Shown: positions 1-64,000 of the stretch, one piece after another
How the letters are laid out: the number at the start of each line of letters is the position of its first letter
Numbering within the stretch: position 1 is the first letter of the stretch
Origin: Candidatus Woesearchaeota archaeon
Lineage (GTDB): Archaea; Nanobdellota; Nanobdellia; Woesearchaeales; GCA-2686295
Direction: 5' to 3'
Assembly (NCBI GenBank): GCA_937912225.1
Contig: CALDOJ010000038.1
Span: 17,408-81,407, forward strand
Length of the DNA stretch: 64,000 bases
Translations under genes and position numbers: made by a program
The notes under the pieces: generated by a model
Database searches by the model: none
The model's input: only the letters and a program-made list of their open reading frames with translations
Told to the model about the DNA's origin: nothing

Positions 1-1
1 A

Positions 2-1039
2 ACTAAAAGTAAATCTTCTTATAAAAATATAGAAGGATTAATTTATAGAACTAAAGATGGATTAGTTGTAAATCCAAAAGCAGCAATTATTCTTGAATTA
101 GATAAGTTACCTTATCCAGATTATAACATGTTCAATCAAAAAATAAGAATTTATCCTTTAGTAACTAGTAGAGGGTGTCCATATAACTGTACTTATTGCT
201 CTGTTGGAGCTATTAGTGGACGAAGATGGAGATATCGTGATGCAGAGGATGTAATCAAAGAATTAAAACATGCTAAAAAGAAATATGGTATGAAAGAATT
301 TGATGTTATTGATGATAATTTTACTTTAAGAATGGACCGAGCAAAAGAAATATGTAGGTTAATAATTAAAAATAAATTAAATTTAAAATGGCATTTTCCA
401 AACGGGATTAGAGCAGATAGACTTGATGAAGAATTATTATCGCTTATGAAAAAATCTGGTTGTGTTTCGATTAATTTGGGTGTTGAGTCAGGAGTTGAAA
501 AAATATTTGATTCTATTCAAAAAGGTGAAAAATTACATAAGATTGTAACTGCAGTTAAATTAATTAAAAAAAGCGGCATAACTTTGAATGGATTTTTTAT
601 TTTAGGGCTTCAAGACAGTACTTACAAAGATGATTTAGAATCATTAAAATTTTCTCAAAAGTTAGGATTAGACAGTGCTATTTGGAACATTTTTGTTCCT
701 TATCCTGAAACACAAATGTATCGAGATGTAATGGCTGCAAAAAATATTACTTTTTTAAGAGATTGGAAAGAAGGTTTTCACTTTGGCGATAATGTAAAAA
801 TTGTTTTTGAAACAGACAAGTATAGTGCTGAAGAAAAAATTAAAATGTATTTTTTAGCAAATCTGAAATCAAAGAATTATGGTATGCTTGCAACAGAGGG
901 TAGTTTTATTAGAAGATTTTTCAGGTTATCAGGAGTAATTTTAAAACATGATTTTATTCGATTTCCTTATCACATAATAAATGCTTTATTTGCGTTCTAT
1001 AAATATCGTGTAAAAACTAATTTAGAAAATATTTTTTGA
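2..1039 (+). CDS. B12-binding/radical SAM domain protein, 5'-truncated at window edge (frame is open from nt 2)
   Basis: CxxxCxxC radical-SAM cluster motif (RGCPYNCTYC) near the first Met. The frame is open upstream to the window start with no stop. It is a paralog of the complete radical-SAM gene at 10972..12420. Confidence 0.7.
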   Translation, partial: TKSKSSYKNIEGLIYRTKDGLVVNPKAAIILELDKLPYPDYNMFNQKIRIYPLVTSRGCPYNCTYCSVGAISGRRWRYRDAEDVIKELKHAKKKYGMKEFDVIDDNFTLRMDRAKEICRLIIKNKLNLKWHFPNGIRADRLDEELLSLMKKSGCVSINLGVESGVEKIFDSIQKGEKLHKIVTAVKLIKKSGITLNGFFILGLQDSTYKDDLESLKFSQKLGLDSAIWNIFVPYPETQMYRDVMAAKNITFLRDWKEGFHFGDNVKIVFETDKYSAEEKIKMYFLANLKSKNYGMLATEGSFIRRFFRLSGVILKHDFIRFPYHIINALFAFYKYRVKTNLENIF

Positions 1040-1041
1040 TT

Positions 1042-2232
1042 TTATTTTAAGAGTTGATGATATTTCTTAAGTAACTGTTTTATATGTTCTTTCCTGTTAA
1101 AATTAGCAATCTCTTTTAGTGAATTCTCAGATAATTTAGCGTATAATTGTTTATTAGTTAATAATAATCTGATTTTTTTTGAGAGTTCTTTTACATTTCC
1201 TGGTTCAAATAGTAAACCTGTTTTATTATCTTTACACCATTCAGGAATACCACCTATATTACTTCCAATTGCAGGAACTCCTTTTGACATTGCTTCTAAC
1301 CCAATAAGTCCAAATTGTTCCATATAAATAGATGGTACTACAATCATTTTTGCTTGTTTATAATAATTTTCTACTTCATCAAAAGATTTTTTACCTTCAA
1401 AAGAAATATTTGTTAATTTATTTTCTTTAACATATTCTTTTAATTTATTTTCTTCTTCACCATAACCCACTATTTTAACTTTTAATTCAGTTTTTTCTTC
1501 TTTAAGTTTTTTTAGTGATTTTAGTAAAATTATCACTCCTTTTTCTCGTTCTAGTCTTCCAACATATAGTAAATCTATTTTTTTTTCATATTGGTTTTTG
1601 TCTTTTTTTATATTGGTATAATAAGGTATTAGAACGGTATTTTTAAATCCGAATTTTTCGCTTTTGCTCTTAACCGCATTAGTTCCACAGACATATAAGT
1701 CAACAATTTTTTTAATGAGTTTATTTCTATAAGGCATATGAATACTAAATGCTAAGAACATAAACTTATCAAACAAAGATTTATGCAAACAATATTTATG
1801 ACATTTTATTCCAATTCCACCCGTACAAACTTTTAATGAATATTTGTGTACGCACCAAATAGTTGGACAAATCAATGCGAAATTGTGAACTGATAAAACA
1901 ACTTTTGCGCGCGATTTATTTGTTGCATGTAATATTGCATTTGTGCTTCTTAATAAACCATGAATGTGAATTATATCCGGATTAATTTTTTTTATGAATT
2001 TTTTTAATTGAAAGTAACATTTAAAATCAAATATGAATCTGTGAAGATATTTCAGTATTTTAGTTTGTTCGTTTTTTATAATGAGTTTGTTCGGATTTTT
2101 TTCTTTCTTCTTTCCAAAACTAAAAATGAACACTTTATGTTTTTCTTTTTTTAGTTCTTCAGCATTCTCAAGGAAAAATCTTTCTTGTCCGCCTCCTTCT
2201 TCAAAAGTTTCATTTATTAATAATATCTTCAT
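1042..2232 (-). CDS. Glycosyltransferase family 4 (GT-B, retaining)
   Basis: C-terminal EX7E-type GT4 signature (EQFGLIGLEAMSKGVPAIGSNIGGIPE..GLLFEPGN). The N-terminus is the typical MKILLINE..GGG GT4 start. Confidence 0.75.
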   Translation of the reverse strand: MKILLINETFEEGGGQERFFLENAEELKKEKHKVFIFSFGKKKEKNPNKLIIKNEQTKILKYLHRFIFDFKCYFQLKKFIKKINPDIIHIHGLLRSTNAILHATNKSRAKVVLSVHNFALICPTIWCVHKYSLKVCTGGIGIKCHKYCLHKSLFDKFMFLAFSIHMPYRNKLIKKIVDLYVCGTNAVKSKSEKFGFKNTVLIPYYTNIKKDKNQYEKKIDLLYVGRLEREKGVIILLKSLKKLKEEKTELKVKIVGYGEEENKLKEYVKENKLTNISFEGKKSFDEVENYYKQAKMIVVPSIYMEQFGLIGLEAMSKGVPAIGSNIGGIPEWCKDNKTGLLFEPGNVKELSKKIRLLLTNKQLYAKLSENSLKEIANFNRKEHIKQLLKKYHQLLK

Positions 2233-3458
2233 TGTTCTAAAATTGTATTATAAGTTTTTACAAGCTTCTCGATTATAATTTTTTCTTCGTATTGCTTGAC
2301 TATTGTTTCGCTGATTTTATTATTAAATTTTATTTTTAATGCTTTGTTTATAGCTTTTACAAGTTTAGATGGGTTATTTGGTTCAACTAATATTCCAGTT
2401 CCGGGTTTAATTGTTTCACTTATTCCTCCAACATCAGACCCTATGACTAATTTTCCAGCAGCCATTGCTTCTATTGAAATTCTTCCAAACGGTTCTGGCC
2501 ATAATGATGGAAATACAACTACATCAGTTTCTGCATATAATCTTGGTATTTCTTCATAACTTACTACTTCATGTACTTCTGCATCTAGTTTATCTTTATT
2601 TATCATTTCTTTTAATTCTTCTTTCATGCTTCCTTGTCCATATAAATCGCAATGATAATTAGTTCCTTTTATTGCTTTTAATAGAATTTGTGGTCCTTTG
2701 AATTGAGTATATGATCCTAAATATAATATTTTCTTCTTTTTGTTTTTATTTTTTTGTTTATAAAATTGGCTTGTATTTATAGCATTTGGTATTACTATTC
2801 CTTTGCTTCCATGTTTTTGAAGTAATCTATCTATATAATTGCTTATTGCGATGTTTGTTGAATACTTTAATCCTTCATTCAAATTTTTATAGAACCAATA
2901 TAAATAAATCCATGCTATAGGATTATATTTCAAAAACCATTTATTTTTCATCTTACCTATTTCTTTTGATTTCATTTGGCATTTTACAAACATAGAAAAA
3001 TTACACACTTTTTTACATTCTTGTTCCCCATTATACAAACGATCTCCTTTAGGACACATCGTAGGATAACTTTCAATAGTTGAGACTAGAGGTATTGCAA
3101 GTTTACTTAATTCTTTTGCAGTAATTATGCTTGTTCCAATAAAATGAATTAAATCAATATTTATCTCGTTAATCATTTTTGATGTTTCTTCTATAATGCT
3201 TTTTGGATAAGTAAAACTTCTTTTTAAATTATTTAACAATGTATAAGCATCATCTCCAGTTTTCAGTCTTCTGTAAACTTTGACACCATCCATAAGTTCG
3301 TATTCTTTTAATCCTTTATGTGAAGATGTTAAAACAATAACTTCAATTTTTTTTTTAACTAACGCTTTAGTTATAAGAAACAAATTAATTTCACCACCAC
3401 CCATTACTTTTGGCGGAAAATATTCTGAAATAAATAATATTGAAAGCTTTTTTCCCAT
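2229..3458 (-). CDS. Glycosyltransferase family 4
   Basis: N-terminal ILFISEYFPPKVMGGGE and C-terminal EPFGRISIEAMAAGKLVIGSDVGGISE motifs. Its 4-nt overlap with the downstream GT4 gene indicates an operon. Confidence 0.75.
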   Translation of the reverse strand: MGKKLSILFISEYFPPKVMGGGEINLFLITKALVKKKIEVIVLTSSHKGLKEYELMDGVKVYRRLKTGDDAYTLLNNLKRSFTYPKSIIEETSKMINEINIDLIHFIGTSIITAKELSKLAIPLVSTIESYPTMCPKGDRLYNGEQECKKVCNFSMFVKCQMKSKEIGKMKNKWFLKYNPIAWIYLYWFYKNLNEGLKYSTNIAISNYIDRLLQKHGSKGIVIPNAINTSQFYKQKNKNKKKKILYLGSYTQFKGPQILLKAIKGTNYHCDLYGQGSMKEELKEMINKDKLDAEVHEVVSYEEIPRLYAETDVVVFPSLWPEPFGRISIEAMAAGKLVIGSDVGGISETIKPGTGILVEPNNPSKLVKAINKALKIKFNNKISETIVKQYEEKIIIEKLVKTYNTILEQ

Positions 3459-3522
3459 ACTACACTTTAGGTTTATGGTAATATAAAAAGCTTTTTAATT
3501 AAAAGAATTATCTTTTTATTTA

Positions 3523-4275
3523 ATGAAAGACATTTACATTCAGAAACCATTAAAAAAAATAATGGTCGAATCAAATAAACAATCTTTTACATTAACTAAA
3601 ATTAGTCGTTTAAGATATCAAAACAACTTATTAATTCTTATCAACTATCTTCCAAAGAAAGCTAAAGTTCTTGACCTTGGTTGTGGTTCAGGTCATATAA
3701 TGGCTGCTTTAAAATATTTAAGACCAGATGTTTCTATAGTCGGTATTAATCCATTAAAAGATTATCTTTGGCCAACTGTTAAAAAACAGTTTAATGTTTC
3801 TTTTAAAATAGGAACGGGTTCTAAAATACCTTTTAAAAATAATTATTTTGATGCAGTTTTATCTATTGGAGTAATGGAACATGTTCACGAATTTTATAAA
3901 GGAAAAGGTAATCCTGAAAAAGAGTATTTGAAAGAAGTTTATCGTGTTCTAAAGAAAAAAGGAATTTTTTTTATAACTCATCTTCCAAATAAATATTCTT
4001 TTAATGAAAATGTGGCAAAACTTATTGGAGTAAAACCTCATGCTCATCCTTATTCTAAAAAACAAGCTATTAAATCATTAAATAAACAGAAATTTCATGT
4101 TGAGTTGTTTCATAGAGAACATTTCATTCCATCTTATTTTAATTTAGTAAGTGGATTTATAGGTTCATTTATGAATAAAGGTTATTGGTTTGTAATTAAT
4201 CTTGATAAATTTCTAATGTTAACACCATTAAGATTATTTTGTCAAAGTTTTTTAATAGTTGCAAGAAAAAAGTAA
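3523..4275 (+). CDS. Class I SAM-dependent methyltransferase
   Basis: Motif I VLDLGCGSGHIM and a post-I acidic residue pattern (Methyltransf_11-like). Confidence 0.65.
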   Translation: MKDIYIQKPLKKIMVESNKQSFTLTKISRLRYQNNLLILINYLPKKAKVLDLGCGSGHIMAALKYLRPDVSIVGINPLKDYLWPTVKKQFNVSFKIGTGSKIPFKNNYFDAVLSIGVMEHVHEFYKGKGNPEKEYLKEVYRVLKKKGIFFITHLPNKYSFNENVAKLIGVKPHAHPYSKKQAIKSLNKQKFHVELFHREHFIPSYFNLVSGFIGSFMNKGYWFVINLDKFLMLTPLRLFCQSFLIVARKK

Positions 4276-4278
4276 ATA

Positions 4279-5427
4279 TTAAATTTTAAGCAAAGCATTA
4301 TATTCTTTTATTGTTTGTTTTGAAATATTTTTCCAATCATAATTTTTAACTAATTCTTTTTCTTCTTTAATTTTGTTCTCATATTCTTTTTTATTTTTCA
4401 AAAGCGAAAGTATTTTTTTAGCTAAATCTTCATGATTATTTTGTTTAAATAAAAATCCTCCTTTACCATTTTGTGTAACCTCTTTAAACGGTTCAATGTC
4501 TGAAATGACGTAAGGAGTTTTGCAAGCCATAGCTTCAACAACAGTTATTCCAAAACCTTCAAGAACGGATGCATTACAATAAACATGGCTGCTTTTTACA
4601 GTTTTAATAACATCTTCTTGTTTTTTAACAAAACCTAAAAATTTAACATTATCTTTTAGACCTAAATCAGAACTTAATTGTTTAAGATTGGCAAGTTCTT
4701 CTCCTTGTCCAACAATTTTACATTGAATATTTGGAACTTCTTTTTTAACTATTGCAACAGCTTTGATAACATCGCTTGTTCTTTTAGCCGGAGTTAATCT
4801 ATTCACACAAGAAATAGTTGGAAGAGATTCTTTTTTGATTTTAATTTTTTGATATTTTGAAACTTCAACACCATTAGGAATTACAATAATATTTTCTTTT
4901 TCAATACCGTTTTTTTCAAGTCTTTTTTTAGTAAATTCACTAACACTTATTATTTTAGTCCAATCTTTTTTTAGACTAAACCACTCCCATAATCCGCCAA
5001 ATATTCCTGTAACTAAACCTTTATTTTTTATCCATTCGCCAAGCCAAGTTTCGTGGTAAGTAATTATTTTTGAAATCTCCAATTTTTTTCCAATATAATA
5101 AGTAGGAAGATATGTAATGAAACTATAACCATCAACTAAATCAATATTTTTTAATTTTGAACCAATTTTATAAGCATTATAAGCAAAATTTAATCTTGAA
5201 AAAAATGAACCACTATGAGAATAATTGTGATTCATTCCAACTCGTAAAATTTTAATCCCATCAAATGAATCTTTTCTTTTCTCGCTGTTCTTATAAGAAG
5301 TAATAATTGTAACTGAATGATTCTTTGCAAGTTCTTTAGCAATATAATAACATCTTGCTTCAACACCACCAGTAATTTCGCCTTTAGAAGAACTAGGAAA
5401 ATATTCAGTAATAAGAAGAACATTCAT
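4279..5427 (-). CDS. Glycosyltransferase family 4
   Basis: LLITEYFP..GG N-terminus and EGFGITVVEAMACKTPYVISD motif. Confidence 0.75.
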   Translation of the reverse strand: MNVLLITEYFPSSSKGEITGGVEARCYYIAKELAKNHSVTIITSYKNSEKRKDSFDGIKILRVGMNHNYSHSGSFFSRLNFAYNAYKIGSKLKNIDLVDGYSFITYLPTYYIGKKLEISKIITYHETWLGEWIKNKGLVTGIFGGLWEWFSLKKDWTKIISVSEFTKKRLEKNGIEKENIIVIPNGVEVSKYQKIKIKKESLPTISCVNRLTPAKRTSDVIKAVAIVKKEVPNIQCKIVGQGEELANLKQLSSDLGLKDNVKFLGFVKKQEDVIKTVKSSHVYCNASVLEGFGITVVEAMACKTPYVISDIEPFKEVTQNGKGGFLFKQNNHEDLAKKILSLLKNKKEYENKIKEEKELVKNYDWKNISKQTIKEYNALLKI

Positions 5428-5753
5428 TTTCTTTTTTTGTGAATAGAAATTTCTCTGACTAATTTTGTGATGTTCTGCTCAATTGTTTCAAGTTTAATAA
5501 GAAGCCTAAAAACCATATAAAATAATAAGATTATACTAACATAAATTAAAATATCAACAGGTCTTCCAATACCAACAAAAGTAGATAACTTATTAAAAAT
5601 AGAAGGAATGATTGCAACTATAATAATTCCAATCCAAATAACTGACCAAAATACTAATCCTTTCCAAGTAATATTTTTATCTTTAAATCTAAGAACTGCT
5701 CTACTAAGTGCAAAAAGAGCGAATATAATCCCAAGGATTTGAATGATTTGCAT
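5424..5753 (-). CDS. Small 3-TM membrane protein (DUF2304-like), translationally coupled to the upstream GT4 gene
   Basis: 109 aa with three hydrophobic helices. It overlaps the GT4 gene by 4 nt. This family is commonly found beside glycosyltransferases. Confidence 0.4.
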   Translation of the reverse strand: MQIIQILGIIFALFALSRAVLRFKDKNITWKGLVFWSVIWIGIIIVAIIPSIFNKLSTFVGIGRPVDILIYVSIILLFYMVFRLLIKLETIEQNITKLVREISIHKKRK

Positions 5754-5902
5754 TTTTAATAGAATTAATAGTTGTATTTATTTAAATCTTTCTTTATGCT
5801 GATAATTAGAATTATAACTTGAGATTAATATTTGATTATTGTATTAAATATGAACACAGAAAGATTTATAAATTGTTTCTAATATCGTTTAATTAATTAA
5901 AA

Positions 5903-6892
5903 ATGGACTCTTTATTAAAAAACAAATCTGTTTTAGTAACAGGAGCGTCAGGATTCTTAGGCGGACATCTAATTGAAAAATTATTATTAAAAGGTGCACG
6001 AGTAGTAGGATTAGTTCATGATTTTAAAAAAAATTCTTATATTAATATTGAAGGTTTAGATAAAAAAATAGATGTTTGTAGAGGAGATATTAATAATTTA
6101 AATCAAATGACTCAAATCATGGCTGTTTATGAGATTGAATATGTATTTCATTGTGCTGCGAATCCTATTGTTAAAACTTGTTCAAATGATCCGGTTGGTT
6201 GTTTTCAGACAAATATAATGGGAACTACAATGGTCTTAGAAGCTTGTAGAAGAGTAGGCCATGTCAAAGGAGTTCTTTGTATGGAAAGTGATAAATCTTA
6301 TGGTTCATTTGATATTAACGATTTGCCTTATAAAGAAGATCAAGCTCTTAAACCTTCAAATGTTTATGAAGTTTCTAAAGCTTGTACTGGTTTTATAGCA
6401 AGAGCATATAATCATAATTATAATATACCAACTTTTACAATTAGAGGTGCAAATTTATATGGTCCTGGAGATATGAATTTAAGTAGATTAGTACCTGGTT
6501 CTATGCTTAGAATTTTAAATGATGAAGAACCTTTTTTATATGAAGGAGTTGCAAATTATACTAGAGAATTTCTTTATGTTGTAGATGCTGCTAAAGCAAT
6601 AATTTCTTTAATGGAACAAATTAATAAAGTTAAAGGATTACCAATTAATTTAGGTTCTGGAGATAAACATGAAATTGGTGAATTTATGAATCAGATTTGT
6701 CATGTGATGAATTCGAAAAAGAAAGTACGAATTGAAAAAAAAGATTTTGTCTTTAAAGAAATTAAAGAACAATGGTTAGATTTAACAAGAATGAAAGAGT
6801 TACTACCTAATTTAAAATTCACAAATGTTACAGAAGGTTTGAAACAAACAGCTGATTGGTATACGAAATTTCATAATACTAAAAGACAATAA
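5903..6892 (+). CDS. NAD-dependent epimerase/dehydratase (SDR family)
   Basis: Rossmann motif VLVTGASGFLGGHLIEKLL and catalytic YxxxK (YEVSK). Confidence 0.75.
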   Translation: MDSLLKNKSVLVTGASGFLGGHLIEKLLLKGARVVGLVHDFKKNSYINIEGLDKKIDVCRGDINNLNQMTQIMAVYEIEYVFHCAANPIVKTCSNDPVGCFQTNIMGTTMVLEACRRVGHVKGVLCMESDKSYGSFDINDLPYKEDQALKPSNVYEVSKACTGFIARAYNHNYNIPTFTIRGANLYGPGDMNLSRLVPGSMLRILNDEEPFLYEGVANYTREFLYVVDAAKAIISLMEQINKVKGLPINLGSGDKHEIGEFMNQICHVMNSKKKVRIEKKDFVFKEIKEQWLDLTRMKELLPNLKFTNVTEGLKQTADWYTKFHNTKRQ

Positions 6893-6983
6893 TATTTTTC
6901 TCTACTCTTCCTCTTGAACTTATTTAATTAAAAACATAAAGTATATAAACAATTTATAATATCTTTTCATCTAGGGGGAAATC

Positions 6984-9900
6984 ATGAGTAAGAAAGAAGA
7001 AGATTTTGGATTTGATTTTAAAAAAATATCTAATTTTTTTAAAAAATCTAATAAAACAATTAAATCAAAAAATATCAAATCAGATGATGATTTCGGTTTA
7101 AATTTTTCTTTATTAAAAACAATTTTTTCTAATAAAGTTTTTCTTACAATCATTTTAATTTTAATTCCTATGTTTTTTAGTATTTTTTTTAGAGCTTATT
7201 CTATTAATTTACCTGTAACTGATGATTGGGCTTATAGTAGTGCTATTTCTAATATAAGAAATCAAATAACTGGTCAAATTAATCAACAATATCCTAATCT
7301 TCCAAGTATGAATAAGAATCAACTAATAGACGAACAAGTAGCACTTGTTTTTGAACAACAAGGAGCACAAATTAATCAACAAATAGAACAAACTTCTCAA
7401 TTCTTTAAAACAAAATTTCAAGATGAATCAGGTCAAACTTATCTTTTAGCAATTGATCCATATTTTTATTATAGATATGCTAGAAATCTTGTAGAAAAAG
7501 GTCACTATGGAGATTCAGTATCAAATGGAGTTCATTATGATGATCATATGTATGCTCCAATTGGAAGAACTATGCCTCTTAATGCACATCCATTCATTGA
7601 ATATTATCTTTATAAATTAGTATCTTTTTTTAATAAAAATGTAAGTTTAATGGCAGTAGTATTTTTTATTCCAATTATTCTTTCAGCCTTATGTGTAATT
7701 CCTGCATTTTTTATTGCAAAAAGAAGAGCAGGTTATTTTGGCGGATTCATTACTGCCATGTTTATTGCAGTTCAAACTTCGTTTTTAGGAAGAACTGCAG
7801 GTGGATTTGCAGATACGGATGCATATAACGTTTTATTTCCATTATTAATTGCATGGATATTTTTAGAAGCTTTTGAAACTACTAATCTTAAGAAAAAAAT
7901 CTCTTTAAGTTTTTTAGCAAGTCTTTTAATGGGACTTTTTAGTTTTATTTGGGTTGGATGGTGGTACATCTTTGACTTTTTATTAGCTGTTATGATTATT
8001 TATGTAGGATATCAAATAGTTAAATTATTACTTTTAAAAGAATCTATTAAGAAAATTGCTTATAACAAAAATATTTATCAAACATTATTAACTCTTGGTA
8101 TTTTTATTCTTTTATCAGGTTTATTTGTATCATCATTTACTTCTTTTGGAAATTTTAAACAGTCAATTGATGGACCTATTAGTTTTAGAAATATTAAACA
8201 AGCTGCAGAAATAGATTTATGGCCTAATGTTTATACAACGGTTGCAGAACTTAATTCCGCATCATTAGGGTCAATTATTGCTCAAATGGGCGGAAAATTC
8301 TTTTTCTTTATTGCAGGTTTAGGAATCATGCTTTCTTTATTAAAACAAGGAGATTTTAGAAAAAAAGACGCATTATTTTTAAGTGTAGGAATATTAATTT
8401 TATTATACTTAATATCAAACTCTGCATTAAGTTTATCTCCTATCACATATTTACTAATATTTTCACTTCCAATAATCATAGGTTTTATTCTTCTTTTGAA
8501 AGATGAAAGAAAAATAGATATAAAGTTTGCAATGTTAATAGTTATATGGTTTATTGGAACAATTTATGCTTCAACAAAAGGAACTCGTTTTACATTATTA
8601 TTAGTTCCTGCATTAAGTATAGCAATTGGAGTTTCGTTAGGTCTTATTAAGAATTTCTTATCTTCATGGACTGCTCAAGAATTTAAAATTAATAAAAGAG
8701 TTGTTAGCGGAATATTTATTGTTTTATTGGCATTATTATTAATTAACCCAATTAAAGCAGCTCATAATGTTGCTAAAAGCGAAATTCCAAGTATGAGTGA
8801 TGCTTGGTGGGAAAGTTTAACTCAAATTAAAGAAGAATCACAACCTGATGCAATTATTAATTCATGGTGGGACTTTGGACATTGGTTTAAAGCAGTTGCT
8901 GATAGAGCTGTAACTTTTGATGGTGGTTCTCAAGCAACGCCTATGGCTCATTGGATTGGAAAAACACTTTTAACAGCAGATGAAGATCAAGCTATTGCAA
9001 TTCTTCACATGTTAGATTGTGGAAGTAATAAATTATTTGAAACAATTAACAAAAAATATGTTGATACAGAGAAATCCGTTAATGTTGTTTATGAATTATT
9101 AACTATGAATGAAGAAGAAGCAGTTGTATATCTTCAGAATCTTGGTTTTGGTGAAGAAGCATTAGCTAATGTTTCAAAATACATGTACTGTGAACCTCCT
9201 GAAAACTATTTTATCACATCAGAAGATATGGTGGGTAAAGCAGGTGTATGGAGTCATTTTGGAAGTTGGGATTTTGATAAATCATTCATTTATTCTTATG
9301 TGAAAAATAAAAAAGTAGATGAAGCAATTCCTCTTTTAACAGAAAGATTTAATTTAACAGAAGATCAAGCAGCTGATTATTATTATGAAGTTCAATCATT
9401 AACAACTGATACTGCTGCTAACAATTGGATTGCACCTTGGCCAAATTATGTAACTCCAAGATGGGTTGGTTGTAAAAATGAATCTGCAGAAATCTTTACT
9501 TGCAATATGAATATAGCTATTGGTCAAAGCAATCAAAATCAACAAGTATACATAGAAAGAGCCAATATTAATCTTTCAGATTTAGAAGCGACATATTTAA
9601 CTTTAGCTTTTGTAGATTCTAATACAGGAACTAAAGTTGGCGAATCAACTAGTAAACCTAAAGGAATTGTAATTGCAGATGCTGAATCAATGACTAGAAC
9701 TGATTTAGAAGCAACAGACTTCTTATTTGACATGGTCCTTGATACAGTTGGTAAAAGAGCTTTATTAACAGACCCTGCTCTTGCACAATCTATTTTTACA
9801 AAACTATTTTATTTTGATGGAAAATACACTGAACATTTTGATAAATTTAGTGATAAAACATCTGTAACTGGTCAAAGAATAATTGTTTGGAAAGTTGATT

Positions 9901-9995
9901 GGGATGGAAAAGAAGATACTGTTGTTGAAGAAACTATAAATGAAGTTCTTGAAGAAGTTATTGTAGAAGAACCTGTTTCTGAAGAAATGGCTTAG
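6984..9995 (+). CDS. aglB: Archaeal oligosaccharyltransferase AglB (STT3 family)
   Basis: 1003 aa with a polytopic N-terminal domain and a soluble C-terminal domain. The WWDYG signature is present as WWDFGHW. A GGGGG Shine-Dalgarno sits 7 nt upstream of the ATG. Confidence 0.88.
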   Translation: MSKKEEDFGFDFKKISNFFKKSNKTIKSKNIKSDDDFGLNFSLLKTIFSNKVFLTIILILIPMFFSIFFRAYSINLPVTDDWAYSSAISNIRNQITGQINQQYPNLPSMNKNQLIDEQVALVFEQQGAQINQQIEQTSQFFKTKFQDESGQTYLLAIDPYFYYRYARNLVEKGHYGDSVSNGVHYDDHMYAPIGRTMPLNAHPFIEYYLYKLVSFFNKNVSLMAVVFFIPIILSALCVIPAFFIAKRRAGYFGGFITAMFIAVQTSFLGRTAGGFADTDAYNVLFPLLIAWIFLEAFETTNLKKKISLSFLASLLMGLFSFIWVGWWYIFDFLLAVMIIYVGYQIVKLLLLKESIKKIAYNKNIYQTLLTLGIFILLSGLFVSSFTSFGNFKQSIDGPISFRNIKQAAEIDLWPNVYTTVAELNSASLGSIIAQMGGKFFFFIAGLGIMLSLLKQGDFRKKDALFLSVGILILLYLISNSALSLSPITYLLIFSLPIIIGFILLLKDERKIDIKFAMLIVIWFIGTIYASTKGTRFTLLLVPALSIAIGVSLGLIKNFLSSWTAQEFKINKRVVSGIFIVLLALLLINPIKAAHNVAKSEIPSMSDAWWESLTQIKEESQPDAIINSWWDFGHWFKAVADRAVTFDGGSQATPMAHWIGKTLLTADEDQAIAILHMLDCGSNKLFETINKKYVDTEKSVNVVYELLTMNEEEAVVYLQNLGFGEEALANVSKYMYCEPPENYFITSEDMVGKAGVWSHFGSWDFDKSFIYSYVKNKKVDEAIPLLTERFNLTEDQAADYYYEVQSLTTDTAANNWIAPWPNYVTPRWVGCKNESAEIFTCNMNIAIGQSNQNQQVYIERANINLSDLEATYLTLAFVDSNTGTKVGESTSKPKGIVIADAESMTRTDLEATDFLFDMVLDTVGKRALLTDPALAQSIFTKLFYFDGKYTEHFDKFSDKTSVTGQRIIVWKVDWDGKEDTVVEETINEVLEEVIVEEPVSEEMA

Positions 9996-10040
9996 TTTCT
10001 TATAAAGATTTAAAAATAATACTTATTTATTAAAATTAAA

Positions 10041-10967
10041 ATGACTATCGATATATCTATTCTTATACCAGCGTATAATGAAGAACAGAATGTTTCTTTA
10101 TTGTATGAAAGATTAAAAAAAGTTCTTTTTCCTTTGAAAGGTTCTTATGAATTAATATTTATTGATGATGGAAGTAAAGATAAGACTTTATTTGAATTAA
10201 AAAAGTTAAATAAAAAAGATTCTATAGTAAAAATTATTAGTTTTAAGAAAAATTTTGGTAAAGCAGCAGCTCTTAATGCAGGTTTTGAAGTTGCTAAAGG
10301 AGAAATTGTATTTACTATGGATGCTGACCTTCAGGATGATCCAAAAGAAATTCCAAGATTCATAAAAAAACTTGATGAAGGTTATGACATGGTTTCTGGT
10401 TGGAAATTTAAAAGATATGACCCAATTTCAAAAACTATTCCTTCAAAATTTTTTAATTGGCTTACAAAAGTTACAACAGGAGTTAATATTCATGATTCTA
10501 ATTGCGGTTTTAAAGCTTATAGAAAAGATGTTGTTAAAAATGTAAATGTTTATGGAGAACTTCACCGTTATATTCCTGCTCTTGCTCATTGGAAAGGATT
10601 TTCAGTTGGAGAAATCAAAGTTCAACATCATGCAAGAAAGTTTGGAAAAAGCAAATATGGAACTAAAAGACTTATTAACGGATTTTTTGATCTTATAACA
10701 GTTAAATTTCTAAGTTCATTTCAATCTAAACCACTTCATTTTTTTGGCATTATTAGCCTTTTTTGTGGTCTTATTGGAATTATCTCAATGGTTTATTTAT
10801 TTTATCTAAAATTATTAGGGTCAAGCATTGGTGACCGTCCTTTATTTCTTTTAAGCATACTTTCAATAATATTAAGCATTCAGTTTATATCTTTAGGCTT
10901 AATTGGTGAAATGATTACTTTTAATTCTAAAAAGGAAAACTATATAATTAAAGAGAAAATTCTTTAG
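10041..10967 (+). CDS. GT2 dolichyl-phosphate hexose synthase (Dpm1/AglD/AglJ-like) with C-terminal TM helices
   Basis: ISILIPAYNEE, IFIDDGSKDKT and DADLQDDP (DxD) motifs of GT2 polyprenol-phosphate glycosyltransferases, plus two C-terminal TM helices. Confidence 0.8.
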   Translation: MTIDISILIPAYNEEQNVSLLYERLKKVLFPLKGSYELIFIDDGSKDKTLFELKKLNKKDSIVKIISFKKNFGKAAALNAGFEVAKGEIVFTMDADLQDDPKEIPRFIKKLDEGYDMVSGWKFKRYDPISKTIPSKFFNWLTKVTTGVNIHDSNCGFKAYRKDVVKNVNVYGELHRYIPALAHWKGFSVGEIKVQHHARKFGKSKYGTKRLINGFFDLITVKFLSSFQSKPLHFFGIISLFCGLIGIISMVYLFYLKLLGSSIGDRPLFLLSILSIILSIQFISLGLIGEMITFNSKKENYIIKEKIL

Positions 10968-10971
10968 ATAA

Positions 10972-20423: not shown

Positions 20424-21478
20424 AAAAGTTTTTTTGCAAATAGCATTAGTTTTGGTTCTTTTATTAATGTTTTGAAAATCATTTCAATTGGTTTATCTCT
20501 ACTTCCTGAGCCAAGAACTTCTTTTAGTGACTCTTTGTTAAATGTGTTGATTAAGTCATCCCAATCTTTATTTGTGAATTTATTCATCATTTTTCGAATT
20601 TGATAATGTGTCCATAAACTTTTACCAACTTCTTTTCTCCAAAGAGAATCATAATTTTCTTTATTATTTATTGATTTAGTTAATGCTTTTGCTGCTAATA
20701 GTCCTGGAATTAGCCCTCCTCCAGTTGTATTTTTTATTTGAGCGGCAGCATCTCCTATTAAGAAAACATTTTTTTTTTGAGTTTTGAATTGGGGATTGTG
20801 TATTGGTATTATTCCGCTTTGCCACTCAACAACTTTTCCTTTGTATCTTTTTACAAAATCTCGAAATATTAATCCTGTATCTTTCTTTGCAGCAACTCCA
20901 ACTCTTAGAAGGTTATTTGATTCAGGCACTGCCCATGCATAAGTTCCTATATGTGGATAAAAATCTACTACGTTATCATTTTTTATTTTTATTAGTGCTT
21001 GTACTCCTTGTAAATGTTTTTCTTTTGAGAATGAATGTATTTTTCTTACTTTGCTTAATGGTCCGTCAGCCCCTATTAATATATTGGGATTAATTGTTTT
21101 AGTTCTTTTTGTTTTTAAATTCTTTATTTTATTTTTTTCAAAATATGTGGAGTTATATATTATGTCAACTCCATTATCTAATGCTTTTTCTTCAAAGTAT
21201 TGATCGAATTTATTTCGCCACACAATTATATTTGGTTTTTTGAAATGGATTTGAATAAATTTCTTGTTTGGGGCGAATATTCTTGTAGAATAAACTTTGT
21301 TTGCAATAAAATCTTTTTTTAGTTTTATGATTTCGTTTATTGTTTGGCTTAAAATTCCTGTACATTGTATTGGAGAACCTATTTTGGATTTTTGTTCGTA
21401 TAATGTTACTTCATTTTTTTTAGCTAAAAGCGAAGCAGTTTGACAACCGATTGGTCCGCCACCTATTATATTAATCAT
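20420..21478 (-). CDS. FAD-dependent oxidoreductase, geranylgeranyl reductase (GGR) family
   Basis: N-terminal FAD dinucleotide fold IIGGGPIGCQTASLLAKK..VTLYEQ, the GGR-family ..CTG.. segment, and 352 aa. It overlaps the epimerase gene by 4 nt. Confidence 0.65.
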   Translation of the reverse strand: MINIIGGGPIGCQTASLLAKKNEVTLYEQKSKIGSPIQCTGILSQTINEIIKLKKDFIANKVYSTRIFAPNKKFIQIHFKKPNIIVWRNKFDQYFEEKALDNGVDIIYNSTYFEKNKIKNLKTKRTKTINPNILIGADGPLSKVRKIHSFSKEKHLQGVQALIKIKNDNVVDFYPHIGTYAWAVPESNNLLRVGVAAKKDTGLIFRDFVKRYKGKVVEWQSGIIPIHNPQFKTQKKNVFLIGDAAAQIKNTTGGGLIPGLLAAKALTKSINNKENYDSLWRKEVGKSLWTHYQIRKMMNKFTNKDWDDLINTFNKESLKEVLGSGSRDKPIEMIFKTLIKEPKLMLFAKKLF

Positions 21479-21664
21479 TAATTTTAGAATATTTTAATCG
21501 TTTTTAAATATATTCAACAAAACCAATTTAACTTTCATTTAGGGACTAAAAGTTTCTACTATTAAATGAACAAACTATCGAAAGTTTTATATAGAAGAAT
21601 GATTTTTACAATGTTCATAAGATTCTCAGTAGAATCTTGAATGATAAAAAATATCTGAGGGGGT

Positions 21665-22936
21665 ATGAATAAAATGAAAGTATTGAAATTAATTCTTGTG
21701 TTAGTAATGACCATGCTTATAACCAGTATGGTAAGTGCAGTTGATTTAGGCTTAACGTCTTTAAAGATTAACGGCGAAGAGTTTGGAGATGCAGCATCAA
21801 ACCCAAGTAACTCGTTAGAAGTAAAAAGAGGCGAAGATTTAACAATTAAACTTCGTGTTAGAGCTACTGCAGATGTAAGTGATGTGCAAATTGAAGCAGA
21901 CATTTACGGTTACAGATACGCTCATAGAGAAGCAGATTCTGTTTCTGACGTTACAAAGACTTTTGACTTAGCAGAAAATGTAACTTCATTTAAGACTTTG
22001 GAATTAAAAGTTCCATCAAATATTGATAAAGAACATTTCTATTTAAGAGTTAGAGTTGCTGATAGATACTCAACTTCATATGAACAAGTATATGATTTAT
22101 TTGTTTCAGGTGTAGATGCAGAAGACGCAGTAATTATCAAAGATTACTCCTTTAGTCCATCAAATGTTGTTGCAGCAGGAAGAGCATTCACAACAACAGT
22201 AAGAGTACAAAATATTGGAGACGATACTTTAGATGACGTTAAAGTAACAGTAGAAATTCCAGAATTAAATGTTAAAGACTCAGAATACTTAGATGAATTA
22301 AGTGCTGACGAAAAAGAAACATTAGATGAATTTTTATTAAGAATACCAGATTGTGCAGCTCCAGGAGTTTATGAAGTAGAAATCACAGCAGAATTTGATG
22401 AATATGAATCATCATCAGAAACAGCTTCATTAACTATTGTTGACGGAGACACATGCGGTGTAACAGCTAGCGGAACAGGAAGAACAGTTGTATCAGTTCC
22501 AGAAAATCAAGATGTTGCACAAGGTACAGACGCAGTTTACCCATTAATGATAACTAACCAAGGAAGTACAGCAAAAACTTATGCAGTAACATTATCAGGC
22601 CTTGGAGCATGGGGAAGTGCAAGAATGGAACCATCATCAGTAACAGTTGTAGAAGCAGGTGAAACAAGCACTATTTATTTATATGTTTCAGCAAACGATG
22701 ATGCAAACTCCGGAACTAACGGCTTTAAAGCAACAATAAGTTCAGACGGTGAATCAAAAGACGTAGCATTAACTGCAAATGTTGTAGCAGATAATAGCGG
22801 AATGGGTTCATTACAAGGACTAGAAATTGCATTAGTTGTTTTAGTAATCATCTTAATCATTATTGGTTTAATAATTGGCTTCAGCAAATTAAGAAACAAT
22901 GATGACGACGACGAAGGTTCACAAACTTATTACTAA
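21665..22936 (+). CDS. Secreted cell-surface protein with N-terminal signal peptide, C-terminal TM anchor and acidic cytoplasmic tail (S-layer/adhesin candidate)
   Basis: Signal peptide MNKMKVLKLILVLVMTMLITSMVSA; a Ser/Thr/Asp/Glu-rich beta-type body with N-x-S/T sequons; C-terminal TM LEIALVVLVIILIIIGLIIGF followed by DDDDEGSQTYY. Strong SD GAGGGGG at 21657..21663. Confidence 0.6.
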   Translation: MNKMKVLKLILVLVMTMLITSMVSAVDLGLTSLKINGEEFGDAASNPSNSLEVKRGEDLTIKLRVRATADVSDVQIEADIYGYRYAHREADSVSDVTKTFDLAENVTSFKTLELKVPSNIDKEHFYLRVRVADRYSTSYEQVYDLFVSGVDAEDAVIIKDYSFSPSNVVAAGRAFTTTVRVQNIGDDTLDDVKVTVEIPELNVKDSEYLDELSADEKETLDEFLLRIPDCAAPGVYEVEITAEFDEYESSSETASLTIVDGDTCGVTASGTGRTVVSVPENQDVAQGTDAVYPLMITNQGSTAKTYAVTLSGLGAWGSARMEPSSVTVVEAGETSTIYLYVSANDDANSGTNGFKATISSDGESKDVALTANVVADNSGMGSLQGLEIALVVLVIILIIIGLIIGFSKLRNNDDDDEGSQTYY

Positions 22937-22988
22937 GTTTGTATTTTTTTTCTTTTTTTATTAACTTTTTTTATAATGGTAAATAACG

Positions 22989-25286
22989 ATGTCCATCAAA
23001 TATTTGTCTAAACTAATTATACTTCTCTTTATACTCATATCCATCATTAATTTTTCAAGTGCGATACAGCTATCAACTTCACAATCATTATTGAATATTT
23101 GTCAATGCGCACAAAAAACAGATTCATTCACAGTAACAAATGATGGAGCTTATAGCGCAATTTTTACTGTTTCAGATAATCAAGAGTTTGTAATTCTTTC
23201 TGATACAAAATTCGAATTAAAACCAGGAGAATCAAAACAAGTATTGACTTCTATTAATGCTGCTTGTGATATGAAGGGTGAATATTCTTTAGAAATATTA
23301 GTTACAACCAATTTAGGAACTGGTAAAAAACTAATTAAAACAATTAATATAGGTAAATGTCAAAACTTAAAAGCTTATTTAACTATTGATGATGAGGAAA
23401 TAAATCCTTGTAAAGAAGCAGATTATTCTATTAAAATAGAAAATACAGGTTTTTTTAAAGAAACATATGAAATAAAAGCGACTAATTTTGAAAAATATTT
23501 TAATTTATCAACTGAAGAAATAACTCTTAATCCTGATGAAACAGGATTAGTTAATGCAAAGTTAAATTTACCTTGTGATCTTTATGGAGTACAACCTGTT
23601 GAATTTTCAATAAAAGCAGTTAATAACGCTCTTATGGCTAGTTTAAAGCATGATCTTCAAGTAAATCAGTATTATGGTTATTCATTGCTTTTAGAAGATG
23701 AGTACCATGTTTGTGAAGAAGAACCTGTAAATATTCCTGTTGTTTTATCAAACGATGTTAACACTCCTAATTCTTATTCATTAAAATTAAGAGGACAACC
23801 AATAATTGCACAATTAAGTAAGACTAAAATTGAATTAGAAGGAAAGGAAGAAGAAACTTTTGAAATAGAACTTAATATTCATGAAGGGAGAAGTGTTGGA
23901 ACATATAATTTTCAATTAGTAACTTCAACAGGATATGGAGATACTTTTAATGATGCAAATATTACTTTAGTAATTGAAGATTGTTATAATCATAAAATTG
24001 ATTTAACAGGACCTAAAAAATTCTGTTCAGGAGAAGAAGAATTTAATCTAAACATTAGAAATGATGGTGTTTATACTGAAGAAGTAACTTTAGAAACTAT
24101 TGAAGGTTTTGCAGAGTTAGAAGATGAAAAAATAACTTTAGAATCTGGATCTGAAAAAAATGTTGTTTTAGAAGTAAAAACTGAAGATGTTAGCAAACGT
24201 TATTCATTATGGGCAAAAGCGAAGTTAGATAATGATTTAGAAGTTGTAGACAGTCAAGTATTAAATGTTAAATCAAATGATGAATGTTATTTTGTAGATG
24301 TTGAAAAAACAAAATTTGATGTCAAAGCTCATAAAATAAATGGGATAGTTATTGAATTAGAAAATAAAGGTTTAGTTGGAGCAGATTATGAATTAAAACT
24401 TGAATCAGAACCTTGGATGCATCTAAATGAAACAGAAATTCATTTAGAACCAAAAGAAGAAAAAAATGTTGTGTTATTCTTGAATCACACAGAAGAAACT
24501 GCTTTTGGCAAGTATAAAGCAAACTTAACAATTCAAACAGATAATGCAATTTATCTTAAAGAAATAGTAATTGATTTAGAAAACAAGTCTTTGATTGTAA
24601 GAGCATTTATTTATTCTAAAGAAAACCCTTGTAAAACTTTAACAGTACTATTAGGATTAGTATTCATAATTTTATTATTAAAAGTCATATTTAGTAAGAA
24701 AGCGAAAGGAAAAATAAAAGTAAAAACAGTTTTATTAAGCCTTTTAATATTAATAATTCTTTCAGGTTTAGCTTTAGGAGGAACTTATTTGTACAAAGGA
24801 ATGCCTACTTTATATTCTGAATTAGATTTTTCAGAAGCTAATCCAGTTAAACATGTATGGGCAGAAGATACAGTTTATACAATTGATTTCTTTGATTACT
24901 TTGAAGATCCTGACTCTGATGAAATAGTATTTTCAGTTTCAGAACTTGAAAATATAGATTCAAGTATTGAAGGAAATATTCTAACTTTAACACCAGAAGA
25001 AGATTGGTTTGGAGAAAGAGCAGTTATATTTACAGCAACAGATTCAAAAGAAGCATCTGTAAGTAGTTCGCCAATATTCCTTAAAGTATTAGATGTAGAA
25101 GAATTTAATTTTTGTAATATTTATAACAAGAATTGTTTATATGTAAATGATGGACTTTTAATGTTGTGTTTATTATTAGTTTTTATTATTGTTTTGAAAA
25201 AAGCAAGAAAAGTTATATTTGGACGAAAAAAAGGTTCTAAGAACAGTAAAAAAACTAATAAGAAGAAAAGTAAAAAAAGAAGATAA
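22989..25286 (+). CDS. Large secreted cell-surface protein with signal peptide, internal and C-terminal TM segments and a basic C-terminal tail
   Basis: 765 aa. Signal peptide MSIKYLSKLIILLFILISIINFSSA, repetitive beta-rich domains, hydrophobic segments near residues 550-600, and a C-terminal TM plus KKARKVIFGRKKGSKNSKKTNKKKSKKRR. Confidence 0.55.
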   Translation: MSIKYLSKLIILLFILISIINFSSAIQLSTSQSLLNICQCAQKTDSFTVTNDGAYSAIFTVSDNQEFVILSDTKFELKPGESKQVLTSINAACDMKGEYSLEILVTTNLGTGKKLIKTINIGKCQNLKAYLTIDDEEINPCKEADYSIKIENTGFFKETYEIKATNFEKYFNLSTEEITLNPDETGLVNAKLNLPCDLYGVQPVEFSIKAVNNALMASLKHDLQVNQYYGYSLLLEDEYHVCEEEPVNIPVVLSNDVNTPNSYSLKLRGQPIIAQLSKTKIELEGKEEETFEIELNIHEGRSVGTYNFQLVTSTGYGDTFNDANITLVIEDCYNHKIDLTGPKKFCSGEEEFNLNIRNDGVYTEEVTLETIEGFAELEDEKITLESGSEKNVVLEVKTEDVSKRYSLWAKAKLDNDLEVVDSQVLNVKSNDECYFVDVEKTKFDVKAHKINGIVIELENKGLVGADYELKLESEPWMHLNETEIHLEPKEEKNVVLFLNHTEETAFGKYKANLTIQTDNAIYLKEIVIDLENKSLIVRAFIYSKENPCKTLTVLLGLVFIILLLKVIFSKKAKGKIKVKTVLLSLLILIILSGLALGGTYLYKGMPTLYSELDFSEANPVKHVWAEDTVYTIDFFDYFEDPDSDEIVFSVSELENIDSSIEGNILTLTPEEDWFGERAVIFTATDSKEASVSSSPIFLKVLDVEEFNFCNIYNKNCLYVNDGLLMLCLLLVFIIVLKKARKVIFGRKKGSKNSKKTNKKKSKKRR

Positions 25287-25323
25287 CTTTAAAAATAAAG
25301 ACTTTTTCTAAAACAATATCATC

Positions 25324-25450
25324 GGGGACGTAGTATAACCTGGCTAGAATGGTCGGCTCCAGAATCTGGAGCAATGAGGCATTGCCAATGATTAATAATG
25401 CCCATTCGTGGAGATACCGTCAGATGAGGGTTCGAATCCCTCCGTCCCCA
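25324..25450 (+). tRNA. Intron-containing tRNA (~74-nt mature tRNA plus ~53-nt intron); anticodon tentatively CCA (tRNA-Trp)
   Basis: Acceptor stem GGGGACG/CGTCCCC with discriminator A, T-arm GAGGG-TTCGAAT-CCCTC, and candidate anticodon loop CU-CCA-G. A 53-nt insertion with two hairpins (CTCCAGAATCTGGAG; GGCATT..AATGCC) sits at the canonical 37/38 position. The D-arm pairing is imperfect, so the isotype is uncertain. Confidence 0.7.
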
Positions 25451-25580
25451 CCTTTTCTAGTTATATACGTTTGGTTTTAACCAAACAATAGTGTTATCAA
25501 TTATTCGGGTTATTTTTATTCTCGATAAAAAGAAAAACTTTATATACTAAAAAGGTCTAAAAAAACTATAATCAATTAGG

Positions 25581-26246
25581 GTGGTCGGTATTAATCAAAA
25601 ACAATTTAATGATGATTTAGGAAGATATTTATCAACTATAAAAAAAGATAAACCAATTTCAATTATTCGAAGAGTGAATATTTTTAGTTCTATTAAATCA
25701 TCTGAGAAAGTTCCAGAAGTTGCTCCAAATGAAGTACATGTAGAATATAAAGAGCCTTCTGTTTTTAGAAGAATTTTAACTTGGAGAAGAAGAATGAAAA
25801 TGCAGCAATTAGAAGAAGAACTTTCTGAAGCAGAGAAGCAAGAAGTTGAAGAATTAGAAGGTGAAATTGAAGCTCTTGAAGATGAAGAAGCCGAACTAGA
25901 AGAAATGGCTGAAGAAGTTGAAGTCCAAAGAGAAGGATTATTTGCAAGATTACTTAATAAATTAAAAATTTCAAGAAGCGAATATGAAGAAGATTTTGAT
26001 CCTGAAGAATATGAAGAACCTGCTCCTGCATTTGATGAAGATGTAAAAGATATTTTAAAAGTAACTCATACTTGGTTGGAGAAACTTCCTGCAAGAAGAT
26101 TGCAAGAATTTAAAAGGTCACCAGATTTTGAAAAATATAAAGCTGTGTTGATTAAATATGGTTTAGTAAAAGTACCTGCTCCAAAAGATCCAATAACAAA
26201 TGCTCCTCTTCCTAGAAAAGAAGACATCACAATAGTGGAGAAATAA
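25581..26246 (+). CDS. Hypothetical acidic coiled-coil protein
   Basis: ORF with a long Glu-rich heptad segment (EEELSEAEKQEVEELEGEIEALEDEEAELEEMAEE). No recognised domain. Confidence 0.35.
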   Translation: MVGINQKQFNDDLGRYLSTIKKDKPISIIRRVNIFSSIKSSEKVPEVAPNEVHVEYKEPSVFRRILTWRRRMKMQQLEEELSEAEKQEVEELEGEIEALEDEEAELEEMAEEVEVQREGLFARLLNKLKISRSEYEEDFDPEEYEEPAPAFDEDVKDILKVTHTWLEKLPARRLQEFKRSPDFEKYKAVLIKYGLVKVPAPKDPITNAPLPRKEDITIVEK

Positions 26247-26291
26247 CAAAAATCTTAAATTTTTGAGCATAATAAAATTCTTTTTTCTTAT

Positions 26292-27491
26292 TTATTTATC
26301 AGAGATAATTTCTACTACATCTCTATGATTTAGAACGTGGTCTTTTCCAACAGTTCGTTTGCTTTTAGCATCAATAGCTCTAATAAAGTGATCTCCTAAA
26401 TCAGAATGAATTTTATAAGCAAAGTCTAAAGCAGTAGATTTTTCTGGAATTAAAAAGCAATCAGGCATAATATTTCCATATTGATCTTCTAATTTTCCAA
26501 CACCACCAGGAAATATTGCAATATATTTTAGTAATTCAAATATTGATTTTTCAATCACGTCTTGAACACCTGAAGTTTTAAACTTTTTTAGAACATTATC
26601 TTTTAAGAAATTTAATCCTACTTTTTGTTTGTCATTTAGTTCAGCACCTTTCACAATACTAAAATCATCGCTTCCAGGTAAATAATTAATTAATTTGTGT
26701 TTAGCTGCTTCTTTTAATGCAAGTTCAGTTTCAGCAGAACAAGGAATAATCATGTGGTCTGGAAATTGTTTTTTTAATCTTTCAAAGTTTTCATAAGCGC
26801 CAGGAACATCTATTTTGTTAGCTGCAATAATCATTGGTTTAGTAATTTTTCTAAAAGTGCTTGCTAAAGTAAATAATTCTTCTTCAGTCCAAGTAGAAGG
26901 AGTTTCTTTATTCAAGCCTAATTTATGAATTACTTCTTTACAAATATTTTCACTAACTCCAACACCAGATAACTGTTTAGCTAGTAACTTTACAACATCT
27001 AAATGTTCTTGTTGGATTTGTCTTGCAAAACGTTCCCAACCTCGCTTTAGAATATCAAGATACCAATAATCAAGTTCTTCTTCTAAGAATTTAACATCGT
27101 TTGCAGGATCGTAAGTTCCAATAGTGATTGATTCGCCACGTTCATTAGTAGTACCTGCACAATCTATCACGTGAATTAAGGCATCTGCTCCGTTCAAATC
27201 GTTTAAGAATTGTGCACCCATACCTTTTCCTTCATGAGCACCAGGAACTAGTCCAGCAACATCTATAACATCGACAGGAACGAATCTAGTATGATTAACA
27301 CAAAAGCCTTCTCTAGGATTGCATTGAACGTTGAATTCCTTATCAGCACATTCAACTCTAACAAAACCAACTCCGTGATTTGGCTTAATAGTTGCGAAAG
27401 GATAATTAGCTATTTCAACATCTGCAAGAGTGAGCGCTTTAAAGAAAGTACTCTTACCAACATTTGCTTTTCCAACAACTCCAACTAACAT
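26292..27491 (-). CDS. ychF: Obg-family GTPase/ATPase YchF (OLA1)-like with C-terminal TGS domain
   Basis: G1 motif GVVGKANVGKSTFFKALT, NYPFATIKPN (YchF-type), 399 aa, and a C-terminal TGS-like segment. Confidence 0.7.
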   Translation of the reverse strand: MLVGVVGKANVGKSTFFKALTLADVEIANYPFATIKPNHGVGFVRVECADKEFNVQCNPREGFCVNHTRFVPVDVIDVAGLVPGAHEGKGMGAQFLNDLNGADALIHVIDCAGTTNERGESITIGTYDPANDVKFLEEELDYWYLDILKRGWERFARQIQQEHLDVVKLLAKQLSGVGVSENICKEVIHKLGLNKETPSTWTEEELFTLASTFRKITKPMIIAANKIDVPGAYENFERLKKQFPDHMIIPCSAETELALKEAAKHKLINYLPGSDDFSIVKGAELNDKQKVGLNFLKDNVLKKFKTSGVQDVIEKSIFELLKYIAIFPGGVGKLEDQYGNIMPDCFLIPEKSTALDFAYKIHSDLGDHFIRAIDAKSKRTVGKDHVLNHRDVVEIISDK

Positions 27492-27572
27492 GCGTTCTGA
27501 GAACTAAAAGCGGTATAAAAAGCTTTCTGAATATTGTAAAACTTTTTAAAAGATATTTAGTTTATTTTATGT

Positions 27573-28679
27573 ATGGGAAAGTCAACTAAGTTTTTTTTGG
27601 TGAAAAAAATTCTGTTATTGCTTATAATTATAATATTATTTTTGTTTGTATTAGAATTATTTCTACGTTTTTTTGAGAAAGAACTTATAATTCCTATTAC
27701 TTCACGTTATATAAAAAATGAAAATCTTATTATTGCTTACTCAAATAGACCTAATTATACTTCTAATTCGCAAGTATTAGTTGATGGAAAAGTAATTAAT
27801 GATTTTTCTAGATGGAACTCTATAAGCATTAACAATCAAGGTTTTAGAGATAAAGAATATTCTTATGATAAATCTAATAATACTTTTAGAATTCTAGCTA
27901 TTGGTGATTCAATAACTTTTGGATATAATGTCGCATTAGAAAATACTTGGTCAAAAAAACTTGAGAATAAACTCAATAATAATTCGAACATTAGTTTTGA
28001 AATAATTAACATGGGTGTTGGGGGATATAGTTTAACTCAAGAAATTGAACAAATAAGAATTGAATATTCTAAATATTCTCCTGATATGGTCATTATAGAG
28101 TATTTTCTTAACGATCCTCATTTTCAAGAAATACATACTGTTCTAGATGTATTATCTTTTAAAGAGCTAAGAGCTCGTGAAGATATTATGATAGAAGAAT
28201 ATGATTTACCTTTTAAATGTGCCTTCAGAAATAATATTGCTAAAATAAGATTTTTAACGGAGTTTTCTTTTATAAATATATTTCCGCTTTATTTCCAAAA
28301 AAATTTGTTTTATGACGGATTATATATTCATAGTTATGAACATAGCCATGAAGATATCTGTTCTTGGTTAAGAGTTCAGAAAGGTTTTGAGAAATTGAAA
28401 AAACTTAGTCAAGATAATGATTTTTCAATACTTTTGTTTGTTCAACCAGCACTTATAGATTATAATGTTCACAACTTAGAATGGATTCATAAAAAAGTTA
28501 TTACTGAATCTTTAAAAAATAATTTCATATCGATAGATATGTATGATGTTTATAAAAAAGTGTCTTTGAATCTTCTTTTGAATAAAAACCTTCCTGAAAT
28601 AGTTCATCCGAGTGAATATGGTCATGAATTGATTGCAAACAGACTTTTTGAAGAATTATCTTCTCAAGGATTAATTTAA
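27573..28679 (+). CDS. Membrane-anchored SGNH/GDSL-family hydrolase (possible glycan O-acyl esterase/acyltransferase)
   Basis: N-terminal TM helix, then the GDS block ILAIGDSITFGYNV and a downstream G..N..GV.GY block. Confidence 0.55.
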   Translation: MGKSTKFFLVKKILLLLIIIILFLFVLELFLRFFEKELIIPITSRYIKNENLIIAYSNRPNYTSNSQVLVDGKVINDFSRWNSISINNQGFRDKEYSYDKSNNTFRILAIGDSITFGYNVALENTWSKKLENKLNNNSNISFEIINMGVGGYSLTQEIEQIRIEYSKYSPDMVIIEYFLNDPHFQEIHTVLDVLSFKELRAREDIMIEEYDLPFKCAFRNNIAKIRFLTEFSFINIFPLYFQKNLFYDGLYIHSYEHSHEDICSWLRVQKGFEKLKKLSQDNDFSILLFVQPALIDYNVHNLEWIHKKVITESLKNNFISIDMYDVYKKVSLNLLLNKNLPEIVHPSEYGHELIANRLFEELSSQGLI

Positions 28680-28724
28680 TTATATTAATTTTTTTTAGGC
28701 ATTTTTCTAGTTTATTTTTAATAA

Positions 28725-29462
28725 TTATTCTTTAACTTCAACCTTACCATAATATTTCAATGGTATTTCTGGTCTATAAAAGTGCTGCCAATCTTTTGAA
28801 TATTCCCAATCTCCACCCCATTTCCATCCAGCTTCACGAAATATTTTTACCACATTTGAACCTGAAAAAAGAGTTCCTCTCAGATTTGGATCATATGGTC
28901 TATTAGCAGTTTCATTTATCCAAGGATTTATCAATGGATTAATATCAATAGCTGCACCAAATGCATGATCGGTTATTTCATTACTGCCTTTAACTAAACG
29001 CCAATCAAATCCTCCTGAATTATTGTATTTTACTGATGAGTTCCAATTAAAAAGACTAAGAGGTATGATGCTTGTAATTGGAAAATCAGTTTCTTTTAGA
29101 ATTCTGTTGAAAACTTGCTTTGTTGAATCAACTAATTCTTTATGAACAATGATTTGTCCAGTGTAAGTTTGATTATTAAAACCCTTATAGTTTACTTCAA
29201 CCAATGATAAGCTATCAATAATTTCTTCCGGAATATTCTTATTTTTTAAAGAATTTAAATATTGATTTTCAGTAAGTAAGGGAATTGAAGTAATAGGGAG
29301 TTCATAAAATTTAGGATTATTTAAGATTTCTTCGAATGAATGATTGGGCCATAAAGATTGAACTGTATCTTTAACTCTTTGTAACCCATCAACAGCTGAT
29401 TTTTCAACAGTTAAAAGCAACATTTTTTCAAGCTCTTTAAGTTTAGAATTCATATCTTCCAC
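28725..29462 (-). CDS. M15-family zinc D,D- or L,D-peptidase (VanY / D-Ala-D-Ala carboxypeptidase-like)
   Basis: M15 zinc-ligand motifs DHAFGAAIDINP (H-x-x-G-x-A-x-D) and WGGDW..DWQHF (D-x-x-H). Confidence 0.6.
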   Translation of the reverse strand: MEDMNSKLKELEKMLLLTVEKSAVDGLQRVKDTVQSLWPNHSFEEILNNPKFYELPITSIPLLTENQYLNSLKNKNIPEEIIDSLSLVEVNYKGFNNQTYTGQIIVHKELVDSTKQVFNRILKETDFPITSIIPLSLFNWNSSVKYNNSGGFDWRLVKGSNEITDHAFGAAIDINPLINPWINETANRPYDPNLRGTLFSGSNVVKIFREAGWKWGGDWEYSKDWQHFYRPEIPLKYYGKVEVKE

Positions 29463-29647
29463 TAGTAGAAGAATAATTCAAGCAATATAAAGGTTTTAGT
29501 TAATTAAAGATTATTTCTTGTTCTTGTTTTTGAAAAATATTCTTATTAAATAGATTGGTATTAGCAAGTTTTATAACTTTGTATAATCATCTATTTATTA
29601 GAGGTTAAAAATTAACAAAATAAAACAAAAGATTAAGAGATATTTTT

Positions 29648-30039
29648 ATGATATTGCTAAAATCAAGACTACGCCTCATTCAATAGCATTAGGGTTTGCC
29701 ATTGGCACATTTATAGGAATATTACCCACTCCAGGATTTAGCATTATTCTTGCAGTAATTATCCTATCTATTTTTAAGAATGTTAGCAAGATTTCTCTTT
29801 TTGCAGCACTACTATTATTTAATCCAATTGTTAATATTCCATTTAATATCTTGTCTTTTAAATTTGGCGATTTTATATTTAAAAATTCTCCAATTCAGGA
29901 ATTGAGTATTCCGCTTTTTAGTAAAATTTATTATTTCACAAGGAGATACCTTGTTGGAAATATTATTATTTCAAGTTCAATATCGATATTAGGTTATTTT
30001 TGCATTAAATTAGTGGTTACTAAAATACAGAAACATTAA
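29648..30039 (+). pseudogene. DUF2062-family membrane protein gene interrupted by a frameshift about 35 nt after its ATG (or a sequencing error)
   Basis: ATG at 29648 reads MILLKSRLRLIQ then stops. The adjacent frame continues ..SIALGFAIGTFIGILPTPGFSIILAVIILSIF..NPIVNIPFNIL.. to 30039, which is the DUF2062 core. The long frame has no ATG or GTG until a TTG at 29851. Confidence 0.5.
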
Positions 30040-30259
30040 TTTTATTGATTCTTTTATGATGCTAGAAACTAGACATCCGTTGGACTAAGCCATTTCTTGT
30101 TCTGTTTTAAGAAATCCAAAAATTAACATCACAATTTTTGTTATACGTTTTTTCTGCAAAAAAAAAATCCGAAGGTTCAGTTCAAATAATGTTCGTTTTA
30201 TCTTTTACTTGATAGGATTTCCCAACGCATCATATTTCTTCGGCATTCATTATTTTTGA

Positions 30260-30661
30260 TTAATCGTTCAGACACATGGATTCTTTTGAAATTGTTCCCA
30301 TGAGGACTTGTTCAACACAACCAGTTACTAGTTCTTCAGGATAACAAGTTCCTACAATATTTTTTAAAGGACCTTTTGTAAGATTGATTTTTTGTTTATC
30401 AGTTAATGTTGGTGGGAAACAAACTCCACTTATGCACTGTCCTCCATCAGTACATATTTCACCAGCATTTTTGTAGGAAAGGAGACAAGTTTGATTGTCA
30501 GTCCATTGCCCACCAACCCTTTCACACACTGGTTCATCTTTTGGTGGTCTATGACTTGGTAAGGCTGAATAAAGAAGGCCTAAAACAATTCCAAATAAAA
30601 TGATGCTTGCAAAAATTATGATGATAAATAATAATGATTTAGAAGTATTTTGTTTTTGCAT
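30260..30661 (-). CDS. Small secreted/membrane-anchored cysteine-rich protein
   Basis: N-terminal TM/signal anchor followed by about 70 residues with 10 Cys (C..GG.W.....C.....AGEICTDGGQCISGVC...). Confidence 0.45.
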   Translation of the reverse strand: MQKQNTSKSLLFIIIIFASIILFGIVLGLLYSALPSHRPPKDEPVCERVGGQWTDNQTCLLSYKNAGEICTDGGQCISGVCFPPTLTDKQKINLTKGPLKNIVGTCYPEELVTGCVEQVLMGTISKESMCLND

Positions 30662-30765
30662 AGTACTATGTTAAATTTGATTATGAATATATAATATTTA
30701 CGAAAAATAAGCAAAAATCAATATTATTATTTCCTGAAAGATTATTCTTACTGTCTATTAATCAG

Positions 30766-31347
30766 TTAAGGCTTTTGAAGAACTAATTCTATGATTTTAT
30801 GTTTATGTTCTACTGGTTCTTGGTCTACTCTTTTAAAAATATTTTTTTGCAGAATTTTGAATTTTGAAACTAACTTTAAGATATCTTCTTGGTTATGATG
30901 ATAATCAACAGCATCATTTTTATCGATAACGTCAATGTTAAAGTGAATAAAGAAATATCCTTCTGGTTTTAATACTCGAAAAATTTCTTGAATTGCTTTT
31001 TCTTTATGAACATAGTGAATAACATTAATCATGAAAACTGCATCAACAGAATTATCTTCGAATGTTAGCTTTTCGACATTTTGAACTTCAAATTTCAATT
31101 CAGGATAGTTTTTATTATTAGTTTTTATTTCTTCAGAAACATTATCGATGCCAAGAACATTAAAATTTGATTTTGAAAAAACTTTTACATCACGACCATT
31201 ACTACAACCAATATCGACAATTAGTCCTTTAAAATGTTTTTCTTTTAAAAATTTTGCAAAACTTTCTGCATAAAGAGTTGGATGATTTTCCCAATGTCTG
31301 CCATCAGAATATTTTTGATAGAGCTTTTGTTCTTTCATATTAAACAT
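30766..31347 (-). CDS. Class I SAM-dependent methyltransferase
   Basis: Motif I IVDIGCSNGRDV and Methyltransf_11-like spacing. Confidence 0.65.
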   Translation of the reverse strand: MFNMKEQKLYQKYSDGRHWENHPTLYAESFAKFLKEKHFKGLIVDIGCSNGRDVKVFSKSNFNVLGIDNVSEEIKTNNKNYPELKFEVQNVEKLTFEDNSVDAVFMINVIHYVHKEKAIQEIFRVLKPEGYFFIHFNIDVIDKNDAVDYHHNQEDILKLVSKFKILQKNIFKRVDQEPVEHKHKIIELVLQKP

Positions 31348-31462
31348 GAATTTTAATTATTTATAAAAAGATTGTTTTTTGTAGTTTAAATTCAAACATT
31401 GTTTAATTAAGAGGTTTTTTACAATTAAGCATATTTATAAGTTCTAATAATATACTTGGAAT

Positions 31463-31780
31463 ATGAATAAATCCAAATACATAAATCCAACTAAGTGCGC
31501 AAGCTGTGGTTTATGCTGTAAATCATTTCAGATAGGTTATTCTCATGAAGATAGTAAAGAACATTTATCAGAAGTTGAAAGATTCAAGTTGCTAGATACT
31601 GACTTGATAGAAGTTCATGAAAATGAAACTGGTTATTGGGTTGAATTTAAGATTCCTTGCAAACATCTGAAAACCAATGATGAAGGATACTATTGTGAAA
31701 TTTATGATAAAAAACGTCCGCAATTGTGTGAGGAATACCCGTACAAAGTTACTGTAGATTGTCCTCATAAAATAAACTAA
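31463..31780 (+). CDS. YkgJ-family cysteine-cluster protein (CxxCxxCC putative Zn/Fe-chelating domain)
   Basis: CASCGLCC motif near the N-terminus plus downstream CKH..C..C..C cysteines (PF03692-like). Confidence 0.6.
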   Translation: MNKSKYINPTKCASCGLCCKSFQIGYSHEDSKEHLSEVERFKLLDTDLIEVHENETGYWVEFKIPCKHLKTNDEGYYCEIYDKKRPQLCEEYPYKVTVDCPHKIN

Positions 31781-31852
31781 AAACTTCTAATGTTAACTTT
31801 TCGTTGTGTTTCTTTAATAACTTTTAAAAAGCCCCCTATCATTCTTCTCTTC

Positions 31853-33055
31853 ATGGCTGTATGGATTCAAAAGTATGTTCCTAAGTCTCTTTCAGAAGTT
31901 GCAGGGCAGAACTCTGCTGTTGAAAGATTAAGAGCTTACGCTGAAAATTATAAGAGAGGAACTAAACCTTTATTTCTTTATGGAGGGCAAGGTACTGGTA
32001 AGACTAGTTCTGTTCATGCTTTAGCTAAGGATTTAGATTATGAAATCTTAGAAGTTAATGCTTCAGACGTTAGAAACGCTGATTCTATTAATTCTTTGCT
32101 TGGTGCTGGAATTCATCAAATGTCTTTATTTGGTAGGGGAAAGATTATTCTTGTCGATGAAGTTGATGGTTTGTCTGGTAAGGAAGATCGTGGTGGAGTT
32201 GCTGCAATTACTTCTTTAATTGTAAAGAGTTCTTACCCAATTTTTTTAACAGCAAATGATCCTTGGAATAAAAAACTTGCAACTTTAAGAAAAAAATGTG
32301 AACTGTTAGAATTTAGAACTCTTGCTTACACATCAATTACTAATCATCTAAAAAAGATTTGTGAATTAGAAAATATAACTTATGATGAATCTGCACTTCA
32401 AGAATTAGCAAGAGCTGCTGGTGGAGATTTAAGAGCAGCTATAAACGATTTACAAACATTCTCATACGAAGGAAAGCTTACAAAAGAAAATATTAAAATG
32501 GCTTATAGTAGAGATCATACAGAAACAATCATTAATGCTTTAACAAGAGTTTTTAAGACGACAAAATCAGATGTTGCTTTACCTGCATTTGATGAAGTAC
32601 AAGAAGATTTAGATACTATTTTTTTATGGATTGAAGAAAATATTCCTGTTGAATATAAAAAACCAGAAGATTTAGCAGAAGCGTTTTCAAACCTTGCATT
32701 AGCAGATGTTTTTAGAGGCAGAATTCGAAGATGGCAATATTATAGATTCTATGTTTATTGCTATAACTTATTGTCAGCAGGTATTGCTCTTTCAAAGAAC
32801 GAAAAATATTCTGGATTTACTTCTTTTAAACCAACTTCAAGGATATTAAAGATTTGGATGGCAAATCAAAAGAATTTGAAGAAAAAAGCGATTTCACAAA
32901 AAATTGCAGAAAAAACTCATTCTAGCAAAAAAACTGTTGCTCAAGATGTTCTACCATATATTAAAATGATTTTTAAAAAGAACAAAGAAGAAGCAGAAAG
33001 ACTTTCTAAATATTTTGACCTTGCTTCTGAAGAAATAACGTGGTTGAAAGCATAA
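31853..33055 (+). CDS. rfcL: Replication factor C, large subunit (clamp loader)
   Basis: WIQKYVPKSLSEVAGQ box II, Walker A YGGQGTGKTS, EVNASD, DEVDG Walker B, no SRC motif, and a basic C-terminal tail. The track ORF starts at 31790 but the conserved N-terminus begins at the Met at 31853. Confidence 0.7.
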   Translation: MAVWIQKYVPKSLSEVAGQNSAVERLRAYAENYKRGTKPLFLYGGQGTGKTSSVHALAKDLDYEILEVNASDVRNADSINSLLGAGIHQMSLFGRGKIILVDEVDGLSGKEDRGGVAAITSLIVKSSYPIFLTANDPWNKKLATLRKKCELLEFRTLAYTSITNHLKKICELENITYDESALQELARAAGGDLRAAINDLQTFSYEGKLTKENIKMAYSRDHTETIINALTRVFKTTKSDVALPAFDEVQEDLDTIFLWIEENIPVEYKKPEDLAEAFSNLALADVFRGRIRRWQYYRFYVYCYNLLSAGIALSKNEKYSGFTSFKPTSRILKIWMANQKNLKKKAISQKIAEKTHSSKKTVAQDVLPYIKMIFKKNKEEAERLSKYFDLASEEITWLKA

Positions 33056-33132
33056 TATTAGGATTTTCTTCTTAATCGCTGTTATATGGGAGATTGTAAG
33101 TCGATCGACCAGTCCGCTGTAGTCCGCAGTTA

Positions 33133-33912
33133 CTAATTGAGTAAAACATCATTTGCTACTTTGTACAGGATTTCCAAACTTTTTTTTGTTTTTTTAGAAT
33201 GAGATTTAGGTATCCATTGTAGCCCTGCATGAGAATCACTGATAGTAAAAATAGCTCCAACATCAACATTTCTGTATTGACCAACTGCAAATAATGCTGA
33301 TGCTTCCATTTCTACAGTCAATACTTTGTCTTTCTGATACTTTTTTATTTCTGATATTGTTTCTCTGTAAGGAGCATCAATTGTCCATGTAGATCCTGAA
33401 AAATATTTTGTATTCCCAAGCGATTTTTTAATCTTTGCAATCATTGTTTTGGATGGATAACTATATTTTGAAGGTTTGAGGTAATGATGAGAAACACCTT
33501 CATCCCTAATTGCTTTTTCACAAACAACTAAATCTCCGATGGATATTTTTTTTTGTAATGAACCTGCAGTTCCAATGGATATAAATTTTTTAACTCCAAA
33601 AGCAATTAGTTCTTCCATTCTTTTTGCAGCTAATGGAGATCCAACACTAAGTTTAATTACTGCAATTTGAGATTTTGTTTCATTAAGAAGGATCATATTA
33701 CTGTATGAACCTTTAGCTTTAGTAGTTTTATGATTTTTTAAGATAAACTCAAATAGTTCTTTATTATAACAAAATATAACACCAATTGGTGCTTTGAATT
33801 TAGGATACTTCCCGATTCTTTTTTTATAAGCCATATATTGACTTGGTGTGTAAACTGAATCATCTTTCTTATTTTTAAAGTTTGGAAATCCCATAATATA
33901 AATATAAAACAT
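33133..33912 (-). CDS. Purine/uridine nucleoside phosphorylase family protein (PNP_UDP_1)
   Basis: Segments GDLVVCEKAIRDEGVSHHY and TVEMEASALFAVGQYRNV are typical of uridine/MTA/purine nucleoside phosphorylases. Confidence 0.6.
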   Translation of the reverse strand: MFYIYIMGFPNFKNKKDDSVYTPSQYMAYKKRIGKYPKFKAPIGVIFCYNKELFEFILKNHKTTKAKGSYSNMILLNETKSQIAVIKLSVGSPLAAKRMEELIAFGVKKFISIGTAGSLQKKISIGDLVVCEKAIRDEGVSHHYLKPSKYSYPSKTMIAKIKKSLGNTKYFSGSTWTIDAPYRETISEIKKYQKDKVLTVEMEASALFAVGQYRNVDVGAIFTISDSHAGLQWIPKSHSKKTKKSLEILYKVANDVLLN

Positions 33913-33980
33913 TTTACTTTATAAATTATTCTTCTCTTAAAAAGTAAACTATTTAAACAAGCCTTACCTTTTTCTCTTTT

Positions 33981-35486
33981 ATGAGCAAACAATTTTTACA
34001 AGAGTTAGTCTCTTTTATCCAACAAAAAGGGTTTATTTGGGGTCCTGAACCAGAGATTTATGGTGGTCTTGCAGGTTTTTATACATATGCTCCTTTAGGT
34101 AAATTATTGAAGAATAATGTAGAAGGCACTATAAGAACTATTTTTCAAAAAAATAATTTCTTTGAAGTAGAATGTCCAACAATCATGCCAAAGAAAGTTT
34201 GGGAAGCATCTGGTCATCTTGGTGGGTTTACTGATCCAGTAGTTAAATGTAGTAAATGTAACGCTTCATTTAGAGCAGATAATCTCTTAGAAGAATTATT
34301 TCCTGATAAAGTCATTAAAGATGTTACTGAATTCTTCAAAAATAACGAAGTAAAATGTCCTTCTTGTAAAGAAAGATTGCCTGCAGAGGTAAAAGAACAT
34401 AACTTAATGATGAAAACGACTGTGGGGCTTGATATTGAAGCTTATAATCGACCTGAAACTGCAACTACAACTTATTTACCATTCATACGATTCTACGAAC
34501 ATTTTAGAAAAAAACTGCCTTTTGGAGTTTTTCAAATAGGAAATGCTTATCGAAATGAAATTAGTCCAAGACAACATGTCTTAAGAACAAGAGAATTTAC
34601 TCAAGCAGAAGCACAATTATTTATTTTTGAAGAACAGAAAAATGATTTTCCTAAATATAAAGCAATCAAAAAGAAAAAAATGCCTTTTTGGTCATGGCCT
34701 TCTCAAAACAAAGAAATGCAAGTTGAAACTTTATCTGTTGAAGATGCTATGAAGAAAAAATACTTCAAAAATGAAGCTTATGCATACACAGTTAATCTTG
34801 CATATCAAGTTTTTAGAATAATGGGCATTCCTGATGCTAATATTCGATTAAGACAACACGGACCTGACGAAAAAGCATTTTATGCAGATGATGCATGGGA
34901 TGTAGAAGTAAATCTAAACAGTTTTGGTTGGACTGAATTATGTGGAATTCATGACCGAACAAACTATGACTTAAAGCAACACGGAAAATTTTCAGGAAAA
35001 AGCATGGAAGTAATGAATGAGGCTAATGAAAAGAAAGTTCCTCATGTATTAGAAATCGCTTTTGGAGTTGCAAGACCAACATTTGCATTACTTGATTTAT
35101 TTTATGATAAAAAAGAAGATGGAGCAGGTAAAACAGTTTTAAAATTACCATTAAACATGGCTCCTATGAAAGTGGCTGTATTTCCATTACTAAAAAAACC
35201 AGAATTATTAAAACTTGCAAACGGCATTTATGAAGATTTAAGTCAAGAATTCATTTGTAAATATGATGAATCGGCATCAATAGGAAAGAGATATCTTCGT
35301 GCAGCAGAAGAAGGAATTCCATTCGCAGTTACTGTTGATTTTGATTCGCTTGATGATAAAGCAGTTACTTTAAGAGATAGAAATACTGAAAAACAAAAAA
35401 GAATTAAAATTCAAGGACTAAAAGAAACAATCACTTCTCTTATCAGAGGAGAAATCAAATTCAAAGATATCAAAGAAAACCTTTAA
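33981..35486 (+). CDS. glyS: Glycine--tRNA ligase, archaeal/eukaryotic-type (class II, alpha2)
   Basis: N-terminus LQELVSFIQQKGFIWGPEPEIYGGLAGFYTYAPLG, zinc-ribbon-like CSKC..CPSC insertion, and 501 aa. Confidence 0.85.
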   Translation: MSKQFLQELVSFIQQKGFIWGPEPEIYGGLAGFYTYAPLGKLLKNNVEGTIRTIFQKNNFFEVECPTIMPKKVWEASGHLGGFTDPVVKCSKCNASFRADNLLEELFPDKVIKDVTEFFKNNEVKCPSCKERLPAEVKEHNLMMKTTVGLDIEAYNRPETATTTYLPFIRFYEHFRKKLPFGVFQIGNAYRNEISPRQHVLRTREFTQAEAQLFIFEEQKNDFPKYKAIKKKKMPFWSWPSQNKEMQVETLSVEDAMKKKYFKNEAYAYTVNLAYQVFRIMGIPDANIRLRQHGPDEKAFYADDAWDVEVNLNSFGWTELCGIHDRTNYDLKQHGKFSGKSMEVMNEANEKKVPHVLEIAFGVARPTFALLDLFYDKKEDGAGKTVLKLPLNMAPMKVAVFPLLKKPELLKLANGIYEDLSQEFICKYDESASIGKRYLRAAEEGIPFAVTVDFDSLDDKAVTLRDRNTEKQKRIKIQGLKETITSLIRGEIKFKDIKENL

Positions 35487-35565
35487 ATAGAGATAATTTT
35501 TTCTTAAAACAATGAAATACAGAAAATAACATTTTCTGAATTCAAAAAATTATCGGAGAAATTTT

Positions 35566-35853
35566 ATGAAAATAAGCGAATTACAACCAAAACAATCAAT
35601 TACCGAGATAACAGTAGAAGTAGTAAGTATGGGCGAAACCAGAGAATTTCAAAAATTTGGAGATCCAGGGAGAGTAGCAAATGCTATAATTAAAGATGAT
35701 TCTGGAGAGATGAAAATGACTCTTTGGAATGAACAAATTGATCAAATCAAAGCAGGCGACAAACTACTAGTAAAAGATGCTTTTGTTAATGAATGGCAAA
35801 ATGAATTGCAACTAACAACTGGTAGAAAAGGAAGCTTCGAAATTATTAAATAA
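35566..35853 (+). CDS. Single-OB-fold ssDNA-binding protein (RPA/SSB-like)
   Basis: GRVANAIIKDDSGEMKMTLWNEQ matches the RPA DNA-binding-domain OB-fold pattern (G.V.NA.L.DETG.IRLTLWD). Confidence 0.55.
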   Translation: MKISELQPKQSITEITVEVVSMGETREFQKFGDPGRVANAIIKDDSGEMKMTLWNEQIDQIKAGDKLLVKDAFVNEWQNELQLTTGRKGSFEIIK

Positions 35854-35860
35854 ATAAAAA

Positions 35861-35934
35861 GGGAACGTAGCTCAGACTGGGAGAGCACTACGCTGAAGAC
35901 GTAGGTGTCCTGGGTTCAAATCCCAGCGTTCCCA
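35861..35934 (+). tRNA. tRNA-Phe (anticodon GAA)
   Basis: Acceptor GGGAACG/CGTTCCC, D-arm GCTC-AGACTGGGA-GAGC, anticodon arm CTACG-CTGAAGA-CGTAG, T-arm CTGGG-TTCAAAT-CCCAG, discriminator A. 74 nt, no intron. Confidence 0.92.
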
Positions 35935-36010
35935 CCTTTTTTTTAAAATAGAATTAAAAAATTAAAAATATCTTTTCTTAAGAAAAAAATAACTTTTAAG
36001 TTATTAGTTT

Positions 36011-38236
36011 TTATCCTATATTAACATTTACAGAAGTCATTATACTTCCTGCAATCATGTTGAATAATAGTATTATAACAAATGCAATCGCAGTATAAGT
36101 TATTGAAGTTCTAAACATGTTATTACCAATCATATATTTTTCATTAAGTTTATCAGCGCCATTTTCAATACCATTAATAAGAATAGTTAATATATAGACT
36201 ATTTGAACAACGTATAATCCAACAACTATCTGAAAGAAATAAGTAGGAACACCTGTACCAAATAAATTTAACATTCCTGCATTAGCCGCTCCTTGTTGTG
36301 ATTGAGATGCTAATAAAGATAATTTCTCACTTAAAGTACCAAGAATAGTTGTAATCATACTAGTTATTCCAATAACGATTCCCGCAATAGCAGGTGTTAA
36401 GAATGCGATTTGTGATTTCATACTACTAATAATGTCCGACATTAAATCTCTAAGTCTTTCATCAACTCTATGCATCTCTTTAATATAAGTAGAAACATTA
36501 ATTAGTGCTTGACTAGCAATAAGAGGACCTTTCTTACTACTTTCAATTAAAACTTTCATAGAACTCTCAATAATCGGTGAAGGATAATATTGAATAGCGC
36601 CAGATTTTTCATCAAAAATAGCTCGTTCAACATTCATACCTAGTTTTCGAATATTAATACTAACTAATTCAAAAAATTTTCCAGAAATACTTCCTTCCAT
36701 TACATCAGCTACTTTGCTAAATGCAATTTCTGCAGGTAAACCATCACCCAGTCGATTTCCTAATTGAAATAATGCAGATGCGAACTCTTGCTCTAATTTC
36801 TTTGTTTGTTCTCGAATCTTAATAATGTTTTTAGATTTTAATTTATAATAAAGACCAATTCCCAAACCAAAAGCTAAAGGCATTCCTAAACTTAGAAGAA
36901 CAGCTCCTAATCCAAAAGGACCGACAAGATTACCAGTCACATTTCCTTCAAGAATTTCTTCTCTATAACCAAGAAGATAGAATTTAGAATTTGGATGAAC
37001 TAAGGTATTCATACAAACAAGACCACCACTACCAATACTACAATCTGAATTAGGAAACATTTGATGTAGAAGTAATGGCAAAATTCCAACAAAGAATAAT
37101 GCTCCAAAAATTATCGCACAAAGAATTAATGGCGGAATTTTTATTTCAGTATTACCAATATTAATTAAAATATATTTATATTTTCTAAGTGCTTTATTTT
37201 TTTTACTAATATCACTATCTCCATAACCAGTAGGTCTTTTTGAAAGAATAGCTTTACTCATATAAAAAACAATTAAGGGAAGAATAATATTATATAATGT
37301 AAATAAATGAAACCATTTAACTTCCGGCATGAAACTTACAACTAAAGGCAAAATAACCAATCCTAAAATTGGTAGAATAATTCCAAGCATGTGTAAAGTT
37401 GTAATAGGTGATTTTAGATTTTGAGCATAATGAAGCATTTTTTCATAAGTTTCATCAAGTATGACAGTTAAAGATTTATCAAGAGAATTAAGTCTTCGGT
37501 CTTCAGAACCTTCATATAATGAAGCTTCAATTAAATGCATACTTTCAATAAATTCTCGGTTCCATTTTTCCCAAGTTTGAAGATATGCATCTAACGATTC
37601 TTTAATGGAAAAGAATTTTTGAGTTTCAATATTCCAAACAATTTTTTTTAAATCAATAGATAAAGGAGGGGATAAATGTTCTGCAGCAAAATCAATTGCT
37701 AACTCTAAGTTAGAAGTGTGCCGCATATAAGTAACAATATAGAAGATACACAATACCATTTGATTACTAGCTTTCATACGCCAATTATTAGCAAAAAAAT
37801 ATGGTAGTTTACCAAGAGGAATCATTAAACCAATACCTGTAATAAAAGCTATGAATACAAAAAAAGTGCTTCCAGTTCCTGTAAGAGCAAGAGGAACTCC
37901 ATACCCAAAAATGAAACCAAAAATTATTATGAACAAAGGAAAAGTCATTGCAAAACTAGTTGCACCAGTAGGGGTTATATTTAAATGACAAATATTAATT
38001 GATTCTTGTAATTCAGGAATTTTATTTTTATCAGGTTTTATAGAAATTATTTTTTCAGAAAGATTACAAGCTTTTTCATAAAGTGATAAATGTTTAGGAA
38101 GATACTCTTCTTTAAAATGATCATAATCTTTAGTATTAATAGATTTTAAATTAGAATGTTTACCTTTTAATTCAGATTCAATTTGTTCCTGATATCTCTT
38201 TTTAAAATCTTCTATGTCTTTATCTCTATTCACCAT
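36011..38236 (-). CDS. Large polytopic membrane protein, type II secretion system F / TadC / FlaJ-like platform protein
   Basis: 741 aa with multiple TM clusters separated by cytoplasmic helical domains. Its start overlaps the stop of the upstream secretion ATPase, an arrangement typical of FlaI-FlaJ / TadA-TadC pairs. Confidence 0.5.
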   Translation of the reverse strand: MVNRDKDIEDFKKRYQEQIESELKGKHSNLKSINTKDYDHFKEEYLPKHLSLYEKACNLSEKIISIKPDKNKIPELQESINICHLNITPTGATSFAMTFPLFIIIFGFIFGYGVPLALTGTGSTFFVFIAFITGIGLMIPLGKLPYFFANNWRMKASNQMVLCIFYIVTYMRHTSNLELAIDFAAEHLSPPLSIDLKKIVWNIETQKFFSIKESLDAYLQTWEKWNREFIESMHLIEASLYEGSEDRRLNSLDKSLTVILDETYEKMLHYAQNLKSPITTLHMLGIILPILGLVILPLVVSFMPEVKWFHLFTLYNIILPLIVFYMSKAILSKRPTGYGDSDISKKNKALRKYKYILINIGNTEIKIPPLILCAIIFGALFFVGILPLLLHQMFPNSDCSIGSGGLVCMNTLVHPNSKFYLLGYREEILEGNVTGNLVGPFGLGAVLLSLGMPLAFGLGIGLYYKLKSKNIIKIREQTKKLEQEFASALFQLGNRLGDGLPAEIAFSKVADVMEGSISGKFFELVSINIRKLGMNVERAIFDEKSGAIQYYPSPIIESSMKVLIESSKKGPLIASQALINVSTYIKEMHRVDERLRDLMSDIISSMKSQIAFLTPAIAGIVIGITSMITTILGTLSEKLSLLASQSQQGAANAGMLNLFGTGVPTYFFQIVVGLYVVQIVYILTILINGIENGADKLNEKYMIGNNMFRTSITYTAIAFVIILLFNMIAGSIMTSVNVNIG

Positions 38237-40514
38237 TTTTCATCTTTGTTTTTCTAACTTCTCTCTTTAGCCATTCATTCCATTCAAAGAAAATGGTGTC
38301 AGAATCAAGATTGCCTTTTTTATCCTTGACTTTATCACTGATTCGGTGGAATTGATCATTACATTGAATTATAAAAGGCGCTTCTAAAAGATCAAAGTTT
38401 TTTTCCTTTTCAGCAACTGCAAGAATTGTTTCTTTAATTTTTGTTCTTAAAAGAATATTATCCCACACAGCGTCCCAATTACCAGCCCACTCTTTAACAT
38501 TACCAGCAATTGCTTTTAACAATTCACTATCACCATTAATTAATTCATCACTAGGTTCTAACATATCAGTTTTAGAATTATATTTCATTAAATCAACAAA
38601 ACCACCTTCTCTTAAAGGGTCATCTTCCCAATGTTTTCGAACTTCAGTAATTTGAGTTATTCTTCGCCATTTATGAAGCCCATCAGCACTTTTAATAGGA
38701 TTTGCAACAACAATTATATCTGTTGCTTTAAAGCTAGTTCTAGGAACATCAAGATCATTTACAACTCGGTCAAACACTCCGTAAGGCGAATCACCATGAA
38801 TAGTCCCTGCAACAACATTTGCAAGTGCACCAACCCTCATAGCTTCATACAACGCTTTAGCTTCTTTACTTCGAACTTCACCAATAATTAAACAAGAATC
38901 TCCTAATCTAAGAGTTGTTCGAATACCTTCATCAGCCGGTACTTCAGAGCTACCTTTTGCTAGAGCAGAAGCAACCTTCATAGGTTGAATATTATAACCC
39001 ATTTTTCGAAGGGAAGTTGTAGGTAGCTCTAAAGTGTCTTCGACCGTGATTATACGATATTTTCTCATGATTTCAACCATTAACGAACCTAATAAAGAAG
39101 TCTTTCCTGCACTTCTAGTTCCTGCAATAAGCATGGTTCGACTTCCATCAATAATAAAACTAAGAATACCTGCAGCAAGAGGTGTAAGCATATCATTTTT
39201 TATAAATAAAGGAAGAGTCCAAGGTTTATCCCTATGTCTTCTAAAAGCATAAGCAATTCCGCTAGGATCAAGCGGAGGACCAATCACACCAACTCTAGCA
39301 TTTGCAATACCAGGAATTTCAATTTCAGTATCAAGAACAGGATTTGCTTCATCTAATGGTCTTCCAGAAATCAATCTAAGTTTTGAAGCCCATGAGTCTC
39401 CATCACTAACAGAAGGTAAGATATTAGTCCTGCAATCACCAAAATCTTGATGAACCATAAACATAGGAATTTGACCCATAGGACTATTTATTGTAATATC
39501 CTGGACTTTAGGGTCTGCAAGTAAAATTTCAATAAGACCAAAACCAACCGTGTACCTTATAAGAATCTGAGTAAGTTCTTCAATTTTATCAGGTGTAAGT
39601 TTAACATTATGATAATTAGCTAATTCTTCAATTAAATTATGTCCTACATTGTGAAAAACTTCTCTCATTCGTTCAGGATCAACAAATTCTTGTTTTTCGG
39701 GTTTATGCTCGGCCATTATATTTCGAGCTAAATCCAATAATTCATATTCTTCTTCTTCAAGTTTGAATTCAGGTGGTGTTATATGATATAAATATTGAAT
39801 ATTATCAGGGAGTTCAAAGATGACAACTTCAGTATTTCCAACTGTGTAACTGTCAAGCTCAACAGCATTTTTTGGATAAGTTGCCATTAACTTTGTAAAC
39901 ATAAAATCTGGTTTGATAGATGGAGTGAATACTTTTCGATAAATTTCTCTATCGCCAACTTTATGACCTGGCATGAAAGGTTTTAAAATTGTTATTAATT
40001 TAGTATTATCAAGTAATTGTAGAATATATTGAAGCAAGGTAATATATTTTTTATGACCTTCAATTATAATCGAATTAGCACTTTTATCAAGAGCGATATT
40101 CTCTTGTCTAAGAATTCTTTTAAGAGAAACATAACAACCAACAGGGTCTTTTTTCATCATATTAAAGACTGCGTTGTGAATTTCATTATATCGTTTATCA
40201 GCTTCACCATAACCCTTAAGATTTTCATAACTGAATACATCTCTACTTTTAACTAATTGATTATATAAGTGAGCTATTTCACTCACCATACTAGTTTGTG
40301 CATAATCATATTCATAATCTCTTTTCTGAGAAAAAACAATTTTTGTAACACCAGGATTTTCAATTAAGAATTCTGCAGCTTTAGACATATAAACTTCATC
40401 ATCTTCAATAGATGGAACTCTCATGTTGTTTTCGCAGTCTATCTTTAAGATGTTGTCTTCTCCCTGTCTTAGGGTTTCATAAGAAAACATATTTTTATCT
40501 GTGCTATCAGCCAA
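38226..40514 (-). CDS. Type II/IV secretion system ATPase (FlaI/PilB/GspE/VirB11 superfamily) with long N-terminal extension
   Basis: Walker A LIAGTRSAGKTSLLGSLM, a downstream Asp/His box region, 762 aa. Confidence 0.7.
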   Translation of the reverse strand: MADSTDKNMFSYETLRQGEDNILKIDCENNMRVPSIEDDEVYMSKAAEFLIENPGVTKIVFSQKRDYEYDYAQTSMVSEIAHLYNQLVKSRDVFSYENLKGYGEADKRYNEIHNAVFNMMKKDPVGCYVSLKRILRQENIALDKSANSIIIEGHKKYITLLQYILQLLDNTKLITILKPFMPGHKVGDREIYRKVFTPSIKPDFMFTKLMATYPKNAVELDSYTVGNTEVVIFELPDNIQYLYHITPPEFKLEEEEYELLDLARNIMAEHKPEKQEFVDPERMREVFHNVGHNLIEELANYHNVKLTPDKIEELTQILIRYTVGFGLIEILLADPKVQDITINSPMGQIPMFMVHQDFGDCRTNILPSVSDGDSWASKLRLISGRPLDEANPVLDTEIEIPGIANARVGVIGPPLDPSGIAYAFRRHRDKPWTLPLFIKNDMLTPLAAGILSFIIDGSRTMLIAGTRSAGKTSLLGSLMVEIMRKYRIITVEDTLELPTTSLRKMGYNIQPMKVASALAKGSSEVPADEGIRTTLRLGDSCLIIGEVRSKEAKALYEAMRVGALANVVAGTIHGDSPYGVFDRVVNDLDVPRTSFKATDIIVVANPIKSADGLHKWRRITQITEVRKHWEDDPLREGGFVDLMKYNSKTDMLEPSDELINGDSELLKAIAGNVKEWAGNWDAVWDNILLRTKIKETILAVAEKEKNFDLLEAPFIIQCNDQFHRISDKVKDKKGNLDSDTIFFEWNEWLKREVRKTKMKNGE

Positions 40515-40579
40515 AAACCCACCTCCATTCGAAAGATTTATATGTTGCTTTGCTCTTTAAATAATAACGACATATAACC

Positions 40580-40588
40580 TTTATAAAA
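40580..40588 (+). promoter_or_regulatory. TATA-box-like element (TTTATAAAA) about 22-30 nt upstream of the ATG at 40610
   Basis: An archaeal TATA consensus in the divergent intergenic region. A short or leaderless 5' UTR is implied. Confidence 0.3.
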
Positions 40589-40609
40589 TTTTTCATTATA
40601 GACGCGAAA

Positions 40610-41032
40610 ATGACTGATCCACAATTATTTCCAGAACAATCTTCTGTTGCAGAACATGAAAAAAAAGCTTCGAACGAGTCTTCTTTGTATGAAAATATCT
40701 CAACAAATGTAACGACAGTCGGATCAAGGTTAAGAATTCTAGAAGAAAGGTATGTAAACTTAAGAAAGAAAGCTCAAATGACTGACAATAATTTATTAGA
40801 TTTTGAAAAAAATATGAACGGAGAAGTTAAATTAGTTAATCAAGAAGTTTTAGAGCTTAAGAAACAACTTTCTGAAGTACTTGAACGTTTAGGTCAAATG
40901 GCTTCTGAACTTAAGAATGTTGTTAGACAAACTGATTTTAAAACAGTCGAATCATATCTTGATATGTGGCAACCAATGAATTTTGTTACAAGAAATGAAC
41001 TAAAAAAATACCTTGAAGAGAATAAAGGGTAA
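40610..41032 (+). CDS. Hypothetical coiled-coil protein
   Basis: 140 aa with heptad-rich segments. Divergent from the pilus ATPase operon. Confidence 0.4.
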   Translation: MTDPQLFPEQSSVAEHEKKASNESSLYENISTNVTTVGSRLRILEERYVNLRKKAQMTDNNLLDFEKNMNGEVKLVNQEVLELKKQLSEVLERLGQMASELKNVVRQTDFKTVESYLDMWQPMNFVTRNELKKYLEENKG

Positions 41033-41088
41033 AATTTATATAATCTTACGGGTATAAATTTAAAATAAAAACTAAAAAGGGTTAATGA

Positions 41089-41733
41089 ATGGCTTTATTC
41101 GGAAAGAAACAAACAGCGGATTCTAATGATATTCCGGTAGATCAAGTTTCAACTATGAAAGCACAAGGTTATGATAACAATCAAGTGGTTCAAGCCTTAC
41201 AAAGAGATGGTTATACTTCATCTCAAATATTTGAAGCTATGAATAGAGTAGATTTACAACCTTTAGAAACACCTCCTGCTCAACAAGAAATGGCTGCTCC
41301 TCAAGAGGATTATTATCAAGATCAAGGTTTTCCAGAGGCTATGCCTCAACAACAGGACTTTGCTCAACCAAGACCATATCCTGAACAAGCACCACCACAA
41401 GTAGCATCTGTGCAAACAGAAGAGCTTGTAGAAGCGATAATTGATGAGAAATGGAATGAGCTTGTTAAAGATATAAATAAGATTGTTGAATGGAAAAATA
41501 AAACTGAAGCTAAAATTGCGACTATGGAGCAAAAATTTGAAGATTTAAAAGATTCTTTTGATAAATTACATCAAGCAGTTATTGGAAAAGTAGGTGAGTA
41601 TGACCAAAATATTTTATCTGTTGGTGCAGAAGTTAAAGCTATGGAAAAAGTTTTTTCAAAAGTACTCCCTGTATTCACAGAAAATGTTAACGAACTTTCT
41701 AGAGTAACTGATATAATGAGAAAAAAGAAATAA
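41089..41733 (+). CDS. Hypothetical Pro/Gln-rich coiled-coil protein
   Basis: Short N-terminal helical domain (QGYDNNQVVQALQRDGYTSSQIFEAM), a low-complexity P/Q linker, and a C-terminal coiled coil. Confidence 0.4.
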   Translation: MALFGKKQTADSNDIPVDQVSTMKAQGYDNNQVVQALQRDGYTSSQIFEAMNRVDLQPLETPPAQQEMAAPQEDYYQDQGFPEAMPQQQDFAQPRPYPEQAPPQVASVQTEELVEAIIDEKWNELVKDINKIVEWKNKTEAKIATMEQKFEDLKDSFDKLHQAVIGKVGEYDQNILSVGAEVKAMEKVFSKVLPVFTENVNELSRVTDIMRKKK

Positions 41734-41735
41734 TT

Positions 41736-42326
41736 CTAACTTGAAGCTTTTGTTAGGAATATAACCATTATTGTTCCTATTAGCATTATTACTAACATTC
41801 CTAACACTTTTGGATGAAAGATTGTATTAATCATATTAGTTGAGAAATCATTTGTATCTAATGAACCATCACCTGCAGTTGTAGCTTCTTTGATAGTAGT
41901 AGAACCACCATCTTCATCACCGCCATAACCATCATCTAATAATGTTTGACCCATAGTATTAGCTAATCCAAATATTAGGATTATAACTGAGATAACAATT
42001 ATCCATGAATAAACTTGTGGATCTGATACTAGTTTAATAAGATCAAGTTTTCCACCGCCAAACATTCCAAGTATAATTAAAACAAAAAAAACAAAGAAAA
42101 TGGCTACTAAGAACCATGGTGCCATAAAGTTAATCATTAAAACTGCTGCTTCAGACATTACAACTAAAAATCCAATTGCTAAAGCTATTATGGCATAAAT
42201 TCCTTTAGCTTCTTTCCCGAAAGGTTTTGCAAACATCAGTAGTGCGTAGATTACTGAAAATGCCAGTAAAAAAACGAAAACTACTGAAAAGTTTTGCAAG
42301 ATTCCTACATCAAGGAAAGTAGCCAT
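41736..42326 (-). CDS. Membrane protein, member of a tandem three-paralog family (copy 3)
   Basis: 196 aa, about 5 TM. N-terminal pattern LDVGILQNFSVVFVFLLAFSVIYALLMFAKPFG is shared with the two upstream ORFs. Confidence 0.5.
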   Translation of the reverse strand: MATFLDVGILQNFSVVFVFLLAFSVIYALLMFAKPFGKEAKGIYAIIALAIGFLVVMSEAAVLMINFMAPWFLVAIFFVFFVLIILGMFGGGKLDLIKLVSDPQVYSWIIVISVIILIFGLANTMGQTLLDDGYGGDEDGGSTTIKEATTAGDGSLDTNDFSTNMINTIFHPKVLGMLVIMLIGTIMVIFLTKASS

Positions 42327-42333
42327 TTTTTAT

Positions 42334-42942
42334 TTATTTGGATGGAGGTGCTCTTCCTTTTAAGACTTGACCTAAGTCTTTCATGACTCCTCCGAATCCT
42401 TTGTTAGCGCCGTCGCTTTTATCTTCTTTTGTGATGAACCAGATTATAATTCCAAAGACTAATACCATAACAACTAATGCTTGTGTATCAGAATTCATAA
42501 CCCATCTTGGAGCTGATTTACCCCATGCACCACCAGCTGCACCAAAGATATAAACTACTGCAACAATTGAGAATATAACTGCCCATCCTGCAAGATTTGT
42601 TCCTGCAATGTCAACGTTTCCGCCAAAGACACCTATGATTAATAATAACATGATTATTGCAACACCAACTAATGCAATATTTGGTAATGCTGAGTTAATA
42701 ACTTCTACAACATCAAAACCCGTATTGCTATATAATCCGTAATAATCACCTGTTACGTGTGGGATTATTACTGCTAGTGCCATTACTAATGCTATTACAA
42801 CATTGAAATTTTTTCGGCCTTCGCCAAGAATTTTTGTTTTTTGTAATACTGCAAAGATGATTGTAAAAACCAATATAAATGGAATTATAACATCTGAGAT
42901 TCCCCAGTATTCTAAAGTTCTTAAGTAATTTTGTAGAGACAT
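42334..42942 (-). CDS. Membrane protein, tandem paralog family (copy 2)
   Basis: 202 aa. LEYWGISDVIIPFILVFTIIFAVLQKTKILG matches FNELGIYDVVLPFLLVFTMVFAILEKTRVYG of copy 1. Confidence 0.5.
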   Translation of the reverse strand: MSLQNYLRTLEYWGISDVIIPFILVFTIIFAVLQKTKILGEGRKNFNVVIALVMALAVIIPHVTGDYYGLYSNTGFDVVEVINSALPNIALVGVAIIMLLLIIGVFGGNVDIAGTNLAGWAVIFSIVAVVYIFGAAGGAWGKSAPRWVMNSDTQALVVMVLVFGIIIWFITKEDKSDGANKGFGGVMKDLGQVLKGRAPPSK

Positions 42943-42944
42943 TC

Positions 42945-43502
42945 TTAATCTTCCTCCTTAGCTTTTTTCTTTTGTTTAGTTTGATCTGATGTAACATAAA
43001 ACATTAATCCTACAATCACAATAACTAGAATTATGGCTGCAACTGCTCTTGAATCCCAATGTCCTGAAAGATAGTCATATATTTTTTGAAGCCAACCCAT
43101 TGCGTTGAAGAATATTAATACTATTCCTGCAAACATGATAACCATGAAAAAGGAATTCCAACCTTTTGATAAGTAAAATTCTTCGTCTTTGTTAAAAGAA
43201 CCTGCTAACATTAAGAACAATATTGATGCTAAAAGTAGAATTACTACTTGTGATGAGACTTTTAGAATGATTTCAACTAGTTTTGACGATGCTACGACAA
43301 AAAAAGCAATTACAAATGCAGTCATAGAATTGAGATTTTTCTTTGTGTAAGTTTTATCACCGATTTTTTCTACACCATAAACCCTTGTCTTTTCTAGAAT
43401 TGCAAACACCATTGTAAAAACTAATAAGAAAGGTAGCACAACATCATAAATTCCAAGTTCATTAAAGAACTGAATCGTTCCTCTAAAAAGTGATTCGGCC
43501 AT
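42945..43502 (-). CDS. Membrane protein, tandem paralog family (copy 1)
   Basis: 185 aa with the same topology and a conserved N-terminal helix. The three genes are separated by 2-7 nt. Confidence 0.5.
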   Translation of the reverse strand: MAESLFRGTIQFFNELGIYDVVLPFLLVFTMVFAILEKTRVYGVEKIGDKTYTKKNLNSMTAFVIAFFVVASSKLVEIILKVSSQVVILLLASILFLMLAGSFNKDEEFYLSKGWNSFFMVIMFAGIVLIFFNAMGWLQKIYDYLSGHWDSRAVAAIILVIVIVGLMFYVTSDQTKQKKKAKEED

Positions 43503-43748
43503 TACACTTTGAAATATTGAAATAAGACTATATAAATTTTTTGATTTTATTCTCTGAAATTCCTTGTTTTATTTATAAAGAGTTGATTTATATTCAATAA
43601 ACTACTTTAGCTATTAAAGTAATTAATTAATTAGTGATTTGAATCTAAAAAGAATTAACTTTAAAAACATAGACGAATAAACTAAGATTAAAATGCTAAT
43701 TTCGAAAAGTTTTCTTTTTGAAATTTCAAAATTTAAAGGTGAAACATT

Positions 43749-45146
43749 TTGTTAAGAACAAATACGTGCGGAGAATTAAATAAGAAGTTTGCAGGCAAAG
43801 AAGTAACTTTATCTGGTTGGGTAGACTCGATGAGAATCAGTGGAAAAATTGGATTCTTAACAGTTAGAGATCGTTATGGAAAAACTCAATGTTTCTTAGG
43901 AAAAGACATAATTGAAGAATTTGGAGAAATTAGACGAGAATCTGTTGTCCAAATTACTGGTCTTGTAAAAGAAAGACCTGATAATCAGAAAAGAGATGAA
44001 CCAACAGGAGAAATAGAACTTTCTGCAACTAAATTAGCAGTATTATCTGCTGCTGAACCTTTACCTTTAGAATTGGATGATTCTATTCAAACAAGCGAAG
44101 ATAATAGATTAAAATACAGATATTTAGATTTAAGAAGACCAACAATGGTAAATAATCTTACTATGAGGCATAAATTAATCCAGTATATTAGAAATCATAT
44201 GAGTGATAATAAATTTTTAGAAATTACAACTCCTATTTTAACTAAGAGCAGTCCAGAAGGAGCCAGGGACTATTTAGTTCCAGCAAGACTTCATCCTGGA
44301 AAATTCTATGCTTTACCTCAAGCACCACAACAATATAAACAATTATTAATGGTTGGAGGAATTGATAGATATTTTCAAATTGCACCTTGTTTTAGAGATG
44401 AAAATGCAAGAGCAAATAGAGCGCCAGGTGAATTTTATCAGTTTGACGTTGAAATGAGTTTTGTTCATCAAGAAGATATTCTAAATATGATTGAAGAATT
44501 AATGATTAAATTAGTAAAAGACTTATTTCCAGAAAAGAAAATTACAGAAGTACCATTTCCAAGATTAGAGTTTGATGACGTTATGAAAAAGTATGGAACT
44601 GACGCGCCAGATATCAGAAAAAATAAAGATGATCCAAATGAATTAGGATTTTGCTTTGTTGTAAACTTTCCATTATTTGTAAAACAATCTGAAGAAGATT
44701 TTTTTCATGGAGCAGGAAAAGAATGGGGTCCAAGCCATCATATGTTTACAATGCCACGCGTTGAAGATTTAAAATTATTAGATAGTGAGCCTGGAAAAGC
44801 AAGAGCTTACCAACATGACCTTGTTATGAATGGAATGGAAGTTGGTGGTGGAAGTATTAGAATTCATGACCCAAAAATTCAGCAAAAAATCTTTGATTTA
44901 ATTGGTTTTTCAGAAACTCAAGCAGCAGAATTCAAACACATGATAGAAGCGTTCACTTATGGAGTTCCTCCACATGGTGGAATTGCACTTGGAGTTGATA
45001 GATTACTAATGATTCTGATGAATGAACCAAGTATTCGAGAAATCATCGCGTTTCCAAAGAATAAAGATGCAAGGGACGTTACAATGGATGCACCATCAAA
45101 GGTTTCTAAAGAACAGTTGGATGAATTAGGAATTAAGACTAAATAA
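43749..45146 (+). CDS. aspS: Aspartate--tRNA ligase, bacterial-type sequence signatures, short (465 aa)
   Basis: N-terminus RTNTCGEL..VTLSGWV, flipping loop YALPQAPQQYKQLLM, motif 2 FRDE (bacterial form rather than archaeal FRAE), motif 3 GGIALGVDRLLMIL. Confidence 0.75.
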   Translation: MLRTNTCGELNKKFAGKEVTLSGWVDSMRISGKIGFLTVRDRYGKTQCFLGKDIIEEFGEIRRESVVQITGLVKERPDNQKRDEPTGEIELSATKLAVLSAAEPLPLELDDSIQTSEDNRLKYRYLDLRRPTMVNNLTMRHKLIQYIRNHMSDNKFLEITTPILTKSSPEGARDYLVPARLHPGKFYALPQAPQQYKQLLMVGGIDRYFQIAPCFRDENARANRAPGEFYQFDVEMSFVHQEDILNMIEELMIKLVKDLFPEKKITEVPFPRLEFDDVMKKYGTDAPDIRKNKDDPNELGFCFVVNFPLFVKQSEEDFFHGAGKEWGPSHHMFTMPRVEDLKLLDSEPGKARAYQHDLVMNGMEVGGGSIRIHDPKIQQKIFDLIGFSETQAAEFKHMIEAFTYGVPPHGGIALGVDRLLMILMNEPSIREIIAFPKNKDARDVTMDAPSKVSKEQLDELGIKTK

Positions 45147-45158
45147 TTTTTTTTATTT

Positions 45159-45362
45159 TTATAACTTTTTCAATATTTCTTTGTCTTTTTCAATTGCGTC
45201 TTCGATGGCTTGTTGAATGTATTTTTTCATAGTTGTATTTTTTAATACAGCACAGACTTTAGCTAGAGAATGAGTTTTAGTCTTTAATTCTATATTAACA
45301 TCCTTAAGTTTTTCCATCTTAAACAAATAAGAACATTCATTATTTATATACTTTTCTACCAT
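45159..45362 (-). CDS. Small ribbon-helix-helix (CopG/antitoxin-like) DNA-binding protein, tentative
   Basis: 67 aa. The C-terminal half (..SLAKVCAVLKNTTMKKYIQQAIEDAIEKDKE) resembles RHH helix-turn-helix segments. Confidence 0.3.
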   Translation of the reverse strand: MVEKYINNECSYLFKMEKLKDVNIELKTKTHSLAKVCAVLKNTTMKKYIQQAIEDAIEKDKEILKKL

Positions 45363-45444
45363 CTTTATTACTTTTATTATCTTTATTACTTTTATTCAAA
45401 CTTTATGCAAAACTTTAAAAAACTCTTTAATAACTTATTCTTCT

Positions 45445-46737
45445 ATGAAATACACAACAATACAAGAATCTATGGACATAGGAACAGGTGAAGTTTCAAC
45501 AAGAGGTTGGGTCTATAGAGAACGAGGATCTAACAAAATTAAGTTTATCGTTCTCAGAGATAGCACTAATATAATACAATGTGTGCTTAAAAAAGATAAT
45601 TTCGCTAATAACTGGGATGAAATAGATGGTATTCAAATGGAAACTTCAATTGAACTAGAAGGAACTATAAAAAAAGATGATAGAGCTCCAACTGGATATG
45701 AAATTGATGTTAAAGAATACAAGATTGTTGGAAGTTCAGATAGTTTTCCAATTACAAAAGATCAAAGCCCAGAATTCTTACTTGATAACAGACATTTATG
45801 GATTAGAAGTAGAAAAATGGTTTCTATTATGAAAATTCGTTCTGCTTATGGTCAAGCAAGAGAAGAATTTTTCAAAAAAGAAGGTTTTTGGAGATTTGAT
45901 ACTCCAGTTCTTCAACCAAACCAATCAGAAGGTGGATCTACAGTATTTGAAGTTAAATACTATAAAGTAAAAACCTACTTAGCTCAAACTTGGCAATTAT
46001 ATGGTGAAGCTGCAATCTTTGCATTAGAAAAGGTTTACAATACAGGACCAACTTTTAGAGCAGAAAAGAGTAAAACTTCAAGACATCTTTCAGAATTTTG
46101 GATGGTTGAAACAGAAGTCGCATGGTGGAAGTTAAAAGAAATAACTGAATTTGCAAAGAAAGAATTAAAGTACTGTATTTCAAAAGTTGCAGAAGAACTA
46201 CCAGAAGAATTCGAATCGTTAGGAAGAGATCCAAAAGAATTAATTGCAATGTGCAAAAAGGAATGGCCAACAATGAAGTATCGAGAAGTTCTAAAAATCT
46301 TAGAAGAAAAAGACGGAATGAAAGTTAAGTTTGGAAAAGATCTTAGAACTGTTGAAGAAGAAACTATTATGCAACATTTTGATACGCCAGTTGTTGTAAC
46401 ACATTATCCACAAGAAGTTATGGCTTTTTACAAACCAAAAGATCCTGATTATCCTGATGAAGCTCTTTGTTTTGATATGCTTTGTCCGGAAGTTGGAATT
46501 GAAATTGTTGGTGGAAGTGAACGAAGTCTTGACATAAAAGAAATGTCTGAGAATTTAAAACGAGATGGTGAAAATCCTGATGACTATCAATTCTACTTTG
46601 ATTTAAGAAAATATGGATCTGTTCCACATTCAGGATATGGTGTTGGATTAGAAAGAGTTATTCAATGGATTTGTAAACTTGATAACATTAAAGACGCGAT
46701 TGGATTTCCAAGAACTATGCTTAGATGGACCCCATAA
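45445..46737 (+). CDS. asnS: Asparagine--tRNA ligase
   Basis: YLAQTWQLYGEAAIFALEKVYNTGPTFRAEKSKTSRHLSEFWMVETEVAW matches the AsnRS motif-2 region (..SGQLNGE....[32 protein letters not shown]) rather than AspRS SPQLYKQ. The C-terminus is GFPRT. Confidence 0.75.
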   Translation: MKYTTIQESMDIGTGEVSTRGWVYRERGSNKIKFIVLRDSTNIIQCVLKKDNFANNWDEIDGIQMETSIELEGTIKKDDRAPTGYEIDVKEYKIVGSSDSFPITKDQSPEFLLDNRHLWIRSRKMVSIMKIRSAYGQAREEFFKKEGFWRFDTPVLQPNQSEGGSTVFEVKYYKVKTYLAQTWQLYGEAAIFALEKVYNTGPTFRAEKSKTSRHLSEFWMVETEVAWWKLKEITEFAKKELKYCISKVAEELPEEFESLGRDPKELIAMCKKEWPTMKYREVLKILEEKDGMKVKFGKDLRTVEEETIMQHFDTPVVVTHYPQEVMAFYKPKDPDYPDEALCFDMLCPEVGIEIVGGSERSLDIKEMSENLKRDGENPDDYQFYFDLRKYGSVPHSGYGVGLERVIQWICKLDNIKDAIGFPRTMLRWTP

Positions 46738-46853
46738 TTTTTTTATTTAGTTAAGAATTTTTAATTCTGAACTTGCCAGCAATTTATTGCTGAGCATTTT
46801 TCTTTTTATTTCTTCCATAAAGCTTTTTAAAGAGTTGTTTCTTTCTTTAATAC

Positions 46854-47792
46854 ATGGAAATATTCTCTTTAGTCGGAAAAGAAGTCAAACAATTAGCTAG
46901 TTTAAAAGATATTGATAAGACTAAACAGACGTGGATCAGAGTTCTTGATATGAATGAAGATTTGCTTACTGAATTGTCAAGTTTTGCAACTATTCCTTTA
47001 GATGAATTTAAAGAATTTTTTGAATATGAAGAACATTCAAGATTAGAACAGGGTAGATTTCTTGAGTTAGTTTATCAAGCACCTTTTACAGAAAAAGGAG
47101 AAATTACTACTTCTCCAGTTAACATGTTTATTATTAATAATTTGTTTATTACAGTTGAAAAAGAAAAAAATGCTTCTTTAGAAAAAATTTCTTCTTTTTT
47201 AAAAACTAAAAAATTAAAGTTTCTTTTTAAACAATCAATTGGGGAATTTTTATATTATTTTTTAGACAAAATAAATGATCAATTCTTAACTACTATTGAT
47301 AAGATTGCGAATTTAGCTGATATTTTAGAAAGTAGAGAAGGAGATGTTTCAACTCAACAATTAATGAAATTGTATAATTATAATGTTACGTTGACTCATT
47401 TTAATCAAGCTATAATGGCTAATGTAGAAGTTTTAATTGGTTTAAAAAAATCTTATTTTAAAAAATTCACAAAAGATGATTTAGAATTATTTTCAGATTT
47501 ATATTACGACAAACTTCATATTTTAGATACTGAAAAAATTCAAAGAGAAGTTATTTCAAATCTTTTTAATTTTCAAACAGTTGTATCAACTCATAAACTA
47601 AATCATTTCATGAAAAGATTAACTTCTTTAGCTTTAGTAATAATGGTTCCAACTTTTATTACGAGTTTATTTGGTATGAATGTAAAACTGCCTTTTGCAG
47701 GTTCTGAATATGGTTTTTTTATTCTTCTTGGCATAATGATTGTTATTGCATTATTCCTTTTATTAATATTTAAATTAACAGATTGGATATAG
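46854..47792 (+). CDS. corA: CorA-family divalent cation (Mg2+/Co2+) transporter
   Basis: Cytoplasmic N-terminal domain plus two C-terminal TM helices, with the GMN signature (LFGMNVKLPF) at the end of TM1. Confidence 0.7.
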   Translation: MEIFSLVGKEVKQLASLKDIDKTKQTWIRVLDMNEDLLTELSSFATIPLDEFKEFFEYEEHSRLEQGRFLELVYQAPFTEKGEITTSPVNMFIINNLFITVEKEKNASLEKISSFLKTKKLKFLFKQSIGEFLYYFLDKINDQFLTTIDKIANLADILESREGDVSTQQLMKLYNYNVTLTHFNQAIMANVEVLIGLKKSYFKKFTKDDLELFSDLYYDKLHILDTEKIQREVISNLFNFQTVVSTHKLNHFMKRLTSLALVIMVPTFITSLFGMNVKLPFAGSEYGFFILLGIMIVIALFLLLIFKLTDWI

Positions 47793-47802
47793 GTGAATTA
47801 GT

Positions 47803-48399
47803 TTGAATTTTGATGCTGACAAAGAAAAAACTTTGAAACGAATGCTTCTAAATGATAAAAGCGATAAAGGTTCAGTAGATAAACCAATTCAAAAACTAGT
47901 TAATTTAATTAATGCTAAAGAAGATTATTACACTCTTAGTTCTTGTTCTGGAAGAATTGTTTTACTTTATATTCCTGATACTGGTAAAAAGCGAGAAGCG
48001 GAGTTTATTGTTAGAACGCATGATTTAATTAAGAGTTCTAAAGTGAAATCAGTAATTAAGGAATTACTTAATTATGTTAATTACAATAATGATGGAAGTA
48101 TTTGGTTTAAACAAGACCCTCCAATAGTTCATATTGGATCAAGAACTTTAAAGCAAGCTTCAGACCTTTTAAGAAATGCAAGAACAATTGGTTTTAAAAG
48201 AAATGGATTATTCGAAGTAGAAAAAAGATTCTTAATGGAATTAGTATCAACAGAACGAACAGATGCAATAATTGCTCAAGACGGAAAACTATTAGTGCCA
48301 GAAGAATATATTAAAACTTTGATTGAAGTTGGAAATAAGAAACTTGAACAATCATGGACAAAAATTAAAAAATTAGAAGCAGAAATAAAAAAGTTATAA
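47803..48399 (+). CDS. taw3: tRNA wybutosine/wyosine-synthesizing protein 3 (Taw3/TYW3 family methyltransferase)
   Basis: Conserved TLSSCSGRI motif characteristic of TYW3, about 200 aa. Confidence 0.65.
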   Translation: MNFDADKEKTLKRMLLNDKSDKGSVDKPIQKLVNLINAKEDYYTLSSCSGRIVLLYIPDTGKKREAEFIVRTHDLIKSSKVKSVIKELLNYVNYNNDGSIWFKQDPPIVHIGSRTLKQASDLLRNARTIGFKRNGLFEVEKRFLMELVSTERTDAIIAQDGKLLVPEEYIKTLIEVGNKKLEQSWTKIKKLEAEIKKL

Positions 48400-49599
48400 T
48401 TCTAAAAGTTCATCAATCTCTTTTTTCATACGTTCATTAAACTCATAAACTTTTTCACCTTCACCTTTTTCTTGAGCAAAAGACTTCAAAAGTTCTTTGG
48501 CAATTTTTTCTTCATTTTTAGAAAAAGAAGTTTTAATCTGACCAAGATGTTCTTTTAAAATTTCATTTTCAACTTCATCAATAGAATCAGATTTAATCTT
48601 TATTTCTTCAAATTCCTCGCTTGTAAGTTTAGAAGTATTTTTCATAACAAAATAAGCTCCTTTTTCATAAAGTTTTTCAAATAAAGATTTAAAATCAATA
48701 TTAGAAGGTTTACCAGTTTTTAATTTGCCAAACACTCTTAACAAAACAATTTGATCTTTAAAATCAGAAGTTTTGATAATATCAATTAATTCTTCATAAA
48801 CTTCTTCAGGATTTTTATGTTTTGCATTAATTTTAATAGGGAAAACTTTCTTAATAACAATAGGAACGAACTCAACTTTTCCATGATTATAAATATAAAA
48901 ACTACCTTGCTTCAAAAATTCAAGTTCATAAAAGTTAGCCGGAAATAAGGGTCCAGGCAAAGTCACATTTTTGTAACCTTCCAAGTTTTTATGCTCAACA
49001 ATATGAACATGACCGCCTGCATAATAATCAAAACCTTGAGGTAAAAATGAAATAGGAGAAGACTCCATTAATTCTAATGCCTTAGGTTTTAACTCAGTTA
49101 AAGAAGTGTGAAACATGAAAATCTTAAACCCATCTTCAGCTTCAAGATAGTTCTTGTTAAGCTTTTCATAATAAGTTCTTTCAAGCATGCCACGTTTACC
49201 AAGCAAACCAGTAATCTTAGCACCAGTCTTTTCATCAATTGTGAATTTAAGTTTTAATTTTTCATTTTCAACCGTGCCTTTAACAACATTAATCATTAAA
49301 CCAGCTTCTTCTAAAACATCAAGAATAGTCTTACCGGATGGAGAAAAATCATGACTTCCAGGAATGATATAAACAGGAATTTTCAAATCTCTTAATTCTC
49401 TAAGCTTTTTAGTAGTTTCTTTAAGAAAATCAATACCAGGTAAAGAAGTATGAAATAAATCACCAGCAATTAAAACAAAATCAACCTTTTGTTCAATACT
49501 AATATTGATTGCTTTAATGAAAGCTTGCATGGATAAATCTTTTAATTTAGGATCACGCCATGAACCAATATGACAATCAGCAATATGTGCAAATTTCAT
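48394..49599 (-). CDS. mre11: DNA double-strand-break repair nuclease Mre11 (calcineurin-like phosphoesterase)
   Basis: [34 protein letters not shown] phosphoesterase motifs in Mre11 order. Length 401 aa. Confidence 0.7.
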   Translation of the reverse strand: MKFAHIADCHIGSWRDPKLKDLSMQAFIKAINISIEQKVDFVLIAGDLFHTSLPGIDFLKETTKKLRELRDLKIPVYIIPGSHDFSPSGKTILDVLEEAGLMINVVKGTVENEKLKLKFTIDEKTGAKITGLLGKRGMLERTYYEKLNKNYLEAEDGFKIFMFHTSLTELKPKALELMESSPISFLPQGFDYYAGGHVHIVEHKNLEGYKNVTLPGPLFPANFYELEFLKQGSFYIYNHGKVEFVPIVIKKVFPIKINAKHKNPEEVYEELIDIIKTSDFKDQIVLLRVFGKLKTGKPSNIDFKSLFEKLYEKGAYFVMKNTSKLTSEEFEEIKIKSDSIDEVENEILKEHLGQIKTSFSKNEEKIAKELLKSFAQEKGEGEKVYEFNERMKKEIDELLEL

Positions 49600-50360
49600 T
49601 TATTATCCTCATCAAACCAATCTCCAAACATTTTATTAGCTGGTTCTCTATCTTCATTTACACTTAGTGCATGATCTGCTCCTTCTAAGATAATTAAACT
49701 TCCATCAGGAAAACCTTCAACAACTTTTTTACTTTGTTCTAGATTTACATCTTTATCTTCATTTCCATGAATAATTAAAACAGGACAAGTAATATTTTTA
49801 ACTTTATCATACATAATATTTTTTTGTGCATCTTCAAAGAAAGAATAATTAAGTTTTACTTTTCCTTTGGAAGCACTAAGAAAATATGCGAATCCTTTCT
49901 CTTTCCAGTTCTTTGTATTTTCAAAAGTTTTACTATTCAAAGTTTGAGATATATAATTTGAAACAGGTGCTTTTAAACCAATCTTTCCAGTTTCAGGAAA
50001 TTTTAAAGCAGCAGCCATAACAGTTATTCCTCCTGCACTAGAGCCGAATAAATCTATTCGTAAATAACCTCTTTCTTTCATTAATTTTATTGCAGCAATA
50101 GTATCTTCAGAAGCTTTTGTAGTAGTATGATCTTCAAATTTTCCTTCACTTTCACCACAACCATTCAAATCAATTCTAAAAGAATTAATTCCTCTTCTAG
50201 TAAGTTCTTCAGACATTATCTTTGAAGAAGTTCGATTCTTATTACTTGAAAAACCATGAACTATTACTACAACCCTTTCTTTCTTTGGGTTTGGTTCTTC
50301 TAAAATACCACATAACTTTAATCCATATGAATTTTTAAAGAATATCTTTTCTTCTTTCAT
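49596..50360 (-). CDS. Alpha/beta-hydrolase fold protein (esterase/peptidase S9-like)
   Basis: HG oxyanion motif VVIVHGFSS and nucleophile elbow GSSAGG (GxSxG). It overlaps both neighbours by 4 nt. Confidence 0.6.
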
Positions 50361-51883
50361 CCTAGTTTAACACCTTCAAAACTAGTTTTGGTATTGTCGG
50401 TTTTTTTAGTTAACTTTACTGTGTCTTCAAAGAATGGAATCTTTACTGGTAATGCAAATTTTGCAAAATTACTGCTAATAATTGCTTCTCCAACGTCAAG
50501 ACTTGCAATAGCTCGGTCATCAGATTTCATATCTTGAGATGCTGATTCAATAATTGCTTGTCTTTCAGAATTCATTTCTGTTCCCATAATAATCTTAGTA
50601 TTTATGTTAGCTAGAATCTCTTTTGGAATTAAACTTGGAAGCTGTGTAATTGCAACTAGACCAAGACCAAACTTTCTTCCTTCTCGAGCAATTGTAGAAA
50701 AAATATTACTTCCTCGTTCCAATACTTCTTTTCCAATAACTCGAGGTGCTTCTTCTAAAACTATTGAAACAACAGGTTTATCATTTATGCCTTTTGTTTT
50801 GTAACGTTTATATCGATAGAAAATTTCAGTAGTAATAAGCGAACCAATCAATAACTCAATTTGACCTGAAAAATCACTTGTATCAATTATAACAGTATGT
50901 TCATTTTCTAATTCTGAACAAATATCTCTAATAGTATTTTGTCCAGCTTGCTTGTCAAATATTCCACCGCAATGAATATCAGTTCCATCAAAATCTAAGT
51001 CTAAGAGAAGTTTAAGTTTTCTTCTAATAACAACAATTGACATTTCATGAAACTCTTTTACATCACTATTTGCCAAATCTTCTGTGAATAATTTTTCAAT
51101 CCAAAGCTTGCCGAATTTTTTAAAATAAGCATACAAAGCTTGTCTTTGAGCGCTTGTAAAATTTACAAAATCAAAATGATCAGGTCTTAAATTTTCAAGA
51201 TTAATTTTCAAACTTCTTTGACCTGTAGGAACTTGTTTAGGAGTATAGTAAACAACTTTTTTACTAGGATGGTCTTTTAATCCAATTTTATTTCGACCAA
51301 AATACTCATCATGAGGATCTAATATTAGTAAAGCACAATAATTTTTATCAATAGTATCCCATATTAAATTACTCATCAAAACACTTTTCCCTTTACCGGT
51401 TGTTCCTGTAATTAAAACATGATGTGAGAAAACTTTATCTCCTTCCAGATAAATAGGAAACTTCAAATCTTTAGTTCCTGATCTTAGATTACCAAGTGAT
51501 AAAGGATTCTTTGGTCTTGTTAAAAATGAAAGGTCTTCTTTTGTAACTTCCCTGACCTCTGAAAAAAAATCCGGTAAAGATTTTGATGAAGTAGCTTTTG
51601 TATCTTTGATTGAAATTAAGTTTTTTAGTAAAGCGATTTTATAGTTTCGTAAGTGAGGTTCCATGAATTCTAAGTTAGAACTTTCTTCTAAACTCATTCC
51701 TGAAATTAACTCCAGGTTCTGCTGAGAAATTTGACTTCCATACAAAAGGTCATATACTTGTAATAAAATTTTACTGTTCTTTGTATCTGCAATTAGTAAT
51801 TCTCCAAGCTCTAATTCTTCACCAGCTTTCTGCCTAATAAAGATTTCTCCAAATCGTCCAGAAATAACTTGCCCCTTAATCAT
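50357..51883 (-). CDS. herA: HerA/FtsK-like P-loop ATPase (DUF87), probable bipolar helicase HerA
   Basis: N-terminal beta-barrel-like region, Walker [18 protein letters not shown], Walker B-like [11 protein letters not shown], 508 aa, in an operon with mre11. Confidence 0.55.
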
Positions 51884-51961
51884 AACAGAAAAGAAACGAA
51901 TCCTTATTAAAAAGGTTTTTGTTTAACAATATTTTTATAATTTGTTTTATATGCTGGTTAT

Positions 51962-52366
51962 ATGAAGGTTTTATACGTTGCTCGAGGAATTGTTCGTCAT
52001 CAAAGAAAATATTTAATGTTGAAAAAACTTACAGGTGTTTTAGATGAAGATGTTGGTATGTGGGAAACACCTGGCGGAAGAATTGAAAAGAACGAAGATC
52101 CAAAAAAAGCGATTTTAAGAGAAATAAAAGAAGAAATTAATTTAGATTGTAAAATAATTAAAGAATTGCCTCTTTTACATGTTATTGACAAGCAAGTTGA
52201 TAGCACAGCTCATATTTTTTTGTTAAATTCAACTACTGATAAAATAACTCTTTCACACGAGCATTCAGACTATAAATGGTGCACAATAGATGAAATCAAA
52301 ACACTTAATACGGTTTATACTGATTTATTGTTAAAGAATTTAGAGTTAGCTGAAAAAATAAAATGA
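51962..52366 (+). CDS. NUDIX hydrolase
   Basis: Nudix box GMWETPGGRIEKNEDPKKAILREIKEEINL (GX5EX7REUXEEXGU). Confidence 0.8.
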   Translation: MKVLYVARGIVRHQRKYLMLKKLTGVLDEDVGMWETPGGRIEKNEDPKKAILREIKEEINLDCKIIKELPLLHVIDKQVDSTAHIFLLNSTTDKITLSHEHSDYKWCTIDEIKTLNTVYTDLLLKNLELAEKIK

Positions 52367-52806
52367 AAAAGAGAATTGTTATTTGGAGTAAAAAACTTCT
52401 TCTTGCATTCATTGTTGCATTAATCTGGATGTTAATTGCTCATAAAGAATATAGTTATAATCGTAACTTTGCTTCAGTTTTTGGAATTAATCTTTTCCCT
52501 TTAATAGCATGGACTTTTAGTTTGTTAGTTATGTATATTATTTATTTTCATTTTGAACGATTCTTAAAGAATAAAACTTTTCTAAAGAAATTACTTTTGT
52601 TTGTTGCTATTTATTGGCCTTTACTAATATTCTTTGAAACTATTTTCTACCATTTATTTAATCTTAAGAATTTAGCAACTGCTTCATATTCTGGCTTGCC
52701 AATTTGTAATTGTCTTCATGCACCTCATTGGATGCAATTAGCTTATTTTTTACTAGGACCAATATATTTCTTATTAGTTATGTTGTTAGAAAAAATAAAA
52801 AAATAG
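52363..52806 (+). CDS. Hypothetical 4-TM membrane protein, translationally coupled to the NUDIX gene
   Basis: 147 aa, 4 hydrophobic helices, ATGA overlap with the preceding gene. Confidence 0.4.
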   Translation: MKKRIVIWSKKLLLAFIVALIWMLIAHKEYSYNRNFASVFGINLFPLIAWTFSLLVMYIIYFHFERFLKNKTFLKKLLLFVAIYWPLLIFFETIFYHLFNLKNLATASYSGLPICNCLHAPHWMQLAYFLLGPIYFLLVMLLEKIKK

Positions 52807-52820
52807 ATAATAAAAAAAAT

Positions 52821-53615
52821 TTATAATAATGGGTTTTGTCCACCATATAAGGCATTAAATTGTCCATTCTTAAATTCTAATGAAAATACATCATTATTAC
52901 AATTTGTTGCTCTCATTTTAGGAACAGATATTTCTCGAACCATTTTTCTTCTGAATGGAGATAATCTTAAATGAATTATTCCATCTGATAAAAAGTCTTC
53001 AATCCCAAACTCACTATATTGGCTTCCATCGAGTGGCATTTCTGATATTAGATAAGTTGTTAATCCCATATCTCTTAAGAATTCAAATATGTAGAACAGT
53101 TCTATTCTTGGATTTTCAAATCTTGATAACACATATAATGCTGACATTGAGTCAAGAACAAAAACTTTGCATTCTATTTCTGCTTTTACTTTTTTAACAA
53201 TGTTTTTGATTACATTCATCCAACTTTTGTTATCTCCAACTTTTATATCTTTAATTTCTTTTCTAATACATCCAACATCTGCAAGCAGAATATTTCCTTT
53301 GCCTGAAGCTTTAGCATCTCTGATTACTTGGTCGATTTTTGTTAAATCATCAATCTTTAATAAGCCCATATTTTCAGAGTTTAATCCCATTCCATCCATA
53401 TGTTGTTGTAGTGATTCAAAGGATTGCTCCAGAGAAATATACAACGAGTTTCTTCCTGCTAATGCTTCATTATAAATTATGTTGAAACATAGCGATGATT
53501 TCATTGTACCGGCTGTACCGCTAATTAGCGTGATGTGTTTTTCAGGTATTCCGCCTGAAATTGCTTCATCAAATCCATTGATGTATGTTTTTATCCTATT
53601 AAGTTGACCTTCCAT
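52821..53615 (-). CDS. KaiC-domain / RecA-superfamily ATPase (RadA-paralog-like)
   Basis: GFDEAISGGIPEKHITLISGTAGTMKSSLC (Walker A in KaiC/RadB context), 264 aa. Confidence 0.65.
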   Translation of the reverse strand: MEGQLNRIKTYINGFDEAISGGIPEKHITLISGTAGTMKSSLCFNIIYNEALAGRNSLYISLEQSFESLQQHMDGMGLNSENMGLLKIDDLTKIDQVIRDAKASGKGNILLADVGCIRKEIKDIKVGDNKSWMNVIKNIVKKVKAEIECKVFVLDSMSALYVLSRFENPRIELFYIFEFLRDMGLTTYLISEMPLDGSQYSEFGIEDFLSDGIIHLRLSPFRRKMVREISVPKMRATNCNNDVFSLEFKNGQFNALYGGQNPLL

Positions 53616-53626
53616 TTTGTTTCACC

Positions 53627-54880
53627 TCATTCTTTGTGTGCTAGATTATTTATTTTTCCTGGTTTTGTATTCACTATAAGTTTATGATCTTCTCCTATGT
53701 ATCCGCATCCAACTATTATCCCGTCAGTTTTGTATTGCCAGAGTTTTTTCCCTTCAATTCTTCCTGGCTCTTGTGTCATTACATCAGTATAGTTTCCTGC
53801 TTGTTGAAGAACTCCTGAGACTCCTGGAACATAATCAAGTTTGTAACTTCCTTCTGAGTCTAAAATATAAATGTTGTGGTCATAAGACCCTGCAATAACT
53901 TCTAATTTTCCATCACCATCAATATCATCAACTATTGGTGGAGCAACAACCCAGAAGTCTGTTTCATAGGACCAAATTTTTTCTCCATTAGAGTTAAGTG
54001 CATAAATTTTGTTATCACAAGAACCAAAGATGATTTCAAGTTTGTTATCATTATTAATATCTGCTAAACAAGCCTTGGAATAAATTGCACCTTCAGTTTT
54101 AAATTTCCAAATTAATTCTCCATCAAGATTTAACATGTAAAGATAATTATCTGTTGATCCAACAACAATAAATGTTCTTTCATCACCAAACAGTTTTCCA
54201 ACTGATGGTTGAGCAGTAATTTTAGCATTAGTAGTGAATTTCCAGATTAGTTTTCCTAAATTGTTTATACAGTGAAGTTCTCCGTTATCACATCCAAAAA
54301 CAATGTTTCCTTTAACGATTTCAGGACATGATTCTATGCTTGATCCTGCTTCGTATTGCCAGAGAAGTTTGCCTTCATTGTTTAAGACATATAAATTTTT
54401 ATCTCCTGAACCAAAAAGAATTTCAAGTTTTCCATCACCATTAATATCATTAATAAGAACTGGTGCTCTGATTGAACCTTCTGTTTTAAATTTCCATAAA
54501 AGTTCTCCTTCATAACTAAGAGCGTAAATATTGCCCATTTCTGATCCTACAACGATTTCTTTTTTACCGTCATTATTTATATCAGCAATATTTGGTGATG
54601 ATTCTATGCTACTAGCAGTGTCAGCATCTAGAAACATTAATTCAACATCTCCAACTTGTTCTTGAGTATTGAACATCCATTGAACATTTGCATTTACATC
54701 TATTGAACAGATTTTTCCATCTTTAGTTCCAAAGATTATACTTTTATGTCCATTATTAGATAAATCTGCGATTACAGGAGGTGCAAGCAAAGTGCTCTGA
54801 GAATCATACTTCCACTCCTCCTCTATTTTTCCTCTTTTTTTACCTTTAAGAACATTCTTAAGGCCGAATGTAAACTTCAT
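53627..54880 (-). CDS. PQQ-like beta-propeller repeat protein
   Basis: Repeated about 40-aa units with G.LLWKF / G.LIWKF and DG...YALN patterns characteristic of PQQ/BamB-type propeller blades. Confidence 0.6.
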   Translation of the reverse strand: MKFTFGLKNVLKGKKRGKIEEEWKYDSQSTLLAPPVIADLSNNGHKSIIFGTKDGKICSIDVNANVQWMFNTQEQVGDVELMFLDADTASSIESSPNIADINNDGKKEIVVGSEMGNIYALSYEGELLWKFKTEGSIRAPVLINDINGDGKLEILFGSGDKNLYVLNNEGKLLWQYEAGSSIESCPEIVKGNIVFGCDNGELHCINNLGKLIWKFTTNAKITAQPSVGKLFGDERTFIVVGSTDNYLYMLNLDGELIWKFKTEGAIYSKACLADINNDNKLEIIFGSCDNKIYALNSNGEKIWSYETDFWVVAPPIVDDIDGDGKLEVIAGSYDHNIYILDSEGSYKLDYVPGVSGVLQQAGNYTDVMTQEPGRIEGKKLWQYKTDGIIVGCGYIGEDHKLIVNTKPGKINNLAHKE

Positions 54881-54989
54881 ATATACTCATCTCATATTTT
54901 TGCTTTTTAAAAAAGTTTTGTTTTTAATGGTTAATAATGATTAATTGTGATAATCAATAACTTTAAATATTCTGCTCTTTATTATATGA

Positions 54990-56438
54990 ATGAAAATGGG
55001 TGATGAATTACTCTTATTAGTTAAATCATATCTGCAGCAAAATTTATCTTTTGATGAGATAAAAGATAAACTTTCAGAGAGAGGCTTTTTAGATGATGAA
55101 ATAGATTCAACTATAGAAAAGGCTTCTTCTTCACTTCAATCAGCTGCTAATCGAGAAAATAAAGCATTAGTAAGGTTTTTTTCTATGAAAGAATTATTTG
55201 ATAGAATTGGTTATGGTTTTGTATCAAATCCTTTTGTTAATATTCTATTTTATCAATCAGGTGCATCTTTATTTTTAATTGGTTTAATTAATGGTTTAAG
55301 AATGGTTCTTTCTTTAGTGTTATCTTCTTTTATTAAAGAATATACTAAAGTTCATTATTTAAAAAAAAGTTTTATGAGCAATGGAGGGTTATTATTTGGG
55401 TTTAGCTTTTTATTAATGGCAGCTGCTAGAATGATGCATTCTCCAAGTTTATTTGCAATTGCATTATTGCTTGGTGGTGTTGGTGTTGTAACTCATGGCG
55501 AACTTTATATGAAATTTTTAAAAGAAAGTCTTAAGCAAGAAAAGAAAGGAAGATTTCTTGGAAGGATTGCTTATTATGGAGTTTTAATAACTTCAGCATC
55601 TATGTTGGTGTCAGGGTTTATTATTGATAAATTTCCTGCATCTGGAGAAATTGTTAAATGGACTATTATGGGTAAACAATTACCTGTTCTTGGTTATGTA
55701 ATATCTTTTGAAATAACTGCTTTTGCATTTATTCTTTCAGGTTATATCTTATCATTTATTAAAGAAAAAGAAGTTCTTTCATCTCAGAAAATGTCTGGTT
55801 TTTTTACAGAGTTTATCTCACGAGTAAAATTGCATAGAAGGATATTTTTTAAGAATAAGGTAGTTCTTCTTTTAACTATTTGTTCAACAATAACAGGACT
55901 CATACAAGTATTTGGAACTTCTTATTATGGACTTTTTATTTATGATAATTTCAAGAATGATTTCTTTGGAGGATTTTTGAATGTTTCAATTGTTTTTGTT
56001 GTTGCAATTATCGCTTCTTTGTTTGGTCCGACGATTACTAGAAAAATTCAAAGAAATATAGGTGTTTCTCCAATGTTGGTGTTTGGAACTTTATTAACTG
56101 CAATGTTACCTTTAGCATTATTTTTTCATGGAAATTTTGTCGCGTTAATTGTTGCTAGTGCACTTTCAATTGTTGGGGGTTCAATTGTTGGGGTTGGACA
56201 ATCTTTGTTTACTAGAAAGCTCTTATTTGAAGAAGAAAGGAATATTTATTTCTCATTCCTTGGTTTGATAATCTCAGTTCCTATGCTAATTTTAGTGCCT
56301 TTAATGGCTTATCTTGCTCAAGTAATTAATCTTATTCCACTTTTCAAAATATTCGTTTTTGTTCTTTGTTTAGTTGTGGCACCTCTTTATTTCTTAATGG
56401 TCTTACTTTATGAAAGAACAATTCATGCAAAGGTTTAA
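54990..56438 (+). CDS. MFS-type transporter-like polytopic membrane protein with N-terminal soluble helical domain
   Basis: About 12 hydrophobic helices after a 70-aa cytoplasmic N-terminus. No specific motif recognised. Confidence 0.4.
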   Translation: MKMGDELLLLVKSYLQQNLSFDEIKDKLSERGFLDDEIDSTIEKASSSLQSAANRENKALVRFFSMKELFDRIGYGFVSNPFVNILFYQSGASLFLIGLINGLRMVLSLVLSSFIKEYTKVHYLKKSFMSNGGLLFGFSFLLMAAARMMHSPSLFAIALLLGGVGVVTHGELYMKFLKESLKQEKKGRFLGRIAYYGVLITSASMLVSGFIIDKFPASGEIVKWTIMGKQLPVLGYVISFEITAFAFILSGYILSFIKEKEVLSSQKMSGFFTEFISRVKLHRRIFFKNKVVLLLTICSTITGLIQVFGTSYYGLFIYDNFKNDFFGGFLNVSIVFVVAIIASLFGPTITRKIQRNIGVSPMLVFGTLLTAMLPLALFFHGNFVALIVASALSIVGGSIVGVGQSLFTRKLLFEEERNIYFSFLGLIISVPMLILVPLMAYLAQVINLIPLFKIFVFVLCLVVAPLYFLMVLLYERTIHAKV

Positions 56439-56585
56439 ATAGGTCTCTTTGTTCTTTGGCTTTGGGGGTTGATAGCATGAAAGATAGAATTAATGATAGT
56501 GTTCTTGTCAGAAACGGTCTTTATGTACATAAACAAATAGAGGTTCGTAACAACAGAATTTTTATGAGAATGAAGACGAGAAAAC

Positions 56586-56855
56586 TTATTCAATTATAGC
56601 TTTATTTTTTAATTTTAAAGTAATTTTTCTTAAGAAAGGTTGTTCTCTATCACTTCTTAGTTGAAAAGTTGTATCGCTATTGATTTCTATTTCTCTATGA
56701 TAATCAATTGTTTTTAAGAAGTTTTCAATTTCTTTTATTGCACCATAAATTTGATGTTGTTTTGCTAAATCTAATTCGTCTTTGTTATTTTCTAGAGTTT
56801 GAATTAGATTATATCTTCTTTTTTCAAAAACTTTTTTTAGTTCGATTAAACTCAT
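56586..56855 (-). CDS. Hypothetical small protein (probable start at the Met overlapping the upstream stop codon, ATGA)
   Basis: The 107-aa track ORF has an internal Met (MSLIELKK) whose ATG overlaps the stop of the Zn-ribbon gene. Confidence 0.35.
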   Translation of the reverse strand: MSLIELKKVFEKRRYNLIQTLENNKDELDLAKQHQIYGAIKEIENFLKTIDYHREIEINSDTTFQLRSDREQPFLRKITLKLKNKAIIE

Positions 56856-57127
56856 TTTATGTCTCTTTTTAGTTTTCCTATAAAATATTCTAAGCAATCG
56901 GTTGCGCAAAAACTTGCTTTCTTACGAAAGTTTTCAGGCCCAAACATTAGTGTAAGATCTCCATCCCTTATGGCTGTATTACAAACAGGACATACTTGGT
57001 TATTGTTTTTAAATCTTTCTAATTGACTATTTATTAGTTGTTCAACTTTGCCTGATTCTATTTCTCTTTTTAATTGCATTAATTCTTCAAAACTTAATTT
57101 TTCTACTGTGTGTTTTAGTTTATTCAT
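56852..57127 (-). CDS. Zinc-ribbon protein
   Basis: CPVCNTAIRDGD...C..DC cysteine pairs. Coupled to the upstream regulator gene (8-nt overlap). Confidence 0.45.
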   Translation of the reverse strand: MNKLKHTVEKLSFEELMQLKREIESGKVEQLINSQLERFKNNNQVCPVCNTAIRDGDLTLMFGPENFRKKASFCATDCLEYFIGKLKRDIK

Positions 57128-57785
57128 TTCTTAACGCTCTTATCTTTAAAATTAAATTACTTGGGTCATATAATGTTTTAACTTTGGTTGTTATTTTCAT
57201 AAAATGTTCGTTTTTTGAATGTATGCCTTCTTCAAGTTCTTGCATGCTGTGAGTCCAACAAGCAATATCTTTTTTAGTTTTTTTAGATGTTTCGATTGTG
57301 ATGTTACTATATTTCGTTCTGATATTGTCTACATGGTCAGTTATCAGTGTTAGTTCTATTTTATTAGATTCTGATTTTAATAAAAGTATTGATTGACACT
57401 TCACAAATAAATCTTGACTTTGTCCAAAGAAGTTCATTAAAATTTCTTGATCTTCAGTTTTTTCTAAGAATATGATGTTTAACAACATTTGATGTAATGG
57501 GTTGGTTTCAATAAGTTTTTTTTCAGCAGAATCTTGTGTGATGTGTACTATGTAAGAAACTTCTTTTGCAATTCTATAATTAACTTTTGGCTTTCCTGGA
57601 ACATTATTTTCTTTTAGTTTTTCTTTTATTACAAGATTGTATGCTTCTAATAATCTTAATTGTTGACTAATATTGGCAATACTTGTGTTAGTCTTCTTAG
57701 CAAGTTCTGTTGGAGATTGTTTTTTATTAGCAAGCTCTTTAATTATAGCCCATTTAGAATCTGTAAATAACCCTTCATACTCCAT
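57120..57785 (-). CDS. Winged-helix (ArsR/TrmB-like) transcriptional regulator with C-terminal ligand-binding-type domain
   Basis: N-terminal wHTH WAIIKELANKKQSPTELAKKTNTSIANISQQLRLLEAYNLVIKEK. Confidence 0.55.
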   Translation of the reverse strand: MEYEGLFTDSKWAIIKELANKKQSPTELAKKTNTSIANISQQLRLLEAYNLVIKEKLKENNVPGKPKVNYRIAKEVSYIVHITQDSAEKKLIETNPLHQMLLNIIFLEKTEDQEILMNFFGQSQDLFVKCQSILLLKSESNKIELTLITDHVDNIRTKYSNITIETSKKTKKDIACWTHSMQELEEGIHSKNEHFMKITTKVKTLYDPSNLILKIRALRNE

Positions 57786-57861
57786 ATTTTAATATAGGAT
57801 GGCCCTTTATTTAAACTTTTCTATTTAATTAAGAATTATATCAAATTAACTAATTAACTTA

Positions 57862-57879
57862 ACTAGTTAATTAACTAGT
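57862..57879. promoter_or_regulatory. Perfect 18-bp palindrome ACTAGTTAATTAACTAGT (candidate operator) in the divergent promoter between the wHTH regulator gene and the glycogen locus
   Basis: The sequence equals its own reverse complement. It is flanked by further TTAACTA half-site repeats (57848..57882). Confidence 0.5.
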
Positions 57880-57988
57880 AGTAGAATTAAAGAAAGCTTT
57901 TTAAATAAACCTGCCCTAATAGTTGATAGCTAGCTAAGAAATCAAAAAAGAGGGAGATGATTTCTCAGTATTTTGTAAGGAGGTAGTA

Positions 57989-59209
57989 ATGAGAGTACTA
58001 ATGTTTGGGTGGGAGTTTCCGCCATTTTATTCAGGGGGTTTGGGGACTGCATGTTATGGTTTAACAAAAGGACTTAGCCATCATAATGTAAAAGTCACAT
58101 TTGTAATGCCTAAAGGACCTGATACTGTAAAATCGGATTTTGTAAAACTTCTAGTAGCTGATAAAGCATTTAAGAATCATAATTTTAGAATTAAAAAAAT
58201 AGATTCTATTTTAACACCTTATCTAAATTCTCAAACATATAATGAAAAATTTCAAGATTATAGTTTAATGCTAAAAAAACAAAGTACAGAATTACTCTAT
58301 GGAAAGAACATGTTTGAAGAAGTCTATCGATTCAGTGAACAAGCAAAACTAATTGCATTAAGCGAAGAATTTGATGTTATACACGCTCATGATTGGATGA
58401 CTTATATGGCAGGTATAAAAGCTAAAAAAGTATCAGGTAAACCACTAGTCGTTCATATGCACGCAACAGAATTTGACCGAACAGGTGGAAATGGAATAAA
58501 CCAGTATGTGTATGATATTGAAAAAAGAGGAATGCACGAAGCAGACAAAGTATGTGCTGTAAGTAATTATACAAAAAGTATGGTTGTACAACATTATGGA
58601 GTGCCACCAGAAAAAGTAGAAGTTGTTCATAACGCAGTTGAATTCTCAGATAGACAAATATATCGAATTGAAAAAACAGACAAAGTAGTTTTATTCTTAG
58701 GAAGAATTACACTTCAAAAAGGACCTGAATATTTTGTTGAAGCTGCAAAGAAAGTAATGGATAGAGATCCAAATGTTAAATTTGTAGTAGTCGGAAGTGG
58801 AGATATGGAACCACAAATGATTGAACATGCAGCAAGTTTAGGAATTGCAAACAGAATGTTATTCGCAGGATTCTTAACTGGTGAAGACGTAAACAAAGCT
58901 TATCAAATGGCTGATATTTATGTTATGCCATCAGTTAGCGAACCGTTTGGAATAACTCCATTAGAAGCAATGAAATCCGGAACACCAGTAATTATTTCAA
59001 AACAATCAGGAGTAAGTGAAGTAATACAAAATTGTTTAAAAGTAGATTTTTGGGATGTGGACGATATAGCAAATAAAATATTATCCTTATTACATTATGA
59101 AACATTACATCAAACATTAAAACATCATGGAACAATTGAAGTTGATAAGTTTAATTGGGATATACCTGCAGAAAAATGTTTAAGAATATACAATGAGTTA
59201 GTAAGATAG
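57989..59209 (+). CDS. Archaeal-type glycogen/alpha-glucan synthase-like GT-B glycosyltransferase (GT4/GT5)
   Basis: N-terminus MRVLMFGWEFPPFYSGGLGTACYGL and C-terminal EPFGITPLEAMKSGTPVI. Confidence 0.55.
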   Translation: MRVLMFGWEFPPFYSGGLGTACYGLTKGLSHHNVKVTFVMPKGPDTVKSDFVKLLVADKAFKNHNFRIKKIDSILTPYLNSQTYNEKFQDYSLMLKKQSTELLYGKNMFEEVYRFSEQAKLIALSEEFDVIHAHDWMTYMAGIKAKKVSGKPLVVHMHATEFDRTGGNGINQYVYDIEKRGMHEADKVCAVSNYTKSMVVQHYGVPPEKVEVVHNAVEFSDRQIYRIEKTDKVVLFLGRITLQKGPEYFVEAAKKVMDRDPNVKFVVVGSGDMEPQMIEHAASLGIANRMLFAGFLTGEDVNKAYQMADIYVMPSVSEPFGITPLEAMKSGTPVIISKQSGVSEVIQNCLKVDFWDVDDIANKILSLLHYETLHQTLKHHGTIEVDKFNWDIPAEKCLRIYNELVR

Positions 59210-59219
59210 AGGAAACAAA

Positions 59220-60452
59220 ATGAATATATGTTTTTATTTTCAAGTACACCAACCGTACAGACTTAGAACTTATTCGGTGTTTGATATAGGTCAATCAAAA
59301 AATTATTTTGATGATGAAAAGAATAAGGAGATAATGTTAAAAGTAGCAAAAAAATGTTATTTACCAACTAACAAACTTATTTTAGATTTAATAAAAAAAC
59401 ACAAAGGAGCATTCAAAGTAGCATTTAGCATCTCAGGAGTTGCATTACAACAATTTGAAGAATGCGCTCCAGAAGTATTAGCTTCATTTCAAGAATTAGC
59501 AAAGACTGGATGCGTAGAATTTTTATCAGAAACTTATTATCACTCATTAGCTTATCTTTATTCAAAAGAGGAATTTGAAGAACAAGTAAAATTACATAAG
59601 AAAAAAATCAAGAAACTTTTCAATCAAGACCCAATAATTTTTAGACATACAGAACTTATCTATAATAATGAATTAGCAAATTATGTTGAGAAAATGGGCT
59701 ATAAAGGAATCCTTGCAGAAGGAGCGGATCATGTTCTTGGTTGGAGATCACCAAATTATGTTTACACACCAAAAGGAACTAGCAAGATTAAATTATTATT
59801 AAAAAACTATAAACTTAGTGATGATGTAGCATTTAGATTTGGAGATAAATCTTGGAAAGAACACCCATTAACAGTTGAAAAATTTGCAACATGGGTAGAA
59901 CAAAACGAAGGAGATTCAATAAATCTATTCATGGATTATGAAACCTTTGGAGAACATCAATGGGAACACACAGGAATATTTGAGTTCATAAAACATCTGC
60001 CAGAAGAAATTCTAAAAAGAAACATTGGTTTTAAATTTCCATCAGAACTATTAATATTTGAACCAAAAGCAGAATTAGACGTTCATAACTTCATGTCATG
60101 GGCAGATGTAGAACGAGACCTAAGTGCATGGTTAGGAAACAAAATTCAAGAATCTGCAATTAATGAATTATACATGATTGAAGAATCAGTTAAAAAATTA
60201 AAAGATGAGAAATTGCTTGAAGATTGGAGAAAACTAACAACATCAGATCATTTCTATTACATGTGTACTAAATGGTTTAATGACGGGGATGTACACAAAT
60301 ATTTTAACCCATACGACAGTCCATATGATGCATTCATAACATATATGAATATACTAAATGATATGATTATTAGAATTAAAATGAAACAAGGATTAAAAGT
60401 CAGTCCTAATTTTAAAATAAGTGAACATTCAAGTTCAGAGATTAGAACATAA
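59220..60452 (+). CDS. Glycoside hydrolase family 57 protein (alpha-amylase / alpha-glucanotransferase / branching-enzyme type)
   Basis: GH57 N-terminal signature ICFYFQVHQPYRL and downstream acidic catalytic-region pattern. Confidence 0.65.
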   Translation: MNICFYFQVHQPYRLRTYSVFDIGQSKNYFDDEKNKEIMLKVAKKCYLPTNKLILDLIKKHKGAFKVAFSISGVALQQFEECAPEVLASFQELAKTGCVEFLSETYYHSLAYLYSKEEFEEQVKLHKKKIKKLFNQDPIIFRHTELIYNNELANYVEKMGYKGILAEGADHVLGWRSPNYVYTPKGTSKIKLLLKNYKLSDDVAFRFGDKSWKEHPLTVEKFATWVEQNEGDSINLFMDYETFGEHQWEHTGIFEFIKHLPEEILKRNIGFKFPSELLIFEPKAELDVHNFMSWADVERDLSAWLGNKIQESAINELYMIEESVKKLKDEKLLEDWRKLTTSDHFYYMCTKWFNDGDVHKYFNPYDSPYDAFITYMNILNDMIIRIKMKQGLKVSPNFKISEHSSSEIRT

Positions 60453-60463
60453 AAGAGGTAAAA

Positions 60464-60817
60464 ATGGTTTTGCAAGAATACGAACACTTTCATTTCATTC
60501 ACGGAACAAAAGCAGAAAAGATAGATGATTTAAAAGAAGGAATTATTGGCATGACTGAAGCAGATTTTAAACATCATGTAACTGCAAAAAAGAATGATTT
60601 CGCAACTTGGCTACATCAAACATTCAAAGAAGAAAAACTTGCATCAAAACTTAGAAAGATAAAAACAAAAGAGAATACAATCAAAGCATTAGAAGAATAT
60701 TTAGAAGAAAAAAATAAAAACTATTCAATTGAATACCGAAGATTTGTTGTAAAAGAATTCATGTATGGACTGGTAATAGGTTTAATCATTGGATTTATAA
60801 TTGCAAAACTGATATAA
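60464..60817 (+). CDS. Hypothetical small protein with C-terminal TM anchor
   Basis: 117 aa. Hydrophobic C-terminus MYGLVIGLIIGFIIAKLI. Confidence 0.35.
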   Translation: MVLQEYEHFHFIHGTKAEKIDDLKEGIIGMTEADFKHHVTAKKNDFATWLHQTFKEEKLASKLRKIKTKENTIKALEEYLEEKNKNYSIEYRRFVVKEFMYGLVIGLIIGFIIAKLI

Positions 60818-60821
60818 AAAA

Positions 60822-62609
60822 ATGGCTAAAAAAGGAAACGCGGATTATGTATTTGAAGCATCATGGGAAGTATGCAATAAAGTAGGAGGCATATACACTG
60901 TAGTAAAAAGTAAAGCGTATGCAATGAAAGCGTTTTACAAAAATTATTTTTTAGTAGGGCCTTATGTTTCAGACAAATCTCTATTAGAATTAAATCAAAA
61001 AGAACCACCTAAAGAAATTAAAGAGGCATTTGATGAACTAGGTCAGCAAGGATTAAAGTTCTACTATGGTACTTGGGATGCAAGTGGAAGTCCAAATGCG
61101 ATACTTATTGATTTTCAGTCATTAGTAGGTCAAAAAAATGAAATGAAAAAATGGCTTTGGGAAAATTACAAAATAGATTCACTTAATTCAAACTGGGACT
61201 TTGATGAACCAGTAATATGGTCATGGGCAGTTTCCCTTCTTTTAGAAAGGCTAGCTAACAAACTGTCAGACAAGAAGGTGGTCGGACATTTTCATGAATG
61301 GATGTCCGGCGTTCCTATTCTTTATTTCAAAACAAAGAATGTGAATATAGCGTCTGTATTTACAACTCATGCAACAATTTTAGGAAGAACAATTGCTGGA
61401 GGAGGTGATGATCTTTATGGAATGTTAGAATCTATGAATCCTGAGAAAGAAGCATATAGAAGAGGAGTACAAGATAAGTTCTTAATGGAAAGAGCTTGTG
61501 CACAAACTGCAAATATATTTACAACAGTTTCAGAAATTACTGCTATAGAATCTGAAACGATTTTGGGCAGAAAACCTGAAGTGATTCTTAACAATGGATT
61601 AACACTTAAGAAATTTCCAACAATTGAAGAAACATCTGTAAAACATTTAATGACTCGAGATAAAATTAGAGAGTTCTTAACATTTCATTTCTTCCCATAC
61701 TACTCATTTGATTTAAGACACAACTTAACATTCTTCATAGTAGGAAGATATGAATTCAAAAATAAAGGACTTGATGTTTTAATAAAAGCGCTTGGAAAAT
61801 TAAACGATAAACTAAAAGCTGGAAATACAAAAAGAACTATTTCAGTTATGTTTTGGATACCTTTGGGTAATACGGGTGCAAAAATGGAAGTCTTTGAAAA
61901 CAAAAACTATTATCGTCATATTAAAAACTATGTTGATTGGCATGCAAATGATATTTTAAAATTAATTGTAGAAGATGTAGTTAGTTCAAAAACACCAGAT
62001 GTTCATAGTATATTTACAGAGGATTTTTTAAACAATATAGAACGAGACCTTGTACAATTCAAAAGACAAGGAAATCCATTAATTGCAACTCATAACATTA
62101 ATAATGAAAATAATATAGAAATGCTTAATAGCTTAAAAGAACATGGTCTAAACAATAAAAAAGAAGACAAAGTAAAAGTAGTTGTTTACCCAGTTTATCT
62201 TGATGGAAATGATGGTATGATAAACCTTTCTTATTATGATGCGCTTGCAGGTTCACACTTAGGAATATTTCCGAGTTACTACGAACCATGGGGTTATACA
62301 CCTGTAGAAACAGCTGCAATGGGTGTTTCAGCAGTTACAACTGATTTAGCAGGATTTGGTCGATTCATAAAACCAAAAATTAAACAAGACCAAAAAGGTA
62401 AAATCAAAGGAATTTATTTACTTGAACGATATCAAAAATCAGAGGAAGAAGTAGTTGAAGATTTATACAAAATAATGCACGACTTCTCTTCATTAAATCA
62501 TGAAGAAAGAGTTCAAAGTAAAGTAGCAGCAAAGAATTTAACAAAATATGTTGATTGGAAACACTTTGTAGAGAATTATATGGACGCCCATAATAAAGCT
62601 TTAGAATGA
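60822..62609 (+). CDS. Glycogen synthase, eukaryote-like GT3 family
   Basis: N-terminal FEASWEVCNKVGGIYTVVKSKA matches the GT3 glycogen synthase signature (E.SWE.ANKVGGIYTV). 595 aa. Confidence 0.75.
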   Translation: MAKKGNADYVFEASWEVCNKVGGIYTVVKSKAYAMKAFYKNYFLVGPYVSDKSLLELNQKEPPKEIKEAFDELGQQGLKFYYGTWDASGSPNAILIDFQSLVGQKNEMKKWLWENYKIDSLNSNWDFDEPVIWSWAVSLLLERLANKLSDKKVVGHFHEWMSGVPILYFKTKNVNIASVFTTHATILGRTIAGGGDDLYGMLESMNPEKEAYRRGVQDKFLMERACAQTANIFTTVSEITAIESETILGRKPEVILNNGLTLKKFPTIEETSVKHLMTRDKIREFLTFHFFPYYSFDLRHNLTFFIVGRYEFKNKGLDVLIKALGKLNDKLKAGNTKRTISVMFWIPLGNTGAKMEVFENKNYYRHIKNYVDWHANDILKLIVEDVVSSKTPDVHSIFTEDFLNNIERDLVQFKRQGNPLIATHNINNENNIEMLNSLKEHGLNNKKEDKVKVVVYPVYLDGNDGMINLSYYDALAGSHLGIFPSYYEPWGYTPVETAAMGVSAVTTDLAGFGRFIKPKIKQDQKGKIKGIYLLERYQKSEEEVVEDLYKIMHDFSSLNHEERVQSKVAAKNLTKYVDWKHFVENYMDAHNKALE

Positions 62610-63053
62610 TTAATTAAGCATTAGTTGTCTTAACTGATAATGTTGTTCAGAACGGTTTCTAGGAACATATGTTCTATCAAGTTCAGAACAATCTAAATCA
62701 TTTACTAGTGTAGGTTTAGAAGGATAAGGAATATCTATTTTAAAATTACTGGGTTCGAACGGATTATAATCTTTCTTAACAGGTCCAATTAATCTAAAAG
62801 AAACATAACCTTCATCAGAATGACTTTCTCTAATAACATTACTTGCAGGTTTTTCTGGTTTATAATCTAATTTTGGAAATGTTTGAATTGCTTTTACAAT
62901 ATCAGATCTACTCATACCTTCTGTAGGGTCCTTAATAAATTTAAAAGCATAGATGCCAGGTTGTATTTTTTTTTGCAAAATATTTTCACCTAATGGTTCC
63001 CAACCAACTTCATCATCAATAGTTTTTCTTTTAAACCAGTTTAAGACTCCCAT
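62610..63053 (-). CDS. Hypothetical protein
   Basis: 147-aa ORF with no recognised motif. Tail-to-tail with the GT3 gene. Confidence 0.3.
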   Translation of the reverse strand: MGVLNWFKRKTIDDEVGWEPLGENILQKKIQPGIYAFKFIKDPTEGMSRSDIVKAIQTFPKLDYKPEKPASNVIRESHSDEGYVSFRLIGPVKKDYNPFEPSNFKIDIPYPSKPTLVNDLDCSELDRTYVPRNRSEQHYQLRQLMLN

Positions 63054-63095
63054 TTAATAAGATAATTGTATTAATTATATAATAGTTACTATTTT

Positions 63096-64000
63096 TTAGA
63101 AAGATTTCTTAACTTTTTCAAACACTTTGTAAGGGTCACTTGCAATAACACTAGTTCCAGCAAAAACTTCTAAACCACCAAAGTCACCAGTTTTAACATT
63201 TAAATTTCCACGATCAACTATTCTAACAACAAGTGGAAAATTCCAAGAATTATCAAGAGGAGAAAGATAAATTCCAACATTAAAGCTTTGAACACCTAGT
63301 TTCAAATAAGCTTTCAAAACCTTGTAAACAGCGCTAGAAACAGATTCAAGATCAGAACCAATAATCATAACTTCTTTTTCTTTTCTAGGAGTTAAATTCA
63401 TAAAAATTTTATTCTCATTTTTTTTAAAACCTAAACCAACAGCTTCATGAACAGAATATAAATCTTCAAAGTAATTAGACTTAAAAGCTATTTTATAACC
63501 TTCACTAAATCGTTTCAATCTTTCAATTTCACCATAATGTCTTTCTTTACCAAGAATTATCTGCATATGTCCATGAACAATACTAGACCCTGCTCTCCAA
63601 AGACAATTCCAAAGAACATAAGGATAAACTCTTTTTTTATCCATCGCATTTGCTTCTTTAATCCATTTATTAGCAGTTTTAAAATAATCTGAAACATCCT
63701 TTTCTTTAAAACCAAGAGGGTTGTGTTTATCAAAAACTACAATTCCATGAAGAGCATCGTACTTGGCAATATTACTAGCAGTCTTTGATTTATCACCAAT
63801 AATTCGGCCAAAAACATCATTTGCAGTTTGTGAATCAAGATTACAAAAAAACCCTCCTTCTTGATCTTTAATAATTTTTTTAACTTCTGAATCTGACTTC
63901 ATATTAATAGGAACATTTGCTCGTAATTCATTAAATAAAGCAGTTTCACAAGTAATATTATTATCAATTCGAATAATCTTTTGTTTTTCAACAGCTTTAA
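63096..64000 (-). CDS. GalT-like HIT-family nucleotidyltransferase/phosphorylase (HxHxQ motif), 5'-truncated by the window end
   Basis: Histidine triad-like VHGHMQI (H-x-H-x-Q) as in galactose-1-phosphate uridylyltransferase / ADP-glucose phosphorylase. The reading frame stays open upstream of the annotated Met to nt 64000. Confidence 0.45.
   Translation of the reverse strand, partial: KAVEKQKIIRIDNNITCETALFNELRANVPINMKSDSEVKKIIKDQEGGFFCNLDSQTANDVFGRIIGDKSKTASNIAKYDALHGIVVFDKHNPLGFKEKDVSDYFKTANKWIKEANAMDKKRVYPYVLWNCLWRAGSSIVHGHMQIILGKERHYGEIERLKRFSEGYKIAFKSNYFEDLYSVHEAVGLGFKKNENKIFMNLTPRKEKEVMIIGSDLESVSSAVYKVLKAYLKLGVQSFNVGIYLSPLDNSWNFPLVVRIVDRGNLNVKTGDFGGLEVFAGTSVIASDPYKVFEKVKKSF

What the first reader, a model, noticed from the sequence alone, without database searches (positions are those of the whole stretch)
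28725..29462. M15-family D-Ala-D-Ala carboxypeptidase-like zinc peptidase in an archaeon lacking peptidoglycan
Clear M15 zinc-ligand motifs (H-x-x-G-x-A-x-D and D-x-x-H) are present. Archaea have no murein. In DPANN-type episymbionts, murein hydrolases have been proposed to act on bacterial neighbours or hosts, or to be horizontally acquired. The neighbouring SGNH hydrolase on the opposite strand is also an extracytoplasmic-type enzyme.
Basis: partly seen in the sequence, partly recalled or inferred. Interest (0 to 1): 0.55.

Follow-up and report, generated by a model that had tools for sequence, protein, structure and literature searches.

The report
Leaderless murein-type peptidase in DPANN archaeon
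A tiny symbiont-type archaeon, which builds no bacterial-style cell wall, carries an intact and conserved bacterial wall-cutting zinc peptidase that has lost its export signal; wall-degrading enzymes are already reported in these archaea, so this is a modest new example.

Summary
ORF 28725..29462 (-), 245 aa, matches Pfam Peptidase_M15_4 (E=3.6e-18). It has the zinc triad H166/D173/H227 and the catalytic Asp D224, all invariant in 29 homologues.

The window is archaeal, and its GlyRS is closest to Woesearchaeota/Nanoarchaeota sequences. The gene is native in composition and under purifying selection (dN/dS 0.16-0.37).

The wider family is bacterial and exported. Its large members fuse the same core to Amidase_2, LysM and SLT, so peptidoglycan is the family substrate.

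The window protein belongs to a small subfamily with its own N-terminal helices and C-terminal tail. Signal-peptide or lipobox forms, labelled Bacteriovoracaceae and Haliangium, branch basally. About 33 leaderless forms make a derived clade (78/100 bootstraps), and three of their contigs were checked and are archaeal. That clade keeps every residue that is universal in the family.

No neighbour is conserved across loci, and there is no wall-binding domain, holin or phage context.

Best reading: a bacterial-origin stem-peptide peptidase kept without an export signal. It most likely salvages imported wall peptides in the cytoplasm. A non-classically delivered antibacterial role is the main rival.

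Peptidoglycan hydrolases in Woesearchaeales, including Sec-exported LysM+Peptidase_M15, were published in 2025. This is a new member of a known kind, of modest interest.

The parts
28725..29462 (-). Complete gene for a 245-aa M15 (Peptidase_M15_4) zinc peptidase, GTG start, no signal peptide
   Evidence: ORF. Pfam E=3.6e-18. About 50 full-length homologues at 45-76% identity. dN/dS 0.16-0.37. AlphaFold2 model with pLDDT 90.3 and pTM 0.89. GC 0.302 and GC3 0.175, both within 1 SD of the window's genes.
29298..29462 (-). Residues 1-55: a subfamily-specific N-terminal extension of three helices (H4-19, H26-37, H43-48). It is hydrophilic or amphipathic and is not a signal peptide.
   Evidence: Secondary structure from the model. 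The maximum Kyte-Doolittle 12-residue mean is 0.92, against more than 2.0 in signal-peptide-bearing homologues. Only 3 of the 150 best 50%-identity representatives cover profile positions 1-246.
28770..29297 (-). Residues 56-231: the catalytic core shared with the large exported bacterial family
   Evidence: The profile search found 6168 hits at E<=1e-3 and 316 at E<=1e-30. Most align from about position 55-85 to 231. All universally conserved residues are retained.
28944..28967 (-). Codons H166-D173 (HAFGAAID): two of the three zinc ligands, inside the T/S-x-H-x-x-G-x-A-x-D motif
   Evidence: Read from the sequence. Invariant in alignment A1 and in the leaderless, signal-peptide and outgroup sets.
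28782..28793 (-). Codons D224-W-Q-H227: the catalytic Asp and the third zinc ligand (DxxH)
   Evidence: Read from the sequence. Invariant. Aligns to the equivalent KD(Y/W)xHF segment of Ply500 and LysB4.
28725..28769 (-). Residues 232-245 plus the stop codon: a conserved subfamily-specific C-terminal tail (PEIPxKYYGKxEVxE)
   Evidence: K240 is invariant, and G239, E242 and E245 are nearly invariant. The wider family ends at about position 231.
29484..29491 (-). TTTATATT, a TATA-box-like element about 26 nt upstream of the GTG start. This spacing would give a leaderless or near-leaderless mRNA.
   Evidence: Read from the sequence. This is inference only; no transcript data are available.

Best explanation
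The gene encodes a catalytically intact zinc peptidase of the M15 family (Pfam Peptidase_M15_4, the CwlK/Ply500-like branch). Its ancestors were exported bacterial peptidoglycan stem-peptide hydrolases.

Shown here:
- The zinc triad and catalytic Asp are intact, and the fold is predicted with high confidence.
- The gene is under purifying selection.
- The host is a Woesearchaeota/Nanoarchaeota-like archaeon.
- The protein belongs to a derived leaderless clade nested among signal-peptide-bearing bacterial forms.
- Every family-wide conserved residue is retained.
- Related cores are fused to Amidase_2, LysM and SLT.

Inferred:
- There was one bacterium-to-DPANN transfer, followed by loss of the signal peptide.
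- The substrate is still a bond next to a D-amino acid in a murein stem peptide. L-Ala-D-Glu is most likely, and D-Ala-D-Ala or D-Ala-mDAP are possible.
- The enzyme most probably works in the archaeal cytoplasm. I found no export signal, membrane anchor, wall-binding domain, holin or injection-system partner. There it would cut wall-derived peptides taken up from bacteria or the surrounding water, so that an auxotrophic cell can use their amino acids.
For: - Identity: Pfam PF13539 at E=3.6e-18. H166, D173, D224 and H227 are invariant. The profile matches the Ply500 L-Ala-D-Glu peptidase at 1.1e-5 and LysB4 at 6.5e-4. Foldseek against viral models matches M15C endolysins and 'DD-carboxypeptidases' at probability 1.0, E=7e-7 to 3e-4.
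- Real and selected gene: pLDDT 90.3. dN/dS is 0.16-0.37. GC and GC3 are typical of the window.
- Archaeal host: AglB/STT3, RFC large subunit and an intron-containing tRNA. GlyRS is 67-68% identical to Woesearchaeota/Nanoarchaeota sequences. Other leaderless homologues lie beside archaeal Kae1 and TFIIB, and beside fibrillarin and Nop5.
- Peptidoglycan as the family substrate: wider-family members fuse the same core to Amidase_2, LysM, SLT and AmiA-like domains. 19 of the 20 sampled representatives begin with a hydrophobic leader or, in one case, an upstream extension that looks like a mis-called start; one (P0315) has none.
- Leaderless clade: about 33 close homologues have no hydrophobic N-terminus, and 11 have a signal peptide or lipobox. 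The leaderless clade is monophyletic in 78/100 NJ bootstraps and the whole subfamily in 98/100, with the signal-peptide forms basal.
- No functional shift: only one conservative difference (I/V at position 163) separates leaderless from signal-peptide forms at conserved columns.
- Weak hints of cytoplasmic peptide or amino-acid metabolism near homologues: an S66 LdcA-like carboxypeptidase 5 kb away in L016, and a Glu/Leu/Phe/Val dehydrogenase immediately downstream on the P0016 contig.
Against: - No uptake system for muropeptides or oligopeptides was identified. The one MFS transporter in the window has unknown specificity.
- No partner is conserved across ten loci, so the pathway context is missing.
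- The S66 and dehydrogenase neighbours each occur once.
- Strock et al. found that 68% of archaeal modular peptidoglycan hydrolases lack a recognised signal peptide, even though their wall-binding domains imply an outside role (PMC12352652). Absence of a leader is therefore weak evidence for a cytoplasmic location.
- Signal peptides were judged with a hydrophobicity heuristic, not a trained predictor.
- The tree is neighbour-joining on 176 columns.
- Matches to solved structures are weak. The best Foldseek hit against the PDB has E=0.06.
Confidence: 0.4

Rival explanations
1. Antibacterial or host-attack enzyme. The peptidase is delivered outside the cell without a Sec or Tat signal, for example by a contractile-injection or PAAR-type system, by vesicles, by cell-cell bridges, or with a holin-like partner. 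It then opens the peptidoglycan of a bacterial host or competitor.
For: - The family substrate is peptidoglycan, and the active site is unchanged.
- The bacterial members of the same subfamily come from contigs labelled as predatory lineages, Bacteriovoracaceae and Haliangium.
- In one archaeal locus (L023) the gene is flanked by a PAAR-motif protein and a PT-HINT protein.
- Woesearchaeota and Pacearchaeota are reported to carry large extracellular lytic transglycosylases (PMC8204110; PMC9723730).
- Archaeal peptidoglycan hydrolases have been shown to kill bacteria, and leaderless ones are enriched in genomes that encode a sheath protein (PMC12352652).
- From my own knowledge, not tested here: the leaderless M15C endopeptidase ChiX of Serratia is exported through a holin.
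Against: - The 64-kb window has no sheath, VgrG, PAAR or holin gene.
- The PAAR neighbour occurs in one of about ten loci, and its NCBIfam score is well below cut-off (34.8 against 124).
- The protein has no wall-binding domain.
- The divergent DUF2062 membrane-protein gene is not found next to other homologues.
Confidence: 0.3
2. The substrate is endogenous and not murein. The enzyme acts like VanX or DdpX as an intracellular dipeptidase or peptidase, on D-Ala-D-Ala-like or other unusual peptides made by the archaeon's own ATP-grasp ligases or present in its envelope or metabolites.
For: - In archaeal locus L026 the M15 gene lies directly downstream of two ATP-grasp genes of the D-Ala-D-Ala-ligase type. 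One of them is fused to a lysine-2,3-aminomutase-like radical SAM domain.
- In the same locus the M15 gene is followed by an unknown gene and a GNAT acetyltransferase, all on one strand.
- A leaderless state fits an intracellular enzyme.
Against: - That neighbourhood is found in one locus only. tblastn finds no such ligases in the window or in the other loci.
- There is no Pfam match to VanX (PF01427) or VanY (PF02557) at E<=0.1.
- The catalytic motif is DxxH, not the ExxH of VanX.
- No conserved residue has shifted relative to the exported bacterial wall hydrolases, which argues against a new substrate.
Confidence: 0.17
3. Artefact or relic: either a bacterial contig mis-binned as archaeal, or a decaying transferred gene with no function.
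For: MAG labels in this family are unreliable. Examples are the 'Methanosarcinales', 'Altiarchaeota' and 'Gammaproteobacteria' labels on low-GC contigs, and a 'Bacteroidota' label on the closest named GlyRS.
Against: - The gene sits in one contiguous sequence between archaeal housekeeping genes: the YGR210-type GTPase, RFC large subunit and GlyRS.
- Other assemblies contain 99.9-100% identical DNA across this region, and neighbouring proteins of the window were seen on 9 contigs.
- Its composition matches the window.
- The reading frame is intact, dN/dS is 0.16-0.37, and the catalytic residues are invariant.
Confidence: 0.03
4. Remodelling of the archaeon's own pseudomurein or murein-like wall.
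For: None was found. The option stays open only because 64 kb cannot exclude wall-synthesis genes elsewhere in the genome.
Against: - The nearest homologues are DPANN and bacterial, not Methanobacteria or Methanopyri.
- There are no Mur-type ligases or pseudomurein genes in the window.
- The window instead carries an AglB-centred protein-glycosylation island and large Ig-domain surface proteins.
- A wall-remodelling enzyme would need to be exported, and this one has no signal.
Confidence: 0.02

Closest known systems
CwlK-type L,D-endopeptidases and other single-domain 'M15 family metallopeptidases' of bacteria (Pfam PF13539; JGI labels several homologues 'peptidoglycan LD-endopeptidase CwlK')
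   Same: Same Pfam family, and the same H-x6-D...D-x-x-H zinc site. The core of about 175 residues is shared. All universally conserved residues are retained: Q103, W140, N147, N148, R155, H166, D173, D224 and H227.
   Different: The bacterial proteins carry a signal peptide or lipobox, and the window protein has none. The window protein has extra N-terminal helices (residues 1-55) and a conserved 14-residue C-terminal tail. The host makes no murein as far as can be seen.
Phage endolysin catalytic domains Ply500 (2vo9) and LysB4 (6akv), L-alanoyl-D-glutamate endopeptidases (M15C)
   Same: These are the best matches among solved structures by sequence profile (1.1e-5 and 6.5e-4) and by Foldseek rank. 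They share the GWxWGGDW...KD(Y/W)xHF segment with the DxxH motif. PHROGs endolysin families match weakly.
   Different: Only the C-terminal 27-40 residues or so align by sequence. The Foldseek E-value against the PDB is only 0.06. The window has no phage context and no cell-wall-binding domain.
Modular peptidoglycan hydrolases of archaea, including Sec-exported LysM+Peptidase_M15 proteins of Woesearchaeales (Strock et al. 2025, PMC12352652)
   Same: Bacterial-origin wall hydrolases with a patchy distribution in Nanoarchaeota/Woesearchaeales.
   Different: Those proteins were selected for having a wall-binding domain, and the listed LysM+Peptidase_M15 examples carry Sec signals. This protein is single-domain, leaderless and from a different Pfam M15 family (M15_4). 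That survey's criteria would not have captured it.
Large extracellular lytic-transglycosylase proteins of Woesearchaeota and Pacearchaeota (Castelle et al. 2021, PMC8204110; Vigneron et al. 2022, PMC9723730)
   Same: Murein-directed enzymes in the same archaeal lineages, read as signs of interaction with bacteria.
   Different: Those are glycosidases of up to 3000 aa and are predicted to be extracellular. This is a 245-aa peptidase with no export signal.
VanX/DdpX cytoplasmic D-Ala-D-Ala dipeptidases (M15D), and the holin-exported leaderless M15C endopeptidase ChiX of Serratia (both recalled from my own knowledge, not tested here)
   Same: These are precedents for M15 enzymes that lack a signal peptide, either acting in the cytoplasm or exported by a dedicated holin.
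   Different: There is no Pfam match to VanX (PF01427) at E<=0.1, and the motif is DxxH, not ExxH. No holin-like partner is conserved next to the gene.

Membership tests
Peptidase_M15_4 (PF13539), M15C-like | Profile score above the curated threshold | tested here: met
   66.3 bits against a cut-off of 25, E=3.6e-18, profile positions 2-69 of 70
Peptidase_M15_4 (PF13539), M15C-like | Zinc ligands His-x6-Asp plus a distal His | tested here: met
   H166, D173 and H227 are invariant in 29 homologues and in the outgroups
Peptidase_M15_4 (PF13539), M15C-like | Catalytic carboxylate three residues before the distal His (D/E-x-x-H), and a Ser/Thr two residues before the first His | tested here: met
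   D224-W-Q-H227. T164-D-H166 in the window, where most homologues have Ser
Peptidase_M15_4 (PF13539), M15C-like | Hedgehog/DD-peptidase fold | tested here: inconclusive
   The model is confident (pLDDT 90.3). It matches predicted phage M15C structures at probability 1.0. The best solved structure, Ply500, reaches only E=0.06 and a TM-score of 0.33.
Peptidase_M15_4 (PF13539), M15C-like | Hydrolysis of a bond next to a D-amino acid in murein stem peptides | not testable with these tools
   Supported only indirectly, by fusions of the same core to Amidase_2, LysM and SLT and by the unchanged pocket residues
Exported bacterial wall hydrolases of this family | N-terminal signal peptide, lipobox or membrane anchor | tested here: not met
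   The window protein's maximum 12-residue hydropathy is 0.92, against more than 2.0 in the signal-peptide forms. About 33 clade members are the same. The conserved start position and GTG start rule out a missed upstream leader.
Modular archaeal peptidoglycan hydrolases (Strock et al. 2025) | At least one catalytic domain plus one cell-wall-binding domain | tested here: not met
   Only PF13539 is found at E<=0.1. There is no LysM, PG_binding, SH3 or similar domain. The criterion is taken from PMC12352652.
VanX/DdpX D-Ala-D-Ala dipeptidase (PF01427) and VanY (PF02557) | Profile match; ExxH catalytic motif (VanX) | tested here: not met
   Neither family matches at E<=0.1. The motif is DxxH.
Pseudomurein endoisopeptidase (Pei) or own-wall remodelling in pseudomurein archaea | Homology to Pei-type enzymes; host in Methanobacteria or Methanopyri | tested here: not met
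   There is no such Pfam or NCBIfam hit. The homologues come from contigs labelled DPANN archaea or bacteria. GlyRS places the host with Woesearchaeota/Nanoarchaeota.
Phage or provirus endolysin | Viral gene neighbourhood (holin, structural or replication genes) and endolysin family membership | tested here: not met
   PHROGs endolysin hits are weak; the best is E=4.8e-5. The neighbours are housekeeping genes. The composition matches the window.

The most novel reading that the evidence does not exclude
The leaderless clade marks a lineage of marine and brackish-water Woesearchaeales-like DPANN archaea that live off bacteria rather than archaea. In one version the enzyme digests bacterial wall peptides inside the archaeal cell, which would be an archaeal muropeptide-salvage route. 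In the other it is cargo of a contact-dependent delivery system that breaches the bacterial wall. Either way, a single small gene would serve as a genomic marker for bacterial hosts of DPANN archaea.
Probability: 0.25. Interest if true: 0.6.

Novelty: new member of a known kind. Interest (0 to 1): 0.3.

Why it matters
Who hosts or feeds most Woesearchaeota-type DPANN archaea is still an open question. Murein-directed enzymes are among the few genomic hints that some of them interact with bacteria.

This gene adds a conserved, single-domain, leaderless peptidase clade to the catalogue of archaeal wall hydrolases. Published surveys of modular or very large extracellular enzymes would not capture it. 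The enzyme is small, predicted to fold confidently, and should be easy to express. Its substrate and location could therefore be tested directly.

The general phenomenon is already documented, so the gain is incremental.

Tried and rejected
- **Conserved gene neighbourhood.** I ran tblastn of 14 window proteins against eight loci with close homologues (L001-L008) and six with more distant ones, and read the gene tables for nine further contexts. No neighbour is shared. The SGNH hydrolase, the DUF2062 protein and the Cys-rich protein are specific to this organism.
- **Holin-like partner.** The divergent DUF2062 membrane protein is not found beside other homologues.
- **Phage or provirus origin.** Rejected on the neighbours and on composition.
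- **VanX, VanY, M15_2 or M15_3 membership.** No Pfam hits.
- **NCBIfam.** It gave only a spurious MphL hit at 17.6 bits against a cut-off of 612.
- **Functional divergence after transfer.** A column-by-column comparison found only one conservative I/V difference.
- **Foldseek against the PDB.** Uninformative beyond ranking Ply500 and LysB4 first.
- **Extending the view beyond the window.** Both look-ups of the edge genes failed, because no gene with exactly that product is on record.
- **Literature.** The two completed searches for M15 or DD-carboxypeptidase terms together with Woesearchaeota or DPANN found nothing specific.
- **Domain assignment of homologue contigs.** Resolved for L023 (Kae1), L024 (TFIIB) and L026 (fibrillarin/Nop5). 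L025 carries Lgt, and L016 also remains ambiguous.
Full report
**1. The observation**

It matches Pfam Peptidase_M15_4 (PF13539) at 66.3 bits against a cut-off of 25, E=3.6e-18. No other M15 Pfam family (VanX, VanY, M15_2, M15_3) appears at E<=0.1.

The two motifs are T164-D-H166-A-F-G-A-A-I-D173 and D224-W-Q-H227. I checked their codons on the DNA at nt 28944-28967 and 28782-28793. In a 29-sequence alignment whose members are 44-76% identical to the window protein, H166, D173, D224 and H227 are invariant, along with 29 other positions.

An AlphaFold2 model built on that alignment is confident, with mean pLDDT 90.3 and pTM 0.89. Pairwise dN/dS against six homologues with DNA is 0.16-0.37. The gene's GC (0.302) and GC3 (0.175) lie within one standard deviation of 42 ORFs of the window. 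This is a real, expressed-looking gene that has been maintained and has long been resident.

The start is probably the GTG at 29462. The two closest homologues with DNA also begin with GTG at that codon, and one of them has no ATG at codon 4. A TTTATATT element lies about 26 nt upstream (my reading). Gene callers that chose Met4 or a later start give 242-aa or 232-aa products. No choice of start adds an upstream leader.

**2. The host**

The window is archaeal. It carries:
- a 1003-aa AglB/STT3, an RFC large subunit and a YGR210-type Obg-like GTPase;
- TYW3, a HerA-type helicase and a KaiC/RadA-like ATPase;
- a 127-nt tRNA hit in Rfam that implies an intron.

The window's GlyRS is 67-68% identical to proteins named Woesearchaeota or Nanoarchaeota archaeon. 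Nearly all of the other named hits are DPANN. The one closer named hit, labelled 'Bacteroidota bacterium', is most likely a mis-binned contig.

None of the roughly 56 window ORFs I scanned belongs to a murein or pseudomurein synthesis family. The left third of the window is a protein-glycosylation island, followed by two large Ig-domain surface proteins. 'Lacking peptidoglycan' is therefore plausible, but 64 kb cannot prove it.

**3. The family**

A profile search of 1.84 billion representatives found 6168 relatives at E<=1e-3 and 316 at E<=1e-30.
- Almost all of them share only the core, roughly residues 56-231 of the window protein.
- Of 20 representatives I read, 18 begin with a hydrophobic leader. 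One more (P0215) has an upstream extension that looks like a mis-called start, and one (P0315) has no leader.
- Of ten large members scanned, six fuse the same C-terminal core to N-acetylmuramoyl-L-alanine amidase domains (Amidase_2 or AmiA-like), one of these also to LysM and another to SLT. This is strong indirect evidence that peptidoglycan is the family's substrate.

Among solved structures, the best matches by sequence profile are the L-alanoyl-D-glutamate endopeptidases Ply500 (1.1e-5) and LysB4 (6.5e-4). A T5-like L-Ala-D-Glu endopeptidase follows at 0.77. Foldseek against the PDB ranks the same two first, but weakly (E=0.06). Foldseek against predicted viral structures gives probability 1.0 matches to M15C endolysins and 'DD-carboxypeptidases'. 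The Pfam name 'D-alanyl-D-alanine carboxypeptidase' should therefore not be read as a substrate assignment. An L,D-endopeptidase activity is at least as likely.

**4. The subfamily and its history**

Only three of the 150 best representatives cover the whole length. These correspond to about 50 sequences in the 90%-identity collection. The subfamily has two features of its own:
- three N-terminal helices, residues 1-55;
- a conserved C-terminal tail, PEIPxKYYGKxEVxE.

A simple hydropathy scan splits the subfamily cleanly. About 33 members, including the window protein, have no hydrophobic N-terminus (maximum 12-residue mean below 1.4). Eleven carry a signal peptide or lipobox (above 2.0).

A scan of GTDB species representatives found eight genomes with close homologues:
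- two labelled Woesearchaeota;
- two labelled 'Methanosarcinales' with 30-32% GC;
- one 'Altiarchaeota';
- one 'Gammaproteobacteria' with 32% GC;
- one Bacteriovoracaceae;
- one Haliangium.

The labels are not reliable. However, L023 carries an archaeal-type Kae1 and L024 a TFIIB, and L026 carries fibrillarin and Nop5. At least four leaderless members, including the window's, therefore sit in archaeal DNA. The signal-peptide-bearing forms correspond to the bacterial-labelled contigs.

In a neighbour-joining tree of the core, the signal-peptide forms branch basally and the leaderless forms make a derived clade. That clade is recovered in 78 of 100 bootstraps, and the whole subfamily in 98 of 100. 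The simplest history is one transfer from a bacterium into a DPANN lineage, loss of the leader, and diversification.

The scan found only eight hits among 185,579 species representatives. It used exact peptide patterns, so this is a lower bound, but it suggests the gene is patchy even within Woesearchaeales.

**5. What it probably does**

A column-by-column comparison of leaderless, signal-peptide and outgroup sequences shows that every universally conserved residue is retained in the leaderless clade. These include Q103, W140, N147, N148, R155, H166, D173, D224 and H227. Only one conservative I/V difference separates the two groups. I take this to mean the chemistry and the substrate pocket were kept, so the substrate is still a murein-type stem peptide.

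The protein has no signal peptide, membrane segment or wall-binding domain. No neighbour is conserved across about ten contexts. The window holds no sheath, VgrG, PAAR or holin gene.

On balance I favour a cytoplasmic role: cutting wall-derived peptides taken up from bacteria or the water, to recover amino acids in an organism with little biosynthesis. Confidence is 0.4 for the full statement. It is much higher, about 0.85, for 'intact bacterial-origin murein-type M15 peptidase'. Two weak hints point the same way:
- an S66 LdcA-like carboxypeptidase 5 kb from the homologue in L016;
- a Glu/Leu/Phe/Val dehydrogenase immediately downstream on the P0016 contig.

The main rival (0.3) is a non-classically delivered antibacterial or host-attack enzyme. 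In its favour:
- the bacterial members of the subfamily come from contigs labelled as predatory lineages;
- a PAAR-motif protein and a PT-HINT protein flank the homologue in archaeal L023;
- the literature reports lytic transglycosylases in Woesearchaeota and bactericidal archaeal hydrolases;
- Strock et al. report that most archaeal modular hydrolases lack a recognised signal peptide, which weakens my localisation argument.

A second rival (0.17) is an endogenous substrate. In L026 the gene follows two ATP-grasp genes of the D-Ala-D-Ala-ligase type, one of them fused to a lysine-2,3-aminomutase-like domain, and it precedes a GNAT acetyltransferase. That arrangement occurs only once.

Contamination or a decaying relic (0.03) and pseudomurein remodelling (0.02) are contradicted by the evidence above.

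**6. Comparison with what is known, and novelty**

The protein is a member of Pfam Peptidase_M15_4. Its score, zinc triad and catalytic motif all meet the definition. It departs from the family norm in lacking an export signal.

It is not a VanX, a VanY, a Pei-type enzyme or a phage endolysin. It does not meet the 'modular' criterion of Strock et al. 2025, whose tables list Sec-exported LysM+Peptidase_M15 proteins in Woesearchaeales. Large extracellular lytic transglycosylases in Woesearchaeota and Pacearchaeota were described earlier.

NCBI already names a clade member 'M15 family metallopeptidase' in an archaeal MAG. The new element is a conserved, single-domain, leaderless clade with its own terminal extensions, nested among exported bacterial forms.

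**7. Verdict**

This is a new member of a known kind. Interest is 0.3.

The most novel reading still open is that the clade marks bacteria-dependent DPANN archaea, through either muropeptide salvage or contact-dependent wall attack. I give it about 0.25 probability, and it would deserve about 0.6 interest if true.

**8. Limits**

- Signal peptides were judged by hydropathy alone.
- The tree is neighbour-joining on 176 columns.
- dS is partly saturated and is biased by the low GC.
- The model coordinates could not be inspected.
- Only 64 kb of the genome was available, and both attempts to look beyond it failed.

Noticed in passing
window 29620-30039 (+): A 139-aa DUF2062 membrane-protein gene lies divergently about 160 bp upstream of the M15 gene. 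In this window its first codon is ATA, so the ORF lister reports only a 62-aa TTG fragment (29851-30039). A 99.9% identical assembly (L021) has ATG there and calls the full gene.
   Followed up: partly
L026 6860-12934: In an archaeal contig (fibrillarin and Nop5 nearby), five genes lie on one strand. In order they are a 697-aa fusion of a lysine-2,3-aminomutase-like radical SAM domain with a D-Ala-D-Ala-ligase-type ATP-grasp domain, a second Ddl-like ATP-grasp gene, the M15 peptidase, an unknown 445-aa protein and a GNAT acetyltransferase. This may be a peptide or beta-amino-acid pathway. It was seen only in this locus.
   Followed up: partly
L023 2502-6742: A PAAR-motif protein (199 aa, convergent with the M15 homologue) and a PT-HINT protein (337 aa) sit in a contig with an archaeal-type Kae1. 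The same contig has a bacterial-type short AlaRS. The MAG is labelled 'Methanosarcinales' despite about 30% GC.
   Followed up: partly
L016 13805-14788: A Peptidase_S66 protein (LdcA-like muramoyltetrapeptide carboxypeptidase family, 122 bits, below the equivalog cut-off) lies 5 kb from the 72%-identical M15 homologue, on a 263-kb contig.
   Followed up: no
window 25324-25450 (+): Rfam finds a 127-nt tRNA (40.8 bits) covering the whole model, which implies an intron. ARAGORN did not report it.
   Followed up: no
window 27573-28679 (+): The neighbouring SGNH/GDSL hydrolase (368 aa) has an N-terminal membrane anchor, so it is probably extracytoplasmic. Its 90%-identity cluster has a single member, and it is not found next to M15 homologues elsewhere.
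   Followed up: partly
window 30260-30661 (-): A 133-aa protein with an N-terminal membrane or signal segment and a Cys-rich C-terminal half, with weak EGF-like and defensin-like Pfam hits below threshold. It was found only in assemblies of this organism.
   Followed up: no
window 128-25286: A large envelope-glycosylation island. It holds several GT4 and GT2 glycosyltransferases, epimerases/dehydratases, radical SAM and methyltransferase genes, a 1003-aa AglB/STT3, a PMT_2-type transferase and a carbamoyltransferase. Two large Ig-domain/NPCBM_assoc surface proteins follow (21665-25286).
   Followed up: no
window 57989-62609 (+): A glycogen gene cluster: a GT4/GT5 starch-synthase-like protein, a GH57 enzyme, and a 595-aa protein matching Pfam Glycogen_syn (PF05693) at E=6e-156. 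From my own knowledge, that family is best known from eukaryotic GT3 glycogen synthases.
   Followed up: no
window 33981-35486 (+): The closest named GlyRS homologue (72% identity) is labelled 'Bacteroidota bacterium', while nearly all other named hits are DPANN archaea. This is probably a mis-binned contig in a public MAG.
   Followed up: no
window 43749-46737 (+): Two adjacent class II aminoacyl-tRNA synthetase paralogues (tRNA-synt_2 with an OB anticodon-binding domain, 465 and 430 aa). They are presumably an AspRS/AsnRS or AspRS/LysRS-type pair.
   Followed up: no

What the first reader, a model, noticed from the sequence alone, without database searches (positions are those of the whole stretch)
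41736..43502. Three tandem paralogous ~190-aa polytopic membrane proteins next to the pilus-like operon
The three consecutive genes are 2-7 nt apart and share a conserved N-terminal amphipathic/TM segment (..DV.IPF.LVFT..FA.L.KT...G) and topology, but diverge elsewhere. I do not recognise the family. Their N-termini do not look like class III pilin signals. Tandem triplication beside a secretion ATPase suggests structural or membrane-embedded components of the same apparatus, or an unrelated small-solute transporter family.
Basis: seen in the sequence. Interest (0 to 1): 0.6.

Follow-up and report, generated by a model that had tools for sequence, protein, structure and literature searches.

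The report
Conserved archaeal membrane-protein trio, function unknown
Three neighbouring genes encode related five-helix membrane proteins of an uncharacterised family that occurs in hundreds of Woesearchaeota-type (DPANN) archaeal species, usually beside two coiled-coil proteins and a pilus-type ATPase, so it is a real lead on an unknown membrane machine whose function is not yet shown.

Summary
Genes A (43502-42945), B (42942-42334) and C (42326-41736) lie on the minus strand, 2 and 7 nt apart. They encode proteins of 185, 202 and 196 aa, each with five predicted membrane helices, the N-terminus outside and the C-terminus inside. Profile comparison proves they are paralogs: A-B E 2.5e-39, B-C 3e-18, A-C 1e-17.

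The three are ancient orthologous groups in fixed order A-B-C in 79 of 80 species-level genomes. The family has about 3,300 representatives at 50% identity, all stand-alone proteins of roughly 170-240 aa among the 150 listed. Named sources are almost all Woesearchaeota/Nanoarchaeota-type MAGs.

No Pfam, NCBIfam, PADLOC, PDB-sequence or PDB-fold relative was found, and no paper describes the family.

The trio is its own operon, not part of the ATPase operon. It is convergent with two coiled-coil genes (cc214, cc140), and these are divergent from a 762-aa FlaI/TadA/CpaF-like ATPase and a 741-aa polytopic partner. This block is kept in about 70-80% of genomes, whichever gene is used to select the loci. 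Flanking genes are kept in 35-47%, apart from an AspRS-like gene (73%). The block breaks at every junction.

Best reading (about 0.4): a hetero-oligomeric membrane scaffold that, through the coiled-coil proteins, serves the type-IV-filament-like machine. An autonomous complex or a channel is not excluded.

The parts
42945..43502 (-). Gene A, 185 aa. First paralog, five predicted membrane helices, N-terminus out and C-terminus in, Lys-rich cytoplasmic tail.
   Evidence: ORF. Ortholog present in 79/80 species loci directly upstream of B. Family alignment A3. Topology.
42334..42942 (-). Gene B, 202 aa. Second paralog and the best conserved of the three. It has a conserved extracellular loop (P61 H62 ... 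D77 ... N83 ... P87).
   Evidence: ORF. 919 homologs, none with a Pfam domain. Alignment A2. AlphaFold models with pLDDT 73 and 79.9.
41736..42326 (-). Gene C, 196 aa. Third and most divergent paralog. Near-invariant MATFLD N-terminus and an HPK motif before helix 5. The outer loop between helices 4 and 5 is acidic, Gly/Ser/Thr-rich and variable in length.
   Evidence: ORF. 118 homologs. Alignment A4. Topology. Family lengths 165-243 aa.
43529..43536 (-). TTTATATA, an archaeal TATA-box-like element about 30 nt upstream of the ATG of A. It implies a leaderless or very short-leader transcript that starts the A-B-C operon.
   Evidence: Read directly from the sequence. The promoter role is inferred, not tested.
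42953..42957 (-). GGAGG Shine-Dalgarno-like element 10 nt before the ATG of B, inside the 3' end of A.
   Evidence: Read directly from the sequence. Its role is inferred.
41089..41733 (+). cc214, 214 aa. Cytoplasmic protein with a small UBA-like three-helix head, a Pro/Gln-rich linker and a conserved coiled-coil C-terminal domain. Convergent with C; the two stop codons are 2 nt apart.
   Evidence: ORF. Pfam shows only weak UBA and coiled-coil hits. Present next to the trio in 62/76 species loci and in all five divergent lineages examined.
40610..41032 (+). cc140, 140 aa. Cytoplasmic coiled-coil protein with a conserved C-terminal Y...W.P.NFVT motif. Transcribed divergently from the ATPase across a 95-nt spacer.
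   Evidence: ORF. Alignment A6. Present next to the ATPase in 54/63 ATPase-selected loci and next to the trio in 51/72 loci.
38226..40514 (-). 762-aa secretion-superfamily ATPase of the FlaI/TadA(CpaF)/GspE2 type, with an N-terminal extension of about 250-300 aa beyond the region that aligns with solved ATPases.
   Evidence: Pfam T2SSE 5.6e-12. PDB Archaeoglobus GspE2 2oap 2.9e-28, CpaF 3e-21, FlaI 2e-16. NCBIfam FlaI 1e-31, below the curated cut-off. 67% mean column identity among orthologs.
36011..38236 (-). 741-aa polytopic membrane protein. Probably a highly diverged FlaJ/TadC-type platform. Overlaps the ATPase gene by 11 nt.
   Evidence: ORF. Always follows the ATPase. Only 1 of 10 orthologs gives a weak T2SSF hit (E 0.014, spanning the whole profile). 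No PDB sequence relative. Identity as a platform is inferred.

Best explanation
A, B and C are three ancient paralogs that are co-transcribed from one archaeal promoter. Most likely they assemble into one hetero-oligomeric complex in the cytoplasmic membrane. Each subunit has five helices, a short N-terminus outside, Lys/Arg-rich first and third loops inside, and (in A and B) a Lys/Arg-rich C-terminal tail inside.

The complex most likely acts as a lineage-specific membrane scaffold or anchor. Its cytoplasmic face would bind the two soluble coiled-coil proteins cc214 and cc140. Through them it would be coupled to the neighbouring giant FlaI/TadA-type ATPase and its polytopic platform partner, which form the core of a type-IV-filament-like machine in Woesearchaeota-type DPANN archaea.

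In this reading the five accessory proteins play a part comparable to ArlX/ArlCDE in archaella or PilN/PilO in bacterial pili: they hold or position the motor in the membrane.

Shown: paralogy, topology, clade-wide conservation, fixed gene order, and the recurrent neighbourhood.

Inferred: hetero-oligomer formation, binding of the coiled-coil proteins, and any role in the ATPase machine.
For: Paralogy and unit character:
- hhalign E-values from 1e-17 to 2.5e-39.
- A-B-C in the same order and on the same strand in 79/80 species loci and in all additional divergent loci. Even where every neighbour differs, the three genes stay together.
- Gaps of 2 and 7 nt, a TATA-like box before A and a GGAGG before B.

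Linkage chain, loci selected on B:
- cc214 62/76, cc140 51/72, ATPase 43/57, platform 38/51.
- Genes just outside the block are kept less often: translin 34/72, a lactamase-fold gene 22/63, an OB-fold gene 17/48, GlyRS 15/42.

Linkage chain, loci selected on the ATPase (upstream room at least 5 kb, n=35):
- full block 24, cc214+cc140 only 3, cc140 only 4, none 4.

Partial blocks point the same way. cc140 stays with the ATPase when the trio is gone. cc214 and cc140 stay with the trio when the ATPase is gone (L024, L064, L069, L082, L086, L087). The coiled-coil pair therefore bridges the two membrane modules.

In divergent lineages whose upstream genes are completely different (L088, L089), the whole block persists.

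The ATPase pair belongs to a real type IV filament system: it is homologous to GspE2/CpaF/FlaI, and in L088 it is followed by an array of genes with class III signal peptides.

Precedent: archaeal type IV pilus loci often carry lineage-specific membrane proteins and coiled-coil proteins, and one ATPase subclade also found in nanoarchaea has no identifiable cognate pilins (PMC4858521).
Against: - The trio is a separate operon, convergent with the coiled-coil genes. It is not co-transcribed with the ATPase.
- It occurs with no coiled-coil gene or ATPase within 8.5-10 kb in at least five species (L018, L020, L045, L057, L070). The ATPase pair occurs alone in 4/35 loci.
- An unrelated AspRS-like gene is kept upstream in 40/55 loci, so inherited gene order explains part of the pattern.
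- No sequence or fold similarity links A, B or C to any known pilus, secretion or motor component.
- No physical-interaction evidence of any kind was obtainable. A multimer structure prediction could not be run.
- The platform identity of the 741-aa protein is itself weakly supported.
Confidence: 0.4

Rival explanations
1. The trio and the two coiled-coil proteins form an autonomous five-protein membrane/coiled-coil module, for example for envelope organisation, division, membrane shaping or cell-cell contact. This module has no mechanistic tie to the ATPase. It sits next to the ATPase only because that was the ancestral gene order.
For: - The trio-cc214-cc140 association is the tightest. It is present in all five divergent lineages examined, two of which lack the ATPase within 10 kb (L086, L087).
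- Further loci have both coiled-coil genes but no ATPase (L024, L064, L069, L082).
- The AspRS-like control shows that inherited gene order can persist at about 73%.
Against: - cc140 stays with the ATPase in 7 of the 11 ATPase-selected loci that lack the trio.
- cc140 shares a short divergent promoter region with the ATPase. This argues that at least the coiled-coil proteins serve the ATPase machine.
- Junctions inside the block are kept about twice as often as most flanking junctions.
Confidence: 0.3
2. A, B and C are subunits of a heteromeric small-solute transporter or ion channel, and the neighbourhood is incidental.
For: - Polytopic, about 190 aa, in tandem paralogous copies.
- Conserved polar residues at helix ends and in the outer loop (Asp at the start of helix 1 in A and B; P-H, D and N in the B loop; HPK in C).
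- 11/49 B members give sub-threshold hits to the Gate (nucleoside recognition) domain, best E 2.4e-4.
- From my own knowledge: Gate-domain proteins such as SpmA/SpmB and YjiG/YjiH also occur as tandem pairs of similar size.
Against: - The Gate signal is absent from C (0/49) and nearly absent from A (1/50). Each paralog collects a different set of weak hits, with Acyl_transf_3 leading for A, which is the pattern of compositional noise.
- No transporter fold was matched.
- No solute-binding protein or ATP-binding cassette gene was found to recur next to the trio in the neighbourhood clustering. The recurrent partners are coiled-coil proteins.
Confidence: 0.17
3. A, B and C are unconventional substrates or filament subunits of the ATPase/platform pair, replacing the pilins that are missing from the locus.
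For: - No class III signal-peptide genes were found anywhere in the 64-kb window.
- Such genes are absent next to the platform gene in almost all loci.
- Makarova et al. noted that the cognate pilins of one ATPase subclade also found in nanoarchaea could not be identified.
Against: - Five hydrophobic helices spread over the whole protein, cytoplasmic Lys-rich loops and tails, and no [KR]-[GA] cleavage motif followed by a hydrophobic stretch.
- Extraction of such a protein from the membrane into a filament is implausible.
- One lineage (L088) does have a normal pilin array after the same ATPase/platform pair, together with the trio.
Confidence: 0.03

Closest known systems
Lineage-specific accessory membrane and coiled-coil proteins of archaeal type IV pilus loci (Makarova et al. 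2016, PMC4858521). Examples: coiled-coil arCOG07564 in ATPase subclade 4F, and membrane proteins arCOG07264/07329 of the Sulfolobus bindosome locus.
   Same: Uncharacterised membrane proteins plus cytoplasmic coiled-coil proteins that recur beside a FlaI/TadA-type ATPase and a TadC/FlaJ-type membrane protein. Clade-restricted and poorly conserved in sequence. Pilins are not always encoded nearby.
   Different: Here there are three paralogous five-helix proteins in fixed order as their own operon, conserved across at least 458 species-level genomes. Homology to any of those arCOGs could not be tested. The trio also occurs in other contexts, which by that paper's criterion weakens assignment to the pilus system.
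ArlX / ArlCDE scaffold proteins of the archaellum motor
   Same: Coiled-coil proteins that surround or dock the FlaI-type ATPase at the membrane. This is the role proposed here for cc214 and cc140, anchored by A, B and C. It is an analogy only.
   Different: No sequence relationship was detected; the only hit is FlaC_arch at E 0.11. ArlX carries its own membrane anchor, whereas here anchor and coiled coil would be separate polypeptides. No ArlH, ArlF/G or archaellin genes are present in the locus.
PilN/PilO (and GspL/GspM) alignment proteins of bacterial type IV pili and type II secretion (from my own knowledge)
   Same: Paralogous small inner-membrane proteins, encoded in tandem near the ATPase and platform genes, which form heteromers that connect the cytoplasmic motor to the envelope.
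   Different: Those proteins cross the membrane once and have periplasmic ferredoxin-like domains. A, B and C have five helices, and only C has a sizeable outer loop, which is low-complexity. No homology was detected.
Tandem Gate-domain (PF07670) membrane-protein pairs such as SpmA/SpmB and YjiG/YjiH (from my own knowledge)
   Same: Tandem paralogous polytopic proteins of about 150-230 aa. This is the best recurring weak Pfam hit for B.
   Different: All hits are below the Pfam threshold, and the hit fails in paralogs A and C. No fold support.
'Module 98' of Castelle et al. 2021 (PMC8204110): 51 protein families specific to Pacearchaeota and Woesearchaeota, mostly of unknown function
   Same: Same clade restriction and the same lack of annotation. 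These families plausibly belong to that set.
   Different: Membership was not verified. The paper describes neither the trio nor its neighbourhood.

Membership tests
Type IV pilin / archaellin (class III signal-peptide proteins) | N-terminal class III signal: a short basic leader ending in [KR]-[GA], followed at once by a hydrophobic helix of about 20 residues | tested here: not met
   A has FRG but it is followed by TIQFFNELGIYD, with charged residues. B and C have no such motif. The regex scans of the window did not pick them up, whereas true examples were picked up in L088.
Type IV pilin / archaellin (class III signal-peptide proteins) | A single N-terminal membrane helix followed by an extracellular globular domain | tested here: not met
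   Five hydrophobic helices span the whole protein, with Lys/Arg-rich cytoplasmic loops and tails.
FlaJ/TadC/GspF platform proteins (Pfam T2SSF, PF00482) | A cytoplasmic T2SSF helical domain between membrane helices | tested here: not met
   No T2SSF hit for A, B or C, or for about 50 members of each family, at E up to 0.1. The loops are too short to hold such a domain.
Gate / nucleoside-recognition domain transporters (PF07670) | A Pfam match at or above the gathering score, consistent across the family | tested here: not met
   B family 11/49 members, best E 2.4e-4 and below threshold. A family 1/50. C family 0/49.
MotA/ExbB/TolQ stator proteins (including ZorA) | A MotA_ExbB membrane domain | tested here: not met
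   No hit for A, B or C in Pfam, NCBIfam or PADLOC. Only the coiled-coil protein cc214 matches the coiled-coil tail of ZorA2 (PADLOC E 1.2e-5, NCBIfam 0.033). That match is coiled-coil similarity, not stator homology.
FliP/SctR-type export-gate proteins | Fold match to the FliP/SctR helical-hairpin subunits | tested here: not met
   Chains from 8axk, 8wk3, 7cg4 and 6s3r appear only at E 2-10, probability 0.14 or less and TM-score about 0.2-0.27, for both models.
NuoJ/ND6 subunit of complex I | Significant sequence-profile match to the five-helix subunit | tested here: inconclusive
   The superfamily profile aligns collinearly with E. coli NuoJ (profile positions 28-176 to residues 12-158), but at E 0.74-1.3. 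Foldseek gives no support. I treat this as chance.
Accessory components of an archaeal type IV pilus locus (criteria of Makarova et al. 2016) | Predicted membrane or secreted protein recurrently encoded next to the ATPase and TadC/FlaJ genes | tested here: met
   ATPase within 10 kb in 38/48 B-selected species loci. Trio upstream of the ATPase in 24/35 ATPase-selected loci.
Accessory components of an archaeal type IV pilus locus (criteria of Makarova et al. 2016) | [quoted passage not shown] | tested here: not met
   The trio is its own operon. It stands alone among housekeeping genes in L018, L020, L045, L057 and L070. The criterion is quoted from PMC4858521.
Obligate hetero-oligomer of paralogous subunits | Physical A-B-C complex | not testable with these tools
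   Only indirect evidence: strict co-occurrence, fixed order and tight spacing.

The most novel reading that the evidence does not exclude
The trio and the two coiled-coil proteins are a previously unrecognised five-protein module: a ring or scaffold of three paralogous five-helix subunits with a cytoplasmic coiled-coil cage. It would replace the known motor-anchoring proteins (ArlX/ArlCDE, PilMNO) in a Woesearchaeota-wide type-IV-filament-like machine that has a giant ATPase and mostly no adjacent pilins. Such a machine could be used for attachment to, or exchange with, host cells.
Probability: 0.25. Interest if true: 0.7.

Novelty: new variant of a known kind. Interest (0 to 1): 0.5.

Why it matters
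Woesearchaeota-type archaea are abundant, uncultivated, small-genome organisms that are thought to depend on other cells. How they attach to or exchange material with partners is unknown.

A five-gene set is retained across hundreds of species next to a pilus-type ATPase in these small genomes. No domain database or solved structure recognises it. That makes it a concrete candidate for a lineage-specific part of the cell-surface machinery.

If the link to the ATPase holds, it would show a new way of anchoring a type IV filament motor in an archaeal membrane. If it does not, the trio is still one of the most widespread uncharacterised membrane complexes of this clade and a defined target for structure prediction and cryo-tomography.

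Tried and rejected
- **Family libraries on A, B and C.** Pfam, NCBIfam, PADLOC and PHROGs gave nothing above threshold.
- **Pfam scans of about 50 members of each paralog family.** These returned scattered sub-threshold hits that differ between paralogs: Gate 11/49 in B, Acyl_transf_3 11/50 in A, DUF2070 in 3-6 members of each. I rejected them as compositional noise. JGI names attached to some homologs (MdoB-like, CAAX protease, YajC, Na+ transporter) are of the same kind.
- **Profile searches against PDB sequences** with the B, A, C and superfamily alignments. The best results were a YajC helix (E 0.036) and NuoJ (E 0.74). Rejected.
- **Two AlphaFold models of B** (pLDDT 73, then 79.9 with a 150-sequence alignment), searched with Foldseek against the PDB. 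No match better than E 1.
- **Coiled-coil proteins.** Pfam and PDB profile searches gave only generic coiled-coil hits and a UBA-like head. Paralogy between cc214 and cc140 is suggestive only (hhalign probability 16.5%).
- **Platform protein.** No PDB relative. Only 1 of 10 orthologs touches T2SSF.
- **Domain fusions.** In the profile search of 1.84 billion representatives, the top 150 hits are all stand-alone proteins of 171-240 aa.
- **Viral origin.** No relatives in IMG/VR.
- **Prepilin-peptidase idea** (conserved Asp at helix 1). Rejected: there is no second catalytic motif, no Peptidase_A24 hit, and by the inferred topology the Asp faces outward.
- **Literature.** No paper describes this trio. 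The nearest are general statements on archaeal pilus-locus accessory genes and clade-specific unknown families.
Full report
**What is there**

Three minus-strand ORFs are present: A at 42945-43502 (185 aa), B at 42334-42942 (202 aa) and C at 41736-42326 (196 aa). A's stop codon and B's ATG are 2 nt apart. B's stop codon and C's ATG are 7 nt apart.

A TTTATATA element lies about 30 nt upstream of A's ATG (43529-43536). A GGAGG lies 10 nt before B's ATG. No terminator-like site lies within the trio. The simplest reading, which is an inference, is one leaderless or short-leader A-B-C transcript.

The window has about 30% G+C.

**Are they paralogs?**

I extracted the three genes from about 80 species-level genomes, built family alignments and compared the profiles:

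| Comparison | Probability | E-value | Columns |
|---|---|---|---|
| A-B | 100% | 2.5e-39 | 169 |
| B-C | 99% | 3.2e-18 | 148 |
| A-C | 98.9% | 1.1e-17 | 86 |
| A-cc214 (negative control) | 0.3% | not significant | n/a |

Cross-species BLAST shows three orthologous groups: each window protein is 38-57% identical to its counterpart in other genomes and 20-35% identical to the other two paralogs. The triplication is therefore ancient.

**Topology**

Hydropathy and charge statistics on the three family alignments give five hydrophobic helices.

- The N-terminus is short and acidic or neutral.
- The first loop is Lys/Arg-rich (2.0-4.3 basic residues on average).
- The second and fourth loops are acidic.
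- The third loop is moderately basic.
- The C-terminal tail is basic in A (3.0) and B (7.6). C ends only a few residues after helix 5.

This gives N-terminus out and C-terminus in.

In C the fourth loop is long, acidic, Gly/Ser/Thr-rich and variable. C proteins range from 165 to 243 aa. This fits an outside location.

AlphaFold models of B place helices at 2-12, 15-36, 44-64, 78-106, 117-136, 151-171 and 184-194. With a 150-sequence superfamily alignment the model improves to pLDDT 79.9 and pTM 0.59, with residues 1-60 above 90.

**Distribution**

- B has 919 homolog clusters at 90% identity. None has a Pfam domain. Those that carry a source name are labelled hypothetical or spuriously, and are almost all from Nanoarchaeota or Woesearchaeota MAGs.
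- C has 118 detectable homologs from the same sources.
- In one genome per GTDB species, at least 458 genomes encode a B relative. The 80 best are Woesearchaeota, Nanoarchaeia or Nanobdellota MAGs, some with evidently wrong automatic labels.
- A superfamily profile finds 3,317 representatives at 50% identity with E up to 1e-3, and 1,899 with E up to 1e-10. The 150 best are all stand-alone proteins of 171-240 aa matched end to end. No domain fusions appear among them.
- There are no relatives in viral contigs.

**No known relatives**

- Pfam, NCBIfam, PADLOC and PHROGs give nothing above threshold.
- Scanning about 50 members of each paralog family against Pfam gives only scattered weak hits, and these differ between paralogs: Gate in B, Acyl_transf_3 in A, and a few DUF2070 in all three. 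True remote homology should converge on one family, so I treat these as noise.
- Profile searches of PDB sequences give only a YajC helix (E 0.036) and a collinear but non-significant NuoJ match (E 0.74).
- Foldseek of both models against the PDB finds nothing better than E 1.

**Neighbourhood in the window**

The trio is convergent with cc214 (41089-41733, plus strand). The two stop codons are 2 nt apart. Upstream of cc214 on the same strand is cc140 (40610-41032). It is divergent from a 762-aa ATPase (40514-38226, minus strand) across 95 nt. The ATPase overlaps by 11 nt a 741-aa polytopic membrane protein (38236-36011).

- **ATPase.** It is a diverged member of the FlaI/TadA(CpaF)/GspE2 group: PDB 2oap 2.9e-28, CpaF 3e-21, FlaI 2e-16. 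NCBIfam FlaI scores 1e-31, far below the curated cut-off.
- **741-aa protein.** It has no PDB relative. Only 1 of 10 orthologs gives a weak T2SSF hit (E 0.014), though that hit spans the whole domain. Its platform role is inferred from position, size and that one hit.
- **cc214.** It has a small UBA-like head, a Pro/Gln-rich linker and a conserved coiled-coil domain.
- **cc140.** It is a coiled coil with a conserved C-terminal W.P.NFVT motif.
- Neither coiled-coil protein has a recognisable family.
- **Pilins.** I found no class III signal-peptide genes in the window.

**Is the linkage real?**

Among 80 species loci selected on B, A-B-C is in order in 79. Clustering all ORFs in these loci gives the following retention:

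| Gene | Loci with gene / loci with room |
|---|---|
| cc214 | 62/76 |
| cc140 | 51/72 |
| ATPase | 43/57 |
| 741-aa platform-like protein | 38/51 |
| Translin (flank) | 34/72 |
| Lactamase-fold gene (flank) | 22/63 |
| OB-fold gene (flank) | 17/48 |
| GlyRS (flank) | 15/42 |
| AspRS-like gene (flank) | 40/55 |

Everything else is below 20%. The AspRS-like gene is an important exception. It sits at variable distance, and it shows that part of the pattern is inherited gene order.

I then selected 80 metagenome loci on the ATPase instead. HMM classification of the 35 loci with at least 5 kb upstream gave:

| Content upstream of the ATPase | Loci |
|---|---|
| Full block (trio + cc214 + cc140) | 24 |
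| cc214 + cc140 only | 3 |
| cc140 only | 4 |
| None | 4 |

The reverse cases also exist.

- Trio plus both coiled-coil genes but no ATPase within 8.5-10 kb: L024, L064, L069, L082, L086, L087.
- Trio plus cc214 only: for example L017.
- Trio alone among housekeeping genes: L018, L020, L045, L057, L070.

In divergent lineages whose upstream genes are entirely different, the full block persists (L088, L089; L005 also keeps it). Where the ATPase is missing, the coiled-coil pair still persists (L086, L087).

The picture is three modules: [A B C], [cc214 cc140] and [ATPase platform]. They are usually contiguous and separable at every junction. cc214 leans towards the trio and cc140 towards the ATPase. 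This chain is the main argument that the trio is functionally connected to the ATPase machine. It is suggestive, not conclusive.

**Is the ATPase pair a filament machine?**

Besides the homology, one lineage (L088) has an array of at least five small genes with textbook class III signal peptides directly after the platform gene: MKKRGQ|ELS..., MKKG|FSLA..., KKRGS|KLS..., RKKGQ|LGW..., NKRGQ|IES....

Such arrays are absent next to the pair in nearly all other loci. [quoted passage not shown] They also documented lineage-specific membrane and coiled-coil proteins in archaeal type IV pilus loci (PMC4858521).

Woesearchaeota MAGs are reported to carry and express fla genes (PMC11606122).

**Most likely mechanism**

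I commit, at about 0.4, to the following. A, B and C form a hetero-oligomeric five-helix-per-subunit complex in the cytoplasmic membrane. Its basic cytoplasmic loops and tails dock the soluble coiled-coil proteins cc214 and cc140. Together these anchor or organise the giant ATPase and its platform partner. The role is comparable to ArlX/ArlCDE or PilN/PilO.

- Shown: paralogy, topology, conservation, fixed order, and recurrent neighbourhood in both directions of selection.
- Inferred: complex formation, docking, and any role in the machine.

Rivals:

- An autonomous trio-plus-coiled-coil module (0.3).
- A heteromeric transporter or channel (0.17).
- Unconventional filament subunits (0.03, nearly excluded by topology).

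**Comparison and novelty**

What it may work like: accessory scaffolds of type IV filament machines.

What it is a member of: no described family.

Every membership test against a named family failed or was inconclusive. It meets one of the two criteria used to call archaeal pilus-locus accessory genes (recurrent co-localisation) and fails the other (never occurring in another context).

The families probably fall within the Pace-/Woesearchaeota-specific 'Module 98' of unknown-function families (PMC8204110), but I could not verify that. No paper I could find describes the trio.

**Verdict**

This is a real, ancient, clade-wide operon of three paralogous membrane proteins of an uncharacterised family. 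It has a well-supported but unproven association with two coiled-coil proteins and a pilus-type ATPase.

Interest is moderate (0.5). It is a good, specific target for multimer prediction, genome-level co-occurrence analysis and tomography, but no function is established.

Noticed in passing
L088:16200-20400: Directly after the ATPase/platform pair lies an array of small same-strand genes with class III signal peptides (MKKRGQ|ELS, MKKG|FSLA, KKRGS|KLS, RKKGQ|LGW, NKRGQ|IES). It is the only clear adjacent pilin array among the roughly 85 loci scanned with the class III signal search.
   Followed up: partly
L005:11827-11973 and L089:11817-11966: A 48-49 aa ORF sits immediately upstream of the ATPase start in two divergent lineages. 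It could be a conserved micro-protein or a mis-called ATPase start. There is no room for it in the window's 95-nt spacer.
   Followed up: no
window 40610-41032 and 41089-41733: The two coiled-coil proteins align collinearly over 114 columns (hhalign probability 16.5%, E 0.0015). They share a C-terminal P-x-(N)F-(V)T-x-N-E-L-like motif, so they may themselves be distant paralogs.
   Followed up: partly
window 43749-45146 and 45445-46737: Two Asp/Asn-tRNA-synthetase-like genes (465 and 430 aa) lie side by side just upstream of the trio. An AspRS-like gene is retained upstream of the trio in 40 of 55 species loci, which makes it a useful control for inherited gene order.
   Followed up: partly
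window 21665-25286; L001:6872-9330: Pairs of large, probably surface-exposed proteins with a signal-like N-terminus and a C-terminal membrane anchor. In L001 such a pair sits directly upstream of gene A. In the window a comparable pair lies 16 kb away.
   Followed up: no
window 38226-38236: The ATPase gene (TTG start at 40514) overlaps the following 741-aa membrane-protein gene by 11 nt, which suggests translational coupling. The ATPase is far better conserved (67% mean column identity) than the trio (35-54%).
   Followed up: partly
L090:3707-4207 versus window 41736-42326: One public gene call for C starts 30 codons later (166 aa instead of 196 aa). The near-invariant MATFLD N-terminus across the family supports the longer form.
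   Followed up: yes
window 41089-41733: cc214 matches the long coiled-coil tail of the Zorya protein ZorA2 (PADLOC E 1.2e-5, NCBIfam 0.033). This is probably generic coiled-coil similarity, but ZorA is a membrane stator with a cytoplasmic coiled-coil tail, which makes the analogy interesting.
   Followed up: no
window 30260-30661: A 133-aa Cys-rich protein with an N-terminal basic stretch and then a hydrophobic helix (MQKQNTSKS|LLFIIIIFASIIL...). It is the only loosely pilin-like or signal-anchor ORF my first scan found in the window, and it is not near the ATPase.
   Followed up: no

Follow-up and report, generated by a model that had tools for sequence, protein, structure and literature searches.

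A conserved herA-like and mre11-like gene pair with a variable cargo slot in Woesearchaeota-type archaea

Titles cited in PMC8708640 describe a nurA/herA/mre11/rad50 gene cluster for thermophilic archaea such as Sulfolobus and Pyrococcus, and purified Rad50, Mre11 and HerA of Sulfolobus co-precipitate according to PMC2288612. The linkage and the contact of HerA and Mre11 are known always from inside this four-protein system. A preliminary description of the locus reported here treated herA-mre11-rad50-nurA as the canonical archaeal operon; the cluster is indeed known, but that wording is too strong for an arrangement described for thermophiles. We compared it with a locus in a 64-kb window (the whole stretch of DNA analysed) from a DPANN archaeon of ~29% GC, where three minus-strand genes in the list of open reading frames encode a 508-aa HerA-like ATPase, a 254-aa alpha/beta-hydrolase and a 401-aa Mre11-like nuclease (Table 1). 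Like the thermophile cluster, the locus carries co-oriented HerA and Mre11 homologues, herA then mre11; unlike it, it lacks rad50 and nurA, as do 83 relatives, its proteins are divergent with a GSHD motif III in the nuclease, and a variable cargo slot lies between the two genes.

Open reading frames lie exactly where the preliminary description placed them, with the claimed 4-nt overlaps: the ATPase/hydrolase and hydrolase/nuclease junctions are both ATGA stop/start overlaps (...CTAGGATGAAAGAA... and ...AATAAATGAAATTT...). These are real genes rather than chance reading frames: public MAGs yielded thousands of homologues, at 56-74% identity, for each of the outer two proteins. The ATGA overlaps suggest that the hydrolase is translationally coupled to both flanking genes; it is thus probably co-expressed with them, which leaves room for some functional coupling. 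A NUDIX gene transcribed divergently from the ATPase gene is best treated as a neighbour and has no demonstrated place in the module. In the closest relatives, among them locus L004, nucleotide pyrophosphohydrolases of the NUDIX and MazG types turn up repeatedly as cargo around the pair; the NUDIX proteins of the window and of L004 are not orthologues, as only the Nudix box is common to both (38%, 52 aa).

Table 1. Genes of the locus and its divergent neighbour, in positions of the window.
Feature	Coordinates	Strand	Remarks
HerA-clade hexameric-translocase-type ATPase	50357..51883	-	508 aa; Pfam DUF87; gene 1 of conserved pair
alpha/beta-hydrolase, carboxylesterase type	49596..50360	-	254 aa; GSSAGG nucleophile elbow; lineage-specific cargo
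Mre11-family nuclease homologue	48394..49599	-	401 aa; Pfam Metallophos; gene 2 of conserved pair
NUDIX (MutT-like) hydrolase	51962..52366	+	Pfam NUDIX 58.4 bits; best NCBIfam model MutT-type

The ATPase belongs to the HerA clade by sequence and by fold, as had been proposed. Pfam DUF87, “Helicase HerA central domain,” matches it with 91.7 bits, and its best solved relative by sequence is S. solfataricus HerA (4D2I; E 7.6e-20, residues 100-487). An N-terminal beta-barrel (HAS-barrel-like, residues ~1-112) is followed by a RecA-like core: in the AF2 model (pLDDT 78.9) beta strands at residues 2-50 and 80-112 precede that core, and the HAS-barrel domain PF09378 is precomputed on one family member, P0118. 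Foldseek aligned the model to 4D2I over 507 columns (E 4e-28, TM 0.75), a full-length likeness, and all of its best 50 matches were HerA-clade. The motifs are Walker A G-T-T-G-K-G-K-S (161-167), an acidic Walker B (E377/E378) and R400-E-G-R-K-F; the Walker A/B and arginine-finger region is intact and aligns to the same motifs of Sulfolobus HerA, and all 28 family members compared carry G163, G165, K166, S167, E377, E378 and R400-E-G-R-K-F405. Barrel, RecA-like core, Walker A/B and R-E-G-R-K-F are shared with HerA-NurA of S. solfataricus (4D2I) and T. kodakarensis (9X1L/9X1M); what differs is the partner gene, which encodes an Mre11-type metallophosphoesterase, with no NurA nearby.

The curated equivalog models for repair HerA (NCBIfam NF040937 and NF040819) were nevertheless missed, at 81.1 bits against a cut-off of 800 and 77.8 against 970. 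The NurA-linked HerA of an AT-rich, DPANN-type locus (L334) also fell below the equivalog cut-off but scored 187 bits full-length compared with 81 for the window ATPase, whose sequence is roughly half as similar to canonical HerA as that of the L334 protein. Top-listed homologues of the ATPase share 60-74% identity with it. By structure this family has the HerA fold, yet it is a divergent subfamily.

The third gene had been called Mre11, and the phosphoesterase does group with Mre11/SbcD by sequence and fold. Pfam Metallophos matches it with 58.6 bits, its best NCBIfam models are all Mre11/SbcD, and its best PDB match is P. furiosus Mre11 (E 1.8e-26). In the AF2 model (pLDDT 85.8), whose best 50 Foldseek matches are likewise all Mre11/SbcD (best 3DSD, E 9.5e-21, TM 0.75), a phosphoesterase core (1-~230) is followed by a capping-like beta domain (232-327), a disordered linker (331-339) and a C-terminal three-helix module (340-400). 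The beta-rich 232-327 segment is the Mre11-specific capping domain, with ~360 columns aligning to the nuclease and capping structures of P. furiosus, and the three-helix module behind its linker is conserved in the family, whose members share 56-70% identity. The likeness to Mre11-Rad50/SbcCD (P. furiosus 1II7/3DSD; M. jannaschii 3AV0) takes in the nuclease and capping fold, the linker and C-terminal helices, and conserved motifs I, II, IV and V with the catalytic His of motif III; there is, in contrast, no adjacent Rad50, the motif III Asn is Ser, and scores lie below the curated cut-offs.

D8, H10, D47, S82, H83, D84, H164, H197 and H199 are invariant in 29 members of the nuclease family, and in 29/29 motif III reads GSHD (G81-S82-H83-D84), not GNHD: Ser replaces the metal-ligand Asn (N84 in P. 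furiosus); motifs I, II, IV and V never vary, nor does the His-Asp pair of motif III. With this Asn invariably Ser, the active site may differ from that of Mre11, and with it substrate or metal use. NCBIfam Mre11_Pyroc gave 97.8 bits over residues 1-380 against a cut-off of 600, Mre11_Sulfo 73.2 against 500, and TIGR00619 (sbcd) 48.3 against 77.65; a Rad50-linked Mre11 from L336 reached 242.7 bits with Mre11_Sulfo and retains canonical GNHD. As with the ATPase, the family has the expected fold by structure, here that of Mre11, and is yet a divergent subfamily.

Relatives of the ATPase occur in at least 512 species-representative genomes, almost all of which carry Woese-/Nanoarchaeota labels or are unclassified archaeal MAGs. 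We surveyed the neighbourhoods of 83 non-redundant loci, 14 of them too short to tell and 69 informative. An Mre11-like gene lies downstream of the ATPase gene, within 10 kb, in 60 of the 69, co-oriented in 58; the other nine are without the nuclease in 3.5-10 kb of downstream sequence. The two genes abut in 23 loci, and the gap is <20 bp in 8, 20-200 bp in 15, 0.2-1 kb in 17, 1-2 kb in 11 and >2 kb in 9. Neighbours are housekeeping genes (TYW3, AspRS/AsnRS, GatB/GatA, RNase HII, oapABC), and no relatives occur among 2.9 million viral contigs. In our reading the ATPase-nuclease module belongs to the chromosomal core of Woesearchaeota-type DPANN archaea and occupies a single locus there. The origin-associated oapABC genes often adjoin the pair, an adjacency that could indicate a role in replication or segregation, not break repair.

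The short space between the ATPase and nuclease genes is a hot spot where different lineages have acquired a wide range of unrelated genes. The 87 ORFs counted there form 72 families, 62 of them singletons, and include MazG and NUDIX in L004; two MazG genes, a 47-aa ORF and a hydrolase in the closest relative, L332; two small unknowns or an AAA_14 ATPase with a PemK toxin in further relatives; and DNA methylase, GGDEF and NAGPA/phosphatase genes in others. Of the three-gene arrangement first noted, the ATPase-nuclease pair is conserved in relatives, but the hydrolase is missing from the slot in all 83. The suggestion of a degenerate or remodelled operon stands for remodelled; it is no one-off degenerate locus, since the two-gene module is conserved throughout one lineage of DPANN.

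The absence of rad50 and nurA from the locus extends to the relatives examined. No Rad50- or NurA-like gene was found in the window or in ~10 kb of contig past its end, no Rad50 gene within 10 kb of the pair in any of the 83 relatives, and no NurA in the 1.33 Mb surrounding their ATPase genes. Wherever NurA was found (L334, L336, L337) it adjoins HerA, and L336 and L337 hold textbook nurA-herA-mre11-rad50 clusters from AT-rich uncultured archaea, whose proteins score much nearer the canonical models than those of the window. Because complete clusters do occur in AT-rich archaea, the lack of a four-gene cluster is not a composition artefact.

We favour, with a probability of roughly 0.7, the reading that a conserved two-gene module, a herA-like ATPase gene followed by an mre11-like nuclease gene, has been elaborated here in a lineage-specific way. 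The cargo in this organism is the carboxylesterase-type hydrolase, a passenger that its ATGA overlaps now embed in the operon and that has no demonstrable link to DNA processing. The function of the pair we infer from homology and gene linkage. The HerA-like protein would be a ring translocase feeding duplex DNA ends, the Mre11-like dimer would supply the nuclease activity, and together they may process DNA ends as a helicase-nuclease machine in the repair of double-strand breaks or forks, a proposal made because direct HerA-Mre11 contact is known from Sulfolobus.

The strongest alternative, which we put somewhat short of even odds, is an ordinary four-gene system whose order has been scattered, with canonical Rad50 and NurA encoded elsewhere in the genome and the pair working as it does in thermophiles. 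In its favour, the nuclease keeps conserved C-terminal helices, set off by a flexible linker as in a Rad50-binding domain; Rad50 has been reported in other DPANN (Undinarchaeota, Diapherotrites, Aenigmarchaeota and Micrarchaeota), and the titles that describe the four-gene cluster tie it to thermophiles and not to archaea at large. Against such a split system, NurA sits beside HerA in all three of the loci named above but beside a window-type ATPase in 0 of 83, NurA- or Rad50-linked versions of the two proteins from archaea just as AT-rich are clearly less divergent, and GSHD is invariant in the nuclease. None of 20 DPANN Rad50-family clusters is labelled Woese- or Nanoarchaeota, a weak test with 5 of them carrying any name.

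A bolder reading, tentative and in our judgement rather unlikely, is that Woesearchaeota-type DPANN archaea are without any Rad50 or NurA and resect DNA with a minimal two-protein system, in which a divergent HerA-like ring translocase would act directly with a GSHD Mre11-like dimer. The nuclease would then stand in for NurA on the translocase, and its C-terminal helices may have been repurposed, binding HerA rather than Rad50.

We regard it as improbable that the two genes serve anti-phage defence or a mobile element in the manner of HerA-plus-effector systems, with the Mre11-like nuclease as effector. Sir2-HerA/Nezha, DUF4297-HerA and TdpAB likewise place a HerA-clade ring ATPase of similar structure beside the gene of a single effector enzyme; HerA-clade ATPases pair with varied effectors, and such structures are among the best fold matches here. 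PADLOC HerA models match the ATPase with up to 113 bits, and the slot and its surroundings draw defence-like cargo (the PemK toxin, AAA_14, DNA methylases). Those PADLOC matches, however, are generic and partial, covering the C-terminal part of the ATPase (residues 323-488 for the best), come without a cognate effector, and are no better than those to repair HerA; no defence-specific PADLOC model matches the pair. The best fold match is the Sulfolobus repair HerA. The pair's presence in so many species at 56-74% identity, in synteny with housekeeping genes, is unlike a patchy defence island, and no relatives occur among the viral contigs. Unlike the anti-phage systems, the pair is conserved, syntenic and vertically distributed within a single archaeal lineage, and it joins the ATPase to a repair-type nuclease.

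Less credible still is the idea that the hydrolase is a functional part of the module, replacing the nuclease function of NurA or that of Rad50, or processing a DNA-linked adduct such as a protein-DNA ester. A hydrolase-fold protein does lie between the herA-like and mre11-like genes, as the preliminary description stated, with a Hydrolase_4 match of 68.3 bits against a gathering threshold of 27, further matches to Peptidase_S9 and Abhydrolase_1, and the GSSAGG elbow. Its ATGA overlaps with both neighbours imply co-translation, and L332 too has an alpha/beta-hydrolase gene at this position, immediately before mre11. That copy, the only other one in the slot, is however just 29% identical where the flanking genes are 70-74% identical; no homologue occupies the slot in 83 species-level relatives, including the 23 with abutting core genes; and the slot overall holds 72 unrelated families.

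Among solved and characterised proteins the hydrolase comes nearest to cinnamoyl/feruloyl/chlorogenate esterases, which act on small molecules (3PF8, E 2.5e-23), and neither Pfam, NCBIfam nor solved structures gave a nuclease-family signal; PADLOC gave no match. As in the L. johnsonii esterase LJ0536 (3PF8), ~250 residues with the alpha/beta fold carry G-x-S-x-G and an Asp and a His, and the triad aligns: the Ser of G-S-S-A-G-G, the D of “NEDKDV” and the H of “GADHAL.” The difference is that this gene sits inside a DNA-repair-type operon, which we attribute to insertion rather than function. A role as component is thus largely refuted by the distribution of the hydrolase; with a single other slot copy at such low identity, it is a passenger, not a nuclease substitute. 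The proposal that it replaces a nuclease function is not supported, given its carboxylesterase type, its absence from the slot in relatives and the unrelated cargo found there.

Equally hard to credit is a DNA-transfer ATPase (VirB4/TraC-type conjugation or Ced-type import) with an incidental phosphoesterase linkage: weak NCBIfam matches to CedD (75.7 bits) and to VirB4/TraD-type models at the P-loop, and traces of Pfam AAA_10 and TrwB, stand against best 50 structural matches that include no VirB4, TrwB or FtsK and are headed by full-length Sulfolobus HerA with its N-terminal barrel, a search for conserved membrane or pilus partner genes that found none next to the ATPase, and an Mre11-like linkage that holds in 60 of 69 informative loci, so that the conjugation-type DUF87 alternative is not borne out.

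For annotation, the locus is a caution that a gene can be tied into a compact operon by ATGA overlaps and still be a passenger. Esterases, MazG/NUDIX enzymes, toxins and methylases all occur at the herA-mre11 junction, a hot spot for insertion. What is new is that a very large uncultivated archaeal lineage keeps only the HerA-Mre11 pair linked, in divergent form and with the metal-site motif of the nuclease altered. Should Rad50 and NurA be absent genome-wide, these archaea would hold a natural minimal resection machine, in which the joint capacities of HerA and Mre11 could be tested directly. If the reading of a two-protein system is true, no smaller cellular helicase-nuclease system for processing double-strand breaks would be known than this pair, which would also show a HerA-family protein exchanging its partner outside immunity.

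The gene trio in the window builds on a divergent herA-mre11 module that runs through the whole lineage, is not coupled to rad50 or nurA, and takes up insertions at a hot spot between its two genes. The three minus-strand reading frames, preliminarily described as a herA/hydrolase/mre11 operon, lie exactly where that description placed them and are joined by an ATGA stop/start overlap at each of the two junctions. The genes are real and were correctly identified; the hydrolase, their most conspicuous oddity, is ordinary cargo. The window has a GC content of ~29% and carries archaeal markers (AglB/STT3, TYW3 and an intron-containing tRNA), and near relatives of the proteins come from MAGs labelled Woesearchaeota, Nanoarchaeota or Nanoarchaeia. 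The sequence, from contig k141_98932 of ERZ27060109, is accordingly that of a DPANN archaeon.

Several features of the surroundings were also recorded. The TYW3 gene is convergent with the Mre11-like gene, their 3' ends overlapping by 6 nt, and the HerA-like ATPase has, closely upstream, a beta-propeller gene and a gene for a KaiC/RadA-superfamily single-domain ATPase that is weakly similar to RadB/RadA and ArlH; both arrangements are kept in the closest relatives, L004, L332 and L333, which share ~70% identity in the core genes. A link of these upstream genes to recombination is possible. A 127-nt tRNA match, absent from ARAGORN output, fits an archaeal tRNA that contains an intron. A bacterial promoter and terminator scan was uninformative, the host being an archaeon.

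Coordinates of features in the window and in relative or comparison loci (L numbers)
Feature	Location	Strand	Remarks
HerA-like ATPase, 508 aa	window 50357-51883	-	Pfam DUF87 'Helicase HerA central domain'
Alpha/beta-hydrolase, 254 aa	window 49596-50360	-	several Pfam alpha/beta-hydrolase families; G-S-S-A-G-G elbow
Mre11-like phosphoesterase, 401 aa	window 48394-49599	-	calcineurin-like; best NCBIfam models all Mre11/SbcD
Nuclease motif III	window 49353-49364	-	codons G81-S82-H83-D84
TYW3 methyltransferase gene	window 47803-48399	+	3' overlap 48394-48399
KaiC/RadA-type ATPase, 264 aa	window 52821-53615	-	
tRNA match	window 25324-25450	+	Rfam 40.8 bits
Helix-rich slot ORFs	L008:11525-11974; L018:11558-12379; L067:11526-12317; L073:11521-12300; L040:8162-8833		
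oap homologues (examples)	L027:3087-3722; L052:213-602; L022:5682-6080		
Upstream gene pair (examples)	L025:2821-3510 + L025:2267-2824; L063:1967-3207		
Short zinc-hook Rad50	L334:6510-8558		
491-aa gene	L334:9059-10534	-	

By sequence, the closest solved relative of the ATPase is S. solfataricus HerA (4D2I; E 7.6e-20, residues 100-487). Its AlphaFold model (pLDDT 78.9) matched 4D2I over 507 columns (E 4e-28, TM 0.75), Walker A, Walker B and R-E-G-R-K-F are invariant across the family, and the top 50 fold matches were all HerA-clade rings (HerA-NurA, Sir2-HerA, DUF4297-HerA, TdpAB), with no VirB4, TrwB or FtsK among them. The ATPase thus belongs to the HerA clade; an ATPase for conjugation, which the preliminary description had named as an outcome that would undo its reading, or one for DNA import is unlikely, as fold and neighbours speak against it. 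The phosphoesterase falls within the Mre11 family, as first proposed: it is most closely related to P. furiosus Mre11 (E 1.8e-26), in its model (pLDDT 85.8) a nuclease core is followed by a capping-like domain and, beyond a disordered linker, by a C-terminal three-helix module, and its top 50 fold matches were all Mre11/SbcD. Motif III, canonically G-N-H-D in Mre11/SbcD and most calcineurin-like enzymes, with the Asn as a metal ligand, is G-S-H-D in 29/29 nuclease family members examined, and this fixed replacement of Asn by Ser may signify altered metal use or substrate.

An alignment of the ATPase family, used to scan species-representative genomes, gave at least 512 relatives, from which 80 loci were fetched; three exact look-ups brought the non-redundant set to 83. 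An Mre11-like gene lies downstream of the ATPase, within 10 kb, in 60 of the 83 (co-oriented in 58) and is missing from nine; the remaining 14 loci are too short for a decision either way. The gap between the two genes is under 20 bp in 8 loci, 20-200 bp in 15, 0.2-1 kb in 17, 1-2 kb in 11 and over 2 kb in 9. The conserved unit is therefore a herA-like gene followed by an mre11-like gene, co-oriented and often abutting, with ATPase motifs intact and nuclease motifs mostly intact. The earlier suggestion of a degenerate or remodelled operon stands in so far as this is a divergent herA-mre11 variant without linked rad50 or nurA, but it is a module spread across the lineage and not a one-off.

The setting of the pair is chromosomal and housekeeping (TYW3, AspRS/AsnRS, GatB/GatA, RNase HII); in addition, many relatives have oapABC, which are origin-associated genes, close by. 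Within L009-L088, homologues lie a few kb from the pair (OapA-like GTPase in 29 loci, OapC, PF09845, in 27 and OapB, PF09846, in 19), so that the pair may often be near the replication origin; the window has no such genes. Also absent from the window is a co-oriented gene pair found immediately upstream of the ATPase in ~46/83 loci. One of its products, of 229 aa, is PIN-like at the N-terminus (FDTGPII; DUF3368 in one copy), and the other, of 184 aa and encoded by an overlapping gene, is HTH-like at the C-terminus. A profile search of the PDB with the PIN-like family gave no match; the two genes might supply the module with a third nuclease-type partner, or form a pair that resembles toxin and antitoxin. 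Many MAGs carrying the herA-mre11 pair are titled 'uncultured Methanosarcinales archaeon' (L014, L020-L022, L028 and others) and one, L086, 'Alphaproteobacteria bacterium', and an Mre11-like protein, P0142, has the title 'Bacteroidota bacterium'; mislabelling or mis-binning is the probable cause.

What lies between the two genes, in the slot, is not conserved. The slot holds MazG+NUDIX in L004, two MazG genes, a 47-aa ORF and an alpha/beta-hydrolase in L332, and an AAA_14 ATPase, an 87-aa ORF and a PemK toxin in L333; more distant relatives have a DNA methylase, a GGDEF protein, a NAGPA/phosphatase protein and assorted small helix-rich proteins. The 87 slot ORFs fall into 72 families, 62 of them singletons. 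None of the 83 loci has a homologue of the window hydrolase between the core genes, and the L332 hydrolase shares just 29% identity with it, against 70-74% for the flanking genes. Among solved proteins, the window hydrolase is nearest to cinnamoyl, feruloyl and chlorogenate esterases, and its Ser-Asp-His positions align with theirs. Our conclusion is that a passenger gene was inserted at a hot spot and then became translationally coupled, and that the hydrolase is not the nuclease substitute that was one of the earlier proposals; its distribution among relatives essentially excludes a functional role in the module.

Slot ORFs directly 3' of the ATPase in several loci are fast-evolving, helix-rich or coiled-coil-like and 150-270 aa long. 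They give weak coiled-coil-type matches, including to the coiled-coil part of a Rad50 HMM, and may represent either a degenerate structural partner or low-complexity cargo. Recurrent Pfam-less ORFs of ~260 aa at this position, considered as divergent NurA, were rejected as poorly conserved and helix-rich.

The reported lack of rad50 and nurA was borne out: neither occurs in the window or in the ~10 kb of source contig beyond it, which holds glycogen-metabolism and FtsX genes only. Pfam on all large window ORFs returned STT3, a T2SSE ATPase, a carbamoyltransferase and others, none Rad50-like. Pfam and PDB sequence searches rejected two Rad50 candidates, the window's Pfam-less ORF of 741 aa and one of 844 aa close to the copy in relative L006. 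Among all ORFs in 1.33 Mb of relatives' DNA flanking the pair, neither a regex nor phmmer with the verified P. furiosus Rad50 N-lobe found Rad50, and an HMM of 80 DPANN Rad50 representatives (positive control, 674 bits) with a NurA probe found neither protein; the Rad50 probes picked up nothing beyond small ATPases of the ABC type and coiled-coil noise. Our literature search found nothing linking Woesearchaeota or DPANN with the distribution of HerA, Mre11, Rad50 or NurA.

An exhaustive profile search showed that Rad50 forms a large family in DPANN, with 1,333 representatives at E <= 1e-30. Of 20 clusters looked up, the five that bore a name were from Micrarchaeota, Aenigmarchaeota or Diapherotrites, which is weak negative evidence on a Rad50 encoded elsewhere in the genomes with the pair. 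The proteins of this family are short zinc-hook Rad50s of ~686 and ~785 aa, against ~880 aa in model archaea (a copy in comparison contig L334; proteins P0307, P0320, P0322 and P0334-P0483), and in P0307, P0320 and P0322 Walker A is G-[IS]-[MI]-G-S-G-K-S-S, replacing G-x-N-G-x-G-K-S-S. Degenerate-DNA pattern scans for low-GC Rad50 were set aside: a viral dry run was too promiscuous, and one metagenome scan gave RecF/OLD-type ATPases and an mre11-rad50 operon that is bacterial (Athalassotoga-like). The pattern demanded the Walker A Asn and so would miss the DPANN 'G-I-M-G-S-G-K-S-S' type.

The missing linkage is not a detection problem, since canonical genes were found in AT-rich archaeal contigs: zinc-hook Rad50 with an adjacent NurA-HerA pair in L334 (26.7% GC; Rad50 class labelled Diapherotrites), and complete nurA-herA-mre11-rad50 clusters in L336 (24.8% GC) and L337. 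The L334 HerA scores 187 bits against the NCBIfam model and 148 bits against 4D2I, whereas the window protein scores 81 (curated equivalog cut-off 800) and 74; the L336 Mre11, with GNHD, reaches 243 bits against the NCBIfam models and the window protein 98 (cut-off 600). Identity to canonical partner-linked proteins is only 23-29% for HerA and 21-30% for Mre11, and together with the lower scores this marks the Woesearchaeota genes as a distinct subfamily pair. The L334 operon runs nurA-herA followed by a 491-aa gene, with no Metallophos gene nearby; its product, for which neither Pfam nor NCBIfam gives a match and which does not resemble Mre11, may occupy the Mre11 position.

The HerA-like ring would translocate duplex DNA, and the Mre11-like dimer would supply nuclease activity for end processing. 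We infer these roles by analogy, as purified Sulfolobus Rad50, Mre11 and HerA co-precipitate (PMC2288612), and titles cited in PMC8708640 and PMC2288612 describe HerA as a Mre11-complex-linked ATPase and a Mre11 interactor. The live alternative concerns the partners only. That this is an ordinary four-gene system in split form, its Rad50 and NurA encoded elsewhere in the genome, is a serious possibility at somewhat below even odds; a genuinely minimal HerA-Mre11 machine is rather doubtful. A defence or mobile system is unlikely: matches of the pair to defence models are generic only, no relatives occur on viral contigs, and its conservation is vertical and syntenic. The herA/mre11 system is known; here it takes the form of a divergent variant, kept lineage-wide without linked rad50 or nurA.
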